64,000 nt of DNA, from positions 143,933 through 207,932 of the forward strand of contig CAYVEK010000001.1 of NCBI GenBank assembly GCA_964450605.1. The letters are read 5' to 3'. The notes below the pieces were generated by a model, which did not search any database, was not told the origin of the DNA, and saw only the letters and a program-made list of their open reading frames with translations. This DNA comes from an uncultured Candidatus Saccharibacteria bacterium (GTDB lineage Bacteria; Patescibacteriota; Minisyncoccia; Phycocordibacterales; CAIZLB01). This document shows, piece by piece, positions 1 through 64,000 of this stretch (positions are counted from its first letter, which is position 1; the number at the start of each line of letters is the position of its first letter). Both the position numbers and the translations under genes were made by a program.

Positions 1-113
1 TTTAAAAAACAAGTCCTCACTAGGGAAGACGTTTAGTAGTATAGCAAGGAGTTTATAAAAAAACAATATATCCAAAGTGACAAAGTGGAAGTTCTACTGT
101 ATACTTATAAACC

Positions 114-1583
114 ATGTCAAACAACTGGGGAGAGTCGGTTTTAAAATTCGACGAAGTCACATATTCTCATATAAAAAATAAACCTATTCTTGAAGAGACG
201 TCTTTTTCTATACGAAAAGGTGCCAAAATAACCCTCATGGGTCAAAACGGTGCTGGTAAAACAACTATCTTTAAACTCATTACAGGTGAGCTTGAGCCAG
301 AGGAAGGGGAGATTCATCTTAATAAAAATATGAGTATTGCCATTGCTCGACAAGTTATTCCACGAGAGCAGATGGAGATAACTGTTCGAGAATTTTTCCA
401 GAAATGTTTTAAAGAAAAAGTCTATGATATCGATCCTCGTATCGAAGAGGTTTTACAGGTAGTACATTTGAAAGCTGATTTTGAAAAAAAGATAAAACAG
501 TTTTCAGGAGGACAACAGGCACGTCTTCTTCTTGCTAGTGCGCTTATCCAAAATCCAGACATACTTTTACTCGATGAGCCGACAAACAATCTTGATAAGG
601 CAGGTATTGAGCATTTAACTAAGTTTTTGAAAGAGTATAGTAAAACAGTTTTAGTTATTTCTCACGATGCTGATTTTTTGAATAGTTTTACTGAGGGTGT
701 TATCTATTTAAATGTACACTCACGAAAAGTTGAGCAATATACCGGTACATATAATGATGTGGTGCGAGAGATTTCTGCACGTATTGAAAAAGAGCGACGA
801 GCTAATGCGCAAGCTGAGAAGAAAATTCAAGAGAAAAAAGATAAAGCCAACTTCTTTGCTCAAAAAGGAGGTGGTATGCGTCTTGTTGCAAAACGTATGC
901 GAGAGCAAGCTGAAGAAGAGGAAGAGGGTATGGTTGATGTTCGAAAAGAAGATAAGACTATACGAGCATTTACTATACCTGTACAACCAGATCTCTCAGG
1001 TGTTTTGTTTACGCTAACTGAGGTACAGATCATGGATATTCATAAAAATGACGGCACGCTTAAAACAAAAAAAGTTAATGTCGAATTGCGAAAAGGTGAA
1101 CATCTTCTCCTCAAAGGTCCAAACGGTATCGGCAAAACGACATTACTCGAATCTCTTGCTACTGGTCATGCAAAAGGTGAATCAATAGCATCTGGAGTAA
1201 AGATTGGATACTATCGACAAGATTTTTCTACACTCGATTTTGATAAAACTCCATTTCAAGAACTCGAATCAGTGATGAAAGATAAAGATGAACATAAACT
1301 ACGACAAACAGCTGCACAATTTTTAATAACAGGTGATCTTGTGTATACACCGATTGGTCGTTTGTCAGAAGGGCAGAAAGGTTTAGTTGCATTTGCAAAA
1401 CTTGTACTAACAGAGCCAGGTCTTCTCATCTTCGACGAGCCAACAAACCACATCAACTTCCGACACCTTCCAGTTATTGCTGAAGCTTTGAAAAAATTTG
1501 AAGGTGCGATGATAGTAGTAAGTCACATGCAGGAGTTTGTAGAGCAGATTGGTATCACAAATGTGCTTGATTTGGGGAAGTAG
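114..1583 (+). CDS. ABC-F family ATPase (tandem ABC domains, no transmembrane domain; EttA/Uup-like translation-associated ABC protein)
   Basis: Two Walker A motifs (GQNGAGKTT, GPNGIGKTT), two ABC signature motifs (LSGGQQARL, LSEGQKGLV), two Walker B motifs (LLLDEPTNNLD, LIFDEPTNHI); charged linker between domains. Confidence 0.85.
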   Translation: MSNNWGESVLKFDEVTYSHIKNKPILEETSFSIRKGAKITLMGQNGAGKTTIFKLITGELEPEEGEIHLNKNMSIAIARQVIPREQMEITVREFFQKCFKEKVYDIDPRIEEVLQVVHLKADFEKKIKQFSGGQQARLLLASALIQNPDILLLDEPTNNLDKAGIEHLTKFLKEYSKTVLVISHDADFLNSFTEGVIYLNVHSRKVEQYTGTYNDVVREISARIEKERRANAQAEKKIQEKKDKANFFAQKGGGMRLVAKRMREQAEEEEEGMVDVRKEDKTIRAFTIPVQPDLSGVLFTLTEVQIMDIHKNDGTLKTKKVNVELRKGEHLLLKGPNGIGKTTLLESLATGHAKGESIASGVKIGYYRQDFSTLDFDKTPFQELESVMKDKDEHKLRQTAAQFLITGDLVYTPIGRLSEGQKGLVAFAKLVLTEPGLLIFDEPTNHINFRHLPVIAEALKKFEGAMIVVSHMQEFVEQIGITNVLDLGK

Positions 1584-1679
1584 AAGTTGACAGAGCTGAT
1601 ATAATAGAGATATGTAGTGAGGTAACTTGCTACACTAAATGGGCTTTTGCCTCGCCCTGGAGAAATCTAGGGAGAATAA

Positions 1680-2087
1680 TTACAAAAAATCAGCAAAGAT
1701 AAAAGTGCTGATTTTTTGTTTTATGCTTAAAAACAGTTTTGCTTCTAAGTGATGTATTTTATTGATAAGTCTCCGGCTATCAAAATTTTTTATTTGTGAA
1801 ATATGAATTAAACAATCCTTATTTTTTATTTTTCCAATATAAAGTTTGTATTTATTTATATTTTCAACCTTAGAACTAAGAGGTACACATAAAAAAGAGT
1901 TTCTACCATATTTTTTAATTATAAGTACAGGCCTCTCAAAATTTTTACCTTTCCCATCTATTTCATATCCAATGTTAACACCCATGTGTACCCACCAAAT
2001 ATCCCCCTCATCAAAGTAGGGAATATGATCTAGTTTGTTGTTGACTGATTCTTTTACAGAATGCCACTCTTTAAAGTTTTTAAACAT
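1680..2087 (-). CDS. PemK/MazF-like endoribonuclease toxin-domain protein (orphan; no obvious antitoxin partner)
   Basis: Core resembles MazF/PemK: GDIWWV...G.E.DGKGKNFERPVLII...VPLSSK...ISQIKNFDSRRL. An 8-bp perfect inverted repeat gtgtagta-N5-tactacac abuts the start codon. Confidence 0.5.
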   Translation of the reverse strand: MFKNFKEWHSVKESVNNKLDHIPYFDEGDIWWVHMGVNIGYEIDGKGKNFERPVLIIKKYGRNSFLCVPLSSKVENINKYKLYIGKIKNKDCLIHISQIKNFDSRRLINKIHHLEAKLFLSIKQKISTFIFADFL

Positions 2088-2172
2088 GTGTAGTACAGAT
2101 TACTACACAATAAATCAAGAAAATCAGAAGAAAAGATAAAGCTTTTGTAGTTTTTGTGGGCGATGGATGGTA

Positions 2173-2200
2173 TTGACTTTTTTTTAAATATATGTATAAT
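2173..2200 (+). promoter_or_regulatory. sigma70-like promoter (TTGACT-16nt-TATAAT) reading into the GC-rich island gene
   Basis: ttgact at 2173-2178 and tataat at 2195-2200, in an AT-rich context upstream of the GC-rich ORF. Confidence 0.5.
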
Positions 2201-2244
2201 ATATAGTCGAAACCGCACTTTGAAATTCTTCTGTCTCAGCGGGT

Positions 2245-2290
2245 GCTGTGACAGATTTCGGGTGTGGGATTCGAACCAACCAAACTCGCA
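2245..2290 (-). other. tRNA 3'-end-like fragment (T-arm GGTTCGAATCC plus acceptor 3' strand), no complete tRNA; possible att-site remnant
   Basis: The minus-strand reading ...ggttggttcgaatcccacacccgaaa... has a canonical T-loop TTCGAAT and flanking stem, but no matching 5' acceptor/D/anticodon arms. Confidence 0.4.
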
Positions 2291-2302
2291 ACTACCCACC
2301 AT

Positions 2303-3466
2303 ATGAAGGCAAAAGCCCTTCTCAATACCATTGTGGCGGCCATCCTGGCCGTCTTCGCCCTCTGCATCACCACCCCTGCTTCGGCTACGGAGCCGGTGAA
2401 CAAGTTCACCCTGACCCGGCCTGGTGCTGGCGTCAGTACAGACGTGTTTCTTAGCTTCCTTCCACGGGAAAACCCTTCGAACCCTGCTCTGCAGGGCGAG
2501 ACCTGGGTTACAGCTCGGGATGGCTGGGTCAACATCCTTCGGACCGGCGGTTCTTCCGTCGGTTCTGGGTACACCCTCGCAGCCAAGCGTTCATCACCAG
2601 ACTACAACTGGTTGATCACGTCAAGTTTCCCATCATGGGGCGGGGAACTGGACAGTACGACTCAGTTCGGAAACCGTCATCACTTCGGATTGCGTATTCA
2701 CGCGATTCGCCCCGGGGTGACATTCCGGATGCAGGACGTGACCACAGAGGTCCGGTCCTACATCTATGGTTCATCCGGTTGGGCCGCTGACGGAGTGGTG
2801 AATATCTCCACAAACCTGTCGGTCCTGAACGCTTTCAGGCTCCGGCTTGAAGCAGGGACGGATGGGGTCAATGGGACCAATGATGATCCGGTCGCGACGG
2901 TACAGAGCTCGTCACTCCCATCAACATCGTGCCTCTTCGGAGGTCTCGGTGTTGCCATGGGGGCCTACGGCTCCGGTGATAACTACCAGAAACTGCGCAA
3001 TGTATACAACTATTGCGCAGCAAATCATCTGGTGTTTAAAATTAATGTAAATATCCCGTACACCGAAAACGGCCAACCATTTACCTCGTCCGCATCAGCG
3101 GTCTTCGCTCCGGCGACACAGCAGTGGTCAGACCAGTTGCCGGAAGGTACTGTGATGCCACCACTCAGTCTCTCCATCTCCGAATCAGAACTTCTGTTCG
3201 GTGACAGTGAGAAGGGGCTGTTTCCGGCCACAAACAGTCTGTACGTCGTGGAGAAATCTACTGAACAGCGGTCGTGGACACCGGTCGTTCCAGCAAACTT
3301 CGGCACAGGCCTCCTGACCCCATTCGCTGTCGGGGATTATCTCGCCGGCGCTCCTCGGTATTTCTACAGGGTTCGCCAGCTGATCCCAGCCACCCAGCAA
3401 ACCCTCCGCGGACCGCGGAACAACGTCCCCACCGGACCGCCGATCGGCGACTCTGTGGCACCCTGA
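2303..3466 (+). CDS. Secreted hypothetical protein encoded in a ~58% GC island (likely horizontally acquired)
   Basis: Long ORF with N-terminal signal peptide MKAKALLNTIVAAILAVFALCITTPASA. GC content and codon usage (GC3-rich) differ sharply from flanking genes. No recognisable domain. Confidence 0.6.
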   Translation: MKAKALLNTIVAAILAVFALCITTPASATEPVNKFTLTRPGAGVSTDVFLSFLPRENPSNPALQGETWVTARDGWVNILRTGGSSVGSGYTLAAKRSSPDYNWLITSSFPSWGGELDSTTQFGNRHHFGLRIHAIRPGVTFRMQDVTTEVRSYIYGSSGWAADGVVNISTNLSVLNAFRLRLEAGTDGVNGTNDDPVATVQSSSLPSTSCLFGGLGVAMGAYGSGDNYQKLRNVYNYCAANHLVFKINVNIPYTENGQPFTSSASAVFAPATQQWSDQLPEGTVMPPLSLSISESELLFGDSEKGLFPATNSLYVVEKSTEQRSWTPVVPANFGTGLLTPFAVGDYLAGAPRYFYRVRQLIPATQQTLRGPRNNVPTGPPIGDSVAP

Positions 3467-3642
3467 GATAGGGTGAAAAACCATCTCTCCAAACCTCCTG
3501 TCGGGGTTGTGCCCAGTGCACACCCTGACATGGAGGTTTTAACTTTGCATGGTATTATAATTATATATAGATATACATAAAAGGTATTGACAATATATTT
3601 CTATATGATATAATAGAAAGGTAAACAAAATATACAAAAAAT

Positions 3643-4395
3643 ATGAAAAAAATCATACCATTATTTTTAATAGCATTAATGACAGTATCAGCTTCTGTTT
3701 CTGCTACAACTGAAGCTCCTACTCAGGATGCTACAGCTGTTGTTGCTGAGACATCAGCTCCTGTTCAGGACTCAACGGAGGTTACAACTCCCACAACTCC
3801 TACTCAGGATTCAACAACTGTGTCTGAGCAGACAACACCTACACAGGATTCTACTGATGTAAGTACACCGGATACAAATAACAACGGTGCTCCTACTCAG
3901 GATTCAACTGATGTTTCAACTCCTGATACAACAACTACAACTCCTCCAACAACAACCACAACAACAACTCAAACACCCGTTGGACCAACAGGTGGATCAG
4001 GAGATGGTAGTGGATTCTCAAGTGGAGGTGGAAGTATTACATCAGGTACACCTATCAGTAGTACAGCTACATCTACAGTAGTAGACGGTATCAACATGTC
4101 ATGTGGAGATCTATTCAAAACATACATGAAGAAAGGTAAAGTTAATAATAAAGCTGAGGTTATACGACTACAGGCTTTCTTAAACAAAAACCTAAAACTA
4201 AAACTAAAAGTTGACGGAGTATTTGGATCACAGACTGAGGCTGCTGTAAAGAAATTCCAGCTAAAGTACAAAGATTCTACTCTTACACCTTGGGGACTAA
4301 AACTTCCTACAGGATACGTATTCAAGACTACACAGCGACAACTTAACTTGCTTGTATGTCCTGCAAACGACATCCCAATGCCTATCTTGAAATAA
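3643..4395 (+). CDS. Secreted Thr/Pro-rich repeat protein with C-terminal peptidoglycan-binding (PG_binding_1-like) domain
   Basis: Signal peptide; repeated TPTQDST(D/T)VS(T/E) units; Thr-rich linker TTTTPPTTTTTTTQ; C-terminal DGVFGSQTEAAVKKFQ motif typical of peptidoglycan-binding domains. Confidence 0.65.
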   Translation: MKKIIPLFLIALMTVSASVSATTEAPTQDATAVVAETSAPVQDSTEVTTPTTPTQDSTTVSEQTTPTQDSTDVSTPDTNNNGAPTQDSTDVSTPDTTTTTPPTTTTTTTQTPVGPTGGSGDGSGFSSGGGSITSGTPISSTATSTVVDGINMSCGDLFKTYMKKGKVNNKAEVIRLQAFLNKNLKLKLKVDGVFGSQTEAAVKKFQLKYKDSTLTPWGLKLPTGYVFKTTQRQLNLLVCPANDIPMPILK

Positions 4396-4417
4396 TCTTT
4401 TCTTGATTTGGACAAAA

Positions 4418-4449
4418 AACCGCTTTATACAACATAAAGCGGTTTTTTT
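4418..4449 (+). terminator. Rho-independent terminator
   Basis: Hairpin ccgctttat-acaac-ataaagcgg followed by a T7 run. Confidence 0.7.
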
Positions 4450-4481
4450 GTATTTTAGGCTGTGATATAATTGATACACAT

Positions 4482-6965
4482 ATGGCCAAAGCAAAACATC
4501 CAGAAAACAATGCCGGAGAAGGCGCACAAGAGCTTCCAGTACATCAGTCTGTCATCCCTAGAAATATTATCGAAGAGATGCAGGAGTCGTATATCGACTA
4601 TGCCATGTCTGTTATTACAGACCGTGCTCTTCCCGACGTTCGAGATGGTTTAAAACCTGTACAGCGACGTATTTTGTATTCTATGCAAAAACTTGGTCTT
4701 AATCCATCTGCTAAGTATCAGAAAAGTGCCAAAGTAACTGGAGATACTATGGGTAACTATCACCCACACGGTAACATGGCCATCTATGACACTATGGTAA
4801 ACATGGTGCAGGACTTTAACATGCGGTATCCGCTTGTATGGGGTCAAGGTAACTTCGGTAACATTGATGGGTATCCCGCTGCGGCTGAACGATATACTGA
4901 GGTGCGTATGCAAAAGATCACTCCATATATCCTTGCTGATCTTGAAAAGAATACAGTCGACATGCGACCAAACTATGATGGTACACGAAAAGAGCCAAGT
5001 GTGATGCCGACTATTATTCCAAACATGCTTTTGAATGGTACTTTAGGTATTGCGGTAGGTATGGCAACAAACATTCCTCCTCACAACTTGGGAGAGATTG
5101 TCGATGCTACAACTCATCTTATAGATAATCCAGAAGCATCAACTTCTGATCTACTGCAGTTTGTAAAAGGTCCTGATTTTCCAACAGGAGGTATTGTATT
5201 TAATGAAAAAGATATTGAGATCGCCGAGACTCACGGTAAAGGAGGTGTGGTTGTTCGAGGTGAAGCTGAGATTGTTGAAGAAAAAGCGGGACAATCAAAG
5301 ATTATTATCAGCTCTATACCATATCGAGTAAATAAAGCTTCTCTTATAGAGAGTATTGCTGATCTTGTTCGCGAGAAAAAAGTTGAAGGTATCAAAGATA
5401 TTCGTGATGAATCCACAAATGACATACGTGTTGTTATAGAGCTCAAGAACGGAGCATATCCTCAAAATATACTTAACTATTTGTATAAACATACACAGCT
5501 TGAGTCTAAATTCCACTACAACGTTGTTGCACTTGTTGATGGAGTACCACAGACACTTTCTTTGAAAGCTTCTCTTGATCACTTTATTGATCATAGAAAG
5601 ATTGTTATACGACGAAGAACTGAGTTTGATCTAGCAAAAGCAAAGGATCGAGAACATATCTTGCTCGGATTGAAAAAAGCTCTTGATCATATTGATGAGA
5701 TTATTGCCCTCATTAAAAAGAGTAAAGATACTCCAACTGCTCATGCAAACTTGATGAAGGAGTTTAAGTTTTCAGACAGACAGGCAACGGCTATCTTGGA
5801 AATGAAACTGCAGAAGCTTGCTGGTCTAGAGCGAAAGAAGATCGAAGATGAACTTAAAGCTGTACAAGCTTTGATCGAAGATCTTGAAGATATTCTTAAA
5901 AATGCAAAACGAGTTATAAAGATTATCAAAGAAGAGCTTTCTGCTGTTAAAGAAAAATTTGGAGATGCACGGCGTACTCGTGTTGTAAAACATGGTGTAC
6001 AGAACTTTTCACTTGAAGATATTATTCCAGATGAAGAAAGTGTTCTCGTACTTACTGCCGGAGGATATATCAAACGAACAAATCCAGATGAGTATCGAAA
6101 GCAAAAACGAGGTGGTGTAGGGGTTGTTGATGTTGATGTAAAAGAAGAAGACTTTATCACACATCTTGTGTCTGCTTCTATGCATAGTGATCTGCTGTTC
6201 TTTACTGATAAAGGAAAAGCGTATCAGATCAAGATGTATGATATTCCAGAAGGAAAGCGAGCTACACGCGGAAAATCTATCATGAACTTCTTGTCACTTT
6301 CTGAAGATGAGAAAGTAACTTCTATTCTTCCGATGCCAAAAGAAGTTAAGAGTTCAAATCTATCTCTGATGCTTATTACAAAGCTTGGAGTAGGAAAGAG
6401 AGTCGCGCTCGATAGTTTCAAAGATGTACGACGAAGCGGTATTATTGCCATCACACTTGATGCTGGAGATCAATTGATATCTGCCTCATTTGTAGAAGAA
6501 AAAGATTCTGTAATACTGGTTGCAAGTGATGCGCAGTCTATACGATTTGCTGTGGATGAGATACGAGAGATGGGGCGATCTGCCGGAGGTGTCCGAGCAA
6601 TGAAACTTGATAAAGGTGAGACTATAGTTGGAGCGATACCTGTGAAAGCGTCATCAAAAGATGCAGCTGAACTTCTTACTGTTTCTGCAAATGGATATGG
6701 AAAGAAAACTCCACTTGATGAGTATAAAGTACAAGGACGAGGTGGATCAGGTATTAAAACATTTAAAGTTACAGATAAGACAGGATCTTTGATGGCGGCA
6801 CAAGTTGTAACTGATGATATTGAAGAGATAGTGGCGATATCAAAGAAGAGTCAGGTTATTCGATGTGAACTTAAAGAGATACCAAGTCTTGGACGAGATA
6901 CACAAGGTGTACGCATTATGAAGCTTCGAGAAGGAGATTCTCTTGCATCAGTTATTGGAGTCTAG
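4482..6965 (+). CDS. gyrA: DNA gyrase subunit A (type IIA topoisomerase A subunit)
   Basis: QRRILYSM, YHPHGN...IYDTMV active-site region, GyrA-box-like QKRGGVG, C-terminal beta-pinwheel repeats; 827 aa. Confidence 0.85.
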   Translation: MAKAKHPENNAGEGAQELPVHQSVIPRNIIEEMQESYIDYAMSVITDRALPDVRDGLKPVQRRILYSMQKLGLNPSAKYQKSAKVTGDTMGNYHPHGNMAIYDTMVNMVQDFNMRYPLVWGQGNFGNIDGYPAAAERYTEVRMQKITPYILADLEKNTVDMRPNYDGTRKEPSVMPTIIPNMLLNGTLGIAVGMATNIPPHNLGEIVDATTHLIDNPEASTSDLLQFVKGPDFPTGGIVFNEKDIEIAETHGKGGVVVRGEAEIVEEKAGQSKIIISSIPYRVNKASLIESIADLVREKKVEGIKDIRDESTNDIRVVIELKNGAYPQNILNYLYKHTQLESKFHYNVVALVDGVPQTLSLKASLDHFIDHRKIVIRRRTEFDLAKAKDREHILLGLKKALDHIDEIIALIKKSKDTPTAHANLMKEFKFSDRQATAILEMKLQKLAGLERKKIEDELKAVQALIEDLEDILKNAKRVIKIIKEELSAVKEKFGDARRTRVVKHGVQNFSLEDIIPDEESVLVLTAGGYIKRTNPDEYRKQKRGGVGVVDVDVKEEDFITHLVSASMHSDLLFFTDKGKAYQIKMYDIPEGKRATRGKSIMNFLSLSEDEKVTSILPMPKEVKSSNLSLMLITKLGVGKRVALDSFKDVRRSGIIAITLDAGDQLISASFVEEKDSVILVASDAQSIRFAVDEIREMGRSAGGVRAMKLDKGETIVGAIPVKASSKDAAELLTVSANGYGKKTPLDEYKVQGRGGSGIKTFKVTDKTGSLMAAQVVTDDIEEIVAISKKSQVIRCELKEIPSLGRDTQGVRIMKLREGDSLASVIGV

Positions 6966-6998
6966 ATATTTACAAAGGAAACGCGTATACTTATATAC

Positions 6999-8315
6999 AT
7001 GAGTATTGTAAAAGAACTTCACCTATTTCAGATTATTACACTTGGTATATTTTTAGTTGTCGGACTTGCTGGTGTTGCCTTTTTTGCAACCAACAAATCT
7101 GCAGGAACTAAAACAGGATATGAGCCAGTTATATGGGGAACTATTCCAAAATCAGTCATCGATGAATCAATGACGTATTTTCGTGAACAGGGTACAAATC
7201 CTCGTTTCTCATATGTAGAGTATTCAGAAGAGGGTTTTGAACAAACACTTTTAGTGGCTATTGCAAACGGCACAGGTCCAGATGCAATTATATTTCCAAG
7301 TAATATGTTCTATACTCAAGCAAGTCGTCTAGCTACTATACCAAATGAGTCTGTGTCTGCTAAAAATTTTGCCGAAACATACATAGACGCAGGTCAGACA
7401 TTTGCAGTGCAGGGCGGTATAAAAGGTTTTCCTTTGGTTACTGATCCTATGGTTATGTATTGGAATCGAGACATATTTTCATCTGTTGGTTTACTAAACC
7501 CTCCTAAGACATGGGCAGAAGTTGGACAGATGACCTCAAAGATAGTTCGTAAAACAGATAACGGTGTTATCACTCGTGCATTTGTTGCACTTGGTGAATA
7601 TAATAACGTGGATTACGCGAAGCGTATATTATTTACTTTGATGTCACAGGTAGGTGTAAAGCTTACATATTATAGTCCACAATTTGGAGGATATACATCT
7701 GGGCTTATAAATAGTGCTGATGGTGGGGAAGAAAAATCTCGTTCTGTTCTTACGTATTACACTGAGTTTGCTAATCCAGTTAAAGCTTCTTACACTTGGA
7801 ATAGATCTCTTATAAATTCACGAGAAGCATTTCTATCAGGTGATTTGGCGGTATACTTTGGTCCTGGTAGTGAGCTCGAGTATATACGGAGTCGTAATCC
7901 AAATCTAAACTTTAGAGTTGCTCCTATGCCTCAAGAAAATCAAAGTGCAAAATCCGTACACGGTAAAACATATGCGGTTGGAGCGTTGGTGACATCAAAA
8001 GATGTAAACTCAACTATAACAGAGCTTGCAACTTTCTTTACTCCAACACAGACAATAACAGCACTTTCAACTGCTTTAGATATGGCTCCGGCTCGTAGAG
8101 ATGTACTTGCTACATCTAAAGAGGGTCAATCAGACATAAATGTTGGTGCTATTTATGAATCAGCCGTGTATGCCAAGGACTGGGTAGATCCAAATCCAAC
8201 TTCTACCTCAGCCATATTTAAAACAATGATAGAATCCGTTACCTCAGGGCAACAGACATTGTACGAATCATTACAAGACGCTTCAAACCGACTTTCTGCT
8301 TTATTTCAACAATAA
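6999..8315 (+). CDS. Membrane-anchored extracellular protein (N-terminal TM helix; function unknown, possibly solute-binding-like) preceding the pilin array
   Basis: N-terminal hydrophobic helix LFQIITLGIFLVVGLAGVAFF, then a large soluble domain; no confident motif. Confidence 0.3.
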   Translation: MSIVKELHLFQIITLGIFLVVGLAGVAFFATNKSAGTKTGYEPVIWGTIPKSVIDESMTYFREQGTNPRFSYVEYSEEGFEQTLLVAIANGTGPDAIIFPSNMFYTQASRLATIPNESVSAKNFAETYIDAGQTFAVQGGIKGFPLVTDPMVMYWNRDIFSSVGLLNPPKTWAEVGQMTSKIVRKTDNGVITRAFVALGEYNNVDYAKRILFTLMSQVGVKLTYYSPQFGGYTSGLINSADGGEEKSRSVLTYYTEFANPVKASYTWNRSLINSREAFLSGDLAVYFGPGSELEYIRSRNPNLNFRVAPMPQENQSAKSVHGKTYAVGALVTSKDVNSTITELATFFTPTQTITALSTALDMAPARRDVLATSKEGQSDINVGAIYESAVYAKDWVDPNPTSTSAIFKTMIESVTSGQQTLYESLQDASNRLSALFQQ

Positions 8316-8333
8316 TATTAAATAATCAAACAT

Positions 8334-8678
8334 ATGCAACAGCAATCATTTTTTAAAGGTTTACAATCTTGCTTTGGAGACGCTGATGGAGGGTGTGGGT
8401 GGCAAGAAATCTCTGCTTTAGTTGAAAACTTGTTACAAACACTGTTTATCATAGGTTTGTTTGCAGCGGGTTGTATGGTTGCATATGCTGGTTGGCTTTT
8501 GATTAGAAAAGGTAGTGACGCATCAGCACGAACTCGTGCACGAAAAATATTTCAAAATATTGTTTTAGGACTAATACTACTATTCTCAGCATACTACATC
8601 GTAGATCTTGTATTAACTAAAGTTGGTGTTACTGATGAGTTCCGACAGGGATTTATTGAACCAGGAAAAACAGAGTAA
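8334..8678 (+). CDS. TrbC/VirB2-like (T4SS-type) pilin paralog 1
   Basis: Small protein with a two-helix hydrophobic hairpin (LFIIGLFAAGCMVAYAGWLL ... IVLGLILLFSAYYIVDLVL) separated by a short basic loop, as in TrbC/VirB2 pilins. Confidence 0.55.
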   Translation: MQQQSFFKGLQSCFGDADGGCGWQEISALVENLLQTLFIIGLFAAGCMVAYAGWLLIRKGSDASARTRARKIFQNIVLGLILLFSAYYIVDLVLTKVGVTDEFRQGFIEPGKTE

Positions 8679-8716
8679 TCTGGTACAAAGTCATATAAAA
8701 GGGTATAATTTAAAAC

Positions 8717-9304
8717 ATGAAAAAATATATTTTTTATGTTTTAAGTTGTTTTGTACTACTCTTCGTATGTACAGTGCAAGTTCGCGCAGACTTTGATCTT
8801 TTTGATCAACCTCTTCCTAACGATACTACAGGAGGTCTTTTAGATGTTGATACTAGCTTGGGTAATACTTCTGCAAACACTAATACAAATACAGAAACTC
8901 CTGTACAAACTACCTCTGAGAATACTTCTGGCACTCCTGTACAAACTACCTCTGAGAATACTTCTGGAGACAAGCCTGTACAAGATACTTCAAAGAATAG
9001 TTTGAAAAAGAACCCTAAATACCTCATCACCAACCCTCTTGGAAAGACAACAAGTTTACAAGATGTGATTCTAAACGTTGTTAAAGTTGTTCAAATATTA
9101 CTCATGATGGCTGCTGTTGTGTACATCATATGGGCCGGTTTCTTATTTGTGACTGCAAAAGGTGACACTGCAAAAGTTGTAAAAGCTCGAAATTCGCTTC
9201 TGTGGGCAATGGTCGGAGTGGCTCTCGTACTTGGTGCTCAGGTGATAGTAACGACTATTAAAAACTCAGTTAACAGTGTTTTTTATGACACAACTAAAAA
9301 ATAA
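8717..9304 (+). CDS. TrbC/VirB2-like pilin paralog 2 with Thr/Ser-rich repeat N-terminal region
   Basis: Signal peptide; tandem TSENTSG(T/D)(K)PVQ(T/D)TS repeats; C-terminal hairpin VVQILLMMAAVVYIIWAGFLFV ... LLWAMVGVALVLGAQVIV. Confidence 0.55.
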   Translation: MKKYIFYVLSCFVLLFVCTVQVRADFDLFDQPLPNDTTGGLLDVDTSLGNTSANTNTNTETPVQTTSENTSGTPVQTTSENTSGDKPVQDTSKNSLKKNPKYLITNPLGKTTSLQDVILNVVKVVQILLMMAAVVYIIWAGFLFVTAKGDTAKVVKARNSLLWAMVGVALVLGAQVIVTTIKNSVNSVFYDTTKK

Positions 9305-9308
9305 TCGT

Positions 9309-9830
9309 ATGAAAAAATATATTTTACTTCTATCTATGTACCTTTCGTTGTCTGCTGTTTTTGTAGTATCTGCTGCAAATGTCTCTTTACCTAACATACC
9401 AGTAACACAAACGGATCAATTTGGTGATACAACAACTACAAATGCCGGAGGTATAATAAATACCTCTGCTGATAATGCTGTTTCAGGAACAAACATCCAA
9501 TACACTACACCAGGTGTACAATATCCAACTGTTAATACGCCTACAAACACCTCAAAATTATCAATAAGTGGTCTAGTGGCTTGGTTTGTTGAGCTTATAA
9601 ACTATATTATAAAGTTTATTTTAACACTGGCCCTCATTGCATTTTTGTGGGGAATATTCAGACTTGTGTTTGTGGATGCGACAAATGAAGCTGAAAGAGC
9701 TAAGGCTAAAAAATTCATTCTTTGGGGAATAGTTGCATTGTTTGTAATGACTTCTGTGTGGGGGCTGGTTAACGTGCTACACTCTTCAGTATTTGGCGGT
9801 AGTACCTTGATTATTCCACAATTAAAGTAG
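9309..9830 (+). CDS. TrbC/VirB2-like pilin paralog 3
   Basis: Signal peptide MKKYILLLSMYLSLSAVFVVSA; C-terminal FILTLALIAFLWGIFRLVF ... FILWGIVALFVMTSVWGLVNVL. Start chosen at the internal Met (9309) rather than the overlapping 9276. Confidence 0.55.
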   Translation: MKKYILLLSMYLSLSAVFVVSAANVSLPNIPVTQTDQFGDTTTTNAGGIINTSADNAVSGTNIQYTTPGVQYPTVNTPTNTSKLSISGLVAWFVELINYIIKFILTLALIAFLWGIFRLVFVDATNEAERAKAKKFILWGIVALFVMTSVWGLVNVLHSSVFGGSTLIIPQLK

Positions 9831-9888
9831 TATAATAAAGTTATAGGTTATATTAATAAATAATTTTTAAAAATTTCTTACATATTTT

Positions 9889-10290
9889 ATGAAATCTAAA
9901 TTTTCTATACTAGCAATCGCATTAACACCGTTTCTTGCAAATGCACAGCTAGGATCAGAGGGATTTGCCTCAACAGTAGATGGATTTTTGGCCTACTTAC
10001 TATATATTGCAGGTCGAGCTCTTCCTCTTCTTATTCTTGCCGCTCTACTATTCTTCTTGTGGGGAATATTTAAAATATTCTTTTGGGACAGAGGACACGA
10101 TGATCCTAAAAACAAAACTTTTATCCTTTGGGGAGTTGTTGCATTGTTCGTGATGGTATCTGTATGGGGACTTGTAAACGTTCTACGAGATACACTACGA
10201 CTTGATAACTCACGAGTTCCATCTGCTCCAGCTATTCCATTTCCGGCAGCGCCTGCCACAAACTCAGGTGGCTTAGCTCCAGCAAGATAA
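9889..10290 (+). CDS. TrbC/VirB2-like pilin paralog 4
   Basis: Signal peptide; LLILAALLFFLWGIFKIFF ... FILWGVVALFVMVSVWGLVNVL, near-identical C-terminal motif to paralog 3. Confidence 0.55.
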   Translation: MKSKFSILAIALTPFLANAQLGSEGFASTVDGFLAYLLYIAGRALPLLILAALLFFLWGIFKIFFWDRGHDDPKNKTFILWGVVALFVMVSVWGLVNVLRDTLRLDNSRVPSAPAIPFPAAPATNSGGLAPAR

Positions 10291-10303
10291 TACATTTTTA
10301 CGT

Positions 10304-10337
10304 AAAAAGCCTCGAGTGTACTCGAGGCTTTTTATTT
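10304..10337. terminator. Bidirectional rho-independent terminator
   Basis: Perfect hairpin agcctcgag-tgta-ctcgaggct, flanked by an A-run upstream and a T-run downstream. Confidence 0.75.
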
Positions 10338-10351
10338 TGTATACTTAATAC

Positions 10352-10648
10352 ATGCAAGAAGTATATAAACTTATCAGTAAGATAAATGAATACGTATTAA
10401 ATCCTATCATTCTTATCGTATTTGCCATCGCACTCCTTTTCTTTATGTTTGGAATTTTTGAATATTTATGGAAATCACACAAAGATCCGGCGGCTATACA
10501 GGCAGGGGCAAAGCATATAGGTTGGGGTATAGTCGGTATGCTTATTATGATATCTGTATTTGGAATTATACAGGTCATAATAAACACAATACCTGTGGAT
10601 TCAAATGCTAAAGATGCAGTAAAAAAGGTTATACCTATCAATAACTAA
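10352..10648 (+). CDS. TrbC/VirB2-like pilin paralog 5 (short form)
   Basis: 98 aa; two hydrophobic helices IILIVFAIALLFFMFGIF and IGWGIVGMLIMISVFGIIQVI separated by a charged loop. Confidence 0.5.
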   Translation: MQEVYKLISKINEYVLNPIILIVFAIALLFFMFGIFEYLWKSHKDPAAIQAGAKHIGWGIVGMLIMISVFGIIQVIINTIPVDSNAKDAVKKVIPINN

Positions 10649-10665
10649 TCTATATAAAAAGAAAG

Positions 10666-10694
10666 CCCGCAGCGCGCATGTGACGCGCTGCGGG
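10666..10694 (-). terminator. GC-rich hairpin terminator for the minus-strand GC-island operon
   Basis: cccgcagcgcg-catgtga-cgcgctgcggg hairpin; on the minus strand it is followed by CTTTCTTTTT. Confidence 0.55.
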
Positions 10695-10702
10695 GTGGAC
10701 AG

Positions 10703-11302
10703 TTATCGGTTTGGTGTAAACCGGAAAATTGCCCGAATCTTTGAAGTAGGCTCAACGGGACGTAATCCTAGTTCGAGCGTTTCCCCAAAGATAGCTTTTT
10801 GAGTTTCTCGGGATATTTTGTCCCGATTGACCCCGTCAGGGCGGATCAGCCACGATCCGCCTTTGCTATCCCACAGTAGTTGCTTGTTCGAGCGCCCTGT
10901 GGGTGACGCGGAGTCTCTGACTGTGAGGAGGAGGATTGCTCCGTCTCCATATACAGTCAGACCCCATACTTTATCCCATGTCGAGGTTTTTGGAGCCCCG
11001 ACTGGGCTTGGTTTCCACAACTCCTCTCCAGAGGAGGTGGACTCTTTTTCTACCCAAGCAGGAACTGTATCCGACTTGGTCGTGGTGCCAGAGGCTGAAG
11101 GCTCTGGGCTTGTGGTCGTGATGGGGTCACGAGGGTTGGGCAGGGCGCCCGCTTCTCGCATACCCTCAGAAGTTTCTCGACGAATGTCTTCGCCGATAGC
11201 TCCTACAACCGTCTCCGCTGCTCCTGTGTAGGGATTGGCGGTTGGTGATGTCAATTTGGTTACTAGTATCACCACTACTAGTAAGCCTATGATGTACTTC
11301 AT
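10703..11302 (-). CDS. Secreted hypothetical protein in a GC-rich island
   Basis: Signal peptide MKYIIGLLVVVILVTKLTSP; Pro/Thr/Ser-rich, no known motif; ~57% GC versus the AT-rich surroundings; 4-bp overlap with the upstream gene (operon). Confidence 0.55.
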   Translation of the reverse strand: MKYIIGLLVVVILVTKLTSPTANPYTGAAETVVGAIGEDIRRETSEGMREAGALPNPRDPITTTSPEPSASGTTTKSDTVPAWVEKESTSSGEELWKPSPVGAPKTSTWDKVWGLTVYGDGAILLLTVRDSASPTGRSNKQLLWDSKGGSWLIRPDGVNRDKISRETQKAIFGETLELGLRPVEPTSKIRAIFRFTPNR

Positions 11303-12543
11303 ATTCTTGTCACAACGACTGGAGGATTGCCACCTCCGCGGTTGTTTCGTTTTTTGCTGTTTTTACCACTGCCACCACTTTGGCGGATATCCAACCCTTT
11401 AAGAGCCCCCTCCTCGACCTGTATAAATCTCAGAAGTTGTTCGTCGCTCATTGTTGGGAATATCCGTCTCGCCTCATCCATCTTCGGCCCCTTGTTGCGG
11501 ATGTTCAAGGTCTCCCTCTGATCATCCAGTGCCTGCTTCTTGAGGGCAAGCATAGCCTCTTCTATCGACGGCGGGTTTTCAACCTTCGTGATTGTGATCG
11601 ACGAAAGCTGATAGCCGCTATCTATGAATCGTTGCTGGATTGTTCCGGTATTCAAGGCCTGGTCTGAAACCCCTTTAAGATTGCCGCGTATTTGAGACAC
11701 GGTAGTCCAGAAGGCGTCGCTGAGGACGACTGTTAGTGCTCCAAGCGCATAGAGGCGCATTTGGTCTGTTGACAGCGGATTAGTTTTTGATTTTTTTGGA
11801 TCGAAACAAACCACCACAACGGTACCAGTTATATGCGCCGGGAACTCACTTCCGTTGGACCCGCACTGTACTACAGCATCAGTTTTGCCAGCCTCTCTTT
11901 CAAGGGGATAGGTTAACTTCTTGCCGTCGACATTTTCCCAGGACATGCCTAAGAAACTCGGAAGCAGTTGGTTTATAGAACCTCCAACTGCTTTATTCAG
12001 AATTGAAAGTCGGCGTCCCAAGAAGGAACCGACCCCGATCGTGTCGATAGGAACGATCTTTTTGTTGAGTATGCACTCCTTGAAGAAGGAGCGAAAAACC
12101 CAGAAAAAGATTATTCCTGCAGTCAGCATCACTGAGAAGAAATAGTACAGTCCTCCTGGAAGGAGAAACAGTACAATCTTCTTTGACAGCCATAAACTGC
12201 TGTTGATGAGTGCTATGTGAAGGCCGGCCGATGCGAGCAGACATCCAATGTTGCTGTGTTGCCCCTTCTTTCTCAGTATTCCGAAGCCTGCACCGATGAG
12301 AATGGTCGCTATAATCCAGGACCATCTCCACATTTCGTCTAGAGCAGCCTGTTCAGGCGATACTCTCGTGCCCAGGTTCTCCGACCTGGGGAATGCTTTT
12401 GAGCCAGAGCTCTGCTGTAATCCTGCAATGGCGTCTCCGAAGAACCACCATACACAGAATATAAGCAGAGCAATGCTCAAGAACCAAAAGACCAAGTTGC
12501 GGATTGCTTTTCCGCGACGACTGGTCGGTCTTAATATGCTCAT
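11299..12543 (-). CDS. Membrane protein with N-terminal TM helices and a C-terminal SPFH/band-7-like region, in a GC-rich island
   Basis: Multiple hydrophobic helices in the first ~160 aa; C-terminal segment resembling stomatin/prohibitin (...ITKVENPPSIEEAMLALKKQALDDQRE...); high GC. Confidence 0.5.
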   Translation of the reverse strand: MSILRPTSRRGKAIRNLVFWFLSIALLIFCVWWFFGDAIAGLQQSSGSKAFPRSENLGTRVSPEQAALDEMWRWSWIIATILIGAGFGILRKKGQHSNIGCLLASAGLHIALINSSLWLSKKIVLFLLPGGLYYFFSVMLTAGIIFFWVFRSFFKECILNKKIVPIDTIGVGSFLGRRLSILNKAVGGSINQLLPSFLGMSWENVDGKKLTYPLEREAGKTDAVVQCGSNGSEFPAHITGTVVVVCFDPKKSKTNPLSTDQMRLYALGALTVVLSDAFWTTVSQIRGNLKGVSDQALNTGTIQQRFIDSGYQLSSITITKVENPPSIEEAMLALKKQALDDQRETLNIRNKGPKMDEARRIFPTMSDEQLLRFIQVEEGALKGLDIRQSGGSGKNSKKRNNRGGGNPPVVVTRI

Positions 12544-12579
12544 GTCAATGTTTGGCCGTTACTTTACGACCACGTATAT

Positions 12580-12608
12580 ATATTATCACATATTACCAGA
12601 AAAATCAA
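12580..12608 (-). promoter_or_regulatory. sigma70-like promoter (TTGATT-17nt-TAATAT) driving the GC-rich operon
   Basis: On the minus strand: ttgatt tttctggtaatatgtga taatat, in an AT-rich host-like context just upstream of the 12543 start. Confidence 0.45.
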
Positions 12609-12621
12609 GTGCTTCGTATAT

Positions 12622-12650
12622 ATAAAAACCTTATAAAATAAGGGTTTTTT
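12622..12650 (-). terminator. Terminator closing the minus-strand tRNA operon
   Basis: Hairpin aaccttat-aaaa-taagggtt; on the minus strand it is followed by a T-run (A-run on the plus strand). Confidence 0.55.
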
Positions 12651-12696
12651 GAGATACAATGCAAGCAAAAAACGCACCCAGTTTTGCTAGACACGT

Positions 12697-12760
12697 TTTT
12701 GTTTGTGGGCAAGGAGGGACTAGGTCCTTACAGGACCAGTATACCTTTGCCATATTCTCA
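12697..12760 (-). pseudogene. Pseudo-tRNA / duplicated 3' end of tRNA-Leu (25-nt exact repeat of the tRNA-Leu 3' end plus flank; T-arm missing)
   Basis: ttttgtttgtgggcaaggagggact at 12697-12721 is identical to 12878-12902 (last 16 nt of tRNA-Leu plus 9 nt of flank). Continues as an acceptor-like 5' strand and one hairpin but lacks a T-arm. Confidence 0.6.
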
Positions 12761-12886
12761 TATGCTCCGCATATTCGAATACAAGGCAAAGCTTTTCTCG
12801 TCCCTCACGGACATGCAACTATGCATGTCCTCTTGCCCAAACGAAAACAAGCATCCTCGCTTTCGCTCGGACACTTGTTTTGTTTG

Positions 12887-12969
12887 TGGGCAAGGAGGGA
12901 CTCGAACCCTCAACCCTTGCGGGACTAGTTCCTAAGACTAGCGCGTATACCAATTCCGCCACTTGCCCA
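12887..12969 (-). tRNA. tRNA-Leu (anticodon UAG), type II with long variable arm
   Basis: Manual fold: acceptor GGGCAAG/CTTGCCC, anticodon stem ctagt/actag with loop cTTAGga, variable hairpin tcccgcaaggg, T-arm gagggTTCGAGTccctc. Confidence 0.85.
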
Positions 12970-12987
12970 TATTCTGCTATTGCAGGT

Positions 12988-13060
12988 CCGTCTAGTAGGA
13001 TTCGAACCTACGACCAATTGCTTAAGAGGCAACTGCTCTACCAACTGAGCTATAGACGGG
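12988..13060 (-). tRNA. tRNA-Lys (anticodon CUU)
   Basis: Manual fold: acceptor ccgtcta/tagacgg, D-arm gctcagttggtagagc, anticodon loop ctCTTaa, T-arm gtaggTTCGAATcctac. Confidence 0.85.
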
Positions 13061-13080
13061 AAATGTTTGTTTTACTCTGT

Positions 13081-13153
13081 GTGGACCCGAGGGGATTCGA
13101 ACTCCTGACCTCCTCAGTGCAAATGAGGCGCTCTACCAACTAAGCTACGGGCC
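13081..13153 (-). tRNA. tRNA-Ala (anticodon UGC)
   Basis: Manual fold: acceptor gggcccg/cgggtcc with the G3:U70 Ala identity pair, anticodon loop ttTGCac, T-arm aggagTTCGAATcccct. Confidence 0.85.
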
Positions 13154-13260
13154 CTTCGTCTTCAATACTACTATATTATTTTTAAAAATACAATACTATA
13201 TGTATCTTTATCTTTTCTTCGGTAAAACTTTATCATAGTGCTGATAGACTTTATTCAACT

Positions 13261-13620
13261 ATGTCTATATACAATAATCGTGGCTTTATTGCGTTGTTTT
13301 TCGTTATAACTATGTCGCTGACTTTTTATGCTTGGATAAATATATCCTCAAGTACCTTATTTGCCTATATAGGCAACAGACGTGCATTTGAACAAGAGAG
13401 GTCTGGTATTGCCAATAATATTCTTTGTATAGATGCTTTTATTGAGCATGGTGTGGTAGATGTAGGTGTGTTTTCAAGAGAGTTGTTTTTTAAAGATATG
13501 AATACGTGTAATGTGACTATTTCAGATACGGAACACTTTTTTATCATGAATAAAAAAGTGGTATTCAGTGTAGAAAAAGAGCACGGTTTTGTAGCGCGTG
13601 TTGTTACCAGATTTCTTTAA
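13261..13620 (+). CDS. Hypothetical small membrane protein (possible minor pseudopilin)
   Basis: N-terminal hydrophobic helix GFIALFFVITMSLTFYAWI; no other motif. Confidence 0.3.
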   Translation: MSIYNNRGFIALFFVITMSLTFYAWINISSSTLFAYIGNRRAFEQERSGIANNILCIDAFIEHGVVDVGVFSRELFFKDMNTCNVTISDTEHFFIMNKKVVFSVEKEHGFVARVVTRFL

Positions 13621-13661
13621 CTTTTCTTCAAATATTCTTGAACCTGTTTGTGTGATTATGT

Positions 13662-14156
13662 TTGTATTATCAGTTTAAATACATCAATAATATGCGACAA
13701 AAAATAAATACAAAAAAAGGTTTTACATTAATAGAGATACTGGTTGTGATAGGTATTATAGGAATACTGGCAACAGTTGTTTTGGTTGCTGTGAATCCTG
13801 CCAGACAGTTTAAACAAGCTCGAGACTCTCAACGTCTGGCAAATGTAAACACTATCCTAAATGCACTCGGACAAAACATATCCGATCATCAAGGTGTTAT
13901 TCATTGTGGTAGTGGTGACCCCGGCATATCAAATACTCCTCTGCTTATGACAACTGGTAGTGATGGGGTAGACATAGCAGATTGCTTGGTTCCAGAATAT
14001 CTTCCAAAGCTACCGTATGATCCATACCCAGAAAGAGGTCATTATGTGTCTGAAGATGATTACAATACTGGTTACAGCATAAGCACAGATCCACTAGGAA
14101 GACTCACTGTTTCCGCTACAGGTGAAATACAGCCAAATATTGCCGTATCAAGATAG
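13662..14156 (+). CDS. Type IV pilin / pseudopilin-like protein with prepilin-type N-terminal signal
   Basis: KKGFTLIEILVVIGIIGILA: class III (prepilin peptidase) signal with G-F-T-L-I-E. Confidence 0.75.
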   Translation: MYYQFKYINNMRQKINTKKGFTLIEILVVIGIIGILATVVLVAVNPARQFKQARDSQRLANVNTILNALGQNISDHQGVIHCGSGDPGISNTPLLMTTGSDGVDIADCLVPEYLPKLPYDPYPERGHYVSEDDYNTGYSISTDPLGRLTVSATGEIQPNIAVSR

Positions 14157-14379
14157 TAAGGTTTTTGGTTTGATTTATTCTCCAGATGTGATATAGTTCT
14201 CATATTATGAAATTAGTATCATCACTCAAGAGAAAAGATCTTCGACAAGGGGAGATTATCGTACGACGAGGAAAACATCTCTATCGAATCAATAAAAAGA
14301 ATCGAAAACGAAACGCAAAACAAGGGTAAAACCCTTGTTTTTGTTTGGTGTATATGGTTTAGGTTGCTATCATGTATAT

Positions 14380-15870
14380 ATGAAAAACAAAGCTTTGTAT
14401 GTGATAGTTGTAGCAATATGTTTTATTGGGATTATACTTGGAGTTAGTTATTTTGCTCAAAGACAGTCAAAAACTGTTATTTTACAAGACAAAAAACAGG
14501 ACATTTCGACCTCAAAAAACGATCAAAAAGACAGCATGGCGCAGACGCTAGTATCTCTTAGATTTGCAGGTGATATATTACCAGCTCGTGCTGTAGAGCT
14601 AACTATGCGTAAAAACGGGTATATGTACCCATTTGAAAAGATTCGTCAGGAGCTTGCTGATGCTGATATAACATTCGCAAACTTAGAATCACCACTTATA
14701 GGTACCAAAACAACCGGAAGGACTACACCTGGCGGAACAACTGTTTTTCGAGGAGATGTTGATTTTGCAACAACTCTAAAAGAGGTGGGTATAGATGTGG
14801 TTTCCTTGGCAAACAATCATATGAAAGATCAGGGTCAAAAGGGTATAGAGAGTACACTTACAACTCTAGATCAGATAGGTCTAAAACACGCCGGAGCAGG
14901 TCTTAACAGTGCTCAGGCTGAACAACTTGCAGTTATCGAAGTAGATAAAGGCATGGAGGGGGTTATCAAGGTAGGTTTTTTAGCTTTCAACGATGCTGAC
15001 GTTGTGCCTGAAAGCTATCACGCTACTGAAAAACAATCTGGTACAAATATTATGGATGTGGATAAACTTAAAAGATTGGTGGCTGAAAATAGGCCAAAAG
15101 TAGATGTGCTTATAGTGTCCATGCATTCAGGTACAGAGTATGCCAAAAGACCAAATTCAAAACAAATCACTTTTGCCCAAACTGCAATAGATGCCGGTGC
15201 CGATATAGTTATGGGTCACCACCCACACGTTCTCCAGCCGATACAACAGTACAAAGGAAAATACATTTTTTATAGTCTAGGTAACTTTGTATTCGATCAA
15301 CCGTGGCCAGACACGAAACAGAGCCTGATAGCACAGATTGATGTATTTCTGAAAAAAGACTCATCTGGAAAGTGGTCTATACAAGGTCAAAAACCAACTG
15401 TGATACCTCTAGCTATTTACCAGTTTCAACCACAAAAACTAGTATCAGGTACTCCTGAGTATCAAGCTGTTTTGAATCGTTTAGATTTTCCTTACAAGAT
15501 ATTTAAAATAGGAGGTCAAGTACTGCAAGTGGGTATTGCCAGCTCCTCAGAGTCTCGTGAAAAAGGCTTGTCAGGGACGAGTATTTTACCTAAAGGACAA
15601 GGTCTATTGTTTACATTTGATAGGCCAGATAGGTACGGCATATGGATGAAGGATATGAAATACCCTATAGATATATATTGGTTCGATAAGGATTTCAGGC
15701 TTATAGATCAAGCTCTTTCTGTAAAACCAGAAACATACCCAAATGTCTTTTACCCAAAAGCAGATGCGTACTATGTCCTTGAAACAAATGTCCAAGAACT
15801 AATAGATATGTCCTTGACAAAAGACTTGACGGGGGAGTTGACGGATATCGTGTCTTATGATAAAAAGTAG
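14380..15870 (+). CDS. CapA-family (PGA_cap metallophosphatase-like) protein fused to a C-terminal DUF192 domain
   Basis: N-terminal TM; SLRFAGDILPAR, GHHPHVLQP metallophosphatase-like motifs typical of CapA; C-terminal LLFTFDRPDRYGIWMKDMKYPIDIYWFD resembles DUF192. Confidence 0.6.
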   Translation: MKNKALYVIVVAICFIGIILGVSYFAQRQSKTVILQDKKQDISTSKNDQKDSMAQTLVSLRFAGDILPARAVELTMRKNGYMYPFEKIRQELADADITFANLESPLIGTKTTGRTTPGGTTVFRGDVDFATTLKEVGIDVVSLANNHMKDQGQKGIESTLTTLDQIGLKHAGAGLNSAQAEQLAVIEVDKGMEGVIKVGFLAFNDADVVPESYHATEKQSGTNIMDVDKLKRLVAENRPKVDVLIVSMHSGTEYAKRPNSKQITFAQTAIDAGADIVMGHHPHVLQPIQQYKGKYIFYSLGNFVFDQPWPDTKQSLIAQIDVFLKKDSSGKWSIQGQKPTVIPLAIYQFQPQKLVSGTPEYQAVLNRLDFPYKIFKIGGQVLQVGIASSSESREKGLSGTSILPKGQGLLFTFDRPDRYGIWMKDMKYPIDIYWFDKDFRLIDQALSVKPETYPNVFYPKADAYYVLETNVQELIDMSLTKDLTGELTDIVSYDKK

Positions 15871-15876
15871 AAACCT

Positions 15877-16932
15877 ATGGCAAATTCAACACCAGTATTT
15901 AGCTTCAAAGTTAAGGCAGTTACTAAAAAATTATTGAGTGCGATACCTGAGCGTTCTCGAATTATTATTTCGAAGCGATTTGGAATCGACAAAGATAAAG
16001 ATACAGAAAAAATGACCCTCGAAGCTATCGGTGAGATGTATGACATCACTCGTGAGCGAGTTCGACAGATCGAGGCAAATTCTTTGGCTGCAATACGAAA
16101 ATCAAATGCGTATAAAGAAGAAGTGAAAGTGTTCGCTGAGCTAGCTACATATGTAAAAAGTATCGGTGGTCTTGTTGCTGAACATGACTTACTAGAACAC
16201 TTGTCAAAAGATCCTTCTACACAAAACCATTATCATTTTCTGTTGATACTTGGTGACCAGTTTAAAAAAGAGAAGGAAAGTGAAGAATTCCATCATCGAT
16301 GGCATGTTGATTCTGAGCTGTCAAAGAAGATTCATGATGCTCTTAAGAAGTTATATACAAATCTCTCAGATGAGGCTCTTATTCCAGAAACAGAGATTAT
16401 TAAGGCTTTTATGGATAACCTAAAAGATGTATCTGAGGAACTTAAAAATGAAGAGGTTGCAAAACGATGGCTTCGAATATCAAAACATATCGATAAAAAC
16501 CCTCTTGGTGAGTGGGGTAAAAGCCGATCTACCAATGTTCGAGTTAAAGGTATTCGAGACTATGCGTATCTAGCCATGCGAAAGCACGGATCCCCAGTAC
16601 ACTTCAAAGAGATTGCTAAATTGATCCAAAAAGTCTTTGGAAAACGAGCTCATGAAGCTACTACTCACAACGAGCTTATAAAAGATGAGAGATTTGTTCT
16701 TGTAGGACGAGGTCTTTACGCCTTGGCAGAGTGGGGGTATGTGAGCGGAGTGGTTCGAGATGTTATTAAAAAAGTCTTGGCTAAACACGGTCCTATGACC
16801 CGGGAAGACATATTTAATAAGGTTATGAAAGAGAGATATGTTAAAGAAAACACTATCTTGGTCAACCTCCAGAACAACAAATATTTCAAAAAAGATTCAG
16901 ATGGCAAGTATCATGTTGTTGCTGAAAAATAA
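15877..16932 (+). CDS. Sigma-70 region-4 (HTH) domain protein with a long unknown C-terminal region
   Basis: RFGIDKDKDTEKMTLEAIGEMYDITRERVRQIEANSLAAIRK matches sigma-70 region 4.2 HTH; no regions 2/3 found. Confidence 0.5.
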   Translation: MANSTPVFSFKVKAVTKKLLSAIPERSRIIISKRFGIDKDKDTEKMTLEAIGEMYDITRERVRQIEANSLAAIRKSNAYKEEVKVFAELATYVKSIGGLVAEHDLLEHLSKDPSTQNHYHFLLILGDQFKKEKESEEFHHRWHVDSELSKKIHDALKKLYTNLSDEALIPETEIIKAFMDNLKDVSEELKNEEVAKRWLRISKHIDKNPLGEWGKSRSTNVRVKGIRDYAYLAMRKHGSPVHFKEIAKLIQKVFGKRAHEATTHNELIKDERFVLVGRGLYALAEWGYVSGVVRDVIKKVLAKHGPMTREDIFNKVMKERYVKENTILVNLQNNKYFKKDSDGKYHVVAEK

Positions 16933-17062
16933 AGTTGCGTATAATTACACTTTGTGATACTATAAAACAATGCGTGCTTATACCCTGCTTAATTTTACTT
17001 TGAGCATAGTATTTGTACTCGAAAATTAGTTTTATAATTTTAATTATTTATCATTTAAATTC

Positions 17063-17440
17063 ATGCGTATATTAGGTATAAACCTTAAGGATGACCAGCG
17101 GATCGAGATGGCTTTAACAGCAGTGTATGGTATCGGACGTTCACGTGCACATACTATTCTCGATAACGCCGACGTAGAGCACGGTGTTAAGGCAGGCGAT
17201 TTAACAGCAGATCAAGAGAACAAGATTCGACTTGAAGTTGAGAAGTTTAAATTAGAAGCCGATCTAAAACGAGAAGTTGCTACAAACATAAAGCGACTTA
17301 AAGATATCAAGTGTTATCGAGGTACTCGACATACTCGAAAACTACCTGTACGAGGTCAAAGAACAAAGACTAACGCCCGAACATTGAAGGGTGTTAAGAA
17401 GACTATGGGTTCAGGAAAGAAGAAAGACACTAAGAAATAA
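17063..17440 (+). CDS. rpsM: 30S ribosomal protein S13
   Basis: MRILGINL...IALTAVYGIG...KCYRGTRH signature; operon context. Confidence 0.9.
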   Translation: MRILGINLKDDQRIEMALTAVYGIGRSRAHTILDNADVEHGVKAGDLTADQENKIRLEVEKFKLEADLKREVATNIKRLKDIKCYRGTRHTRKLPVRGQRTKTNARTLKGVKKTMGSGKKKDTKK

Positions 17441-17470
17441 AATTTATACAAGCTAATTTAATCTAATTTC

Positions 17471-17878
17471 ATGGCAAAAAAAACAACAACAGCAGAGTCA
17501 TCAGCTCCAAAGAAGTCTACACAAAAACGAAAGTTGACTTATGGTCTTTTGCACATCCAGTCTACTTACAACAACACAAAAGTTGTTCTAACTGACGAAA
17601 AAGGAAACTCAGTAGCTCTTTCATCTGCAGGAGCTCTTGGTTTTAAAGGTGCTAAAAAAGGTACTCCTTTTGCGGCTGCAAAGATTGGTGAGGTTCTGGC
17701 AGATAAAGCTATCGCAATGGGTATAAAAGAGGTAGGCGTGGTGATTAAAGGAACTGGATCAGGACGAGAGTCTGTGGTCCGTTCTTTTATTTCAAAAGGA
17801 ATCAATGTTGACTCTATAAAAGATAGAACACCTGTTCCTCATAACGGTCCTAAGCCTAAGAAGCCTAGACGAATATAA
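17471..17878 (+). CDS. rpsK: 30S ribosomal protein S11
   Basis: HIQSTYNNT.V..TD..GN...SAG..GFKGAKK.TPFAA signature. Confidence 0.9.
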   Translation: MAKKTTTAESSAPKKSTQKRKLTYGLLHIQSTYNNTKVVLTDEKGNSVALSSAGALGFKGAKKGTPFAAAKIGEVLADKAIAMGIKEVGVVIKGTGSGRESVVRSFISKGINVDSIKDRTPVPHNGPKPKKPRRI

Positions 17879-17915
17879 TATTTATTAATTACAATCTTCA
17901 ATTCTTATATAATTT

Positions 17916-18524
17916 ATGAAAATAGGTCCAAAATATAAAATCGCACGAAGACTAGGGGCACCAGTGTTTGAAAAAACTCAAACACAAAAGTTTCGAGTAA
18001 AATCTGAAGCGAAAACTAAAAGTAAGAAAGGTGGTAAAACACGAAGTTCTTACGGTCTACAGTTGATCGAGAAGCAGAAGGCTCGATTTACATACGGTAT
18101 AACTGCAAAACAGTTCGGTAACTACATTAAAGAAGTTATTGACTCAAAAACAACTCATGGTCCAGAAGAGTTATACAAAAAACTAGAAACACGATTAGAT
18201 AATGTTGTATATCGACTAGGCCTTGCCAATACACGACGGTTTGCTCGTCAGCTTGTATCACACGGACACATCACAGTAAATGGTGTCAAAAACACTGTTC
18301 CATCGACTCGAGTATATGAAGGTAATGTTATAAGTGTTCGAGAGGGAAGTAAAAACACTAAAGCTTTTGCAACTGTGGCAGAACGAGCTAAAAACGCAAC
18401 TGTTCAGGATTGGCTTTCATTTGATGCAGATAAACTTTCTGGAAAAGTAAACAAACTTCCAACACTTGCAGGTCAAGACGTTCTGTTCGATCTAGGTCAG
18501 GTTCTAGAATTTGCAAAGAGATAG
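17916..18524 (+). CDS. rpsD: 30S ribosomal protein S4
   Basis: PKYKIARRLG..VFEK..; S4 RNA-binding domain RLDNVVYRLGLANTRRFARQLVSHGHI. Confidence 0.9.
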   Translation: MKIGPKYKIARRLGAPVFEKTQTQKFRVKSEAKTKSKKGGKTRSSYGLQLIEKQKARFTYGITAKQFGNYIKEVIDSKTTHGPEELYKKLETRLDNVVYRLGLANTRRFARQLVSHGHITVNGVKNTVPSTRVYEGNVISVREGSKNTKAFATVAERAKNATVQDWLSFDADKLSGKVNKLPTLAGQDVLFDLGQVLEFAKR

Positions 18525-18575
18525 TCTAGTCCACTATATCTTAATAATTAATAAAAAATATTTAATAAAACTCAT

Positions 18576-19562
18576 ATGATACATACATCAATAGTGTTGC
18601 CATCAAAACCAAAAGTCCTAAAGGAGAAAGGAAATGCTGGTAGTTATGAAGTTGAGGGTCTATACCCAGGATACGGACATACACTAGGAAACTCATTGCG
18701 AAGAATTATTCTTTCATCTCTTCCTGGAACAGCGGTTACTGCTATAAAAATAGCTGGAGTTCCTCATGAGTTCTCAACTATACAAGGTATCAAAGAAGAT
18801 GTGATTCAGATCATCTTGAATCTTAAAAAGATTCGATTCTCTGTTACGGGCGAGGATGATGTTGTTATAACTCTAAAATCAAAAGGTATCGGTGAAGTTA
18901 AAGCTTCTGATATCGATGTTGCTGGACAGGTAGAAGTTTTGACTCCAGATGCTCATATTGCAACTCTAACAGAAAAAGACGCTGTTCTTGATATGGAGAT
19001 CACTCTATCAAAAGGTATCGGCTATGTTCCAAAAGAAATGCTACAGAAAGATCGAGTAGCGGTTGGAACTATTACTCTAGATGCTGCATTTTCTCCAGTA
19101 GTGCATGCAAGTTATGATGTTGAGCAGATGCGAGTTGGTGATCGAACAGACTTTAACAAGCTTATTGTTAATGTTCAGACAGATGGTTCTATGACTCCAA
19201 AAGAAGCTTTTGAAAAATCTGTAGAGATCATGATTCATCAGCTTAAAGCTATCATCAACTTTGTTGACCCAGTAGAAGAAGTTCGACCTGTTCGAGAAAC
19301 TTCATCTGTGGTTGATTCAAAAAATGATGCAGAGGAATCTGTTGATAAAGAGGCTCTTGATGATGTTCTAAAAACACGAATAGAATCACTCGATGTTGGT
19401 CAGCGAACTATCAACGCTTTGATTGAGGCAAATATCCGAACAGTAGGAGGTCTTATCCGAAAGAAAGAGCAGGACATCCTAGACATCGACGGTATCGGTC
19501 AAAAAGGTCTTGATGAGCTTAAAGATATCCTTACAGGATTCGGTCTTTCTCTAAAGGAATAG
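18576..19562 (+). CDS. rpoA: DNA-directed RNA polymerase subunit alpha
   Basis: N-terminal dimerisation domain GYGHTLGNSLRRILLSSLPG; C-terminal alpha-CTD HhH (IDGIGQKGLDELKDIL). Confidence 0.9.
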   Translation: MIHTSIVLPSKPKVLKEKGNAGSYEVEGLYPGYGHTLGNSLRRIILSSLPGTAVTAIKIAGVPHEFSTIQGIKEDVIQIILNLKKIRFSVTGEDDVVITLKSKGIGEVKASDIDVAGQVEVLTPDAHIATLTEKDAVLDMEITLSKGIGYVPKEMLQKDRVAVGTITLDAAFSPVVHASYDVEQMRVGDRTDFNKLIVNVQTDGSMTPKEAFEKSVEIMIHQLKAIINFVDPVEEVRPVRETSSVVDSKNDAEESVDKEALDDVLKTRIESLDVGQRTINALIEANIRTVGGLIRKKEQDILDIDGIGQKGLDELKDILTGFGLSLKE

Positions 19563-19613
19563 GCTTAAAATACCCTTGATTTATTAGAAAAAATACGTTA
19601 TATTTGAAAAACT

Positions 19614-19964
19614 ATGAGACATCATAATGCAAACAGAAAATTCAACCGAGGAAGAAATCAGAGAAAAGCTTTGATTCGGTCTCTTGTGCGTGAGTTATTC
19701 CTACAAGGAAAGATTGAAACAACTGAGGCTAAAGCCAAAGAAGTTCGACCATACGCAGAGGATTATATTACAAAAGCAAAAGTTAATTCTGTTGCTGCAC
19801 GACGTGATGTTCTTCGACGAATGGCAAACAACTCTATAGTTGACAAACTATTTGCTGAGATTGCTCCAAAGTACACTGAGCGACCAGGTGGATATACACG
19901 TATCATTAAAACAGGTCTACGAAAAACAGACGGTGCTTCTATGGCCATCATAGAACTTGTATAA
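19614..19964 (+). CDS. rplQ: 50S ribosomal protein L17
   Basis: MRHHNANRKFNRGRNQRKALIRSLV signature. Confidence 0.9.
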   Translation: MRHHNANRKFNRGRNQRKALIRSLVRELFLQGKIETTEAKAKEVRPYAEDYITKAKVNSVAARRDVLRRMANNSIVDKLFAEIAPKYTERPGGYTRIIKTGLRKTDGASMAIIELV

Positions 19965-19984
19965 TATATTTTTAATAGACGCAT

Positions 19985-20329
19985 ATGAAATACACAATAG
20001 ACGCAACAAATAAAAAAATCGGTCGAGTAGCACAAGAAGCTGCAACATATCTTATGGGTAAAAACTCAGTTGAGTTTGCTCGTAACGTTGTTCCAAACGT
20101 AAAAGTTTTGGTTTCAAATGCAGGTCTTCTTGATATTTCTGAAAAGAAAAAAGGAGATAAATACTATCTAACATACTCAGGTTATCCAGGAGGACAGAAA
20201 AAAGAATTTCTAGGTGATCTTGTTGATCGAAAAGGTGCCAAAGAAGCTGTTATCCGAGCTGTTTCTCGAATGTTGCCAAAAAACAAGCTTCGAGATCGAA
20301 TGCTTTTGAATTTAGAAGTTACAAATTAA
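19985..20329 (+). CDS. rplM: 50S ribosomal protein L13
   Basis: Size and L13-like sequence; S9 immediately downstream. Confidence 0.8.
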   Translation: MKYTIDATNKKIGRVAQEAATYLMGKNSVEFARNVVPNVKVLVSNAGLLDISEKKKGDKYYLTYSGYPGGQKKEFLGDLVDRKGAKEAVIRAVSRMLPKNKLRDRMLLNLEVTN

Positions 20330-20350
20330 TAATTTATATATACTTATACA

Positions 20351-20755
20351 ATGGCTACAAAATCAGATACATACTTTGAAGCAGTAGGACGACGAAAAAC
20401 TTCAGTTGCGCGAGTTCGAGTTACTCCAGCGTCTAAAACAACCCTAACAGTAAATGGTGTTGACTATAAAGAATATTTCAAAACACCTGAATTACAAGGC
20501 ACAGCGATTGAGTCTCTTGTTAAAACACTTCCTGAAAAAACTTTTGCCATCACAGCTATGACAAATGGTGGGGGTATCAACGGACAAGCAGAATCTATAC
20601 GACTTGGTATTGCACGAGCTCTAGAACAGTTTGATACAGAGCTTCGGGCCCCTCTAAAAAAAGAAGGATTTCTTACTCGAGATGGACGAGCAAAAGAGCG
20701 ACGAAAATTCGGTTTGAAGAAAGCTCGAAAAGCGGGACAGTGGTCAAAACGATAA
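20351..20755 (+). CDS. rpsI: 30S ribosomal protein S9
   Basis: GRRKTSVARVRV ... C-terminal RRKFGLKKARKAGQWSKR. Confidence 0.9.
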   Translation: MATKSDTYFEAVGRRKTSVARVRVTPASKTTLTVNGVDYKEYFKTPELQGTAIESLVKTLPEKTFAITAMTNGGGINGQAESIRLGIARALEQFDTELRAPLKKEGFLTRDGRAKERRKFGLKKARKAGQWSKR

Positions 20756-20852
20756 AACTTTTTTCACTTCAGGTTCTGGTCCTCGTCGCGGGCAGCCGCT
20801 CCTGCGGAGGAACCTTGCGTTCAAAAAGTTTTATAATCGAAACATAAGAAAA

Positions 20853-20878
20853 AAACATCCGAAAGGGTGTTTTTTCTT
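20853..20878 (+). terminator. Rho-independent terminator after the ribosomal operon
   Basis: acatcc-GAAA-gggtgt hairpin followed by TTTTT. Confidence 0.7.
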
Positions 20879-20939
20879 TACACCATAAAATTTGATTTTA
20901 GAGCATTGAAAAACATCAAAAAACCTCTATAATACAAGC

Positions 20940-21536
20940 ATGAAAGACGAAGATCTTAACAAAAAAGATGTCGATATGACTCTTGATAATGATGATGTGA
21001 CTATTGACAACACTGTTGACATCGACGATGTTGTTGATGAAGAAGAAATAGAAAATCCAAAAGCGGCTCTCAAAAAACTTCGAGCTGAACTCAAACAGGT
21101 TAAGCAGGAAAAGATGGAGCTTCTCACGGGGTGGCAAAAAGATAAGGCAGAGTTTCTGAACGCTCGAAAGCGTGATCAGGAAACTCAGGCTGACGTGATA
21201 CGTTTTGCAAATCAAAACTTGATTCTGGACATGCTTCCAACACTCGATGGGTATGAGCAGGCTAAAGCACAGAGTACCTGGACGGCAGTAGATGAGGCTT
21301 GGAGACAGGGTGTAGAGTCACTTATGGCAAAGATATATGCTTCACTACAAAAAGTCGGTGTAGAGGCATATGGAGCTCCTGGAGACGCTTTTGACCCAAA
21401 TATACACCAAGCTATCGGTAATGACGCTACAGAGGATAAAGCTAAAGATCATACAGTGTCAGTTGTTCTACAGAGAGGATATAAGTTACATGACAAGGTG
21501 ATACGTCCGGCACTTGTACGAGTATATCAAGCCTAG
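20940..21536 (+). CDS. grpE: Nucleotide exchange factor GrpE
   Basis: GrpE-like coiled-coil and C-terminal region; immediately upstream of dnaK. Confidence 0.8.
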   Translation: MKDEDLNKKDVDMTLDNDDVTIDNTVDIDDVVDEEEIENPKAALKKLRAELKQVKQEKMELLTGWQKDKAEFLNARKRDQETQADVIRFANQNLILDMLPTLDGYEQAKAQSTWTAVDEAWRQGVESLMAKIYASLQKVGVEAYGAPGDAFDPNIHQAIGNDATEDKAKDHTVSVVLQRGYKLHDKVIRPALVRVYQA

Positions 21537-21610
21537 ACTTGACAACCCTTATATAATGAAATTATAGATTATTAAATCAAATTTAAACTTTTAAATAAAA
21601 TACACATTTT

Positions 21611-23512
21611 ATGGCAAAAATTATCGGAATCGACCTTGGAACAACAAACTCAGCTGTAGCTGTTATGGAAGCAGGTGAGCCTAAGATCCTAGAAAACGCT
21701 GAAGGTGCTCGAACAACACCGTCTATCGTTGCTATATCTAAAACCAACGAGCGACTTGTCGGACTACTCGCAAAACGACAAGGTGTTACAAATCCAAAGA
21801 ATACTGTGTTTGGAGTAAAGCGATTTATCGGTCATGCTTTTGATGAGACTTCAGTTCAACGAGATAAAGCGATAGTTCCATATGAGGTTTCTAAAACTTC
21901 AACAGGAGGTGTTGCGATTAAGATTGCAGACAAAGATTATACTCCAGAAGAGGTTTCTGCGATGATTCTAACAAAACTTAAAAATGATGCAGAAGCTCGA
22001 CTTGGTGAAAAGATAACGGAAGCAGTTATCACTGTTCCTGCATACTTTAACGATGCACAGCGACAGGCTACAAAAGATGCTGGTAAGATCGCGGGTCTTG
22101 ATGTAAAACGTATTATCAACGAGCCAACAGCAGCTGCGCTTGCCTACGGATTCAATAAAAAGAAAGATGAAAAAGTTGCTGTATTCGACTTTGGAGGAGG
22201 AACATTTGATATCTCTATTCTTGAAGTTGGAGCGGAAGTTGTTGAAGTAAAATCAACAGACGGAGACTCAAACTTGGGAGGAAAAGATATTGATCAGAAA
22301 ATTATAAATTGGATTGCTGACGAATTTAAAAAAGAAACAACTATCGATGTTCGAAAAGATGCACTTGCACTTCAGCGACTTGATGAGGCAGCTGAGAAAG
22401 CAAAGATAGAGCTTTCATCTGCACTTGAAACTGAGATCAATATTCCATTTATCACAGTTGATGCATCTATGAACCCACAGCACTTAGTTCTTAAGATGAC
22501 TCGGGCAAAACTAGAAGAGCTTGCTGATGAGTTTATAACTCGAGCTATACAGATCACAAAACGAGCTATAGAAGCTTCACCATTTAAGATCGGTGATATT
22601 CACGAAGTTATTCTTGTTGGAGGACAGACTCGTATGCCAAAGATCAAAGAAGCTGTAAAAGAACTCTTTGGTAAAGAACCAAATCAATCTATCAACCCAG
22701 ATGAAGTAGTTGCTCTTGGTGCCGCGGTTCAAGGAGGTATATTGAGTGGAGATGCAAATGTGAAAGATATTCTTCTTCTTGATGTTATTCCTCTATCAGT
22801 AGGTATTGAAACTATGGGTGGTGTTGCTACACATCTTGTAGAGCGAAATACAACTATCCCTGTTTCTCGATCTCAAGTGTTCTCAACTGCAGCTGATAAT
22901 CAAACAACAACAGAGATACATATCATACAAGGAGAACGAGCCATGGCTGCTGATAACAAATCTCTGGGACGATTTATTCTCGAAGGTATACCACCAGCAC
23001 CACGAGGTGTACCACAGATTGAAGTTACATTTGATATCGATGCAAACGGTATCCTAAACGTAAAAGCAAAAGACAAAGCAACGGGAAAAGAACAGTCTAT
23101 ACGTATCGAGGCAAGCTCTGGTCTCTCAAAAGATGACATTGAGCGTATGAAAAAGGATGCAGAAGTTCACGATGCTGAAGATAAGAAAAAGAAAGAGCTT
23201 ATCGAAGTTAGAAACCAAGCTGATCAAGCTATCTATACAGCAGAAAAAACTCTTCGAGAAAATAAAGAAAAGCTTCCAGCCGAGCTGGTATCTGCTGTAG
23301 AAGAAAAAGTAAATACACTTCGAGGAAGCAAAGATAAAGATGATATGAATACTATCAAGACAGACACAGAGGCTCTATCTATGGAACTTGCAAAAGTATA
23401 TGATGCAGTTCAGAAAGCTGGGGGTTCTGCTGATCAAGGAGCTGGTCCTGCGCCAGAAGGAGGAGAGAATCCTGGAGCAGAGGGAAATGTGCGGGATGCG
23501 GAGGTTAAATAA
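21611..23512 (+). CDS. dnaK: Chaperone DnaK (Hsp70)
   Basis: [18 protein letters not shown], substrate-binding domain and C-terminal lid motifs. Confidence 0.95.
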
Positions 23513-23686
23513 ATATCTCTCACTGCGAACTGCGGTTTCGGAGCTTCGCTCCTGCAAATGCAGTTCTCCGCTCTAGATATTATAAAAAAATACTATCACG
23601 ATAAAGTGGTAGTGTTTTTTGTATTCACAAAATATCTGTCAAGCCTTTTTCTTCGTACAAATATTTTTTTATGTTACCATGTGTTT

Positions 23687-24358
23687 ATGAAAAAAATAAT
23701 TATTTTTTTAGCACTTATTATACTGTTGGTGCTTTCTATTTGGTATACAACATATACACCTAAAATTATATCTAATAATCAAACATCTACTTCAACTCTC
23801 GCCATTGAACAAAAAAATGATATAGACGAATATATTTTGGCTACATCTACTATTCAAGGAATACATTACAGTATAAAAATACCTAAAGGATTTACCAAAA
23901 AGATAGATGAAGGTAAAGATTCTTGGGTCGGAAAAACTATTACTAGCGAAGCGGATCCTGCCTCAATCTCGGTATATGTATTGAATAATATCAAAAGTAG
24001 AGACGATTTAATCAAAAAAGAGAAAAACATTCATTCATATAAAGGTGAGGCTGGTTACGGAAATTACTCAGAAATGTCTCAAGGTAATTGGAGCGTTGAT
24101 GCGTCAGAATATGCAAAATATATGGAGAGAGAATTTGGATTTTTGCTTATAGCAAATTCTGAGAATTTTTCAGAAGTAATGCTTCCTGTAAAAATATTTT
24201 TTGCATACGTGCAGATAGATGACTTTCCTGGAAAGGTTTTTGTTTTTGCGTATTCGCCGGACGGAACAAGGACTGAAAATAAGCCATCTATGATTCTTGG
24301 TGAAAAAGCCATCTTTTATGATATTATTGAAAATTCAAATTTGTATACTGATAAATAA
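23687..24358 (+). CDS. Membrane-anchored hypothetical protein
   Basis: N-terminal TM MKKIIIFLALIILLVLSIWY; start chosen at the internal Met. Confidence 0.4.
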   Translation: MKKIIIFLALIILLVLSIWYTTYTPKIISNNQTSTSTLAIEQKNDIDEYILATSTIQGIHYSIKIPKGFTKKIDEGKDSWVGKTITSEADPASISVYVLNNIKSRDDLIKKEKNIHSYKGEAGYGNYSEMSQGNWSVDASEYAKYMEREFGFLLIANSENFSEVMLPVKIFFAYVQIDDFPGKVFVFAYSPDGTRTENKPSMILGEKAIFYDIIENSNLYTDK

Positions 24359-24401
24359 AAAACCCGCCGAAGGCCTCCGGAGAGACACAACGACGGGCGG
24401 A

Positions 24402-24611
24402 TTATTTCTTTAGACAGGACCACCAGAAGCAGATGCCTACCGTGGTCCAGAAACTTGCATCGCCAAGGGTTGGCAGACCCCAGGCAAAATGGCACTTGAA
24501 CGGGATGTAAAGCCCGGTCATGTATGCCACTAGTGCAAATATTAAGACAAAGATGAAATCCTTTATTTGAGCAACCCGTGAAAACGGGTTGCTCGGATCG
24601 TTCTTGTCCAT
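24402..24611 (-). CDS. Small hydrophobic protein (69 aa) in a GC-rich patch; uncertain
   Basis: Two predicted TM helices; the GC-rich patch is flanked by hairpins. Could be non-coding. Confidence 0.25.
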   Translation of the reverse strand: MDKNDPSNPFSRVAQIKDFIFVLIFALVAYMTGLYIPFKCHFAWGLPTLGDASFWTTVGICFWWSCLKK

Positions 24612-24792
24612 AAACTCGGCCCCAGCGAAGGGGCGGTTAATGGTTTAAGGTTCAACGTCACGTTGAGAGGTGTGACGTTTGGCTCGATGTATATTATACA
24701 CCTTATAGACAAAAAAGTCAAGGTGTGGTCAAGTGTTGAAAATATGCGCACATAACAAAAACTCAAATAAAATCATGCTATTATATTCAAGT

Positions 24793-26691
24793 ATGTGTGG
24801 CATCGCAGGCTTTATAAATTACAAAAAAACAAAAGAAACAGAGCAACTACTTGATCTTGCTCTAAAAAGTATTACCCATAGAGGTCCTGATGACCAAGGT
24901 GTTTTTATACAGCCTGATTTTGTATTTGGGATGAGGCGTTTGTCTATTATAGACATAGCGCACGGTAAACAGCCTATAACAAATGAAGATGACACCATAA
25001 CCGTTGTGTTTAATGGTGAGATATATAATCATCTCGAACTTCGAGCAAAGCTTATAGACAAAGGTCATGTATTTAAAACAAATTCAGATACAGAATGTTT
25101 AGTTCATGGATACGAAGAATGGGGAAAAGAATTGCCCAAAAAACTGCGAGGTATGTTTGCATTTTGTATACATGATGCGAAACAAAAAAAACTATTTATA
25201 GCCAGAGATCAGTTTGGTATAAAACCTTTGTATTATCACATGCAAGACGGACAAGTGCATGGTTTTGCATCTGAGATAAAATCTTTGCTTGTTGATACAA
25301 GCATCTCTCGAGAGATAAATCTGTCTGAGGTTCATGCATATGCTACACTTCAATACGCTCCACGAACAAACACCTTTTTTAAACACATATACAAATTAAA
25401 TCCTGGACACTCACTAACTGTCGATCTGCATACAGAAGAGCATAGTATAGAAAAATACTGGCAGTTTACGTTTGATGATAATCGAATCAAAGATGAAAAT
25501 TATGAAGGTCGAAAAGCACAGATACGAGAAGTTATGGAAGATTCTGTGGCTCATCACATGATAGCTGATGTTCCTGTGGCATCATTTCTTTCAAGTGGAG
25601 TAGATAGTTCTATCATAGCTAGTTTGGCCAAGAAAAATAATTCAAATCTAAAAACATATACTATTGGATTTGGTGAGGATAGATCAGAGACAGCGGATGC
25701 GGCAGAGCATGCAAAGTTTCTAGGTACTGATCATAAAGAAATACAAGTTTCTTTTGATGATTATTTTAATGCTTTGAAAAAATGTGCTTGGCATTTTGAT
25801 GAACCTGTTGCTGATCCTTCTGCTATATCACTCTATCTCATGGCGCGAGAAGTTGCTCGCGATGTAAAAGTTGTCCTATCGGGTGAAGGGGCAGACGAGT
25901 TGTTTGGTGGATACGGTATATATCTTGAACCAAGAAATACGTATATACGACTCGTGCGCTCAGTACCAAAACCTATACGTGATTATGTGTTTAAACCTAT
26001 ATCTGTCTGTGTAGATTTCGTTGCAGATCATATTCCATTTATAAAAAAGATTCCAGGTGTTAGCTTTCTACATCGCTCTCTTATACCGGCACAACATCGA
26101 TATCTCGGTAATGCTTCTATATTTACAGAACGAGAAAAGAAAAGATTATTTAAAAATTATAAATCAGTCAATATGGTTGGAGCACTCGAGCTTGCTGATC
26201 AGGATGTATCCAAGATGTCTGAATCAGAATATATGCAGTATGTAGACATACACAACTGGCTTCGAGGAGATATACTTGCCAAAGCAGACAAGATGACCAT
26301 GGCGCATTCACTAGAGCTTCGAGTGCCGTTTCTCGATGTCGAAGTTGCACGTGTTGCCAGTGGTATTCATGATTCATGGAAGTACATAGAAGGGCGAACA
26401 AAGTATATACTGCGAGATGCATTCAAAGATGTTATGCCTCATAGTACAAACGTACGGCCAAAGCTCGGTTTTCCAACACCGTGGCACACATGGCTACAAC
26501 GTGACGCTGTTATGGTTAAAAAAACCATATTGGATTCAAAGTTTATACAGGATATTTGCAACACTCGAGAGATAGAAAAGTTGTTTACCACAAAAGCTTT
26601 GAAAGATAAATTTGTTGGAAGAAGAATATTTGTTCTCCTCATGCTTGCTTTATGGTATGATGTATATATCGAACATCCAACATATGCATAA
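24793..26691 (+). CDS. asnB: Asparagine synthetase (glutamine-hydrolysing), class II amidotransferase
   Basis: N-terminal MCGIAG (Cys2 nucleophile); PP-loop SGGVDSS (FLSSGVDSSIIASLA). Confidence 0.85.
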   Translation: MCGIAGFINYKKTKETEQLLDLALKSITHRGPDDQGVFIQPDFVFGMRRLSIIDIAHGKQPITNEDDTITVVFNGEIYNHLELRAKLIDKGHVFKTNSDTECLVHGYEEWGKELPKKLRGMFAFCIHDAKQKKLFIARDQFGIKPLYYHMQDGQVHGFASEIKSLLVDTSISREINLSEVHAYATLQYAPRTNTFFKHIYKLNPGHSLTVDLHTEEHSIEKYWQFTFDDNRIKDENYEGRKAQIREVMEDSVAHHMIADVPVASFLSSGVDSSIIASLAKKNNSNLKTYTIGFGEDRSETADAAEHAKFLGTDHKEIQVSFDDYFNALKKCAWHFDEPVADPSAISLYLMAREVARDVKVVLSGEGADELFGGYGIYLEPRNTYIRLVRSVPKPIRDYVFKPISVCVDFVADHIPFIKKIPGVSFLHRSLIPAQHRYLGNASIFTEREKKRLFKNYKSVNMVGALELADQDVSKMSESEYMQYVDIHNWLRGDILAKADKMTMAHSLELRVPFLDVEVARVASGIHDSWKYIEGRTKYILRDAFKDVMPHSTNVRPKLGFPTPWHTWLQRDAVMVKKTILDSKFIQDICNTREIEKLFTTKALKDKFVGRRIFVLLMLALWYDVYIEHPTYA

Positions 26692-26911
26692 ACAAAGATC
26701 TACACATCAAAAAGGATTTTTAGAACTTATTGTGATTGTTCTTGTCGCACTCATTTTGCTTCGGTTTTTAAATATTGATATACAAGCTGTTCTTGCTAAA
26801 GAGTGGGTCCAAGATTTTATTCGATATGTAAAAGATGTACTAGTTCTTGTGTGGCAGGACATGATATCTATTTTTAAAAGTGTGAAAGGAGCTTAGGGGG
26901 AGAGGTATATA

Positions 26912-27206
26912 TAAAAAAAGGTCCCCGGCACCGGACTTCGGTGCGGGGGAATTTCCTTGTGGGGAGAAGGGCTAGCAGTCCCAACCTCTGGGATCTATCC
27001 ACAAAGTCGCCTCTATGGCTGAGGCAACTTTGGCTGCTGTTATGGAAGCAGATACGTCTCCTTGACGTATTAGATCTTTTCCACATAACAGCTTGTAGTG
27101 TTTTTTCCTCCTTCGCCACTTTTTTTCTCTTAGAGTCATGGTGGTGGTTCTGGTCGTTTCGAGAGAAGAGCAGCGGTAAAACGGGATTGTCGTAACGTGC
27201 TTTCTG
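26912..27206 (-). ncRNA. Candidate structured ncRNA (~295 nt, GC-rich, own promoter and terminator); class not identified
   Basis: On the minus strand: TTGCTT-17nt-TATAAT with an extended TG. The 3' end has a hairpin ccccgcacc-gaagtcc-ggtgccggggacc followed by T7. ~55% GC in an AT-rich intergenic context. The 122-aa ORF on this strand starts upstream of the promoter and looks non-protein-like. Confidence 0.4.
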
Positions 27207-27279
27207 TTTAAACATTATACAGCAAAAGGGCGGGGAAAGCAAGTCCCAGCCCTTAAAACCTTGTGTTATAGGACTAAAA

Positions 27280-28020
27280 TTAGTTTTTGTCTATATATTG
27301 TGTGAAGGCATCCACCGGCAAACCTCCTGTTATACGAGTGTGTCCACCTATCATAAATGAAGGGGTTGCTCGTATTCCAAGCTCTACAGCAGCTGCTTTA
27401 TCGGCATCTATCTGTCCTGCATACTGTGGTTTCTTTCCCTCAGCCACAAGCATGTCATAGTTTAGACCTAGATCAGCTGTTAGTTTTTTAAAGAAACCAA
27501 CTCGCTCTGTTTTTCCAAGTGCTGACCATGTTGGCTGTGTTGCAAATACTTGAGTGTGAAGTTTTTCATATGCTTCTTTTGATACACTTTGTGCAGCAAG
27601 AACCATGCGCCCAACTTCTATAGATCCTTCTCCGTGAACAGGGTATATACGTCGTGTGATAGTCAAACGATCTCCATAGGTGGCTAGAAGTTGCTGAGTG
27701 ATCACTTCGCCGTTTGTAGCACATGCTGGACACTCATAATCCATAAACTCAGTTATCTCTATAGGTGTTGAAGAAGCGGTTCGAGGAGCTGTTCCTTTTC
27801 CTGTTCCAACTATTTTTGGATTACCTGCTGGTGCAACTTTATCTTTTGTAAAAGTCAGTCCGCTTTGAATGTATTTTGCATACTGTCCTTCGCCGCCATT
27901 TGAAGCGACATTTGATTTGAAGGCCATAAGTCCTCCAACTATAATAAGCGCTGTAACAGCAAGTATACCAAGTGTTACTTTTGTTTCTGTGCTTACCGCA
28001 CTGCTATTTGTATATGTCAT
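27280..28020 (-). CDS. DsbA-like thiol:disulfide oxidoreductase (membrane-anchored thioredoxin fold)
   Basis: N-terminal TM; CPAC active site in EFMDYECPACA. Confidence 0.75.
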   Translation of the reverse strand: MTYTNSSAVSTETKVTLGILAVTALIIVGGLMAFKSNVASNGGEGQYAKYIQSGLTFTKDKVAPAGNPKIVGTGKGTAPRTASSTPIEITEFMDYECPACATNGEVITQQLLATYGDRLTITRRIYPVHGEGSIEVGRMVLAAQSVSKEAYEKLHTQVFATQPTWSALGKTERVGFFKKLTADLGLNYDMLVAEGKKPQYAGQIDADKAAAVELGIRATPSFMIGGHTRITGGLPVDAFTQYIDKN

Positions 28021-28027
28021 ATGGGTA

Positions 28028-28501
28028 CTATTGTACCATTTTTACAGGAAGAGAAACCTTGCGTAACCACCGACGATATATGATACTGAGGACGATTATT
28101 ACACTAAAAGCTATAAATGACATCATAGGTATGGTTAGAAAACCGAAGTATTCAACATATTTTGATGTACAAGATACTCCATAACTGCATGATTCTGGAT
28201 TTTTAATAAAACCTATATATAGAAGGTTGTGATAGAGAGCTATGAGCCAGCCAAGAAAAGCTAGAGGTGTTACAAAGTGATAGACTTTCTGATCTCCTCT
28301 GAAGAATCCAATAAGTAATATCGGAACAAGAGAATACATACAGATACGTTGATACCAGCATAGTACGCATGGTGTATATCCTTTAACATCACTAAAATAT
28401 AAACTTCCAACAGTTGCTACGACTGCTTGTATAAGTGCTAGGTGTAGCGCATTTTTCTGAATCCAATTCCATGTAGTTTTCATATTTTTATAGTAACACA
28501 T
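28028..28501 (-). CDS. Disulfide bond formation protein B (DsbB/BdbC family)
   Basis: Four TM helices; CVLCWYQRICMY matches the BdbC-type LCxLCWYQR motif; second Cys pair CSYGVSC. Confidence 0.75.
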   Translation of the reverse strand: MCYYKNMKTTWNWIQKNALHLALIQAVVATVGSLYFSDVKGYTPCVLCWYQRICMYSLVPILLIGFFRGDQKVYHFVTPLAFLGWLIALYHNLLYIGFIKNPESCSYGVSCTSKYVEYFGFLTIPMMSFIAFSVIIVLSIIYRRWLRKVSLPVKMVQ

Positions 28502-28535
28502 TGTTTTATTTTGTATAAGGTGTATATTTTATTGT

Positions 28536-28877
28536 ATGAGAACAAGTCGGTATAAAGACGATATAGTAAAAGTGTTTAAAACCGCACATGTTTTGTCTAT
28601 TGCTGATATCTGCAAAAAGATTCCGCAGGCTGATTTTTCAACTATATATAGAAATGTCGAATCCTTGACTAAAGAGGGTATTTTAAAAAAAATAGTGGTA
28701 ACAGAAGATCTCACTGTGTATGAACTTGTTGATGTCAAACATAGTCACGATCATTTTATATGCAATGAATGCGGGGAAGTAGAAGAGGTGCACGTTTCGC
28801 ATAACTTGTTAAAAGGAAAAAAGGGTAAGATTGAAGAGGTGGTACTTCGAGGAACGTGTGGTGATTGTTGTTTATAA
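28536..28877 (+). CDS. Fur-family transcriptional regulator (Fur/Zur/PerR)
   Basis: Winged-helix N-terminal region; HSHDHFICNECG ... CGDCC metal-binding motifs. Confidence 0.8.
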   Translation: MRTSRYKDDIVKVFKTAHVLSIADICKKIPQADFSTIYRNVESLTKEGILKKIVVTEDLTVYELVDVKHSHDHFICNECGEVEEVHVSHNLLKGKKGKIEEVVLRGTCGDCCL

Positions 28878-28987
28878 AAAGCCTTATTTTATAAGGTTTT
28901 TTTCGGTATATGTGGATAACTTTTAATGTGGATAAGTCATATTATGCAAATTACTTGCATAATAGTTTTTCATAGTGTATATTGTGT

Positions 28988-29256
28988 ATGAGGTTGGATG
29001 TTCCGCCTCAATTTCATATGCCCAGATTCACGTTTGCAACCGCGATGCGGCTGCCACTGTTTGTGCGTTCCGGCAAAACTGTACGAAGGCCGAGCTTGGC
29101 CCCCTGCAGCTGTGTCGGTGAATGCACGTGCAGTTCCGGAGGCTGATCTGTAAAGGTCTGCTTCCCGGGATAACTTCTCCCGTTAAAGTCCTTAGCGACG
29201 AGGTTCGCCCACTTAGTTTGCCGTCTTGTATGGTACGCTTTGTGGGTTTTATTTTT
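28988..29256 (+). ncRNA. Candidate structured ncRNA or leader (~270 nt, GC-rich) upstream of parB; class not identified
   Basis: TTGCAT-17nt-TATATT promoter at 28955-28983. ~58% GC body in AT-rich surroundings. 3' hairpin cccac...gtggg followed by TTTTATTTTT. The overlapping 63-aa ORF looks non-protein-like. Confidence 0.35.
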
Positions 29257-29361
29257 GTCTTTTTGTGTAAAATATTAAAGTCATGTTCACGCTCACGGAG
29301 AAATATGTTCTGATGATAAAAGTCATATGCATCATCACAGCTAAAGTGATATTATATACGC

Positions 29362-30357
29362 ATGTCAGCAACGTATTATAGTGATGCTATCTTTTGGATA
29401 GATACAGAAAAAATAAATCCAAATCCATATCAGCCTCGAAAAGAATTTGATCAAGCTGCTCTGCAAGATCTTTCTGAGTCTATACGTATGTATGGACTTC
29501 TTCAGCCTATAACAGTAACTCGAAAAGAACAGATGACCGAAGACGGCGGTCTTGTGGTAACGTACGAGCTCGTATCTGGAGAGCGACGATTGCGAGCTTC
29601 AAAACTTGCAGGACTTGTACAGGTTCCCGCCATCATACGTGCCAAAGAAGAAGATGCTCGAACAAAACTAGAACTTGCTATTATCGAAAACATACAACGA
29701 GAAGATCTAAATGTTATCGATCGAGCTCGAGCTTTTCAGCAGCTATCACAAGAGTTTGGTTTCAAGCATGCGCAGATCGCTGAGAAGATGGGAAAAAGTC
29801 GAGAGTATGTAACAAACAGTATGCGTCTTTTGAACTTGCCAGCTCATATGCTTGATGCGTTAAGTGCTCGACGTATCGTAGAAGGTCATACTCGACCACT
29901 ACTCATGCTCGTGGAAAGACCTGAAGAGCAGGAGGCTTTGTTCCAAGATATATTGCTTCGAAAGTTGAATGTACGAGAAGCAGAGATGATTGCTCGAAAG
30001 ATAGCTAAAGAGCGTGCACGAAAGAAAGAAAAAGATTTAAATCCTGAAATCATCGAATATGAGCACAAGTTTAATGAGATGTTGGGTACACGAGTTCATA
30101 TCGAAACAAAAGAGCAGGGTGGAAAGATTGTGATTGATTACTATGATCTTGTGGATCTAAAAAAACTACTTGAAAAACTTAGTTCCGAAGGTGTTCCGGG
30201 TATGGTCGACTCTACTGTTGGTGCAAATGTGTTAGTAAATGAAGATGGGCAGGAGTTGGTTGTTGATGATACATCAAGTGTGGTCGTAACTGATTCTGAT
30301 CTAGCAAATGATAGCGAGGATCCTGATATGTATAGTGTGATGAAGTTTACTGTCTAA
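29362..30357 (+). CDS. parB: Chromosome partitioning protein ParB/Spo0J with extended acidic C-terminus
   Basis: ParB box LVSGERRLRAS; HTH; KEYVTNSMRLLNLP. Confidence 0.85.
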   Translation: MSATYYSDAIFWIDTEKINPNPYQPRKEFDQAALQDLSESIRMYGLLQPITVTRKEQMTEDGGLVVTYELVSGERRLRASKLAGLVQVPAIIRAKEEDARTKLELAIIENIQREDLNVIDRARAFQQLSQEFGFKHAQIAEKMGKSREYVTNSMRLLNLPAHMLDALSARRIVEGHTRPLLMLVERPEEQEALFQDILLRKLNVREAEMIARKIAKERARKKEKDLNPEIIEYEHKFNEMLGTRVHIETKEQGGKIVIDYYDLVDLKKLLEKLSSEGVPGMVDSTVGANVLVNEDGQELVVDDTSSVVVTDSDLANDSEDPDMYSVMKFTV

Positions 30358-30371
30358 AAATATAAAACACT

Positions 30372-31292
30372 ATGAATCCTGATCAACGAGATTTACACCA
30401 TAATCCTGAAAATGAAGAGTGGTATGAACATGAGGAGGATTTAGCATGTTTTATAGAATTGTGGAATAGTTATACAGGATTATATAAAAGAATACATGCT
30501 CTAAATAATGGATCTTCTTTAAAATTTTATCAAACAAAACGTGAAATAGAGGATCTTCAAAGCAACTTGGATGATACTGCTGAAAAAATGGTTGAAGAAT
30601 TTTCAGATTTTTTTAATTTTACAGGTTTTGGCCTTGAAAAAAAAGATAATTCAGACGAACTTTGTCTAGTTATTGATAGTGCCTCAGGTTTTAAACAGTG
30701 GGTTTCTAAAATAAAAGAAAGAAGAAGTTTGAGGGTAGGTTTTTCTAATGAAGTTATTGATTTGGTAGATACGATATTGGATAATTTCAATAGACCTAAT
30801 GAAAAGAAAAGTGAAGATTTTTATGTTTTATATTCTGTAATTGATGATCTTATTGATCTAACCAAGTGTATCGAACAAAAAAGCTCTGTTGGATTTCATG
30901 AAAACCAACTGCAAGAGCTTGAAGATATACGTCGTGCCTCTGAACATAAATACACTTCTGAATATATGCAGATGGTAAGAATAGGATTGCTTGACGTGTA
31001 CGTAGAGGAACAAAATAATTTTCCTTGGGCAAAAGATTCTCCTAGTGATTTTCAGGATAAGGCGGAAGCCCTGAAAGAAGGTATTGATTCTTTATATTTT
31101 CAAATACTAACTGGAGATTCAGAAGATTTTGAAGCAATGATCTTTTTCAAAGATGTATTGTTAAGACTTTCAGAAAAGTTAAAAGTTTTGCTGAAGGTGC
31201 CGGACAGTACAAAACATAGTGATGTAAGGTATCTGCTCTACTCAGATCTTGGTATGCTGGTTGATAAAATCATCGGACAGCTCAGTGTGTAA
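30372..31292 (+). CDS. Hypothetical protein
   Basis: Long ORF with native-like codon usage; no motif recognised. Confidence 0.4.
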   Translation: MNPDQRDLHHNPENEEWYEHEEDLACFIELWNSYTGLYKRIHALNNGSSLKFYQTKREIEDLQSNLDDTAEKMVEEFSDFFNFTGFGLEKKDNSDELCLVIDSASGFKQWVSKIKERRSLRVGFSNEVIDLVDTILDNFNRPNEKKSEDFYVLYSVIDDLIDLTKCIEQKSSVGFHENQLQELEDIRRASEHKYTSEYMQMVRIGLLDVYVEEQNNFPWAKDSPSDFQDKAEALKEGIDSLYFQILTGDSEDFEAMIFFKDVLLRLSEKLKVLLKVPDSTKHSDVRYLLYSDLGMLVDKIIGQLSV

Positions 31293-31356
31293 TAAAAACA
31301 AAAACCCTACACCTGCCCTAAAGCTGGTTCGGGTTCGTTGGGTGGGAGAGAAGATT

Positions 31357-31863
31357 TCATCGTAAGGTAATCAGGTGAAAACCTTCAACTCTATGGAAGT
31401 TTGCGACATTGCACATGTCTTCCAGAGACTCACAGTATTGTTTACAATCCGCCTCGAAGATTGCATACCTACGGATCTCTTTTTGCTTAGAGGCCTTGAT
31501 AGGGACGAAATATTCAAAACGGACCGTGCTGTTGCGATGACTTATCGTTCTCACGACTTTTTCGTAAAGCAGATCTCTATTCTGAATATATCCATCTCTG
31601 GTATAGAGTCCCGGCCGTACCAGGATGAAGGCGTCTCCGTCCTTGATATACAGTTCATTTTCACCGACAGATATCATAGGAGCAAAGCTCAGTGAAATGA
31701 GGCTGAGCAGAATGATTGCCGAGAAGGCTGGAACAAACCCGGAAACTTTTTGCTTTATAAAAGCCGCGAGGTACACCAACGTGATAACTACCCCGATGAT
31801 TATAAAAAAGATAAGGGTTCCGTTAAAATAATCCGGCCAACGGTAGTACTCAAGAGTGTTCAT
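31357..31863 (-). CDS. Hypothetical membrane protein
   Basis: Two N-terminal TM helices; no motif recognised. Confidence 0.35.
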   Translation of the reverse strand: MNTLEYYRWPDYFNGTLIFFIIIGVVITLVYLAAFIKQKVSGFVPAFSAIILLSLISLSFAPMISVGENELYIKDGDAFILVRPGLYTRDGYIQNRDLLYEKVVRTISHRNSTVRFEYFVPIKASKQKEIRRYAIFEADCKQYCESLEDMCNVANFHRVEGFHLITLR

Positions 31864-31961
31864 GGTAGTTGAGAGGTTTGATGGTTAGGTTTCAAAAAAC
31901 ATCCAACAAGACTGTCTTGCTAGATGTTTTTATCTTCTACCTCTTTTGTCACCCTGTCAAC

Positions 31962-34160
31962 TTATGCTTTCTTTTTTGCAAATCCACGCTTCTTCTTTTC
32001 TTGACTCAAGATGTCAAGGGCTCTGTCAAGAGTCACTGTGTATACGTCGTCAGTTTTGAGAGATCTAAAGTCGCCGTCGCATCCTATGTATGGACCAAAA
32101 CGTCCTTTGTTGGCAATAACTTCTTTGCCGTTTTTTGGATTTACACCGAGTACTCGTGGAAGTGATAGATAGGTAAGAGCTTGTTCAACTGTTACATTAC
32201 TTGGATCAACTTCTTTTGGAATACTGGCCATGCGAGGTTTTTTTAATTCTTTTGTTTTTTCTCCAAGCTGAACATATGGACCAAATCGTCCTGTCTTAAC
32301 AAAGATAGGAAGTTTACTTTCAGGATCAGTACCGATAGGCTCATCAGCTTTTATAAGAACTCCATCTATAGTTAGTGCACCATTACATTCTGGAAAACGA
32401 GAACATGACAAGAACTTTCCACCACGTGATAGTTTTATAACCATAGAGCTTCCACAGATAGGGCAAGTAAATGTATCTGATACGCCGAGGTTTGTTATCT
32501 TGGCATCAGTTCCTCGTTTTTTTAGTTCTTTTGTAAATGGTCCATAAAAATCAGACAAAACTTTTTCATACGTAGCATCTCCATTTGATATATGGTCGAG
32601 TTTATCTTCCATCTCTGATGTAAATGAATCACTGATATATTCACCAAAGTTTTCTTCAAGAAATGTACTCACAACATCACCAACGTCAGTTGGTTTTAGT
32701 GTTCGACCAATCTTTTCAACATACTCACGCTCCTCGAGTGTGTTCATGATACTTGCAAAAGTTGATGGTCGACCGATACCTCGTTTCTCAAGTTCTTTGA
32801 TAAGGCCTGCTTCTGTATATCTACTTGGTGGTTCTGTAAATTTTTCTGTATTTGTAATATCAAAAAATGAAAGTTTTTGTCCTATCTGTAGTGCCGGAAC
32901 TTCAACTTCTTCACCTCGTGATGCAGGATCAGCGATAAGCCATCCATCAAACATGATGCGTGATCCATTGATAGAGAAGTCGGGGAATTTGTATTTATCT
33001 GCATCAGTGATAGTTGCAGATATTTTTGTACGAAGAGTTTTTGCATCACACATCTGAGAAGCAACTGTTCGTGCATGTATCAGTTCATACAAACGTTTTT
33101 CATCATCAGTGTTTCCAGCATGAGCTCTCGTGATGGTAGTTGGTCGTATTGCTTCGTGAGCCTCTTGAGCATTTTTAACTTTTGATTGATATGTTCGAAC
33201 ATCAACATATTGTTTTCCATATGTTTTTTCTACATAACCTGCGATAGAGGCGACAGCTTGTTTGCTGAGAGTGATACTGTCAGTTCGCATGTATGTTATG
33301 TGACCTTGTTCATATAGTTTTTGTGCTGCTCTCATCGTACGAGAAGGAGAGAAGCCGAGTCGTGTACTGGCTGTTTGTTGCAGGGTTGATGTGATAAACG
33401 GAGCCTTTGGACTTCGTTTTACTTCACTGCTCTGTATGTCTTTTATATACCACGCATCTTTATGATCTTGTGCTGTTTTCTCTATATATAGAGCTCGAGC
33501 TTTGTCTGCTATCTCTTCGTTGCAACCATATGTGAGAGCGTCTTTTTTGGCTTGTGTGTGACTAAGTAGTGCTTCAAGTACATAATATGCAGTTGGTACA
33601 AATGCACGGATCTCACGCTCTCGTTCCATGATGATACGAAGTGCAGGTGACTGTACTCGTCCAGCTGAAAGACCATATCGAACTTTTTTCCAGATAAGTC
33701 CTGACAGATCATATCCTACAAGTCTATCGAGTACTCGCCGTGCTTCTTGTGCCTTGCGTAGATTTTGATCTATGGTTCGTGGATGAGCTATGGCATCAAG
33801 TACTGCTTCTTTTGTAATCTCGTAATAAGTAACACGTTTTGGATGTTTTAGTTTGAGTGTCTCTGCGAGGTGCCATGCGATAGCTTCTCCTTCTCGGTCA
33901 GGGTCGCAAGCCAGAAACACATCATCAACATGATGTACAGCATGTTGTAACTCTTTGATAACTTTTTCTTTTCCTGGAGATATTTCGTAATGAGGAACAA
34001 AACCTTTTTCTATATCAATAGCTTTTTTGTTGCTTTTTGGTAAGTCTCGTATGTGTCCAACAGAAGACATGACTATATACTCATCACCAAGATATTTGGC
34101 AATAGTTTTTGCTTTTGATGGTGACTCTACGATCACGAGGTGCTTACTATTTTTACTCAT
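31962..34160 (-). CDS. topA: DNA topoisomerase I
   Basis: TOPRIM LVIVESPSKAKTI; type IA core; C-terminal Zn-ribbon CPICGSSM...CSRFPEC. Confidence 0.9.
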   Translation of the reverse strand: MSKNSKHLVIVESPSKAKTIAKYLGDEYIVMSSVGHIRDLPKSNKKAIDIEKGFVPHYEISPGKEKVIKELQHAVHHVDDVFLACDPDREGEAIAWHLAETLKLKHPKRVTYYEITKEAVLDAIAHPRTIDQNLRKAQEARRVLDRLVGYDLSGLIWKKVRYGLSAGRVQSPALRIIMEREREIRAFVPTAYYVLEALLSHTQAKKDALTYGCNEEIADKARALYIEKTAQDHKDAWYIKDIQSSEVKRSPKAPFITSTLQQTASTRLGFSPSRTMRAAQKLYEQGHITYMRTDSITLSKQAVASIAGYVEKTYGKQYVDVRTYQSKVKNAQEAHEAIRPTTITRAHAGNTDDEKRLYELIHARTVASQMCDAKTLRTKISATITDADKYKFPDFSINGSRIMFDGWLIADPASRGEEVEVPALQIGQKLSFFDITNTEKFTEPPSRYTEAGLIKELEKRGIGRPSTFASIMNTLEEREYVEKIGRTLKPTDVGDVVSTFLEENFGEYISDSFTSEMEDKLDHISNGDATYEKVLSDFYGPFTKELKKRGTDAKITNLGVSDTFTCPICGSSMVIKLSRGGKFLSCSRFPECNGALTIDGVLIKADEPIGTDPESKLPIFVKTGRFGPYVQLGEKTKELKKPRMASIPKEVDPSNVTVEQALTYLSLPRVLGVNPKNGKEVIANKGRFGPYIGCDGDFRSLKTDDVYTVTLDRALDILSQEKKKRGFAKKKA

Positions 34161-34217
34161 AGTTACTAATTCATACCACGAAAAACTACTTCATGGCAAA
34201 TATGGTAAAAAATATGC

Positions 34218-35150
34218 TCAAAATCTGGCGTATAGTTTTCCATTACTCCAACGTATCAAATCATGAAGTTCGAGTAGGGAAGTTAGTATAGAAACTTCTG
34301 ATACAGATAAGTTGAGTGCTCCAACTATGTATTCTTTGGTTACGCCATCTGTGTGCGAAGATATGCAGTTAAAAACCTGACGTTCTTCTGGTGTTATGTT
34401 ATCCAACACCGTTCTATGTGACTCTGTTTGAGTAGATGTTTTGTTATCTCGCACGGTGAGAATGTCTACACTATATGCAAGAGATATCTGCTTGAGTTTG
34501 TCATAGAGTGTTTGTGGTTCTATATATACTTCAGCACCTTTTGATATGAGTGTATGAGTTCCTGTGCTTGTATTTGAAAATATAGATCCAGGCACTGCTA
34601 TAACCTCACGACCATAATCAGTTGCGAGATGTCCGGTTATAAGTGTACCAGACTTTTTTTCTGCCTCTATAACTATAGTTAGATGTGACATGCCGGCCAT
34701 GAGTCTGTTGCGTATGGGAAAAGTCCATATATCAGCTCGAGCATCCGGTTCAAACTCACTCAATACAAGACCTCCATGTTCGAGAATCTCATACTTTAGA
34801 TCGAGATGTGCTCTCGGATAAAAAGACTCGTCATCTATACCTGATCCGGGGACAGCGATGGTTGGTATGCCAAGTCTTATAGACTCGCTGTGCACTATAC
34901 CATCAACTCCATAGGCTATACCTGACACAGTGATGATGTTAAATGGTCGAAGTGTCTCAAGTATGTGTTTGACAACATCTTGACCATAAGGGCTCGGCTT
35001 TCGTGGACCTACGATACATACATATATAGTATCTGTTCGAGCAAAGAGGCTGATGTTTCCTTGCATATATAGTTCTTTAGGTGGGTCGGGGATGTGAGTT
35101 AAAAGGCCATATATATCTGTTATGTGTTGTATGGGGTATTCTTTATTCAT
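34218..35150 (-). CDS. dprA: DNA processing protein DprA (Smf)
   Basis: Rossmann-like GIAYGVDGIVH...VPGSGID motif; C-terminal winged helix. Confidence 0.8.
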   Translation of the reverse strand: MNKEYPIQHITDIYGLLTHIPDPPKELYMQGNISLFARTDTIYVCIVGPRKPSPYGQDVVKHILETLRPFNIITVSGIAYGVDGIVHSESIRLGIPTIAVPGSGIDDESFYPRAHLDLKYEILEHGGLVLSEFEPDARADIWTFPIRNRLMAGMSHLTIVIEAEKKSGTLITGHLATDYGREVIAVPGSIFSNTSTGTHTLISKGAEVYIEPQTLYDKLKQISLAYSVDILTVRDNKTSTQTESHRTVLDNITPEERQVFNCISSHTDGVTKEYIVGALNLSVSEVSILTSLLELHDLIRWSNGKLYARF

Positions 35151-35221
35151 ATAGAAAAATCATAGCTTTTCTGCTATCATGTTCTTATAAAGAAAACTTA
35201 AAGTTTTATAGAATAAAATAT

Positions 35222-36496
35222 ATGCTCGACATCAAGTTTATCCGGGAACACAAAGATATCATTAAAGACGCTTCAAATAAGAAGAAAATTCCTTTTGATG
35301 TAGACAAACTATTGTCGGTTGATGATGAAAGACGAGCTCTTCTTACATCTATAGAGACAAAAAAGGCTGAACAAAATAAGATGGGGCTTTTTATTGCTAA
35401 CCCACAACACCTCGGCTCTGCATATCAGAAAACAGAGGTTCTTGAGAAAATGAAGACTCTGAAAGATGAGATAAAACAAGAAGAAGAAAAGCTGGAAAGT
35501 ATTATGAAAGAATGGCAGGAACTTATGCTTGGTGTTCCAAATGTTCCTGATATGTCTGTTCCAGTGGGTGAGAGCGAGGATGATAATGTTGAGCTACGAA
35601 CATGGGGTGAGATACCAAAGTTTGATTTTCCTGTTAAAGACCAGATTGCTTTATGTAAAGATCTTGATTTGGCTGATTTTGAGCGAGGTACAAAGATAGC
35701 TGGTTTTCGAGGATACATTCTTAAAAATGCAGGTGCACAGCTCGAGTTTGCATTGTGGCAATACACGATGAATTTTTTGATTAACAAAGGATATAGTCCC
35801 ATGATCGTTCCATCACTGGTGCGACGAGAGACTTTGCTTGGTACTGGATATATTCCACAAGGAGAAGATGATCTATATAAAACACAAGACGGAGATTATC
35901 TTGCTGGAACAGGAGAAGTTGCAACCATGAGTTACTATTCTGGAGAAGTTCTTGATCAAACAGAACTTCCTAAAAAGATCATTGCATTTTCTCCATGTTT
36001 TAGACGAGAAGCAGGAAGTCATAGTAAAGATACAAAAGGTCTGATCCGAGTACATGAATTTTTCAAACTTGAACAGGTGATACTGTGTGAAGCAAGTCAT
36101 AACGCCTCTGTTGATTTTCACGAGGAGCTTTTGAAAAATACAGAAGAAATCATGCAAGCCCTTGAGATCCCATATCGAGTACTTCTTATGTGTACAGCTG
36201 ATATAGGTCTTGGTCATGTTAAAAAATACGACATAGAAGCTTGGGTTCCAAGTCAAAACACATATCGAGAAACACATTCTGCATCATATTTCCATGATTT
36301 CCAGACACGACGACTAAACATCCGATACAAAGATGCTGAAGGAAAGATGCGATTTGCACACTCACTTAACAACACTGCTATAGCGACTCCGCGAATTCTG
36401 GTATCTATTCTTGAAAATAATCAGCAAGCTGATGGAAGTATAAAAGTTCCTAAAGTCTTAGTACCTTACATGAATGGCATCGAAGTTATCAAATAA
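35222..36496 (+). CDS. serS: Serine--tRNA ligase
   Basis: MLDIKFIRE N-terminal coiled-coil arm; class II motifs (FRRE, GLGHVKKYD...). Confidence 0.85.
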   Translation: MLDIKFIREHKDIIKDASNKKKIPFDVDKLLSVDDERRALLTSIETKKAEQNKMGLFIANPQHLGSAYQKTEVLEKMKTLKDEIKQEEEKLESIMKEWQELMLGVPNVPDMSVPVGESEDDNVELRTWGEIPKFDFPVKDQIALCKDLDLADFERGTKIAGFRGYILKNAGAQLEFALWQYTMNFLINKGYSPMIVPSLVRRETLLGTGYIPQGEDDLYKTQDGDYLAGTGEVATMSYYSGEVLDQTELPKKIIAFSPCFRREAGSHSKDTKGLIRVHEFFKLEQVILCEASHNASVDFHEELLKNTEEIMQALEIPYRVLLMCTADIGLGHVKKYDIEAWVPSQNTYRETHSASYFHDFQTRRLNIRYKDAEGKMRFAHSLNNTAIATPRILVSILENNQQADGSIKVPKVLVPYMNGIEVIK

Positions 36497-37241
36497 AAGA
36501 ATAATATCTTCTACACGACAAAAGCAAACACGAAGAAAAGTTTTGTGGTCTATTTTAAGTGTATTGCTTGTATGTGGAGTTTTGTATTTGATATATGGAA
36601 AAGTATTGAACATACAAGAAGTATATGTGAAGGGTGCAAGTCATACTAAAGTCGAAGATGTTAAAGCGATAGTTCTTGATGAAGTTTCAAAACGTCGCTG
36701 GCTTATATTTCCACAAAGAAATAGATTATTTTTTCCAAGCAATAAAACTGAAATACGAATACAAACCGAAGTACCAAGTGTAGAAGAGGTTGATGTTGAT
36801 GTGGCGCTTTTGGGAAATGTCGATGTGCTTATCAAAGATCGTCGGCCGTCGGGTATATGGTGTAATAAATCAGTTGAAGGAGACTGTTTCTTCTTTGACG
36901 ATCTTGGAGTTCTCTTTAAACCAAGTTTCGCATTTACCGGTTCAGTCTATACGCGGTGGAGTAAAGAAGGAGTTAATCTTGCACTGGGACAGACTGTTCC
37001 GTGTTTACCTGGATGTACTGATACTTCATATGTACAGTTTTTGGCTGAACACAAAATAACAGACGGGGAAGTAAAAGAAGACAGTAATCAGTTGCAGAGT
37101 TTGGATGGGTATATTATAAAAGCCTCACTCGATCCAAAGGTGGTGATGAAGCATGTGATGATGGTTGAAGAGAAGAAAGTTGATCTTAAAACATTGGAGT
37201 ATATAGATGCGAGGTTGGAGAATAAGATTTTTTATAAATAA
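36474..37241 (+). CDS. Membrane-anchored protein, possibly FtsQ/DivIB-like (POTRA)
   Basis: N-terminal TM (LWSILSVLLVCGVLYLIY) followed by a POTRA-like region IQEVYVKGASHTKVEDVKAIV; weak. Confidence 0.35.
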   Translation: MASKLSNKRIISSTRQKQTRRKVLWSILSVLLVCGVLYLIYGKVLNIQEVYVKGASHTKVEDVKAIVLDEVSKRRWLIFPQRNRLFFPSNKTEIRIQTEVPSVEEVDVDVALLGNVDVLIKDRRPSGIWCNKSVEGDCFFFDDLGVLFKPSFAFTGSVYTRWSKEGVNLALGQTVPCLPGCTDTSYVQFLAEHKITDGEVKEDSNQLQSLDGYIIKASLDPKVVMKHVMMVEEKKVDLKTLEYIDARLENKIFYK

Positions 37242-37247
37242 AAAAAT

Positions 37248-37276
37248 ACGCCCCGGTCCGTGAAGGACCGGGGCTC
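37248..37276 (-). terminator. GC-rich hairpin terminator (serves the minus-strand GC-island gene; possibly bidirectional)
   Basis: gccccggtcc-gtgaa-ggaccggggc flanked by an A-run (a T-run on the minus strand). Confidence 0.65.
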
Positions 37277-37295
37277 GTGTAAAGTGCGGAGGCGG

Positions 37296-37919
37296 TTAGC
37301 GGAGGCTGATTCCGTAAGTGTCGAGAACCTCGAGATAAGCTTCCAAGGCGTAATATTGTCCACCTATGGCTGTCCATTGTGAAGTAAAACGAGTCAATGA
37401 CGGCGGATTGTCTGCCAAGGCACCAATGTTTGGGTACTCCGACCATTCGGAGAGGGTGCCCGGAAGCTTTATTTCCCTGAGCACTTCCTTCTCTTTTGGT
37501 CCCAATGGGTATGCCGTGCCCAAAGTGAGACCCATCCGTGAGAGAATATCTGAAAGCAGGTTGATGCCTTTTCGGCCGAAGTTGCGGTGTCTCAGTAAGC
37601 GGTGTTGAGGCCTCCGCACCAGTGTTCCCAGTGTCGCAGATCTGCATTCTTCACAGAGATTCAGCAGAGACCCCAACAGGCGAGTTGCCCTTTGAGCCTG
37701 TATCTGTTCCTCGAGGAATTCCTTGAGAGGGCGAGAGAGTATCTCATCGAAATCGGTTTCGCCGATCTCGATTCTGCAAGGCGATTTACTGCGGAAATTC
37801 GCCGTAACGACAAGCTCGAAACCTTCGGGGGCGGAAATTCCTTCTTGCTGAAACCAGGTCATCGCGTGAGCGGCGAAGGCGGATTGCTGTTCAGGGGTGA
37901 GTGAGAGGGTGGGTGTCAT
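37296..37919 (-). CDS. Hypothetical protein in a GC-rich island
   Basis: ~57% GC ORF between the terminator and tRNA-Glu; HhH-like segment LLNLCEECRSATLGTLV; no confident domain. Confidence 0.45.
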   Translation of the reverse strand: MTPTLSLTPEQQSAFAAHAMTWFQQEGISAPEGFELVVTANFRSKSPCRIEIGETDFDEILSRPLKEFLEEQIQAQRATRLLGSLLNLCEECRSATLGTLVRRPQHRLLRHRNFGRKGINLLSDILSRMGLTLGTAYPLGPKEKEVLREIKLPGTLSEWSEYPNIGALADNPPSLTRFTSQWTAIGGQYYALEAYLEVLDTYGISLR

Positions 37920-38036
37920 GGGGAGGTGGTGTTGTTAAAGTTCATGGTTTATTTATATAATTAAATTAAATTAATGTCAAATTCCACTAAAACTGGTTGA
38001 TTTCAGTTGTTTTTTTGTGTTATAGTGCGGATACAT

Positions 38037-38108
38037 GGCCCTATCGTCTAACGGTTAGGACATCGGCTTCTCAAGCCGGTAATCGGGGTTCGATTCCCCG
38101 TAGGGTCA
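38037..38108 (+). tRNA. tRNA-Glu (anticodon CUC)
   Basis: Manual fold: acceptor ggcccta/tagggtc, anticodon stem tcggc/gccgg with loop ttCTCaa, T-arm cggggTTCGATTccccg. Confidence 0.8.
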
Positions 38109-38136
38109 CCTTCAACAGCTAGCACGAGTAGCATAC

Positions 38137-38165
38137 AAAAATAGCCCCTAGAAGGGCTATTTTTG
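38137..38165 (+). terminator. Rho-independent terminator after tRNA-Glu
   Basis: atagccc-ctagaa-gggctat followed by TTTT. Confidence 0.65.
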
Positions 38166-38172
38166 TCATCTG

Positions 38173-39708
38173 GTGCAAATTAGTCACAATAAGGTATCCT
38201 TATACCATATGTCTATAACCAAGACCGATTTTCTTACATGCTTAGATTGTCCCCAAAATGCATGGTTAAAAATACACCGACCAGATGTGTACAAGAAATA
38301 TCCACTCTCTTCTTTTGAATTAAATATAATAGATACGGGTAATTTGATCGATACTCTGGCTCGAGACTTGTTTCCTGGTGGTATAACAATCCAATCTCGT
38401 GACGACTTCGAACTCACAAAGAAATTAATAGCGGAGAGAACACCTGTGATTTATCAGCCTGTCTTTATTACAAATAAATTTACAGCTGTCTCAGATATTC
38501 TAGTGTGGAATTCTAAAACCAATCTGTATGATCTGTACGAGGTAAAGTCTTCTACTACTTCTGAAGAGAACGGAGGGCGGAAAACAGATGAATACATTGT
38601 GGATATGGCATTTCAAAAAAATGTATTAGATGAGCTTGGTATAAAAATTGGAACATTTAATCTTATTCGAATTAATAAAGAATATGTAAGATTTGGCAAT
38701 ATAGATGTAAGCAGACTTTTCTTAACTGAAAATTTAACAGATCAAGTTGAACAAGCATTGGAGGATGTTAAATTAAAGATGGAGGGTGCTTATGAATTTC
38801 TATCTAAAGAGGTTGAGCCAAAGGGACACTGTGAATGTATTTTTAAGAGTAAAAATTCTCATTGTACTACCTCTAAATACTCAAATCATGATATGCCCGA
38901 ATACTCGGTTCATTCAATATCTCGTATACACAAGAAAAAGCTAATTGATTTAGTTGAACAAGGTATCTTGAACATACATGATGTACCTAAAGATTTTGAG
39001 TTGTCAGAAAATCAAAGACGCCAAGTAGACACTGCTCAATCGGGTAAGGAATTTATTGATCAAAACGGAATATCACAATTTCTTCAAACAATGGAATATC
39101 CGCTAGCTTTTCTTGATTATGAGACTTATCCTTCAGCTATACCGAAATTTGACGGGTATAGTCCATATCAGCAAATTCCATTTCAGTTTTCACTTCATGT
39201 AATTGAATCTATTGGTGGAGATGTTATTCATCATGAATTTTTACACTTAAATGATAAGTGTCCAGATGAATATTTTGCTGATGCACTTGAGAAGTATTTA
39301 CCAAAAAATGGAAGCGTTGTTGTTTGGAATCAGAAATTTGAGAAAGGTATCAATGAACAGATTGGTAAGCATCTGCCAAATCGCGTGGATTTTATGGATT
39401 CAATAAATAGCAGAGTTGTCGACTTAATGATTCCTTTTTTTGGAAAAACAACAATGTACGATCACCCTCAATTTAAAGGTAGTGCCTCAATCAAGTACGT
39501 ATTACCTGCGTTAGTTCCCGAATTATCATATAATGATATGCATATTCAAGAAGGAGGTACAGCGTCAGATACATGGAACAAAATAGTCTCAAGTGAGTAT
39601 TCTGAAAGTGAAAAATTGATTAAAGAACAAGCTCTAAGAGATTACTGCAGACTTGATACTTTGGCGATGGTTGAGATTTGGAAGGTATTAACTAAATCTA
39701 TCCAGTAA
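38173..39708 (+). CDS. Cas4/RecB-like PD-(D/E)XK nuclease (4-Cys cluster) fused to a C-terminal DnaQ-like DEDD 3'-5' exonuclease domain (DUF2779-like architecture)
   Basis: N-terminal CLDC ... D-x-YEVK (PD-D/ExK) ... CECIFKSKNSHC Cys cluster; C-terminal FLDYETY (Exo I), VVWNQKFE (Exo II), YCRLDTLAM (Exo III-like). Confidence 0.5.
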   Translation: MQISHNKVSLYHMSITKTDFLTCLDCPQNAWLKIHRPDVYKKYPLSSFELNIIDTGNLIDTLARDLFPGGITIQSRDDFELTKKLIAERTPVIYQPVFITNKFTAVSDILVWNSKTNLYDLYEVKSSTTSEENGGRKTDEYIVDMAFQKNVLDELGIKIGTFNLIRINKEYVRFGNIDVSRLFLTENLTDQVEQALEDVKLKMEGAYEFLSKEVEPKGHCECIFKSKNSHCTTSKYSNHDMPEYSVHSISRIHKKKLIDLVEQGILNIHDVPKDFELSENQRRQVDTAQSGKEFIDQNGISQFLQTMEYPLAFLDYETYPSAIPKFDGYSPYQQIPFQFSLHVIESIGGDVIHHEFLHLNDKCPDEYFADALEKYLPKNGSVVVWNQKFEKGINEQIGKHLPNRVDFMDSINSRVVDLMIPFFGKTTMYDHPQFKGSASIKYVLPALVPELSYNDMHIQEGGTASDTWNKIVSSEYSESEKLIKEQALRDYCRLDTLAMVEIWKVLTKSIQ

Positions 39709-42700
39709 TACGCTGTACATGCTGTACGATGTCATTAAGCACATCCTGTTTGTGCATATACCAATGCTGTGACCATATTCGATAGATCTTCCAACCTCGT
39801 GTTTCTAAGATATCCTGCCTCATTCTATCTCTAATTCTGGCTGACTTTGAAGAGTGGTATACCGCTCCATCACATTCTATTCCCAAAACATAGTCAGTAT
39901 TATTTTTAGGATTTACAATTGCAAGATCAATTTTGAAGCCTGAAACCCCAACCTGTCTTTTCACGACATAACCAATATCGGTAAGAGCTTTCTCTACACA
40001 CGCTTCAAAATCACTGTCATGTTCAGCATTTGAAGTATCACCTGCAATTAGATTACCCTCCAATACTTGCGAACCTTTTTCTGCATATTCAAGATATTTT
40101 TGGAGCAGTACAGCTCCTCTGGTACTAGTAGACGGACTCATATCACTAAACCTCATTGAAGTTACGCAAATCAACTTATCTTTTGCACGAGTGACTGCTA
40201 CATTCAAACGCCTATAACCAGCGGCTGAGGTGAGCGGTCCAAATCTATTGAAAACCTTTCCAGTCTTATCTGGTCCATAACAAACAGATAAAATAATTAC
40301 ATCTCTTTCGTCTCCTTGAACAGATTCTAGGTTTTTAATAAAAAAACTGTCTTTCTTTTCACTTGTCTCATCAAGATACTCAGTTAAATGAGGATACTCT
40401 TTTGAAAGTTTTTCTTCGAGAGCTGTACGTATCGCTTCTTCCTGGGATTTACTGAATGCAATAACACCCATGGTCTTATTAGGATTATTTTGCACATGTT
40501 CAATACATAATTTCGCTACTTCTTCAGCTTCTATTATGTTTGTCCTTGTTCCTGCGTGACGCTCTTTCTCACCATTTTCTTTATGAGTTATGATGCTTCC
40601 ATCGTAAACACCATTAACAAACTTAAATTCCACCCCTCTACTATTTTGCGGATTTGGAAATGTAATAAGACGATTCTGATAAATGTGGTAGTTAGAAAAA
40701 GCGATAAGATCTTCAGATGAGCTACGATAGTGGTATTTAAGATAAGCTTCAGATCCATTAAGTAAGCTAATAGATTTTTGAAGGATACTCTCAAATCCCG
40801 TCTCTTCGTTTACATCCTCATCTTCATCTTCGTCTCCATCGAGTGATACACCGAAAAATGACGTGGGTGGTAGCTGATGTTCATCACCAATCACCACAGC
40901 CTGTTTTGCTCTGGCTATGGCACCTAGTGCATTTTCAATTTTCATCTGTGAAGCTTCATCGAAAATTACCACATCGAAATTAACCGCTCCGTATTCTAGA
41001 TATGAGCTTAAAGCAAGAGGACTTACCATCCAGCATGGCTTCATAAGTTGAATATGTGAAGCGTACCGCTGAACCAGTGTTCTAATCGGTAAGTGCCTCA
41101 TTTTCTTATTAGCCTCATGTCTAAGCTTCTTGTCTGCCTCACAAGGTATCTGAGACATTTGCAGGAAAGGTAATTGCTGATGGAGAACTCTTAATCGATT
41201 TATCTCCATTGAATCTTTTTCTAGCTCTTTGAATTCCTTAATTATTTTCTCGTATTTGTCCTTCGTAAAATCTCTTAATTCATGATTTGATTCAGAATAA
41301 TTTTCTATCCATTTATTGAAAAACGCCCAAGAATATACGCACGCGAGATCCACACCCTTCGGTATAGAGAGCTTCGCAATTTCTGACATGAACCATTCCA
41401 TACCTATTTCTTCAAGAGCATGCTTCTTCTTTTTATATTCAACCCACCGCTCAAGTCCTGAAGAATCTCCAATCATCTGGTTTATCTCGGTCAACATAAT
41501 CTTATATGATTCCGAAAGTATATTTTCTCTAGTAGCCTCATTCTCAAAAAGACCAGTGAGCTTTTCTACCACAATACTCAAAGCTAGGTATGCCTCGTTG
41601 GAATCATTTATATTCTTTTGAAAGTCGAGTAGTAACGAAGTCAGCTTTGCAGATGATTTGTCAGAAAATTCTGGCACAAGATACGCCAAAAACTCATTAA
41701 CAGATTCTATATAAGAAATAAACGAATTTAATGTTTCGTCTTCCATTAATAAGTCAAAAGCAGACGATTCAACATAGTCATTTATCTTAGATTTCTTTAC
41801 AGCATTAATTATTTGATTTAAGCGATTAAGTACCTCAACTTCATCATTGAGAGAAGCTACATCTTTTGGCGAATACTCTTGAGATGAAATAAATGGCGTA
41901 ACTGCTGTAAAAGATTTTTTTATTTCAGAAACTTCTTCTTCGGTCTGATCAATCAAATTAATCAACTTAGCGAGTGGATACTCCAAAATATTGCATGAGG
42001 TAATATCTCCTAGCAGATCCCAGTTAGAGGTTATTTGTTCTATTTTTTGAGTCTTTTGGATAAGAATTGAATGTATCTTACTGTCAGAGATATATTTCTG
42101 TAGTACAGGTTCAATATACTCGATGTTATTTTTCTCAAAATATTCAATTAGACTCTCCAATCCTTTGTTTATTTTTTCATACGATAAGTGCCTTACGCTC
42201 TGATCTAGAGAGAATGTATCAATTATCTTTTTCCATTCCTCATCATATTTCGTTTGGGTCTTGGATCTAAAAGCAAGGCTAAAGATAATATCCTTTATTT
42301 CTGAATATTTCTCTGGTTTTCTTAAGATACACCATGATCCGACTTCTTTTCGGTCTGCCTTATAGGCACTTGAGAAGTATCTAAAAATATTTTTGTACTT
42401 TTCAAGAAAAATTCCTTCCAGAGCAATGATTTTTGCTGATTCAATTTCACTAAAATTAATACCGTATTTTTCTATAATATCTTGTGACTTTTGTATCTGG
42501 GAATAAAGAACTTCTAAATTCTTAACCGTGTTTCGAAGCTCGTAAATTTGAGATCGAGGTGCTTTTATTATAGGAGAGAGATAGGAATCAATCTGAAAGA
42601 GCAATTGTTTTGATTGAAAATCTTTAACAGAAAAATCCAGTACCTCTGCGGGTATCGTTTTGTCTATCTCCAGTTTAAGAGCAGACAGTGTACTTATGAT

Positions 42701-44662
42701 CGAAGCGCTTCTAGTTGAAAGAATTTCACTAATCTCAGCATCTTGCTTAATGATGTTAATATCTAGTTCCTTTAATTTCTTCCAGTCCTCTGGAAATACA
42801 TATTTGTCACCCTGAGCTAGTTCAGCTTTGTAGGATGACTTCATTTCGACGATCTCTTTGATTGAAGCTTTAACGAAGTTTAAATAATCAGAATCAAGTG
42901 ATTTTACCTTAGGGTAAGAATTATTAATTATATAATGACCATTTCCTCTTGAAAGTGATTCGATGGCTTCCTTTATTGCCTTTAGATTTTTAAAACTCGA
43001 TACATCAACTATTTTATCTAGTGCTAATAAACATTCTTTAGTTTCTTTCAAGGCTTCAATAACTCTTTGAGAAAAATCAACACTATAGTGTTTTCTGGCA
43101 ACACTCCTCCATATACTTTCTTCGGAAAATAGTCCGATCAAGTCATTTGTTTCTCTGATCAAAAACTCAGCTTGTTGATAATCTTCCAGTGTAAACTCTA
43201 GAGGACTTTTACCTTTCCAAGGCAACACAACTTCTTTTGATTTATCATTAACTTTTGCTAGTTCACCAAAAATCCAATAGATATTTTTATTTAATGGAGC
43301 GACTGATGTTGTAATCAAGGTACCATAAGATTTCAAAGAATCAATTTTCTTTTGTCTTAACTTTAATTTAGTTTCCAAATCAGCATCCTTATTCTTCTTC
43401 AACACAGAAACAACACTATCTCTTGAATCTAGGATATCTGAAGAAAAACTTTTCTTGTCATTCGTATAGTTAAAGAGTGGTAGACATAAATCTCCGACAC
43501 TTGCCCCCAAGCGTTTTCCGTCAATATCATAAGACAGTCTCTTGTAGACGACATCGAGTGCAACCTGTTTTTCACAAACAAATAACACCTTCTTCTTTCG
43601 AGCGAGCAGGTTTGATATAACATTCGCAATAGTCTGACTTTTTCCTGTTCCTGGCGGACCATGAATGACCATATGATCACCCGATACAATCTTCCTTATA
43701 GCTTGAATCTGACTTCCGTCAGCGTCTAAAATGGTGAAGTCTTCTTCCTTATTTAAAAAATCATCTGGGTTGAATTCTCCCTCATCAATTGTTACAAGAT
43801 CTGAATTATCTTGATGAAAAGAATCTCCACCACAAACACTATTGATAAAATCATGCTTTAGTATCTCATCTTGGTTCTTGTTGAGATCTTCATAGATTTG
43901 CTGTCCATGAAATGAAAACTGTCCGAGATAAATCTTTTCCGTAAAATCTACAGCGATTCCTTTTTCTTTAAAAATTTCTTTGATTTCTGAGAGAATTTTC
44001 CGCACTTCCGTGAAGGGCATTGCTAGAATTTCTTCTGCTGTTTCAGGTATATTTGGTAGGCGTAACTCAAAATTTTCTTTTATAAAGAGCAGAAGTACAG
44101 GATTTATTTGAGCCGGGTGCTGATTTGTGTCGATAGATAAAATTGTTGCCTTGTAGGGATCTTTCTCATTCTCCAAGGAAACAGGAACAAGCAATAGTGG
44201 AGCAATGTAATCTTGTTGTTTTACAGCATCTGTAGATCCACGCCCTACAGTTTTCTCCTTCCAGCAAACTTCTCCAAAAGCCATAAAAAGTGTGTGCAAT
44301 CCATGTTCGTCAAAGCTTTTCTTAGATTGTAATCTCATTCTCTCAAGAATAGAGATAAGTTTCTTGCCTTGAGGAGATGTTTTTGTGTCATATTCAGGAT
44401 CTCTGGCTTTCTTATCAGATTCTTCCGTTTCTGAAAAAAGATCATCTTGCTCTTCCTCTTTCAAAATTTTCTTGTGGTCAAAAATCGCATTCAACTCATC
44501 AAGACTTCCAAAATATGATGAACATTCTTCTAGGGAAATATTGAACTCAATCTTTGAAGCTTTCAGAGGATATTTCAAAAGACGATTTCTACGAGAAAAA
44601 TCAATAGCGGCTTGTTTATACCGCTTAAAGACTTCTAGAGTTTTTGCAGTTATTTTTGGCAT
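39698..44662 (-). CDS. Giant DUF4011 / SF1 (Upf1-like) helicase / C-terminal DUF559 (Vsr-like PD-(D/E)XK) nuclease protein; candidate defence helicase-nuclease
   Basis: N-terminal IDFSRRNRLLKYP (DUF4011 hallmark); Walker A IHGPPGTGKSQT; DEAS-like VIFDEASQM; SF1 motifs GDEHQLPPT, GDERDVIILS, VAVTRAK; C-terminal GIECDGAVYH...RDRMRQDILETRGWKIYRIW resembling the DUF559/Vsr endonuclease fold. Confidence 0.7.
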   Translation of the reverse strand: MPKITAKTLEVFKRYKQAAIDFSRRNRLLKYPLKASKIEFNISLEECSSYFGSLDELNAIFDHKKILKEEEQDDLFSETEESDKKARDPEYDTKTSPQGKKLISILERMRLQSKKSFDEHGLHTLFMAFGEVCWKEKTVGRGSTDAVKQQDYIAPLLLVPVSLENEKDPYKATILSIDTNQHPAQINPVLLLFIKENFELRLPNIPETAEEILAMPFTEVRKILSEIKEIFKEKGIAVDFTEKIYLGQFSFHGQQIYEDLNKNQDEILKHDFINSVCGGDSFHQDNSDLVTIDEGEFNPDDFLNKEEDFTILDADGSQIQAIRKIVSGDHMVIHGPPGTGKSQTIANVISNLLARKKKVLFVCEKQVALDVVYKRLSYDIDGKRLGASVGDLCLPLFNYTNDKKSFSSDILDSRDSVVSVLKKNKDADLETKLKLRQKKIDSLKSYGTLITTSVAPLNKNIYWIFGELAKVNDKSKEVVLPWKGKSPLEFTLEDYQQAEFLIRETNDLIGLFSEESIWRSVARKHYSVDFSQRVIEALKETKECLLALDKIVDVSSFKNLKAIKEAIESLSRGNGHYIINNSYPKVKSLDSDYLNFVKASIKEIVEMKSSYKAELAQGDKYVFPEDWKKLKELDINIIKQDAEISEILSTRSASIISTLSALKLEIDKTIPAEVLDFSVKDFQSKQLLFQIDSYLSPIIKAPRSQIYELRNTVKNLEVLYSQIQKSQDIIEKYGINFSEIESAKIIALEGIFLEKYKNIFRYFSSAYKADRKEVGSWCILRKPEKYSEIKDIIFSLAFRSKTQTKYDEEWKKIIDTFSLDQSVRHLSYEKINKGLESLIEYFEKNNIEYIEPVLQKYISDSKIHSILIQKTQKIEQITSNWDLLGDITSCNILEYPLAKLINLIDQTEEEVSEIKKSFTAVTPFISSQEYSPKDVASLNDEVEVLNRLNQIINAVKKSKINDYVESSAFDLLMEDETLNSFISYIESVNEFLAYLVPEFSDKSSAKLTSLLLDFQKNINDSNEAYLALSIVVEKLTGLFENEATRENILSESYKIMLTEINQMIGDSSGLERWVEYKKKKHALEEIGMEWFMSEIAKLSIPKGVDLACVYSWAFFNKWIENYSESNHELRDFTKDKYEKIIKEFKELEKDSMEINRLRVLHQQLPFLQMSQIPCEADKKLRHEANKKMRHLPIRTLVQRYASHIQLMKPCWMVSPLALSSYLEYGAVNFDVVIFDEASQMKIENALGAIARAKQAVVIGDEHQLPPTSFFGVSLDGDEDEDEDVNEETGFESILQKSISLLNGSEAYLKYHYRSSSEDLIAFSNYHIYQNRLITFPNPQNSRGVEFKFVNGVYDGSIITHKENGEKERHAGTRTNIIEAEEVAKLCIEHVQNNPNKTMGVIAFSKSQEEAIRTALEEKLSKEYPHLTEYLDETSEKKDSFFIKNLESVQGDERDVIILSVCYGPDKTGKVFNRFGPLTSAAGYRRLNVAVTRAKDKLICVTSMRFSDMSPSTSTRGAVLLQKYLEYAEKGSQVLEGNLIAGDTSNAEHDSDFEACVEKALTDIGYVVKRQVGVSGFKIDLAIVNPKNNTDYVLGIECDGAVYHSSKSARIRDRMRQDILETRGWKIYRIWSQHWYMHKQDVLNDIVQHVQRITG

Positions 44663-44730
44663 GAATTTACTTTACTTTATCAAATTTTGCCAATAAATAG
44701 TAGTTTAGTGTGTATTAGCGTCAATTTAGA

Positions 44731-46047
44731 TTAGATATAGATCTTCTTGTTTTTCAATCGTATGTTTGTATTCAAGCACCTCATAAATTCTCGCTTCTCA
44801 TCCATTGTCCCTTCGATTAGGATGAACTTGGCATAGTTCCGAATATCAATATCTTTCACCACCACAGTTGTCTTGGCACCAAGTAACATCTGCTCAAACT
44901 TCTTGAATCTTTGCACTTCAGCCGTGATCTTTTCTCTCATAGGCACTGTCTGTATCTCTAAATCGTCCATGAGGTCTTGTAGTTGGACAACAAGGTCTTC
45001 TTCATTGATGAATCCACATGGACAGTCTTGATCTCTCGTTCTTGTACATTTGTAGTATACATATCGGTTCATGTTACCGTTCTTCTGGTGCTTGAACTTT
45101 TCATCTGCCGTAATACCTGATCCACATAGTCCGCAAGTCATAATCTTGGTGAAGGCAAACTCCTTTTGTTGTGATCTTGGCTCGAGTATCTGACTTTTAA
45201 TCTTCTCCTGAACAAGATCAAACAATTCTTTCGTAATTATTGCTTTATGTGATCCGTTATACCAATTACCTGATTCTTTTGGAAACTCAAACCTGCCGTA
45301 GTAAAAGTGATTTTGGAATATTCTATAGAGATTTCCTAGACTTAGGTGGATATTATTCTCAGTCTTAAAGTTTATATCGTGCTTGAGCCATTGATATACC
45401 TTTCGTCCACTCCAACCATCGTAACCAATTTTCTCGAACATCTGCTTGATAATCGGTGCTCGTTCAGGATCTATGATGGATTCGCATTTTTGATCTATTC
45501 TTTTGTACTTTGTGTATCCAGTTGGTGGTTTACATGGCCACAAACCCATTTCAACTCTTGCCCGTAACCCTCGCTTCACGTTAATACTCTTATTGTCGTT
45601 CTCAAGTTTTGCTTGAGAACACAAGATCATCAGTAAGAATTTCTCATTAGGCGAATTAGAAAAAGTTTGTCCGTAGGTTTGTATATGAATTAACTTTCTT
45701 TGATCCATAAGATCAACAACGGCTCCGAGGTCTCCAGCGTTTCTTGAAAGTCTATCGGGTGCCCATGTGAGTATTCCGTTATATACACCTTTCGAAACCT
45801 CATTAAGTAGTTCTTTGAACACTGGTCGTTGTCCAGATTCTTTTGCAGAGTGAGATTCTCGTTTTATATCCACCACATTCAGTTTCAACCTTTCCGCAAT
45901 CGCTGTCATTTCTTTGATCTGAGAATCGATGGACAGGGCTTGCTGTTCATCTGATTCGGTTGATTTTCGGGCATATAGGCAATACTTAATCCTAGTTTCT
46001 GTTATTGATATATTGCTATGAATTTTGCCGATTACATTCGATTCCAT
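44731..46047 (-). CDS. Large serine recombinase (integrase)
   Basis: Catalytic YARKSTESDEQ...SIDSQ and DRLSRN motifs; recombinase domain; Zn-ribbon CGLCGS...C; 438 aa. Confidence 0.8.
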   Translation of the reverse strand: MESNVIGKIHSNISITETRIKYCLYARKSTESDEQQALSIDSQIKEMTAIAERLKLNVVDIKRESHSAKESGQRPVFKELLNEVSKGVYNGILTWAPDRLSRNAGDLGAVVDLMDQRKLIHIQTYGQTFSNSPNEKFLLMILCSQAKLENDNKSINVKRGLRARVEMGLWPCKPPTGYTKYKRIDQKCESIIDPERAPIIKQMFEKIGYDGWSGRKVYQWLKHDINFKTENNIHLSLGNLYRIFQNHFYYGRFEFPKESGNWYNGSHKAIITKELFDLVQEKIKSQILEPRSQQKEFAFTKIMTCGLCGSGITADEKFKHQKNGNMNRYVYYKCTRTRDQDCPCGFINEEDLVVQLQDLMDDLEIQTVPMREKITAEVQRFKKFEQMLLGAKTTVVVKDIDIRNYAKFILIEGTMDEKREFMRCLNTNIRLKNKKIYI

Positions 46048-46405
46048 ATATTAATTAATGACAGACCAGTCAGGGGTGCATAGCTATGCAAAATAGCCGA
46101 AACGTAGCATGGTCGTTTTGGCTATTAGCAAGGCTATATTTTGGCGTTATTATTAATCTAGAATAATAGATATGAAAATGCTATTATTCATTTACAACTA
46201 AATAAGGCGACCTAACCCTATGGAATAAACCCTATAGGTATGGTCATAAAGTCGATCAAGTGTAAAGAACCCGTCATGGGGTTTTGCTTGATCGCCGTAC
46301 TGGGAAACTGGTACGAAGGACTTCGGTCCTTACCCGTGGCGGGCTTTTTGTATACAACAAAATTCTCGCTAGGTTACAAATAATTTAAGCCGATCAAGCA
46401 AAATT

Positions 46406-47194
46406 ATGGCACTACTATCATTTATACAAAACATACTCACAAAACGTGAGGGTATTAAGCAATATCAGACTAATATCGTTGAATACCTTAAAGACGGAAA
46501 ACTGAGTCAGACAGAGAAAGATGATCTGAATAAAATAAAGCTCGAGTACGGTATCACAGATAAGGATCTACAAAATATTCATAAAATTCAGGCATCGGCA
46601 GTTTTTAATAATATTTCTTCAGATCAGCGCATAACAGAGGATGAAAAAGAATCTTTAAGTTTAATTCTGGATCACTTTGGTTTGTCTGTGAAAGACTTTG
46701 ATTTCAATCAAAAGAATTTTAATAAGTATTATGCGATGGCACTTATTGATAAAGGAATGCTTCCGACCGTTGATCCAGAGAACTTCAAAGTACCTGTCAT
46801 AATGAAAAGTGGAGAAATAATTCACTTTGGCAGTGAGGCGAACTTAGTTAAGGTAAAGAAAGTAATGGAAAAGATGTTCTATGGAGGTCTTTCTGGATCG
46901 ATAAAGATTATGAAAGGTATGCGGTATAGATGGGGTACTATAAAACCGACAATTGCACACAAAGAAGTTTCAGCTATTGAGGATTCAGGCGTACTTTACA
47001 TTACCAATCAAAGAATTGGTTTTATTGGGTCGCGTAAGCAATTTTCGGTTCTGTATAATAAGATATCAGGCTTTGAATTACGGGCTGATGGATTGTATAT
47101 ATTCAAAGATGGGAAAGAATTACCATATATTGTGACGCTTCAAGATTACGAGGTTCCGCTCTCAATAATTTCGTCGTTATTAAACGATAATTGA
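46406..47194 (+). CDS. Hypothetical protein (TerB-like N-terminus plus bacterial PH-like C-terminus)
   Basis: DGKLSQTEKDDLNKI (TerB-like); C-terminal YITNQRIGFIGSRKQFSVLYNKISGFEL resembling bPH_2; weak. Confidence 0.3.
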   Translation: MALLSFIQNILTKREGIKQYQTNIVEYLKDGKLSQTEKDDLNKIKLEYGITDKDLQNIHKIQASAVFNNISSDQRITEDEKESLSLILDHFGLSVKDFDFNQKNFNKYYAMALIDKGMLPTVDPENFKVPVIMKSGEIIHFGSEANLVKVKKVMEKMFYGGLSGSIKIMKGMRYRWGTIKPTIAHKEVSAIEDSGVLYITNQRIGFIGSRKQFSVLYNKISGFELRADGLYIFKDGKELPYIVTLQDYEVPLSIISSLLNDN

Positions 47195-47196
47195 CT

Positions 47197-48705
47197 TTAG
47201 AATATTTTATCTCTCAAACCGTAAGTGATAGGTCTGCATTCTTCATTTTGACTCAGCTCATTTCTAGGAAAAGGACTAGGTCTATCGTGGTTTAGTTTGG
47301 AGATGTAATTTATGGCAAGACTAAGTGCGTCTACGAGGTCATCATGAGACTCTGTTCCAAAACCAATGAGTTGAGTGATTAATTCTTCGTTGCCGTATTC
47401 AGAGAATAGTACTTTCCCAGACTGAATATATTGCGAAGCGAGCATGAGTCTTGTGGACTTGTCTAAACCACCTAAAGATACGCTTTCTGCAATAACACCT
47501 TCTGATTGCAACATCTGTGTCAGCCCTGATTGTGTACCTACACCCTCAACCAAAACCGTACATTTGGGATACTTGATCATGTTGATGTAAGTAGTTTTTA
47601 TCTTTTTGACTGTGTCGGGGAATATGAGTTTTTGATTTATTGGATTCGGCATGATACATATTTTTAAATCACTACCAAAACCAAATACCTGTGTCACTAC
47701 AATGCTTGTATAGTCTGATCTCGCATTTTGTGATACCGCCAAATCAACACTGATATATGTGGACTTATATGGATATTTCCTTTTTATATCTTCTAAGTTT
47801 TTATATCTTTTAATCCACTCGGGTTTTATGATCTGATCATCAGGGGGTAAGATGCGTAGTAGGTATTCCCGTTGCCAAGCAATCTCGTCTCCTACATGTT
47901 TTTTGTATACTTCTACATCATCTTTAGTCTTAAATTTCCCAGGCCAAAGGCATACACCGTCTTTTGTAATTAGCGGATATTCCTTAAATACACCCTCCAT
48001 TTCACCATTAGATATTTTTCTTTTTACTCGCATGAGTAGTGAATCGTCATGCAGGAGGTTTCCTAAGCATACGAATCTAGTATTTTCGTCACCAAGAGGT
48101 CTAATCTCACTCATAAACCATTGGTATGTTTTATCTCTACTTTCCTTGGTTTTACATGATTGGATATCTTCGATGTCATCACAAATAATCAGACTCGGTC
48201 GATGTTCAAGGTGTCTTGACCCTCTAATGCTTTGTTCAGAAGATATAGCAGTAATTCGTGCATTAAGCTTTGTAAACGTAAGCGAAAGAGCACCCCACTC
48301 ATCACTTTCTTCCTTAAATGGACCGAGATCGTTTTTTAATAAGCTATTTGTTTCTAGCTCGATTTTAATGTTTGCTAGGTGTTGTCGGGCCTGTATGCGT
48401 GTTTGTGAGACTATGAGAATATACTTTTCTTTTCTATATCCAAGAATTGACCATATTGGATAGGATGTAGTTAGAATTGTAGATTTAGCTGATCCTCTAA
48501 ATGCTATGAGATACATATTCTCAATACTGTCATTCTGTGTTAGTTCGAATATCTCTTTTTGGAAGTCTGCAGTTTCACTTTTGATGTAATGAGGAAAATA
48601 GAAATGGAAAAAAAGAATGTGACTTCGAGATGTAATTCCTATACGCACCTTAGGGTCTTTTGCCATAAGGGCGAAATCGTCATTATTAATCATTGCTTTC
48701 TTCAA
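47197..48705 (-). CDS. Phage terminase large subunit-like protein
   Basis: N-terminal ATPase with FRGSAKST Walker-A-like motif; C-terminal RNaseH-like nuclease with SHDDLVDALS; ~500 aa. Confidence 0.6.
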   Translation of the reverse strand: MKKAMINNDDFALMAKDPKVRIGITSRSHILFFHFYFPHYIKSETADFQKEIFELTQNDSIENMYLIAFRGSAKSTILTTSYPIWSILGYRKEKYILIVSQTRIQARQHLANIKIELETNSLLKNDLGPFKEESDEWGALSLTFTKLNARITAISSEQSIRGSRHLEHRPSLIICDDIEDIQSCKTKESRDKTYQWFMSEIRPLGDENTRFVCLGNLLHDDSLLMRVKRKISNGEMEGVFKEYPLITKDGVCLWPGKFKTKDDVEVYKKHVGDEIAWQREYLLRILPPDDQIIKPEWIKRYKNLEDIKRKYPYKSTYISVDLAVSQNARSDYTSIVVTQVFGFGSDLKICIMPNPINQKLIFPDTVKKIKTTYINMIKYPKCTVLVEGVGTQSGLTQMLQSEGVIAESVSLGGLDKSTRLMLASQYIQSGKVLFSEYGNEELITQLIGFGTESHDDLVDALSLAINYISKLNHDRPSPFPRNELSQNEECRPITYGLRDKIF

Positions 48706-49084
48706 TTTTATCTGTGAATAATTTTGATGAGTTTAAAACTCTTTCGATTGCTTCTGCTTGTTCAGGGGTAAGTTCCTGACCCTGATGTTTGGTAGTCAGC
48801 TCAATCCTGTTTCTATACTTTGGACTTCTGCTAGAAAGCCAAAACCTAAGTGCAGGGAAGCTTTTTTCTTTTATGAGATTTAATAGTTGTGTTTCACTCA
48901 TGTCACTTATGAATTCCTCTCCCTCAATCATTGCCGAATGCATTTGAGCCTCAAATTCTTTATCCTCGTGTTTCCAGCGATAGATTGTGTTTCGAGATAA
49001 ATTTGATTGCTCACAAGCTACTTGAACTATTGGCACTTTCTTGAGACTTTCAAGAAATTTAGTTTTGTTTCTATTTTTCTTCAT
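48686..49084 (-). CDS. Small HTH protein, terminase small subunit-like
   Basis: HTH VACEQSNLSRNTIYRWK; overlaps the terminase large subunit start (operon). Confidence 0.4.
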   Translation of the reverse strand: MKKNRNKTKFLESLKKVPIVQVACEQSNLSRNTIYRWKHEDKEFEAQMHSAMIEGEEFISDMSETQLLNLIKEKSFPALRFWLSSRSPKYRNRIELTTKHQGQELTPEQAEAIERVLNSSKLFTDKIEESND

Positions 49085-50342
49085 GGTGAATAACTTGAGG
49101 ATTAATTCCGGTTAGTCTGATAAAACGTTTGATAATAAGGTCACAAAATACAGGCTCTTTTTCACAACCAAAGACTTTTCGACCTAACTGTTCACCTGCC
49201 AAGAGAGTACTACCAGATCCTAAGAAACTATCTAAAATAATGTCATTAGGCTTAGTACAGCGTTTGATAGCTTTTTCATGTAAACTTACAGGTTTGCTTG
49301 TTGCATGTTCCATGTCCTTGCCACTCAGTCTCTTTGTGAGCCATAGATCTATTTGATCATGTAGGTTGTTTCCTGTGGTCATGTCTCTGTTTACAACCTC
49401 GTTATTGGTATTTATGTTGTGAGTTAAATATGGTTTATTTCTCACTCCGTAGACGCAAGGTTCATAACATTTGTTGAATGCAACTCCTGGGGTAGGGTTC
49501 TGGGAGTTCTTTATCCATAGGCAAACACGCTTGTTCTCTATACCGAGTTTTCTATAGAGTTCCTGAATAACTCCTATATATACTTGATCACACCAGTAAA
49601 ATACATGAATATCTTCATGAGAGACTGCAAGTGCGGCTTCCATACTCTTACACAGAAAATCTTTATACTCATCAAATCCTCGACTATCACACACAGCGCC
49701 TCCATAAGATCTTTTACCTCCAATACCTCCATTGTAATCGATGTTGATGTTGTAGACTGGGTCAGAATAGATCATTGATACTCTTTCATTACCGCAGAGT
49801 TTCTGGACAACCTTAGGGTCAGTTGAATCTCCACAGATAATCCTGTGCTTTCCTAAAATTATAATATCTCCAGTTTTTGTTTTAGGTTCTTTGATTTTTT
49901 CTAGCTCTTTAGTAACATCAAATTCATCGTCTTTAGCCTCTAATTCTTTATCCCAAAATTCTGATAGCTCTATTGATTCAAAACCTGATTCCAGAAGCAT
50001 TCCGACATCAAAGGATTTGAGTTTGTCGGTGTCCCAAGTTCCACCCAATTTATTGCTTGATATTAGGTATTGTTCATATTCTTGATCAGTTAGTCTTCTG
50101 TTCGGTACTCGTACATCTATCATTTCTTCGCCTCGGTTTAATGCGAGCAACACCTTTAGTCTCTGATGTCCTGCAACAATTTTCCCGTCTGTGTCTACAA
50201 CAGGTATTTCAACGAGATTAAACTTTTTAAAACTCTTCGTTAGGTCAGCGAGTTGTTTCTGGTTGATTTTTCTTGGATTTTTGTCGTACGGTAAAAGTTC
50301 TGATACTTTTCTTTTTTCATTGTGCCATTCTAATTTTTCCAT
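49071..50342 (-). CDS. ParB-like nuclease domain fused to DNA methyltransferase (N6-adenine/N4-cytosine, beta-class)
   Basis: ParB N-domain PYDKNPRKI...AGHQRLKVL; catalytic SDPVYN (DPPY); AdoMet motif I ILDSFLGSGST. The ORF could extend to 50426 (alternative start). Confidence 0.7.
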   Translation of the reverse strand: MEKLEWHNEKRKVSELLPYDKNPRKINQKQLADLTKSFKKFNLVEIPVVDTDGKIVAGHQRLKVLLALNRGEEMIDVRVPNRRLTDQEYEQYLISSNKLGGTWDTDKLKSFDVGMLLESGFESIELSEFWDKELEAKDDEFDVTKELEKIKEPKTKTGDIIILGKHRIICGDSTDPKVVQKLCGNERVSMIYSDPVYNINIDYNGGIGGKRSYGGAVCDSRGFDEYKDFLCKSMEAALAVSHEDIHVFYWCDQVYIGVIQELYRKLGIENKRVCLWIKNSQNPTPGVAFNKCYEPCVYGVRNKPYLTHNINTNNEVVNRDMTTGNNLHDQIDLWLTKRLSGKDMEHATSKPVSLHEKAIKRCTKPNDIILDSFLGSGSTLLAGEQLGRKVFGCEKEPVFCDLIIKRFIRLTGINPQVIHHEEK

Positions 50343-50689
50343 ATATTTTTTATGATTATTGTTTATATATAGAGAACACAAAACACCATACGAGATGTAT
50401 GGTGTTTGCTTGTACACGCAATACATCGAGATGATAAATAACCAGTCTTGTTTTATGAGACTAGTAACTTATGACCTAGATTTATTGCAGGTTGTGTTTA
50501 TAAATCAATCTTCACTTTCATTGGATGTTGTCCTTATGAATGTGAAGACATTGATCGAAAATCTGTTCTTTTTGTTTCGGATATTGTCCATTCGACAAAA
50601 AGGGTGGCAAAGATTGATCTGAGGAATTGTGTAGTTGTAGAGTTCTCCTGTTGGTATTGTAGGTTGCCAGCATATTTAAAGTCAAGCAC

Positions 50690-50720
50690 ATAAATGCTCT
50701 CATGGTGTAAAAATATATGA
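50690..50720. promoter_or_regulatory. Perfect 10-bp inverted repeat (operator-like) in the divergent intergenic region
   Basis: aatgtgacac-gtcg-gtgtcacatt; followed by direct repeats tgtcactttt x2. Confidence 0.4.
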
Positions 50721-50817
50721 AATGTGACACGTCGGTGTCACATTATGTGTGTTTTTATGTCACTTTTGTCACTTTTTAACTCTGGATATAGGGTTATTAG
50801 GCTGTTATACTTACTCT

Positions 50818-51225
50818 ATGAAAACTATTACCATCTGCGGATCAATGAAATTAAAGGAAAAGATGTATGAAATAGAAGGACAGCTCAGAGACCTAGGCTT
50901 TGGAGTTTTACTACCAAATATAACTAAAACTAAAAATTATGAAAATATGACTGAAATAGAACAGTACGCATTTAAAAACAGAATGATTGTTGACCATTTC
51001 AACAAGATCAAAGAAGGTGATGCTGTCTTAATTCTCAATGATCGACTCAAAGACATAGACAATTATATCGGTGCAAATTCATTTCTTGAAATAGGTTTTG
51101 CATTCTCTTTTGGTAAGAAAATATTTATACTTAACAATCTGCCACAACAACCCAATACGGTTGAGATTGGTGGTATGATGCCCATATGTTTAAATGGTGA
51201 TTTAAATAAAATTAACATCAATTAG
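50818..51225 (+). CDS. Nucleoside 2-deoxyribosyltransferase-like (flavodoxin-like fold) protein
   Basis: MKTITICGSM...GDAVLILN...FLEIGFAFSFGKKIFIL pattern typical of the NDT-like / DUF4406 family; moderate. Confidence 0.4.
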   Translation: MKTITICGSMKLKEKMYEIEGQLRDLGFGVLLPNITKTKNYENMTEIEQYAFKNRMIVDHFNKIKEGDAVLILNDRLKDIDNYIGANSFLEIGFAFSFGKKIFILNNLPQQPNTVEIGGMMPICLNGDLNKININ

Positions 51226-51229
51226 TCAT

Positions 51230-51661
51230 ATGGAGATCAAGAAAACCGGAACATCGAGCGATGGCAAACAAATGCATTATTCTGTAGGTATAATAGTGGA
51301 ATGCAATGGAAAACATCTACTCTTAGATAGAATTAACCCTCCTTTTGGCTTTGCATGCCCAGCAGGTCACATTGATGAAGATGAGGATCCGAAAGAAGCA
51401 TGTCTTCGTGAGCTCAGGGAGGAAACTGGTATTGTCCTAAATGATATTGAATTTATTTGCGAAGAAGAAATCCCTTGGAACTATTGTAAATCAGCTGAGG
51501 TACATTATTGGTATTTGTATAAAGCAAAAGTGGAGTCTGAAAATGTTGTTTTGGAAAAAGATGGCGCCAGAAGTATCGGGTGGTATTCTCCTGAAGAAAT
51601 AAAAGCGCTTAATTTAGAAAAAGTGTGGGAATACTGGTTCAAAAAACTTAAATTATTTTAA
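51230..51661 (+). CDS. NUDIX hydrolase
   Basis: Nudix box G-HIDEDEDPKEACLRELREETGI (GX5EX7REUXEEXGU). Confidence 0.8.
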   Translation: MEIKKTGTSSDGKQMHYSVGIIVECNGKHLLLDRINPPFGFACPAGHIDEDEDPKEACLRELREETGIVLNDIEFICEEEIPWNYCKSAEVHYWYLYKAKVESENVVLEKDGARSIGWYSPEEIKALNLEKVWEYWFKKLKLF

Positions 51662-51669
51662 TTAGTGGC

Positions 51670-52137
51670 ATGAATAAATTAATAATACATAAAATTCAAT
51701 CGAATTCAGAAAAAGATTCTGATTATTCTGAATACTTGTCTAGTATAAAAAAGACGTTCAAGGAAATACCTTGGATTAACAAGATCGAAGGACTTTATTC
51801 TGAAATCTATTTTCTGTACTTAGATTCAAAATTTGTAGCCGGTGTAACTTTGTTTGAAAAGTGCCCTGAAGATATTAAGATTACAGAAAAAGCAGATAAC
51901 TTGTTTGGTAACTTTGTATTTGCATCTTGTTTGTACGTAAAACCAGAATACAGGAATAAAGGTTACGGATATAAACTACTTAAAAAGGCTATATTAGACA
52001 CTGTGTCTAGAGGTGCTAAATTTATAGGTATTGTTGATAATACTAATCAAAAACTTATTGATTCCTATAAGAAAAACTTTTTAGTAAAGATTGTTGCTAT
52101 AAATTCTAAGATATCTTTTATTGAATTTATAAAATAG
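51670..52137 (+). CDS. GNAT family N-acetyltransferase
   Basis: Motif A LYVKPEYRNKGYGYKLLKKAI. Confidence 0.65.
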   Translation: MNKLIIHKIQSNSEKDSDYSEYLSSIKKTFKEIPWINKIEGLYSEIYFLYLDSKFVAGVTLFEKCPEDIKITEKADNLFGNFVFASCLYVKPEYRNKGYGYKLLKKAILDTVSRGAKFIGIVDNTNQKLIDSYKKNFLVKIVAINSKISFIEFIK

Positions 52138-52271
52138 TAAGAGGACTACGCACGAGAAGGGTCGTTGTGCTATCATAAAAACATTAAAAATAACCTTACC
52201 CAGCAACGAACCAAAAGGTTCTATCTGCTGAAGGCTCACACATATCGTGAGCGGAGCGAACAATTAACAGC

Positions 52272-52353
52272 GTGACCCTAAGCGATGTGTCTGCACACAT
52301 CGCGTCAGGGAATCGAAAAGCTTTTCTATGTTTTGAGAATCCCTTGGATTCGA
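52272..52353 (+). repeat. Structured direct repeat, copy 1 (conserved scaffold A-V-B-C)
   Basis: gtgaccctaagcg / 16-nt variable palindromic segment atgtgtctgcacacat / cgcgtcagggaat / cgaaaagcttttctatgttttgagaatcccttggattcga. Blocks A and C are near-identical to 55967-56095. Confidence 0.7.
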
Positions 52354-52681
52354 CAAAACAAGAAAAGATGTACAGGTCCTGTAAGGATCGATTCCTGTGT
52401 AGGGTTACCAAATTAGATTTCTCAGTAATATTTTCTTGATGTAGCTTATAAAGTAAGTATGATTCATAGGTTCCAAACTTTTCCTCGTCAAAATTAGTTT
52501 TGATAGAAAAACTTGATTTTGTACCGTTTCTGTCCGATTTGTCCGGTTTTGACCCCGATTTTTGTGCAATTTGTGCATTTTCAACCTTTAAGATGAGGAT
52601 GCAGTGGTATAGTTCACTAACCTTAAAATTAGATATTTTGTCTACGTCGTCAGAGAGGGTCTTTTGTGATAATCTTATACC

Positions 52682-54610
52682 ATGAATATAAGCGAAGTCC
52701 ATATCAAAAACTATCGATCAGTAAAGGACGAAAAGATATACTTTAGCCCAAAGTGTCGAATTTTGGTTGGTATCAATGAGTCAGGAAAGACAAATATTTT
52801 GAATGCTCTGGCTTTAATTGACCAATCAAGAAAAACAACTATCGCAGATAAACGGGAGCCTCTTAGAGGCGAGGATGAAATTGATGAGTCTTTTGTGAGA
52901 TTCTTTTTCACTCTTGATGAGGAAGAAAAGAAGAAAGTCGTTGAAGATATGAAGTCATCAGTTCTTTCAAAATCGATTGAAGAGCCGGTGATTAATTTGC
53001 TTGGAAAAGACTATTCTTTTGAAAGTTTTTTACTTCATAAAAGATATTTCTATGAAGTGAACATTCTCAAAACATCAAAACAGCCAATGCATTTTCTTAT
53101 CAATTCCGATAAACCAAAGGTTTCTAATAAATGGAAGAAGATTAGCGAATCTTGCCCTGAAGATTTGATGGTTGATGTCGATGGGATGAAGGTTGCGGTA
53201 AAGAGCTATAAATTTGTTCATGCTAGTGATTACCCTGAAATCCCATCTGAACATTTGGCAGAGATCGGTCATGAAGAATTAAATAAGTTTGTAGGTGGGA
53301 AGGTTACAACGCATATGGGTACCAATCTACATAAGGTTATTTACTGGGATTATGAAGAATCGAAGATTCTACCATCAAGAGTTCCTCTTCAGGATTTTAC
53401 TAATGATCCGGAAATTTGTATTCCTCTTAAACGTATGTTTGAACTTAAGGGTATTGAAGATATAAAAGGTGCAATTGAGAACGCACAAAAGGCCGGGGGT
53501 AAATCTTTAGATAACCTACTCGGAAGAATAGCCGATCAGACTTCAAAGTATTTCCATGATACCTGGAAAGAATATGACAATATAAATTTTTCTCTGAAAA
53601 CTAACGGTGCCGATATAGAAACATCGATCCAGGATAAATCGAATAGTTTTGATTTTACACAAAGAAGTGACGGTTTCAAAAGATTTGCTACTTTCTTGCT
53701 CATTGTTTCCGCAAGAGCAGAGACGGATGCATTAAAAAACAACCTTATCTTGATCGATGAACCGGAGATAGGTCTTCACCCAAAAGGAGCAAGGTATTTA
53801 CGAGATGAACTTATCAAGATCTCTAAAGAGAATTATGTTGTATTCTCTACACATTCAATATTTATGATTGATAATAAACTCATAGATAGACACTTGTTGG
53901 TTAAGAAAGAAGATGAAGTTACCTCAACTAAAAATGCTGATCCTTCAAATCTTCTGGAGGAAGAGGTGTTGTATCAAGCGTTGGGGCATTCTATTTATTC
54001 TCACTTACATGAGAAAAATATTGTTTTTGAAGGTTGGCACGACAAACAATTGTTTAATTTAGCAATTGATTATTCAAGAGCGCCTGCGGGGTATGCTGGC
54101 CTTAAACAACTCTTTGAAGGTGTCGGTTTAACCTACGCACAAGGAGTTAGTGATATTAAGTACATAACTCCGCTTTTTGCTTCAGGTAATCGAAAATGCT
54201 TAATACTTACTGACAACGATGATCCTGCGAAGAATGCACAGAAGGATTTCAAAAATACTCACGGTTTTGGTAACTGGAAGCGATATCCTGAGGTCGAATC
54301 AACACTCACAGCTTTTACGGGTGAAGATTTTATAAAACACACCGCTTTTGTTCCAATACTTGAAAAAATAAAATCAGACAACGGATACGCTGTTGATGTA
54401 CCGGATCTCTCTACTGCAAGTGCGGGCGGTAAAGGTAAGGTGTATGTTATAAAGCAATGGTTTATTGCAAATGGGGTGACTGGAGATGACTTAAGGGCAG
54501 CGATGAAGAATTTTAAAGATACACTTTTTACAACAATTTTGCATTCCGACATTGAAGCAGACTATTTTACATACCTTCAACAGGTCGGTGGTTTGATTGC
54601 GGGTATGTAA
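52682..54610 (+). CDS. OLD-family (overcoming lysogenization defect) ATPase-TOPRIM nuclease
   Basis: N-terminal ABC-type ATPase GINESGKTNILNAL (Walker A), LILIDEPEIGLHP (Walker B / D-loop), STHS (H-loop); C-terminal TOPRIM with IVFEGWHD (catalytic Glu) and LILTDNDD (DxD). Confidence 0.75.
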   Translation: MNISEVHIKNYRSVKDEKIYFSPKCRILVGINESGKTNILNALALIDQSRKTTIADKREPLRGEDEIDESFVRFFFTLDEEEKKKVVEDMKSSVLSKSIEEPVINLLGKDYSFESFLLHKRYFYEVNILKTSKQPMHFLINSDKPKVSNKWKKISESCPEDLMVDVDGMKVAVKSYKFVHASDYPEIPSEHLAEIGHEELNKFVGGKVTTHMGTNLHKVIYWDYEESKILPSRVPLQDFTNDPEICIPLKRMFELKGIEDIKGAIENAQKAGGKSLDNLLGRIADQTSKYFHDTWKEYDNINFSLKTNGADIETSIQDKSNSFDFTQRSDGFKRFATFLLIVSARAETDALKNNLILIDEPEIGLHPKGARYLRDELIKISKENYVVFSTHSIFMIDNKLIDRHLLVKKEDEVTSTKNADPSNLLEEEVLYQALGHSIYSHLHEKNIVFEGWHDKQLFNLAIDYSRAPAGYAGLKQLFEGVGLTYAQGVSDIKYITPLFASGNRKCLILTDNDDPAKNAQKDFKNTHGFGNWKRYPEVESTLTAFTGEDFIKHTAFVPILEKIKSDNGYAVDVPDLSTASAGGKGKVYVIKQWFIANGVTGDDLRAAMKNFKDTLFTTILHSDIEADYFTYLQQVGGLIAGM

Positions 54611-54633
54611 CTGTTCATTATTTATATAAACCT

Positions 54634-54930
54634 ATGCAAGAAATCTTTATTCATGTCTGTGGTGTGGTTTTAGGAGCCATTGTTCTCAGATTGCTTGGTT
54701 TACATAAAAAAGTTGTTGTTCACACCAACCACGTTCAAGTTAGTATAATTTGGAAAGTATTAAAAAGTCTAGGAAAGTTTTGTTTTTTCTATGGCTTATT
54801 TGTTTTTCACATAAATTTGCTGGTGACAGGGGTTGAATCACCAAATGTCGGCATTGGTGTAACCATTTTGACCTTAGGTTTCTTTGCGTGGGTGATCGGC
54901 TCCATTACTTTTTTTATTAAAGGAAACTAA
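54634..54930 (+). CDS. Small integral membrane protein (3 predicted TM helices), co-operonic with the OLD nuclease
   Basis: Hydrophobic helices VCGVVLGAIVLRLLGL, FCFFYGLFVFHINLLVTGV, IGVTILTLGFFAWVIGSITFFI; 23-bp gap from the OLD gene. Confidence 0.5.
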   Translation: MQEIFIHVCGVVLGAIVLRLLGLHKKVVVHTNHVQVSIIWKVLKSLGKFCFFYGLFVFHINLLVTGVESPNVGIGVTILTLGFFAWVIGSITFFIKGN

Positions 54931-54932
54931 GG

Positions 54933-55781
54933 ATGAATCAGATTGAAGAATCTATTTTTTCAATTCAAATAGGCTTATTAAACAGGGCTCAGAATCTACT
55001 TGAAGATAGGATAAGTCAATTAGAGGTTTTTGAAAGATCGAAAGAGTTCACTTCAAATGACGCTTCTGAGAAAGCCGCGTGCGTTGGAGTTTTCAAGATT
55101 AGATCTGCCAAGTTTTTTAGAGATACTCTTTCATATTTAATATCTGAATCAGCAAGAACCGAGCCAAAGGTACATTTTTTTATGTTGCCAAATATAAGAG
55201 CACTAACGAATGTACATGCTAACTTTTTACATCTTCTAGAGTCCGGTAATGAAGATAAACAGGCGTTGATTTGTATTGCATACCAGCTACTTACAATGAA
55301 AGATCTACAAAACGACGTTGAATACGCAAAAGTATTGGATATGAATAAAAATTTCCTTGCAACCCAATCGGTTGTCTTTCCAGCCTCACCTGCAGACTTT
55401 AGTTACAAATGGATGCAAAAGCAGAAGCTGACCTTGGGTAGAATGGATCAATTACTTGAGTCTGATGTGGTTAAAAAATATTCTTCAAATGTTGTAGCTG
55501 TTTTTATGCCGAAAGAACAGTATCGCATATATTCTACTCTTTCAGAATTTTTACATGGAAATCCATATTATTATGATGACAATCCTCACAACGAGAGATT
55601 TTGGATTGTTGCGTTTTCAATATCCATTACTGCTTTCCTGATTGAAATTATTGATACTTATTTTTTAAATAAGATAAACCCTAGAGACTTCAGGGTGTGG
55701 CTACTTGATGTAAAAAGACAGCGGGGTGATTTTTCAAATCTTTGGAAGTCGAAAGCGCATACAGGTAAGATTTCGACTTAA
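54933..55781 (+). CDS. Hypothetical protein with C-terminal TM helix, third gene of the OLD operon
   Basis: 2-bp gap from the upstream gene; TM helix FWIVAFSISITAFLIEIIDTYFL near the C-terminus; no known motif. Confidence 0.45.
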   Translation: MNQIEESIFSIQIGLLNRAQNLLEDRISQLEVFERSKEFTSNDASEKAACVGVFKIRSAKFFRDTLSYLISESARTEPKVHFFMLPNIRALTNVHANFLHLLESGNEDKQALICIAYQLLTMKDLQNDVEYAKVLDMNKNFLATQSVVFPASPADFSYKWMQKQKLTLGRMDQLLESDVVKKYSSNVVAVFMPKEQYRIYSTLSEFLHGNPYYYDDNPHNERFWIVAFSISITAFLIEIIDTYFLNKINPRDFRVWLLDVKRQRGDFSNLWKSKAHTGKIST

Positions 55782-55928
55782 TAGTGAGTTCTGATATAAA
55801 GTGGTAGTTTATTTATTTTAGACAAAGCCTTTTGAGACTTCTACCTGTAAAGATAAAGCAAGCATTCTCCACTGGCTAAGCTTATAAACTAAAGAGTTCC
55901 AATTCTGTTCCACTTGGGTCACAGTCAC

Positions 55929-55963
55929 AAAAAAGAGCTCCGGCGTCAGCTGGAGCTTTTTTG
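55929..55963 (+). terminator. Rho-independent terminator (bidirectional-like)
   Basis: aaaaaa-gagctcc-ggcgtcagc-tggagctt-tttt. Confidence 0.6.
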
Positions 55964-55966
55964 TCT

Positions 55967-56095
55967 GTGACCCTAAGCGGGCAAACAGCTTTACTCGCGT
56001 CTGGGTGAACCTTCGAAGAAGGTGTAGGGCCAGAGCACGACAGTGCGAGGTATGCCGAAAAGCTTTTCTATGTTTTGAGAATCTTTTGGATTCGA
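55967..56095 (+). repeat. Structured direct repeat, copy 2 (same scaffold with a different 16-nt variable segment and a 46-nt insertion)
   Basis: gtgaccctaagcg / ggcaaacagctttact / cgcgtctgggtgaa / 46-nt insert / cgaaaagcttttctatgttttgagaatcttttggattcga. Confidence 0.7.
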
Positions 56096-56231
56096 GATAT
56101 TTTTTCCAAGCCAAATTCAAATATTAAAAATGAAGTCATGTGGCAGTATAATCCATGGGGGAGAGTCGACGGTATCAAAGGTCCTGTAGATTTGAATGTG
56201 TTAAAATAAAAACATCAGTATTAATATACCT

Positions 56232-57032
56232 ATGCAATCCCTCGAAACCATAATCCAAAAACTTGAACAAAAACCTGAAGTCGACGCTGTATTTTTAACT
56301 GGTTCTATAGGTAACAACACCTCTACTGCTGATAGTGATATAGACCTGATTATTATTCTTAAAGACAATACCCAAGGCATCGAATCAATCTTTACATGGA
56401 TCGATGGGGTATTTGCCGATATCTACTTTTTTGATCTGGAAAACATTAAAAGCATTATTGAAAGTAATACTCTCTCAAGTGAATCAGGCCATATGTCAGA
56501 TAAAATGAATCATCTACTCTATGTCTGGCTTAAAAAAGGAGAGATTCGATTTGATAAATCAGGCGAACTGACAAAGCTGAAATCAATGGAAAAAGAATTG
56601 GTTCCTGTGTCCGAGCAAAAGAAATGGAATTCATGGGTGAATACCAATTATAATTTCGAAGCAAATACCAGATATTTTAATGCAAAAGATTCAAAATACC
56701 ACGAAGCTTTGGAGATGAGGCTACTTTACTCCGTTATACAGGTTATATGCACATATTTTGATTTTATTGGAGAACAGTGGAGAGGTGAAAAGCTAGCGAT
56801 AACATATCTCAAAGAACACGACCTTGATTTCTATGAGATGTTTATTCGATATACAAAGGCTACAAATCTCGGAGAGAGGTTTACAGAATACAGTGTGATG
56901 GTTCATAGGGTGTTTGAACTAAATCCAAAATATCCGCTATGGAAAAAAGATGAGATTATACCGAAGTCGCAAAGGGGTGGGTTTGAAATTGATAATAACT
57001 TGTTAAACATTTGGAATGGGCTAATCTCTTAG
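56232..57032 (+). CDS. Nucleotidyltransferase-domain protein (ANT(6)/Lnu-like architecture: minimal NTase plus helical C-terminal domain)
   Basis: LTGSIGNNTSTADSDIDLIIIL = G-S-x(n)-D-x-D motif of the Pol-beta-type NTase fold at the N-terminus; ~180-aa C-terminal extension. Confidence 0.6.
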   Translation: MQSLETIIQKLEQKPEVDAVFLTGSIGNNTSTADSDIDLIIILKDNTQGIESIFTWIDGVFADIYFFDLENIKSIIESNTLSSESGHMSDKMNHLLYVWLKKGEIRFDKSGELTKLKSMEKELVPVSEQKKWNSWVNTNYNFEANTRYFNAKDSKYHEALEMRLLYSVIQVICTYFDFIGEQWRGEKLAITYLKEHDLDFYEMFIRYTKATNLGERFTEYSVMVHRVFELNPKYPLWKKDEIIPKSQRGGFEIDNNLLNIWNGLIS

Positions 57033-57035
57033 TAT

Positions 57036-57779
57036 ATGACCAAAGAAAAACTCATTCAAAACTGCCAAAAGCTACTCGAAGCATATAAAAACGGTGATCT
57101 CGGTCAAACCATCATGCCGGAAGATAGTAGTCCTAAATTTAAAAAGGGTGATGAGGAATTAAGGTACACTTACTTTAGTTTACCTATGGCATTAAACTAC
57201 CAACGAGATAGTTATACACTCTGGAAGTCTGCACTAAAAACATTTGAAGACAGAGAAACATCTTTTGTATTCGATGTTCGCAAAGTAGCAAAGTCTTCTG
57301 AGGGAGTTGTGAGAAAAGCGCTTACAAAACACAAACTTGCTTTACAACCAAATAAACATATACAAACATGGATTACGATCGCACGAACGATTTCAGAAAA
57401 TTGGGGAAGTTTTACAAAGACGTTTAAGGCAACAAATGGGGACTTTCTCTTACTTAAGGACATGGTCACTGTGAAATATAAGAAAGGGTTTCCATACCTG
57501 TCTGGACCAAAGATATTTAACTACTGGTCGTTCATTATGAGTACATACGGAAATGTAAAGCTATCAAATCGATCATATATAGATATTGCACCCGATACAC
57601 ATATTACCCAGTGTTCTGTAAAACTCGGAGTGATTACTCAAAGAGAATCAGATACTCTTACAAAAGAAGAAATATCTAAAAGGTGGCGAGACTTGTTAGA
57701 TGGTACTGACATAGATCCTATAGATATGCATCCGCCTTTATGGTTTTGGAGTAGGAATGGGTTTGTGTATAAATTGTAA
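57036..57779 (+). CDS. Hypothetical protein immediately downstream (4-bp gap) of the NTase; weak HhH-GPD/AGOG-like GPKI motif
   Basis: Tight coupling to the upstream gene; FPYLSGPKIFNYW faintly resembles glycosylase HhH segments; not confident. Confidence 0.3.
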   Translation: MTKEKLIQNCQKLLEAYKNGDLGQTIMPEDSSPKFKKGDEELRYTYFSLPMALNYQRDSYTLWKSALKTFEDRETSFVFDVRKVAKSSEGVVRKALTKHKLALQPNKHIQTWITIARTISENWGSFTKTFKATNGDFLLLKDMVTVKYKKGFPYLSGPKIFNYWSFIMSTYGNVKLSNRSYIDIAPDTHITQCSVKLGVITQRESDTLTKEEISKRWRDLLDGTDIDPIDMHPPLWFWSRNGFVYKL

Positions 57780-57832
57780 ATCAACACAATGTGTTTCTTT
57801 ATAAGCAGACATAGTTTGATATAATAGGTTAT

Positions 57833-58489
57833 ATGAAATTACTACTCACCTCAGCAGGAATAACCAATAAATCCTTAGCGAAAGCCTTATTGGAACTCAT
57901 AGATAAACCGTTCGAAGAAACGTCTCTCGCTTTTATTCCAACTGCCTCAAATGTAGAAAAAGGTGACAAAAGCTGGCTAATCGATAACTTAGTTCAATTA
58001 CAAAAGCTAAACTTCAAACAGATTGATATTGTTGATATTTCTGCTGTTCCTGAAAACATTTGGAGACCGAGATTGGAAGAGGCGAATGTTCTCTTTTTTG
58101 AGGGTGGTAATACATATCACCTCATGGAGTGGGTGAACAAATCAGGTCTTACAAATCTGTTACCTGAACTATTAAAAACTCGCGTGTATGTGGGTGTAAG
58201 TGCTGGAAGTATGGTTACAAATCCTGATTTAGCACTCAAACTGTCACAAGTAGTTTACGGAGAAGATTTGGATAAAACGGAAGACATGGAGGGTTTGAAG
58301 TATGTTAATTTTTATTTTCTACCACATCTCAACTCAGAATACTTTGTGAATCTAAGAAAAAAGAATATTGAAGAAGCTATTGTAGGGATGACTGCTAAAA
58401 TTTATGCCATGGATGATGTATCTGGTCTGAAGTTTGTTGATGGAAAAGTTGAGGTTGTTACCGAAGGTGAATATCTTGAATACAATTAG
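57833..58489 (+). CDS. Peptidase S51 family (dipeptidase E / cyanophycinase-like)
   Basis: FFEGGNTYHLM and VGVSAGSMV (Ser nucleophile) motifs. Confidence 0.7.
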   Translation: MKLLLTSAGITNKSLAKALLELIDKPFEETSLAFIPTASNVEKGDKSWLIDNLVQLQKLNFKQIDIVDISAVPENIWRPRLEEANVLFFEGGNTYHLMEWVNKSGLTNLLPELLKTRVYVGVSAGSMVTNPDLALKLSQVVYGEDLDKTEDMEGLKYVNFYFLPHLNSEYFVNLRKKNIEEAIVGMTAKIYAMDDVSGLKFVDGKVEVVTEGEYLEYN

Positions 58490-58746
58490 TGCAGATAATA
58501 TGCAAAGCTTTGTTATATTTTGATCTAACCCCTTTACAAAACCCAAATATATTTTATAATACACCCCTGTAATAAACACCGTTTTCAATCGTTACTATAA
58601 ACATGATTATCAACATTATCAGCCACAACTCAATATCAAATGGTTCGCCGTTATAAATACTTAATTATCACCCCTTAAGTATCTATAACGTCGTGTCATC
58701 GTAGACCGACGTTTTTTTTAGCTCTCTACAACCCAATTAAACTCCC

Positions 58747-60492
58747 ATGAAAACAAAAGACGGTAACCCTGTATTGTATCTGTACAAGAAAATGTGGCAG
58801 TACTCAGAGGGTAACAGAAAGAATGTTATTCTCTATGTTTTCCTTTTTGTCATTGTCGGCACTCTGGATATTTTAGTGGAACCCATGATATGGTCCTACA
58901 TACTGAATTGCATTCAAAAGGGTGAAATAACCCCAGAAAATGTCTACAACGTCGTAGGATTACTTTGCGTCATTTTGGTGAATGTGATCTTATTTTGGGG
59001 CATTCATGGCCCCGCCCGAATACTTGAGCGGAATAACGCATTTAGAGTAAAGACGAATTATCGCGAGTTTCTCACAAAAGGAACTCTCGACCTTCCTCTT
59101 CTGTGGCACAAAACACACCACTCGGGCAAAACAGTTGATCAGATGAGTAAGGGAACACAGGCACTGTTTTCCTTTTCTGAGAACTCATTTGAAATCATTT
59201 ACAGCATTCTCGAACTTATTGTCGGATGTAGTGTGCTTGCATACTATTTTCCGTGGTCACTTGCACTGACCTTGAGCATGCTCGCCGTATCGGTCTGGAT
59301 TATCAGTCGTTTTGACAAGACTCTGAACACGAACAACAAGATCCTGACACGTAAAGAAAACGATATTTCTCAGATTGTCGTAGACGTGAGCGGTAACATG
59401 ACTACCGTTATTACATTGCGCATTGCGAAACTGGTTTGTAAATCTATCATGGATAAAACCAAAGAGCCTTTTGCACTGTTTTCACGCAACAACAAGGTCA
59501 ATGAAGTGAAATGGTTCGTCACCGCTGTACTGTGCAACCTTATGACCATCACAGTTCTCGTAGGATACATACTAAGTCATGTAGAAACGGGTATTCTTTT
59601 TGGAAGTATTTATTTGCTCCAGAATTATTTACGGAATATCAGCAAGCTTTTTAGTCGATTTGCCGGCATTTATAACAGGACTATGCTTCAACAAATCCAG
59701 GTTATGAATGCTGAAGAGTTAGCCGAAGAGTTTGCTGAAAATCCTCTCGTTAATCATGTCTTACCTGAAATGTGGAGCGTGCTATCAATCAATGATCTTT
59801 CTTTCTCTTACACGGAAGGAGAGCCTTTGCGACTAAAAGGCGTTTCTGTTTCGATCAGGCACGGACAGAAAATCGCCGTCGTCGGCACAACAGGAAGTGG
59901 AAAAAGCACGTTTGTAAACGTGATGAGAGATCTTCAACAACCACAGTTGTTACGGCTTGAGGTTGATGGACAATGTATCGAGGATGGATTCGCTGGCATA
60001 GCTCAAGGTATTGCGCTGATACCGCAAAAACCTGAAATCTTTGCCAATACGATTCTTTATAACATTACACTCGGGGTTTGGTACCCGGATGAATTAATCC
60101 AAGAAGCTCTCGTCATATCTTGTTTTGACGAAACGGTGAAAGGTCTTGCAGATGGATTGGAAACACGTCTCGGTGAGGATGGTATGACGCTCAGTGGCGG
60201 ACAACAGCAAAGACTGGCACTAGCAAGAGGTCTACTTGCGTGCATCGGAAAAGATATTATTCTGGCCGATGAACCTACAAGTAGTCTCGATGCACAGACT
60301 GCTCGAAGAGTCTTCAGTGGGTTGATTACCAGATTTGAAGATAAGACGGTCATATGCATTGTTCATGATCTGCACATGCTTGAACTATTCGATACAGTGT
60401 TTGTCTTCGACGAAGGTAAACTTGTTGGAGTTGGTTCATGCGCCGAACTCTTGGAAACATGTCCAGCATTCCAAGCACTCTACGGAGTTTAA
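58747..60492 (+). CDS. ABC transporter fused permease/ATP-binding protein (exporter type)
   Basis: N-terminal 6-TM domain; Walker A GTTGSGKST; signature LSGGQQQRLALARGL; Walker B ILADEPTSSLD. Confidence 0.8.
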   Translation: MKTKDGNPVLYLYKKMWQYSEGNRKNVILYVFLFVIVGTLDILVEPMIWSYILNCIQKGEITPENVYNVVGLLCVILVNVILFWGIHGPARILERNNAFRVKTNYREFLTKGTLDLPLLWHKTHHSGKTVDQMSKGTQALFSFSENSFEIIYSILELIVGCSVLAYYFPWSLALTLSMLAVSVWIISRFDKTLNTNNKILTRKENDISQIVVDVSGNMTTVITLRIAKLVCKSIMDKTKEPFALFSRNNKVNEVKWFVTAVLCNLMTITVLVGYILSHVETGILFGSIYLLQNYLRNISKLFSRFAGIYNRTMLQQIQVMNAEELAEEFAENPLVNHVLPEMWSVLSINDLSFSYTEGEPLRLKGVSVSIRHGQKIAVVGTTGSGKSTFVNVMRDLQQPQLLRLEVDGQCIEDGFAGIAQGIALIPQKPEIFANTILYNITLGVWYPDELIQEALVISCFDETVKGLADGLETRLGEDGMTLSGGQQQRLALARGLLACIGKDIILADEPTSSLDAQTARRVFSGLITRFEDKTVICIVHDLHMLELFDTVFVFDEGKLVGVGSCAELLETCPAFQALYGV

Positions 60493-60506
60493 GCGTCATA
60501 AGTCTG

Positions 60507-60548
60507 GATACGCGCCCCTGCACTTCTGCAAAGAAGTGTGGGGTTTTT
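60507..60548 (+). terminator. Rho-independent terminator
   Basis: cccctgcacttc-tgcaaa-gaagtgtgggg followed by TTTTTATTTT. Confidence 0.6.
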
Positions 60549-60623
60549 ATTTTGTAAATATGTAAAACAAAAAACCACCATCTCGCGACAGTGGTTTCTG
60601 TGCTGAAATGGTGGAGGTAGATA

Positions 60624-60998
60624 TCAGGTTTGTAACCTGAACGAAAGGTTTTGGATTCCGGGGACCATCCACACGTCCGTTTCTATTTGTTCAGATTTGC
60701 TATCCGGCATGCGCGGAACAACGATACACCACGTTGCATAGTTTTCATCAGACCCAGCGCCTCCGTAAACTTCGACTGTGCCATTTTCTTGAGGGATGAC
60801 GGCACAGACTGATAGGTGAATGCTGACTTTGCATGTAGGGTTTCCATCCTTCAGTTTGACACTGTGCAGTGTACCATTTTCATCCCTGAGAGGTGCGGCT
60901 GTTCTGAGTTCCTGAAGACTTGTGGTATCAAATCTGCACCGAAAATGTCTCCATCTGAGGGATTTTGGTTTACAGCTTGGTTTGTTGGGAGTGCTCAT
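60624..60998 (-). CDS. Hypothetical small protein (moderately GC-rich); uncertain
   Basis: ORF trimmed to the internal Met MSTPNKPS; no motif. Confidence 0.25.
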   Translation of the reverse strand: MSTPNKPSCKPKSLRWRHFRCRFDTTSLQELRTAAPLRDENGTLHSVKLKDGNPTCKVSIHLSVCAVIPQENGTVEVYGGAGSDENYATWCIVVPRMPDSKSEQIETDVWMVPGIQNLSFRLQT

Positions 60999-61122
60999 GG
61001 TATGGTTGGTGGGTTTGGTAAGGTTCAACTGTCCTATACAAAGTAGCACCTTTGGTAAAATAATCAAGCGAATACAAGAAGCTTTCGATATACTTAAAAA
61101 AAGTTGTGCTATCATATTACCC

Positions 61123-61809
61123 ATGGAACCAACAACAAATACACCCACTAAAAATTCACCAGTTATACTACTATTAATCATAATTATACTTCTATTAGCT
61201 ACAGCATTTACTTATCTCTTTTACACTTCAAATAAAGATAAGACTGTACCCGAGCCAAAGCTAGTTAATCAAACTATAGAAAACAATCAGATTAATTCAA
61301 TAACGTCTGACAAACAAGCAAAATATAAAACGATTTCTCTCAATTCTGTAAACGCACCACTAGCATATACATTTGAAATACCTGCAGATTATGTTGCATA
61401 TATCGAAGAGGGGCACGAGGGTGGATATGGGGCAAGAATCAAAGTTTTAAAAGAATTAAGTCCTGGTATATTTAAAAATGCAGGAGTTAGTTTTTGGATT
61501 ACCGCCGAATCAGAACGTAATGCAAAGGGTAAGGGTGGGATTGCTGGTGTAGAGGCTGTATATAAAAATAATGCATTAAATTCAAAGTATATAACTTTAG
61601 CTGGAAATAAGGCAGTACAAAGTAAAGGTGAGATGGATGAAAAACATCTCTTTACAATAGGTTTTGTTGAAAATAGTCGGATGCCACAGTATCCATACTT
61701 CATCGAGGTGTACTATGCTCCTGAATTTATACAAGGAAATATGTTGTCTGAAGATGAATACCAGAGAATATTACAAACTTTGAAAGTGGTGGAGAATAAG
61801 AGTTATTAG
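61123..61809 (+). CDS. Membrane-anchored hypothetical protein
   Basis: N-terminal TM VILLLIIIILLLATAFTYLFY; start at the internal Met to avoid overlap with the upstream region. Confidence 0.4.
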   Translation: MEPTTNTPTKNSPVILLLIIIILLLATAFTYLFYTSNKDKTVPEPKLVNQTIENNQINSITSDKQAKYKTISLNSVNAPLAYTFEIPADYVAYIEEGHEGGYGARIKVLKELSPGIFKNAGVSFWITAESERNAKGKGGIAGVEAVYKNNALNSKYITLAGNKAVQSKGEMDEKHLFTIGFVENSRMPQYPYFIEVYYAPEFIQGNMLSEDEYQRILQTLKVVENKSY

Positions 61810-61817
61810 TTTCAAAT

Positions 61818-62054
61818 ATGAAAACCCTCACAACCCTCATCATCACATCACTTCTCATTTTACCTGGAAGTATGCTCCAGGCAAAAAGTGACAGTTATGT
61901 AAATTCAAAAGGTAAAACTGTACACACTCCAGTTTTTTCAGAAACTATACCCAGAGGAGCGACCGCTCGATGCAAAGATGGAACCTATAGTTTTAGTCAA
62001 AGCCGAAGGGGGACCTGCTCAGGTCATAAAGGTGTGGCGAGTTGGCTTCGGTAG
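61818..62054 (+). CDS. DUF3761-like small secreted protein
   Basis: Signal peptide; C-terminal CKDGTYSFSQSRRGTCSGHKGVASWL matches the DUF3761 Cys pattern. Confidence 0.6.
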   Translation: MKTLTTLIITSLLILPGSMLQAKSDSYVNSKGKTVHTPVFSETIPRGATARCKDGTYSFSQSRRGTCSGHKGVASWLR

Positions 62055-62080
62055 GTTACAATAATGTCTCATATAACTAC

Positions 62081-62791
62081 ATGAAACTCATAATACTATC
62101 CGCTGGAAAAGGTACTCGATTCTTACCGTTAACCAAAACCATACCTAAAGCCCTCATACCAATAAAAGGAAAAGCTCTTATAGATTGGGTTTTACTACCG
62201 TATACAGATTTAGTACAGGAAATTATTTTTGTAATAAACGAAGATACTGGACATAAACTTAAAGAGTATATGGGTATTAATTATCATCAATATGATATTA
62301 AATACGTTGTACAATCAAAACATGATGCTACAGGAACCATGTCCGCTCTCGAAAAAACTAGAGATCTACTTACCGATACTGAATTGTTTTGTGTATGTAA
62401 TTGTGATGACTTGCTAGATCGACAGGGTATTATACAGGCTTTTAATGCAGGCAAAGTAAGCATAGGTCTAACACGTACAACAATGCCGGCAAATTATTTG
62501 CAAATAGAAATTGCTAATCGAGAAATGACAGGATTTTCTCGTAGTCCCCAAGATAGTAAAGATAAAATTGAAGGATTATATTCAAATGGTTTCTATGTGC
62601 TCAGTAGTAAAGTTTTTGAATTTAACAAAGTGTCTGCAGGAAAGGGTGAGTTCGGTCTACCACAGACTTTATTTGCGAATCTAAAAGATTTTCCTCTCAA
62701 GGTCAGCATGTTTGATCATTGGCAACCTGTAAATTGTCCAGAAGATGTGCCAAAAGCTGAAGAGTTTATTGAAAAGTTTTTGATGGTATAA
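62081..62791 (+). CDS. Sugar-phosphate nucleotidyltransferase (NTP_transferase family)
   Basis: MKLIILSAGKGTRFLPLTKTIPKALIPI (G-x-G-T-R motif). Confidence 0.7.
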   Translation: MKLIILSAGKGTRFLPLTKTIPKALIPIKGKALIDWVLLPYTDLVQEIIFVINEDTGHKLKEYMGINYHQYDIKYVVQSKHDATGTMSALEKTRDLLTDTELFCVCNCDDLLDRQGIIQAFNAGKVSIGLTRTTMPANYLQIEIANREMTGFSRSPQDSKDKIEGLYSNGFYVLSSKVFEFNKVSAGKGEFGLPQTLFANLKDFPLKVSMFDHWQPVNCPEDVPKAEEFIEKFLMV

Positions 62792-62800
62792 TGGTTTCTA

Positions 62801-63205
62801 ATGCAATCCTACAACTGGTACTCACAACTTATCAAACCAACTTGGGCGCCACCATCATGGCTATTTGGTCCTGTTTGGACTATTTTGTATACCATCATCG
62901 CTATCACATTCGGTACTGTGTTTTACAAAGCCGTCAACAAAGAAATACCGTGGGTTGTTACTATTCCATTTATCCTAAACCTTATTTTTAACTTCGCTTT
63001 TACTCCGTTACAATTTGGTTTGAAAAATAACTTGCTCGCAGCTATAGATATACTACTTGTTCTTGGAACACTTATCTGGGCACTTGTACTTATCTGGCAC
63101 AAAGTTCCAACGCTCCGCTTTGTGGTCTATGCAAATATCCCATATCTGTTGTGGGTGAGTTTTGCAACTTGTCTACAGTTAACGGTGACGTATTTGAATA
63201 GGTAA
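62801..63205 (+). CDS. TspO/MBR family tryptophan-rich membrane protein
   Basis: LIKPTWAPPSWLFGPVWTILYTIIAI typical TspO N-terminal motif; 5 TM. Confidence 0.7.
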   Translation: MQSYNWYSQLIKPTWAPPSWLFGPVWTILYTIIAITFGTVFYKAVNKEIPWVVTIPFILNLIFNFAFTPLQFGLKNNLLAAIDILLVLGTLIWALVLIWHKVPTLRFVVYANIPYLLWVSFATCLQLTVTYLNR

Positions 63206-63223
63206 ACATGCTATACTAACCCC

Positions 63224-63919
63224 ATGAACATCATATTCCTCGACACAGAAACAACTGGCATAACTGACGGTCGACTTATACAACTAGCCTACAAAGAGAG
63301 AGGGCAAGATGCTATGTTTGTTGAATACTATAAACCGCCAGTACCTATAGAATACGAAGCTATGGGTATACATCATATCACTCAAAAACAGGTTGATGAT
63401 AAACCCGCATTTAAAGACACAGAAACATATAAAACTCTACCAAAACTTTTATCAGAAGGTATTTTAGTTGCTCACAATGCTAAGTTTGATATTGGAATAT
63501 TGAAAACTGAAGGTATAGAAACAGGACGACATATTTGTACATATAAAGTTGCATATCGTTTGTATGATTATCCAAATCACAAATTACAAACTTTGCGATA
63601 TCGGTGGGGAATAGAGTTAGATGAAGCACGAGCTCATGATGCAGAGGGCGATGTACTTGTTCTTGAAAAAGCATTTGAACATATGTTGGCTGATTATTGT
63701 CAGAGGGAGAAAGTGACAGAAGAAAAAGCTATAGAATATTTTATACAAGTTTCAAAAGAGCCTGTGCTTTTGAAAAGTTTGAGTCTTGGAAAATATAAAG
63801 GTATGACATTTGAAGAGGTAAAAGTTAAAGACATAGAGTATCTTTTTTGGATGAGGGATAAGATGGATAATAAAACAGAGGATCTTATTTTTACGTTGGA
63901 GTATCATTTGGGGGAGTAA
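63224..63919 (+). CDS. DEDD-family 3'-5' exonuclease (DnaQ-like)
   Basis: Exo I IFLDTETTG; Exo II VAHNAKFDIGIL; Exo III HDAEGDVLVL. Confidence 0.75.
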   Translation: MNIIFLDTETTGITDGRLIQLAYKERGQDAMFVEYYKPPVPIEYEAMGIHHITQKQVDDKPAFKDTETYKTLPKLLSEGILVAHNAKFDIGILKTEGIETGRHICTYKVAYRLYDYPNHKLQTLRYRWGIELDEARAHDAEGDVLVLEKAFEHMLADYCQREKVTEEKAIEYFIQVSKEPVLLKSLSLGKYKGMTFEEVKVKDIEYLFWMRDKMDNKTEDLIFTLEYHLGE

Positions 63920-64000
63920 AGAAAATCCCCTCGACCTGTACGGGCAGGTCTTGGGGTTTTTGCGTTGGGGGGGGGGTGGTTACTCCGTAGTGGGTGGCTC

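What the first reader, a model, noticed from the sequence alone, without database searches (positions are those of the whole stretch)
52272..52353. Repeat element has a conserved scaffold with an equal-length (16-nt) variable segment, i.e. guide-like architecture
Alignment of the two copies gives conserved block A (gtgaccctaagcg), then a 16-nt segment that differs completely (atgtgtctgcacacat versus ggcaaacagctttact), then conserved block B (cgcgtcagggaat / cgcgtctgggtgaa), then conserved block C (~40 nt containing the 12-nt perfect palindrome gaaaagcttttc and a gaatcc...ggattc hairpin). Copy 2 also carries a 46-nt insertion. A fixed-length variable window inside a conserved structured scaffold recalls guide or specificity RNAs (crRNA-like, omega/reRNA-like, retron-like) or attC-like recombination sites, not a simple duplication. 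The spurious ORFs 52196-52702 and 55818-56120 both contain the peptide FSKHRKAF purely because they read through block C. This argues the element is non-coding.
Basis: seen in the sequence. Interest (0 to 1): 0.75.

Follow-up and report, generated by a model that had tools for sequence, protein, structure and literature searches.

The report
tRNA-tail-copying hairpin DNA element family
The two repeats belong to a very widespread, apparently uncatalogued family of about 140-base hairpin elements that sit just after tRNA genes in ultra-small (CPR) bacteria. Their stems copy the tail of the neighbouring tRNA gene, and the "variable 16 bases" are the stem and loop of a side hairpin, not a guide sequence.

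Summary
Copy 1 runs 52272-52410. Copy 2 (55967 to about 56200) is a decayed copy. A third intact copy lies on the minus strand at 12701-12838, just after tRNA-Leu.

More than 170 relatives were found in CPR genomes and metagenomes. Most lie 50-100 nt after a tRNA gene, across 17 isotypes.

Every member has the same plan:
- X'a and X'b, the complement of the last ~20 nt of the neighbouring tRNA gene.
- An optional 9-bp side hairpin between X'a and X'b.
- A conserved three-way cap (P3, P4).
- X2, a direct copy of the tRNA 3' end.

It is self-complementary throughout the family, so the guide reading is not supported.

Covariation is very strong. G.U pairs, however, are no commoner than A.C, whereas tRNA stems in the same loci show 98 G.U against 3 A.C. 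X' also complements the tRNA's own trailer. Arrays of tRNA-element-cargo-element are common.

Best reading, at moderate confidence: a DNA-level, single-strand-folding integrative or recombination unit, analogous to integron attC or the CTX phage attP. Its recombinase is unknown. No Rfam family and no paper matched it.

The parts
52272..52410 (+). Copy 1, an intact element. X'a 52272-52280; linker A 52281; side hairpin 52282-52303; GT 52304-52305; X'b 52306-52314; junction GAAAAG 52315-52320; P3 52321-52367; junction ATGTACA 52368-52374; P4 52375-52389; X2 52390-52408, followed by CA.
   Evidence: CM R1 scores 75.9 bits at 52303-52396. The single-strand DNA fold gives exactly this architecture, z = -8.8. 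Homology to L003-L007 and L099.
52285..52300 (+). It is the distal 6 bp plus the CTGC loop of the 9-bp side hairpin.
52216..52240 (+). Degenerate tRNA-Glu 3'-end remnant (AGGTTCTATCTGCTGAAGGCTCACA) upstream of copy 1. Read as the right junction of the 14-kb island.
   Evidence: Aligns with the 3' end of the tRNA-Glu gene in L099. Coordinates.
55967..56095 (+). Copy 2, decayed. X'a 55967-55975; side hairpin 55977-55998 with one G.T and one C.A; X'b from 56001; 46-nt insertion 56010-56055; 5' half of the cap 56056-56095.
   Evidence: CM R1 gives only 11 bits.
56180..56191 (+). Probable remnant of copy 2's P4 (GGTCCTGTAGAT, against GGTCCTGTAAGGAT in copy 1). It is separated from the cap's 5' half by about 85 nt of unrelated sequence.
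   Evidence: The homology is an inference.
55894..55962 (+). tRNA 3'-end remnant (55894-55924, ending GGGTCACAG) followed by a terminator-like hairpin (55929-55962). GGGTCACAG and CTGTGACCC form an inverted repeat around the hairpin.
   Evidence: Inverted repeat I20..
12701..12838 (-). Copy 3, an intact element about 45 nt downstream of tRNA-Leu(tag). Its 3' end, AGTCCCTCCTTGCCCACAAAC (12701-12721), is identical to the tRNA-Leu 3' end plus trailer (12882-12902).
   Evidence: CM R1 scores 70.7 bits. DNA fold z = -11.2, with X' paired to the tRNA 3' end.
12886..12968 (-). tRNA-Leu(tag), the last gene of the Ala-Lys-Leu cluster and the partner of copy 3.
38037..38110 (+). tRNA-Glu(ctc). This is the gene whose 3' end copies 1 and 2 imitate. 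It is now 14 kb from copy 1.
   Evidence: In L099 the homologous element lies about 25 nt after tRNA-Glu (75 nt to the cap start), and the sequence after its X2 equals the sequence after 38110 here.
38111..52215 (.). Island between tRNA-Glu and copy 1. It carries DUF2779, a DUF4011 helicase-nuclease, a large serine recombinase (44731-46047, minus strand), LOOT RNA, a terminase, a methylase, NUDIX and GNAT.
52682..55781 (+). Cargo between copy 1 and copy 2: an OLD-family ATPase-nuclease (52682-54610) and two ORFs of unknown function.

Best explanation
What it is (shown). Copies 1 and 2, and a third copy at 12701-12838, belong to a large family of about 140-nt elements attached to the 3' side of tRNA genes in CPR/Patescibacteria-type genomes.

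In tRNA orientation the order is:
1. The tRNA gene, ending in X1 (T-loop to discriminator).
2. A short trailer.
3. A terminator-like hairpin.
4. X'a, the complement of the acceptor 3' strand and trailer.
5. Linker A, a 9-bp side hairpin, linker GT (this hairpin is optional).
6. X'b, the complement of the T-stem and T-loop.
7. A conserved three-way cap: junction YGAAR, a long hairpin P3 of variable sequence, junction R-W-A-C-N-G, and a 5-bp hairpin P4 with loop TGTAA.
8. X2, a direct copy of the tRNA 3' end.

How it most likely works (inferred). The pairing is selected in DNA, not RNA. The stretch from the trailer to X2 is a small, almost fully self-complementary, rod-like unit. As a single strand it folds so that X' and X rebuild a duplex copy of the tRNA gene's 3' end. 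Recombination between this folded site and the X segment of a tRNA gene, with the crossover inside X, inserts the unit with or without cargo genes. The tRNA stays intact and the X'-cap-X module ends up at the far end of the insert. This is how the CTX phage attP(+) hairpin and integron attC sites behave.

Repeated events would give arrays of tRNA-element-cargo-element. X2 also offers a second landing site for islands that target the tRNA 3' end, such as the islands here that carry a large serine recombinase. In the window, islands have pushed the tRNA-Glu elements 14 kb and 18 kb away from the gene, and copy 2 has decayed. The enzyme that acts on the element is not identified.
For: Family and architecture:
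- A 22-mer of the cap hit 5 CPR genomes.
- A degenerate pattern hit at least 120 metagenome contigs and 1 viral contig.
- CM R1 found 178 matches in 0.82 Mb.

Link to tRNA genes:
- 81 of 133 tRNA transcription-unit ends have an element within 300 nt, across 17 isotypes.
- The 17-25 nt after P4 are identical to the 3' end of that tRNA.

Structure:
- 86-88% of cells are paired.
- Covariation score is 0.495 and 0.570, against 0.154 and 0.162 in shuffles (0 of 500 reach the observed value). Slid controls stay at or below 0.2.
- 23 of 24 pairs change on both sides.

DNA-level rather than RNA-level pairing:
- P4 plus side hairpin show G.U 17 against A.C 10 in 1308 cells. X'/X stems show G.T 31 against A.C 38.
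- Acceptor and T stems of 139 tRNAs from the same loci show G.U 98 against A.C 3 in 1668 cells.

Signs of an integrated unit:
- X' complements X1 plus the trailer after X1 better than its own X2 in 51 cases against 5, out of 72.
- The 5' extension of X'a complements the trailer after X1 rather than the trailer after X2 in 15 cases against 2, out of 24.
- The tRNA end, hairpin and X' fold as one long palindrome, z = -11.2.

Mobility and cassette behaviour:
- Tandem units of 154-185 nt, and arrays carrying small cargo genes: glyoxalase, NYN, DUF6326, NUDIX, an ACP-like protein, OLD, and many with no known family.
- Often no X remnant lies between cargo and X'.
- Compared with L099, the window's tRNA-Glu site lacks exactly one unit.
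- In L108 a junction inside X joins the element to unrelated upstream DNA.
- The same cap subtype occurs in Saccharibacteria and Paceibacteria and next to different tRNAs.
Against: - No recombinase, HUH or other enzyme gene is consistently nearby. Neighbours are housekeeping genes.
- Most units carry no cargo, and about 60% or more of tRNA units have one. That looks more like a housekeeping feature than a mobile element.
- The cap has conserved unpaired motifs, G.A pairs and a T-loop-like pentaloop, which is typical of folded RNAs.
- Type-B members would have two tandem G.U pairs in P2 if read as RNA.
- Orthologous elements at the same tRNA in different genomes show compensatory change. This implies long-term selection in place, which is not expected of a rarely used integration scar.
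- A 150-190-nt single-stranded circle has no known production route here.
- No excised form or empty-versus-filled pair within one population was observed.
- Most family members were collected with a pattern that fixes three motifs, and the model was seeded from them.
Confidence: 0.5

Rival explanations
1. A structured non-coding RNA made from the tRNA 3' flank. It could be a tRNA-linked small RNA. It could also be a cis-acting switch in which X' pairs either with the tRNA's own 3' half (X1), blocking maturation of read-through transcripts, or with X2, closing the three-way cap that binds a protein or ligand.
For: - Same strand as, and immediately after, highly expressed tRNA genes. About 60% or more of tRNA units have one.
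- Very strong covariation, with conserved junction and loop nucleotides and a three-way junction.
- G.A is enriched over C.T (43 against 1 at the base of P4), so one strand is the folding strand.
- An intrinsic-terminator-like hairpin usually follows X2.
- X':X1 and X':X2 are real alternative pairings.
- Elements at the same tRNA are conserved between genomes.
Against: - G.U is not favoured over A.C, unlike tRNA stems in the same loci.
- A terminator-like hairpin with a T-run sits between the tRNA and X', and there is no room for a separate promoter. The promoter scan was uninformative.
- The stem extends into the trailer beyond the discriminator, so it is not a tRNA-like processing substrate.
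- Encoded CCA after X2 appears in only a few cases: one by the script's own category, and about 8 of 47 by my frame-corrected reading of the same table. That is a weak enrichment at best.
- No Rfam family matches.
Confidence: 0.3
2. A base-pairing guide: an RNA (bridge-RNA, crRNA or omega-RNA-like) or a DNA strand in which a variable segment programmes a nuclease or recombinase. The reader's version places the guide in the 16-nt window. A modified version places it in X'a and X'b, which are complementary to the tRNA gene.
For: - X'a and X'b are a roughly 20-nt complement of the local tRNA gene 3' end, and they change with the tRNA.
- The elements lie downstream of their 'target', as homing RNA-guided transposons do.
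Against: - The 16-nt window is a self-paired hairpin stem. It is absent in about a quarter of members and has no meaningful matches elsewhere.
- No cas, IscB, TnpB, IS110 or reverse transcriptase gene lies near any copy.
- X' is itself paired in the predicted folds.
- The wobble pattern argues against RNA.
Confidence: 0.08
3. Passive debris. On this reading the repeats are only scars of successive island integrations at tRNA-Glu (duplicated att sites and arm sequences), or a decaying local duplication with no function of their own.
For: - tRNA-Glu(ctc) is a hotspot for islands that carry a large serine recombinase, both here and in Paceibacterota.
- tRNA 3' remnants lie upstream of copies 1 and 2.
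- Copy 2 is clearly decaying.
Against: - Scars would not keep four helices through hundreds of compensatory changes.
- Scars would not recur with the same cap behind 17 different tRNA isotypes.
- The Paceibacterota tRNA-Glu islands carry no such element, so the element is not part of those islands' att sites.
Confidence: 0.05

Closest known systems
CTX phage attP(+), a folded single-stranded attachment site used by XerCD, and other integrative elements that exploit Xer
   Same: - Two inverted copies of the chromosomal target sequence, separated by roughly 90 nt, fold into a hairpin whose stem imitates the double-stranded target.
- After integration the inverted copy, the spacer and a hybrid site lie at the distal end of the insert.
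- Tandem arrays arise.
   Different: - The target here is the 3' end of a tRNA gene and varies from copy to copy. It is not dif.
- The spacer is a conserved three-way structure.
- Units can be as small as about 150-190 nt with no genes.
- No role for Xer, and no phage, has been shown.
Integron attC sites and cassette arrays
   Same: - An imperfect palindrome at the 3' end of each cassette.
- Structure is conserved more than sequence.
- Strand-specific folding with an extra-helical feature on one strand.
- Arrays of small, mostly unknown cargo genes next to a fixed primary site.
- Typical cassette functions (GNAT, NUDIX, glyoxalase).
   Different: - No RYYYAAC / GTTRRRY core sites. The stems are tRNA sequences.
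- No intI gene next to the arrays.
- The apical part is conserved rather than variable.
- The primary site is a tRNA gene.
tRNA-gene att sites of integrases (T-loop sublocation; from general knowledge of the Williams 2002 classification)
   Same: The direct repeat runs from the T-loop to the 3' end of the tRNA, sometimes into the trailer. The tRNA is regenerated. Islands accumulate in tandem.
   Different: Ordinary att sites have no inverted copy of the core and no covarying structured cap. They also come with an integrase gene.
REP/REPIN and other palindromic miniature elements (PATEs of IS200/IS605), which are mobilised as single-stranded DNA
   Same: Small, gene-less, hairpin-forming extragenic elements with compensatory changes. 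They are present in many copies and often sit next to terminators. The enzyme is encoded elsewhere.
   Different: Those elements have fixed sequences and short target motifs. They do not copy about 20 nt of a neighbouring gene. No RAYT or TnpA was seen here.
tRNA-like RNAs (tmRNA tRNA-like domain, bacterial Y RNA YrlA, mascRNA)
   Same: The acceptor and T-stem sequences of a tRNA are rebuilt as a helix, and the side hairpin leaves where the D and anticodon arms would.
   Different: - The helix is fully Watson-Crick and continues into the trailer.
- There is no T-loop and no consistent CCA.
- ARAGORN and Rfam do not recognise it.
- The wobble pattern is not RNA-like.

Membership tests
CRISPR crRNA / repeat-spacer array | Regularly spaced identical repeats separated by unique spacers, with cas genes nearby | tested here: not met
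   Only two copies, 3.7 kb apart. The 'spacer' is a self-paired stem. Pfam and PADLOC find no cas genes.
omega-RNA / reRNA of IscB/TnpB, or IS110 bridge RNA | An adjacent IscB, TnpB or IS110-type recombinase gene; a single-stranded guide at the end or in internal loops of the scaffold | tested here: not met
   No such ORF within 5 kb in the window or across 125 loci. No Rfam HEARO or IS605-related hit at E <= 10. The variable 16 nt are base-paired.
Retron msr-msd | An adjacent reverse transcriptase gene; a1/a2 terminal inverted repeats around msr and msd | tested here: not met
   No reverse transcriptase domain in neighbouring ORFs. Terminal inverted repeats do exist, but they are tRNA sequence.
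Integron attC | R''(RYYYAAC)-L''...L'-R'(GTTRRRY) core sites | tested here: not met
   The stem strands are the complement and copy of tRNA 3' ends, for example GTGACCCTA / TAGGGTTAC. No GTTRRRY at the 3' boundary.
Integron attC | An intI tyrosine integrase and attI next to the array | tested here: not met
   Neighbour clustering found no shared recombinase, and arrays start at tRNA genes.
Integron attC | Imperfect palindrome at the end of each cassette, folding in one strand, with structure conserved over sequence | tested here: met
CTX-type folded single-stranded attP | Two inverted copies of the chromosomal target flanking a spacer of about 90 nt, forming a target-mimicking stem | tested here: met
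   X' and X2 flank the 75-85-nt cap and are the complement and copy of the tRNA 3' end.
CTX-type folded single-stranded attP | Recombination by a host recombinase on single-stranded DNA | not testable with these tools
   Needs biochemistry or detection of excised and integrated forms.
tRNA / tmRNA / tRNA-like RNA | Cloverleaf or tRNA-like domain with T-loop, single-stranded NCCA end, recognised by tRNA and tmRNA models | tested here: not met
   ARAGORN and the Rfam tRNA and tmRNA models find nothing at the elements. The stem pairs through the discriminator into the trailer. CCA is present only in a minority.
Any Rfam 15 family | A covariance-model match | tested here: not met
   No hit at the gathering threshold in the window. 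None at E <= 10 or E <= 5 over the elements.

The most novel reading that the evidence does not exclude
CPR bacteria may possess a gene-capture platform anchored on tRNA genes. Small rod-shaped single-stranded units, with or without cargo genes, would carry a stem that reproduces the 3' end of a chosen tRNA gene. An unidentified recombinase that recognises the conserved three-way cap and side hairpin would insert and excise them there. Target choice would be programmed by the sequence of the stem (X'/X), which can be re-specified to any tRNA. This would be an integron-like system with a programmable primary site.
Probability: 0.3. Interest if true: 0.9.

Novelty: new variant of a known kind. 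Interest (0 to 1): 0.78.

Why it matters
If the reading is right, this is an abundant genome feature of a huge bacterial radiation that I could not find described. It occupies the flank of most tRNA genes examined, organises small accessory and defence gene cassettes, and marks where islands land.

It would add a third example, after integron attC and CTX-type sites, of recombination sites that work as folded single strands. It would be one whose target specificity is written in a replaceable stem.

Practically, these elements:
- generate spurious ORFs and partial-tRNA signals in annotations;
- offer a marker for cassette arrays in CPR genomes;
- would matter just as much if they prove to be RNAs, because they would then be a tRNA-coupled RNA class missing from Rfam.

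Tried and rejected
- **Rfam:** searched at gathering and permissive thresholds. Nothing at the elements.
- **BLAST of copy 1 against plasmids and phages:** no match.
- **Block A plus gap plus CGCGTC in viral contigs:** two chance hits in coding genes.
- **Exact-protein look-ups of window genes:** not on record.
- **Protospacer test of the two 16-mers:** 3 and 42 exact viral hits, all inside unrelated genes, which is chance level. No extra copies in the window.
- **Conserved partner protein:** all-against-all clustering of 1370 neighbouring ORFs gave only housekeeping families and a spurious antisense ORF.
- **tRNA-primer or retro-origin idea:** X' does not complement CCA, and CCA after X2 is rare (and direct reading).
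- **tRNA-like processing substrate:** the stem runs into the trailer.
- **Hammerhead-type three-way junction:** the order of junction strands does not fit. This was judged by eye only.
- **Promoter and terminator scan:** uninformative, and it missed the obvious hairpin at 55929-55962.
- **Literature:** six full-text searches, including the motif sequences themselves, found no description.
- **OLD-gene homologues:** examined to test cassette mobility. They also lie downstream of tRNA-Glu(ctc) with large serine recombinases, but without the element.

Full report
**1. The observation**

The two copies exist as described. GTGACCCTAAGCG occurs at 52272 and 55967. Each is followed by an unrelated 16-mer, then CGCGTC. 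Copy 2 then has a 46-nt insertion. Both share an identical 28-mer that begins CGAAAAGCTTTTC, and no shuffle reproduced it. Both antisense ORFs contain FSKHRKAF. Rfam, ARAGORN, and plasmid and phage BLAST recognise nothing there.

**2. Relatives, and the true extent of the element**

A 22-mer from block C hit five genomes, all CPR: three Saccharibacteria, one Paceibacteria and one unnamed. It runs through CAAAACAAGAAAAG-GTRTAC, a 5-bp hairpin with loop TGTAA, and a sequence identical to the 3' end of a nearby tRNA.

Copy 1 therefore runs 52272-52410. One of the 142 pattern instances was a third copy in the window, at 12701-12838 on the minus strand. It lies about 45 nt after tRNA-Leu(tag).

A covariance model, R1, scores copy 1 at 75.9 bits, copy 3 at 70.7 bits and copy 2 at only 11 bits. 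It found 178 matches in 0.82 Mb of fetched loci, including about 36 divergent ones that the pattern had missed.

**3. Anatomy**

In tRNA orientation every full member reads:
- X'a
- linker A, a 9-bp side hairpin, linker GT
- X'b
- junction YGAAR
- P3, a long irregular hairpin of variable sequence
- junction R-W-AC-N-G
- P4, 5 bp with loop TGTAA
- X2

X2 copies the last 17-25 nt of the upstream tRNA gene, from the T-loop onward. X'b and X'a are its Watson-Crick complement.

On a 105-sequence alignment, 86% of cells pair. The covariation score is 0.495 against 0.154 in shuffles (0 of 500 reach it), and slid controls stay at or below 0.2. On the model-based alignment of 124 matches the score is 0.570 against 0.162, and 23 of 24 pairs change on both sides. 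That alignment is fitted to the model, so it leans towards the structure. Copy 1 folds into exactly this shape with DNA parameters, z = -8.8.

**4. The 16-nt window**

In about 75 of 105 non-redundant members a 9-bp hairpin ends 9-11 nt before the cap. Its stems are almost any sequence, yet 734 of 783 cells are Watson-Crick. Its loops are conserved (CTGC 22 times, TGGGA 22 times, CGGGG 5 times). The whole insert between X'a and X'b is modally 25-26 nt. About a quarter of members lack it and have a continuous stem.

Copy 1 reads GCGATGTGT-CTGC-ACACATCGC. Its equal length follows from the fixed stem. It is self-paired, and its sequences match viral DNA only by chance. The guide reading fails.

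The part that tracks a target is X'/X.

**5. Link to tRNA genes**

Of 133 tRNA transcription-unit ends with enough flanking sequence, 81 have an element within 300 nt on the same strand. These cover 17 isotypes, and the covariance model adds more. The loci were chosen because they contain an element, so only the additional tRNAs in them are unbiased. In the window, both tRNA units have one: Leu directly, and Glu displaced.

Clustering of neighbouring proteins gave only housekeeping genes such as TypA, RbfA, MiaA, PrfB and ParB.

**6. RNA or DNA?**

The stems show no tolerance of wobble pairs:
- P4 plus side hairpin: G.U 17 against A.C 10 in 1308 cells.
- X'/X: G.T 31 against A.C 38.
- Acceptor and T stems of 139 tRNAs from the same loci: G.U 98 against A.C 3 in 1668 cells.

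G.A greatly exceeds C.T (43 against 1 at the base of P4), so the tRNA-sense strand is the one that folds.

X' complements the tRNA's own 3' end better than the element's X2 in 51 of 72 cases, against 5 the other way. Its 5' extension complements the trailer that follows the tRNA rather than the trailer that follows X2, in 15 cases against 2. So the tRNA end, trailer, terminator-like hairpin, trailer' and X' form one long palindrome, z = -11.2 for copy 3. The stretch from the trailer to X2 is a nearly fully self-complementary rod.

This asymmetry is what is expected if that stretch entered as a unit by a crossover inside X.

**7. Behaviour**

- Tandem units of 154-185 nt occur in L057, L092, L095 and L116.
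- Arrays of tRNA-element-cargo-element are common.
- Cargo is small and mostly without known domains. Where domains are found they include glyoxalase, NYN, DUF6326, NUDIX, an ACP-like protein, GNAT and OLD.
- Often no X remnant lies between cargo and X'.
- In L099, the closest relative of copy 1 (77% identity over 200 nt), the element starts about 25 nt after tRNA-Glu(ctc) (75 nt to the cap). The sequence after its X2 equals the sequence immediately after the window's tRNA-Glu. The window site therefore lacks exactly one unit.
- L108 has a junction inside X.
- L049 and L061 share flanks but carry the tRNA-Ser plus element module in opposite orientation, with different cargo.
- The same cap subtype occurs in two CPR classes and behind different tRNAs.

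**8. The window's history (inference)**

tRNA-Glu(ctc) at 38037-38110 is a landing site for islands. A 14-kb island now separates it from copy 1, which is preceded by a hybrid tRNA remnant at 52216-52240. That island carries a large serine recombinase, a terminase, a methylase and a helicase-nuclease.

An OLD-nuclease cassette at 52682-55781 separates copy 1 from copy 2. Copy 2 is also preceded by a tRNA remnant and a terminator-like hairpin.

OLD homologues in Paceibacterota also lie downstream of tRNA-Glu(ctc) with large serine recombinases, but without the element. So the element is not part of those islands' machinery. The T-stem versions implied by copies 1 and 2 (CAGGG and CTGGG) differ from the resident tRNA's CGGGG. 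This suggests the copies arrived from other lineages or have drifted.

**9. Verdict**

Shown:
- A large, structured, tRNA-anchored element family that Rfam and six literature searches do not contain.
- The 16-nt window is a hairpin stem.

Inferred, confidence about 0.5: a DNA-level unit that folds as a single strand and is integrative, analogous to CTX attP(+) and integron attC, with an unknown enzyme.

The main rival, at about 0.3, is an RNA that switches X' between the tRNA's 3' half and X2.

Caveats:
- Pattern-based ascertainment fixed three motifs.
- The CPR assignment rests on five genome titles and one protein name.
- There are no expression or excision data.

Noticed in passing
window 46209-46331 (+): A LOOT RNA (Rfam RF03000, 77.3 bits against a gathering score of 46.4) lies inside the 14-kb island. 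It is 160 nt from the start of the large serine recombinase gene (44731-46047, minus strand), in divergent orientation.
   Followed up: no
window 38173-50426: The island downstream of tRNA-Glu(ctc) carries DUF2779, a 1654-aa DUF4011/AAA_11/AAA_12/MTES_1575 helicase-nuclease, a large serine recombinase, a terminase large subunit, an HTH protein and an N6/N4 DNA methylase. It looks like a prophage remnant or defence island.
   Followed up: partly
window 52682-55781; loci L131-L135: The OLD-family ATPase-nuclease cassette has 46%-identical homologues in Paceibacterota. These also sit downstream of tRNA-Glu(ctc), flanked by one or two large serine recombinases. One 518-aa recombinase gene is present in L132-L134 and absent in L131.
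   Followed up: partly
L049:6860-8460 versus L061:10580-11460: Two contigs share flanks at 92-93% identity. They carry the tRNA-Ser(gga) plus element module in opposite orientations and with different content between the flanks.
   Followed up: partly
L011:3384-3464 (+) and L011:3941-4021 (-): Two elements on opposite strands share about 90%-identical 5' halves (side hairpin, an extra hairpin, X'b and the tip of P3). They have different P3 bases, P4 and X. This is a mosaic with a breakpoint near the base of P3.
   Followed up: no
L011, L017, L063, L088, L090, L101 (3' side of the elements): A 14-nt insert, AAGYGTACTCRCGG, splits X right after TCGAT in six elements that sit behind different tRNAs. 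It contains a second GTAC motif like the P3/P4 junction.
   Followed up: no
window 34218-35150 (-): A DprA gene (DNA processing protein A, 2e-58) sits next to topoisomerase I. Its family handles single-stranded DNA taken up during natural transformation (general knowledge, not tested here), which bears on the single-strand hypothesis.
   Followed up: no
L008:10380-10660 (viral contig IMGVR_UViG_3300000970_000154): Downstream of the tRNA-Ser(gct) element lie a second tRNA-Ser and further tRNA 3' fragments, one with an encoded CCA (GTTCGAATCCCATACCCTCTACCA). This is another crowded tRNA-tail region, and the contig also encodes a serine recombinase related to the window's.
   Followed up: no
window 56232-57779 (+): Immediately after copy 2 come a Pol-beta-type nucleotidyltransferase (266 aa) and a 247-aa protein with no confident domain. 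This may be an MNT/HEPN-like pair.
   Followed up: no
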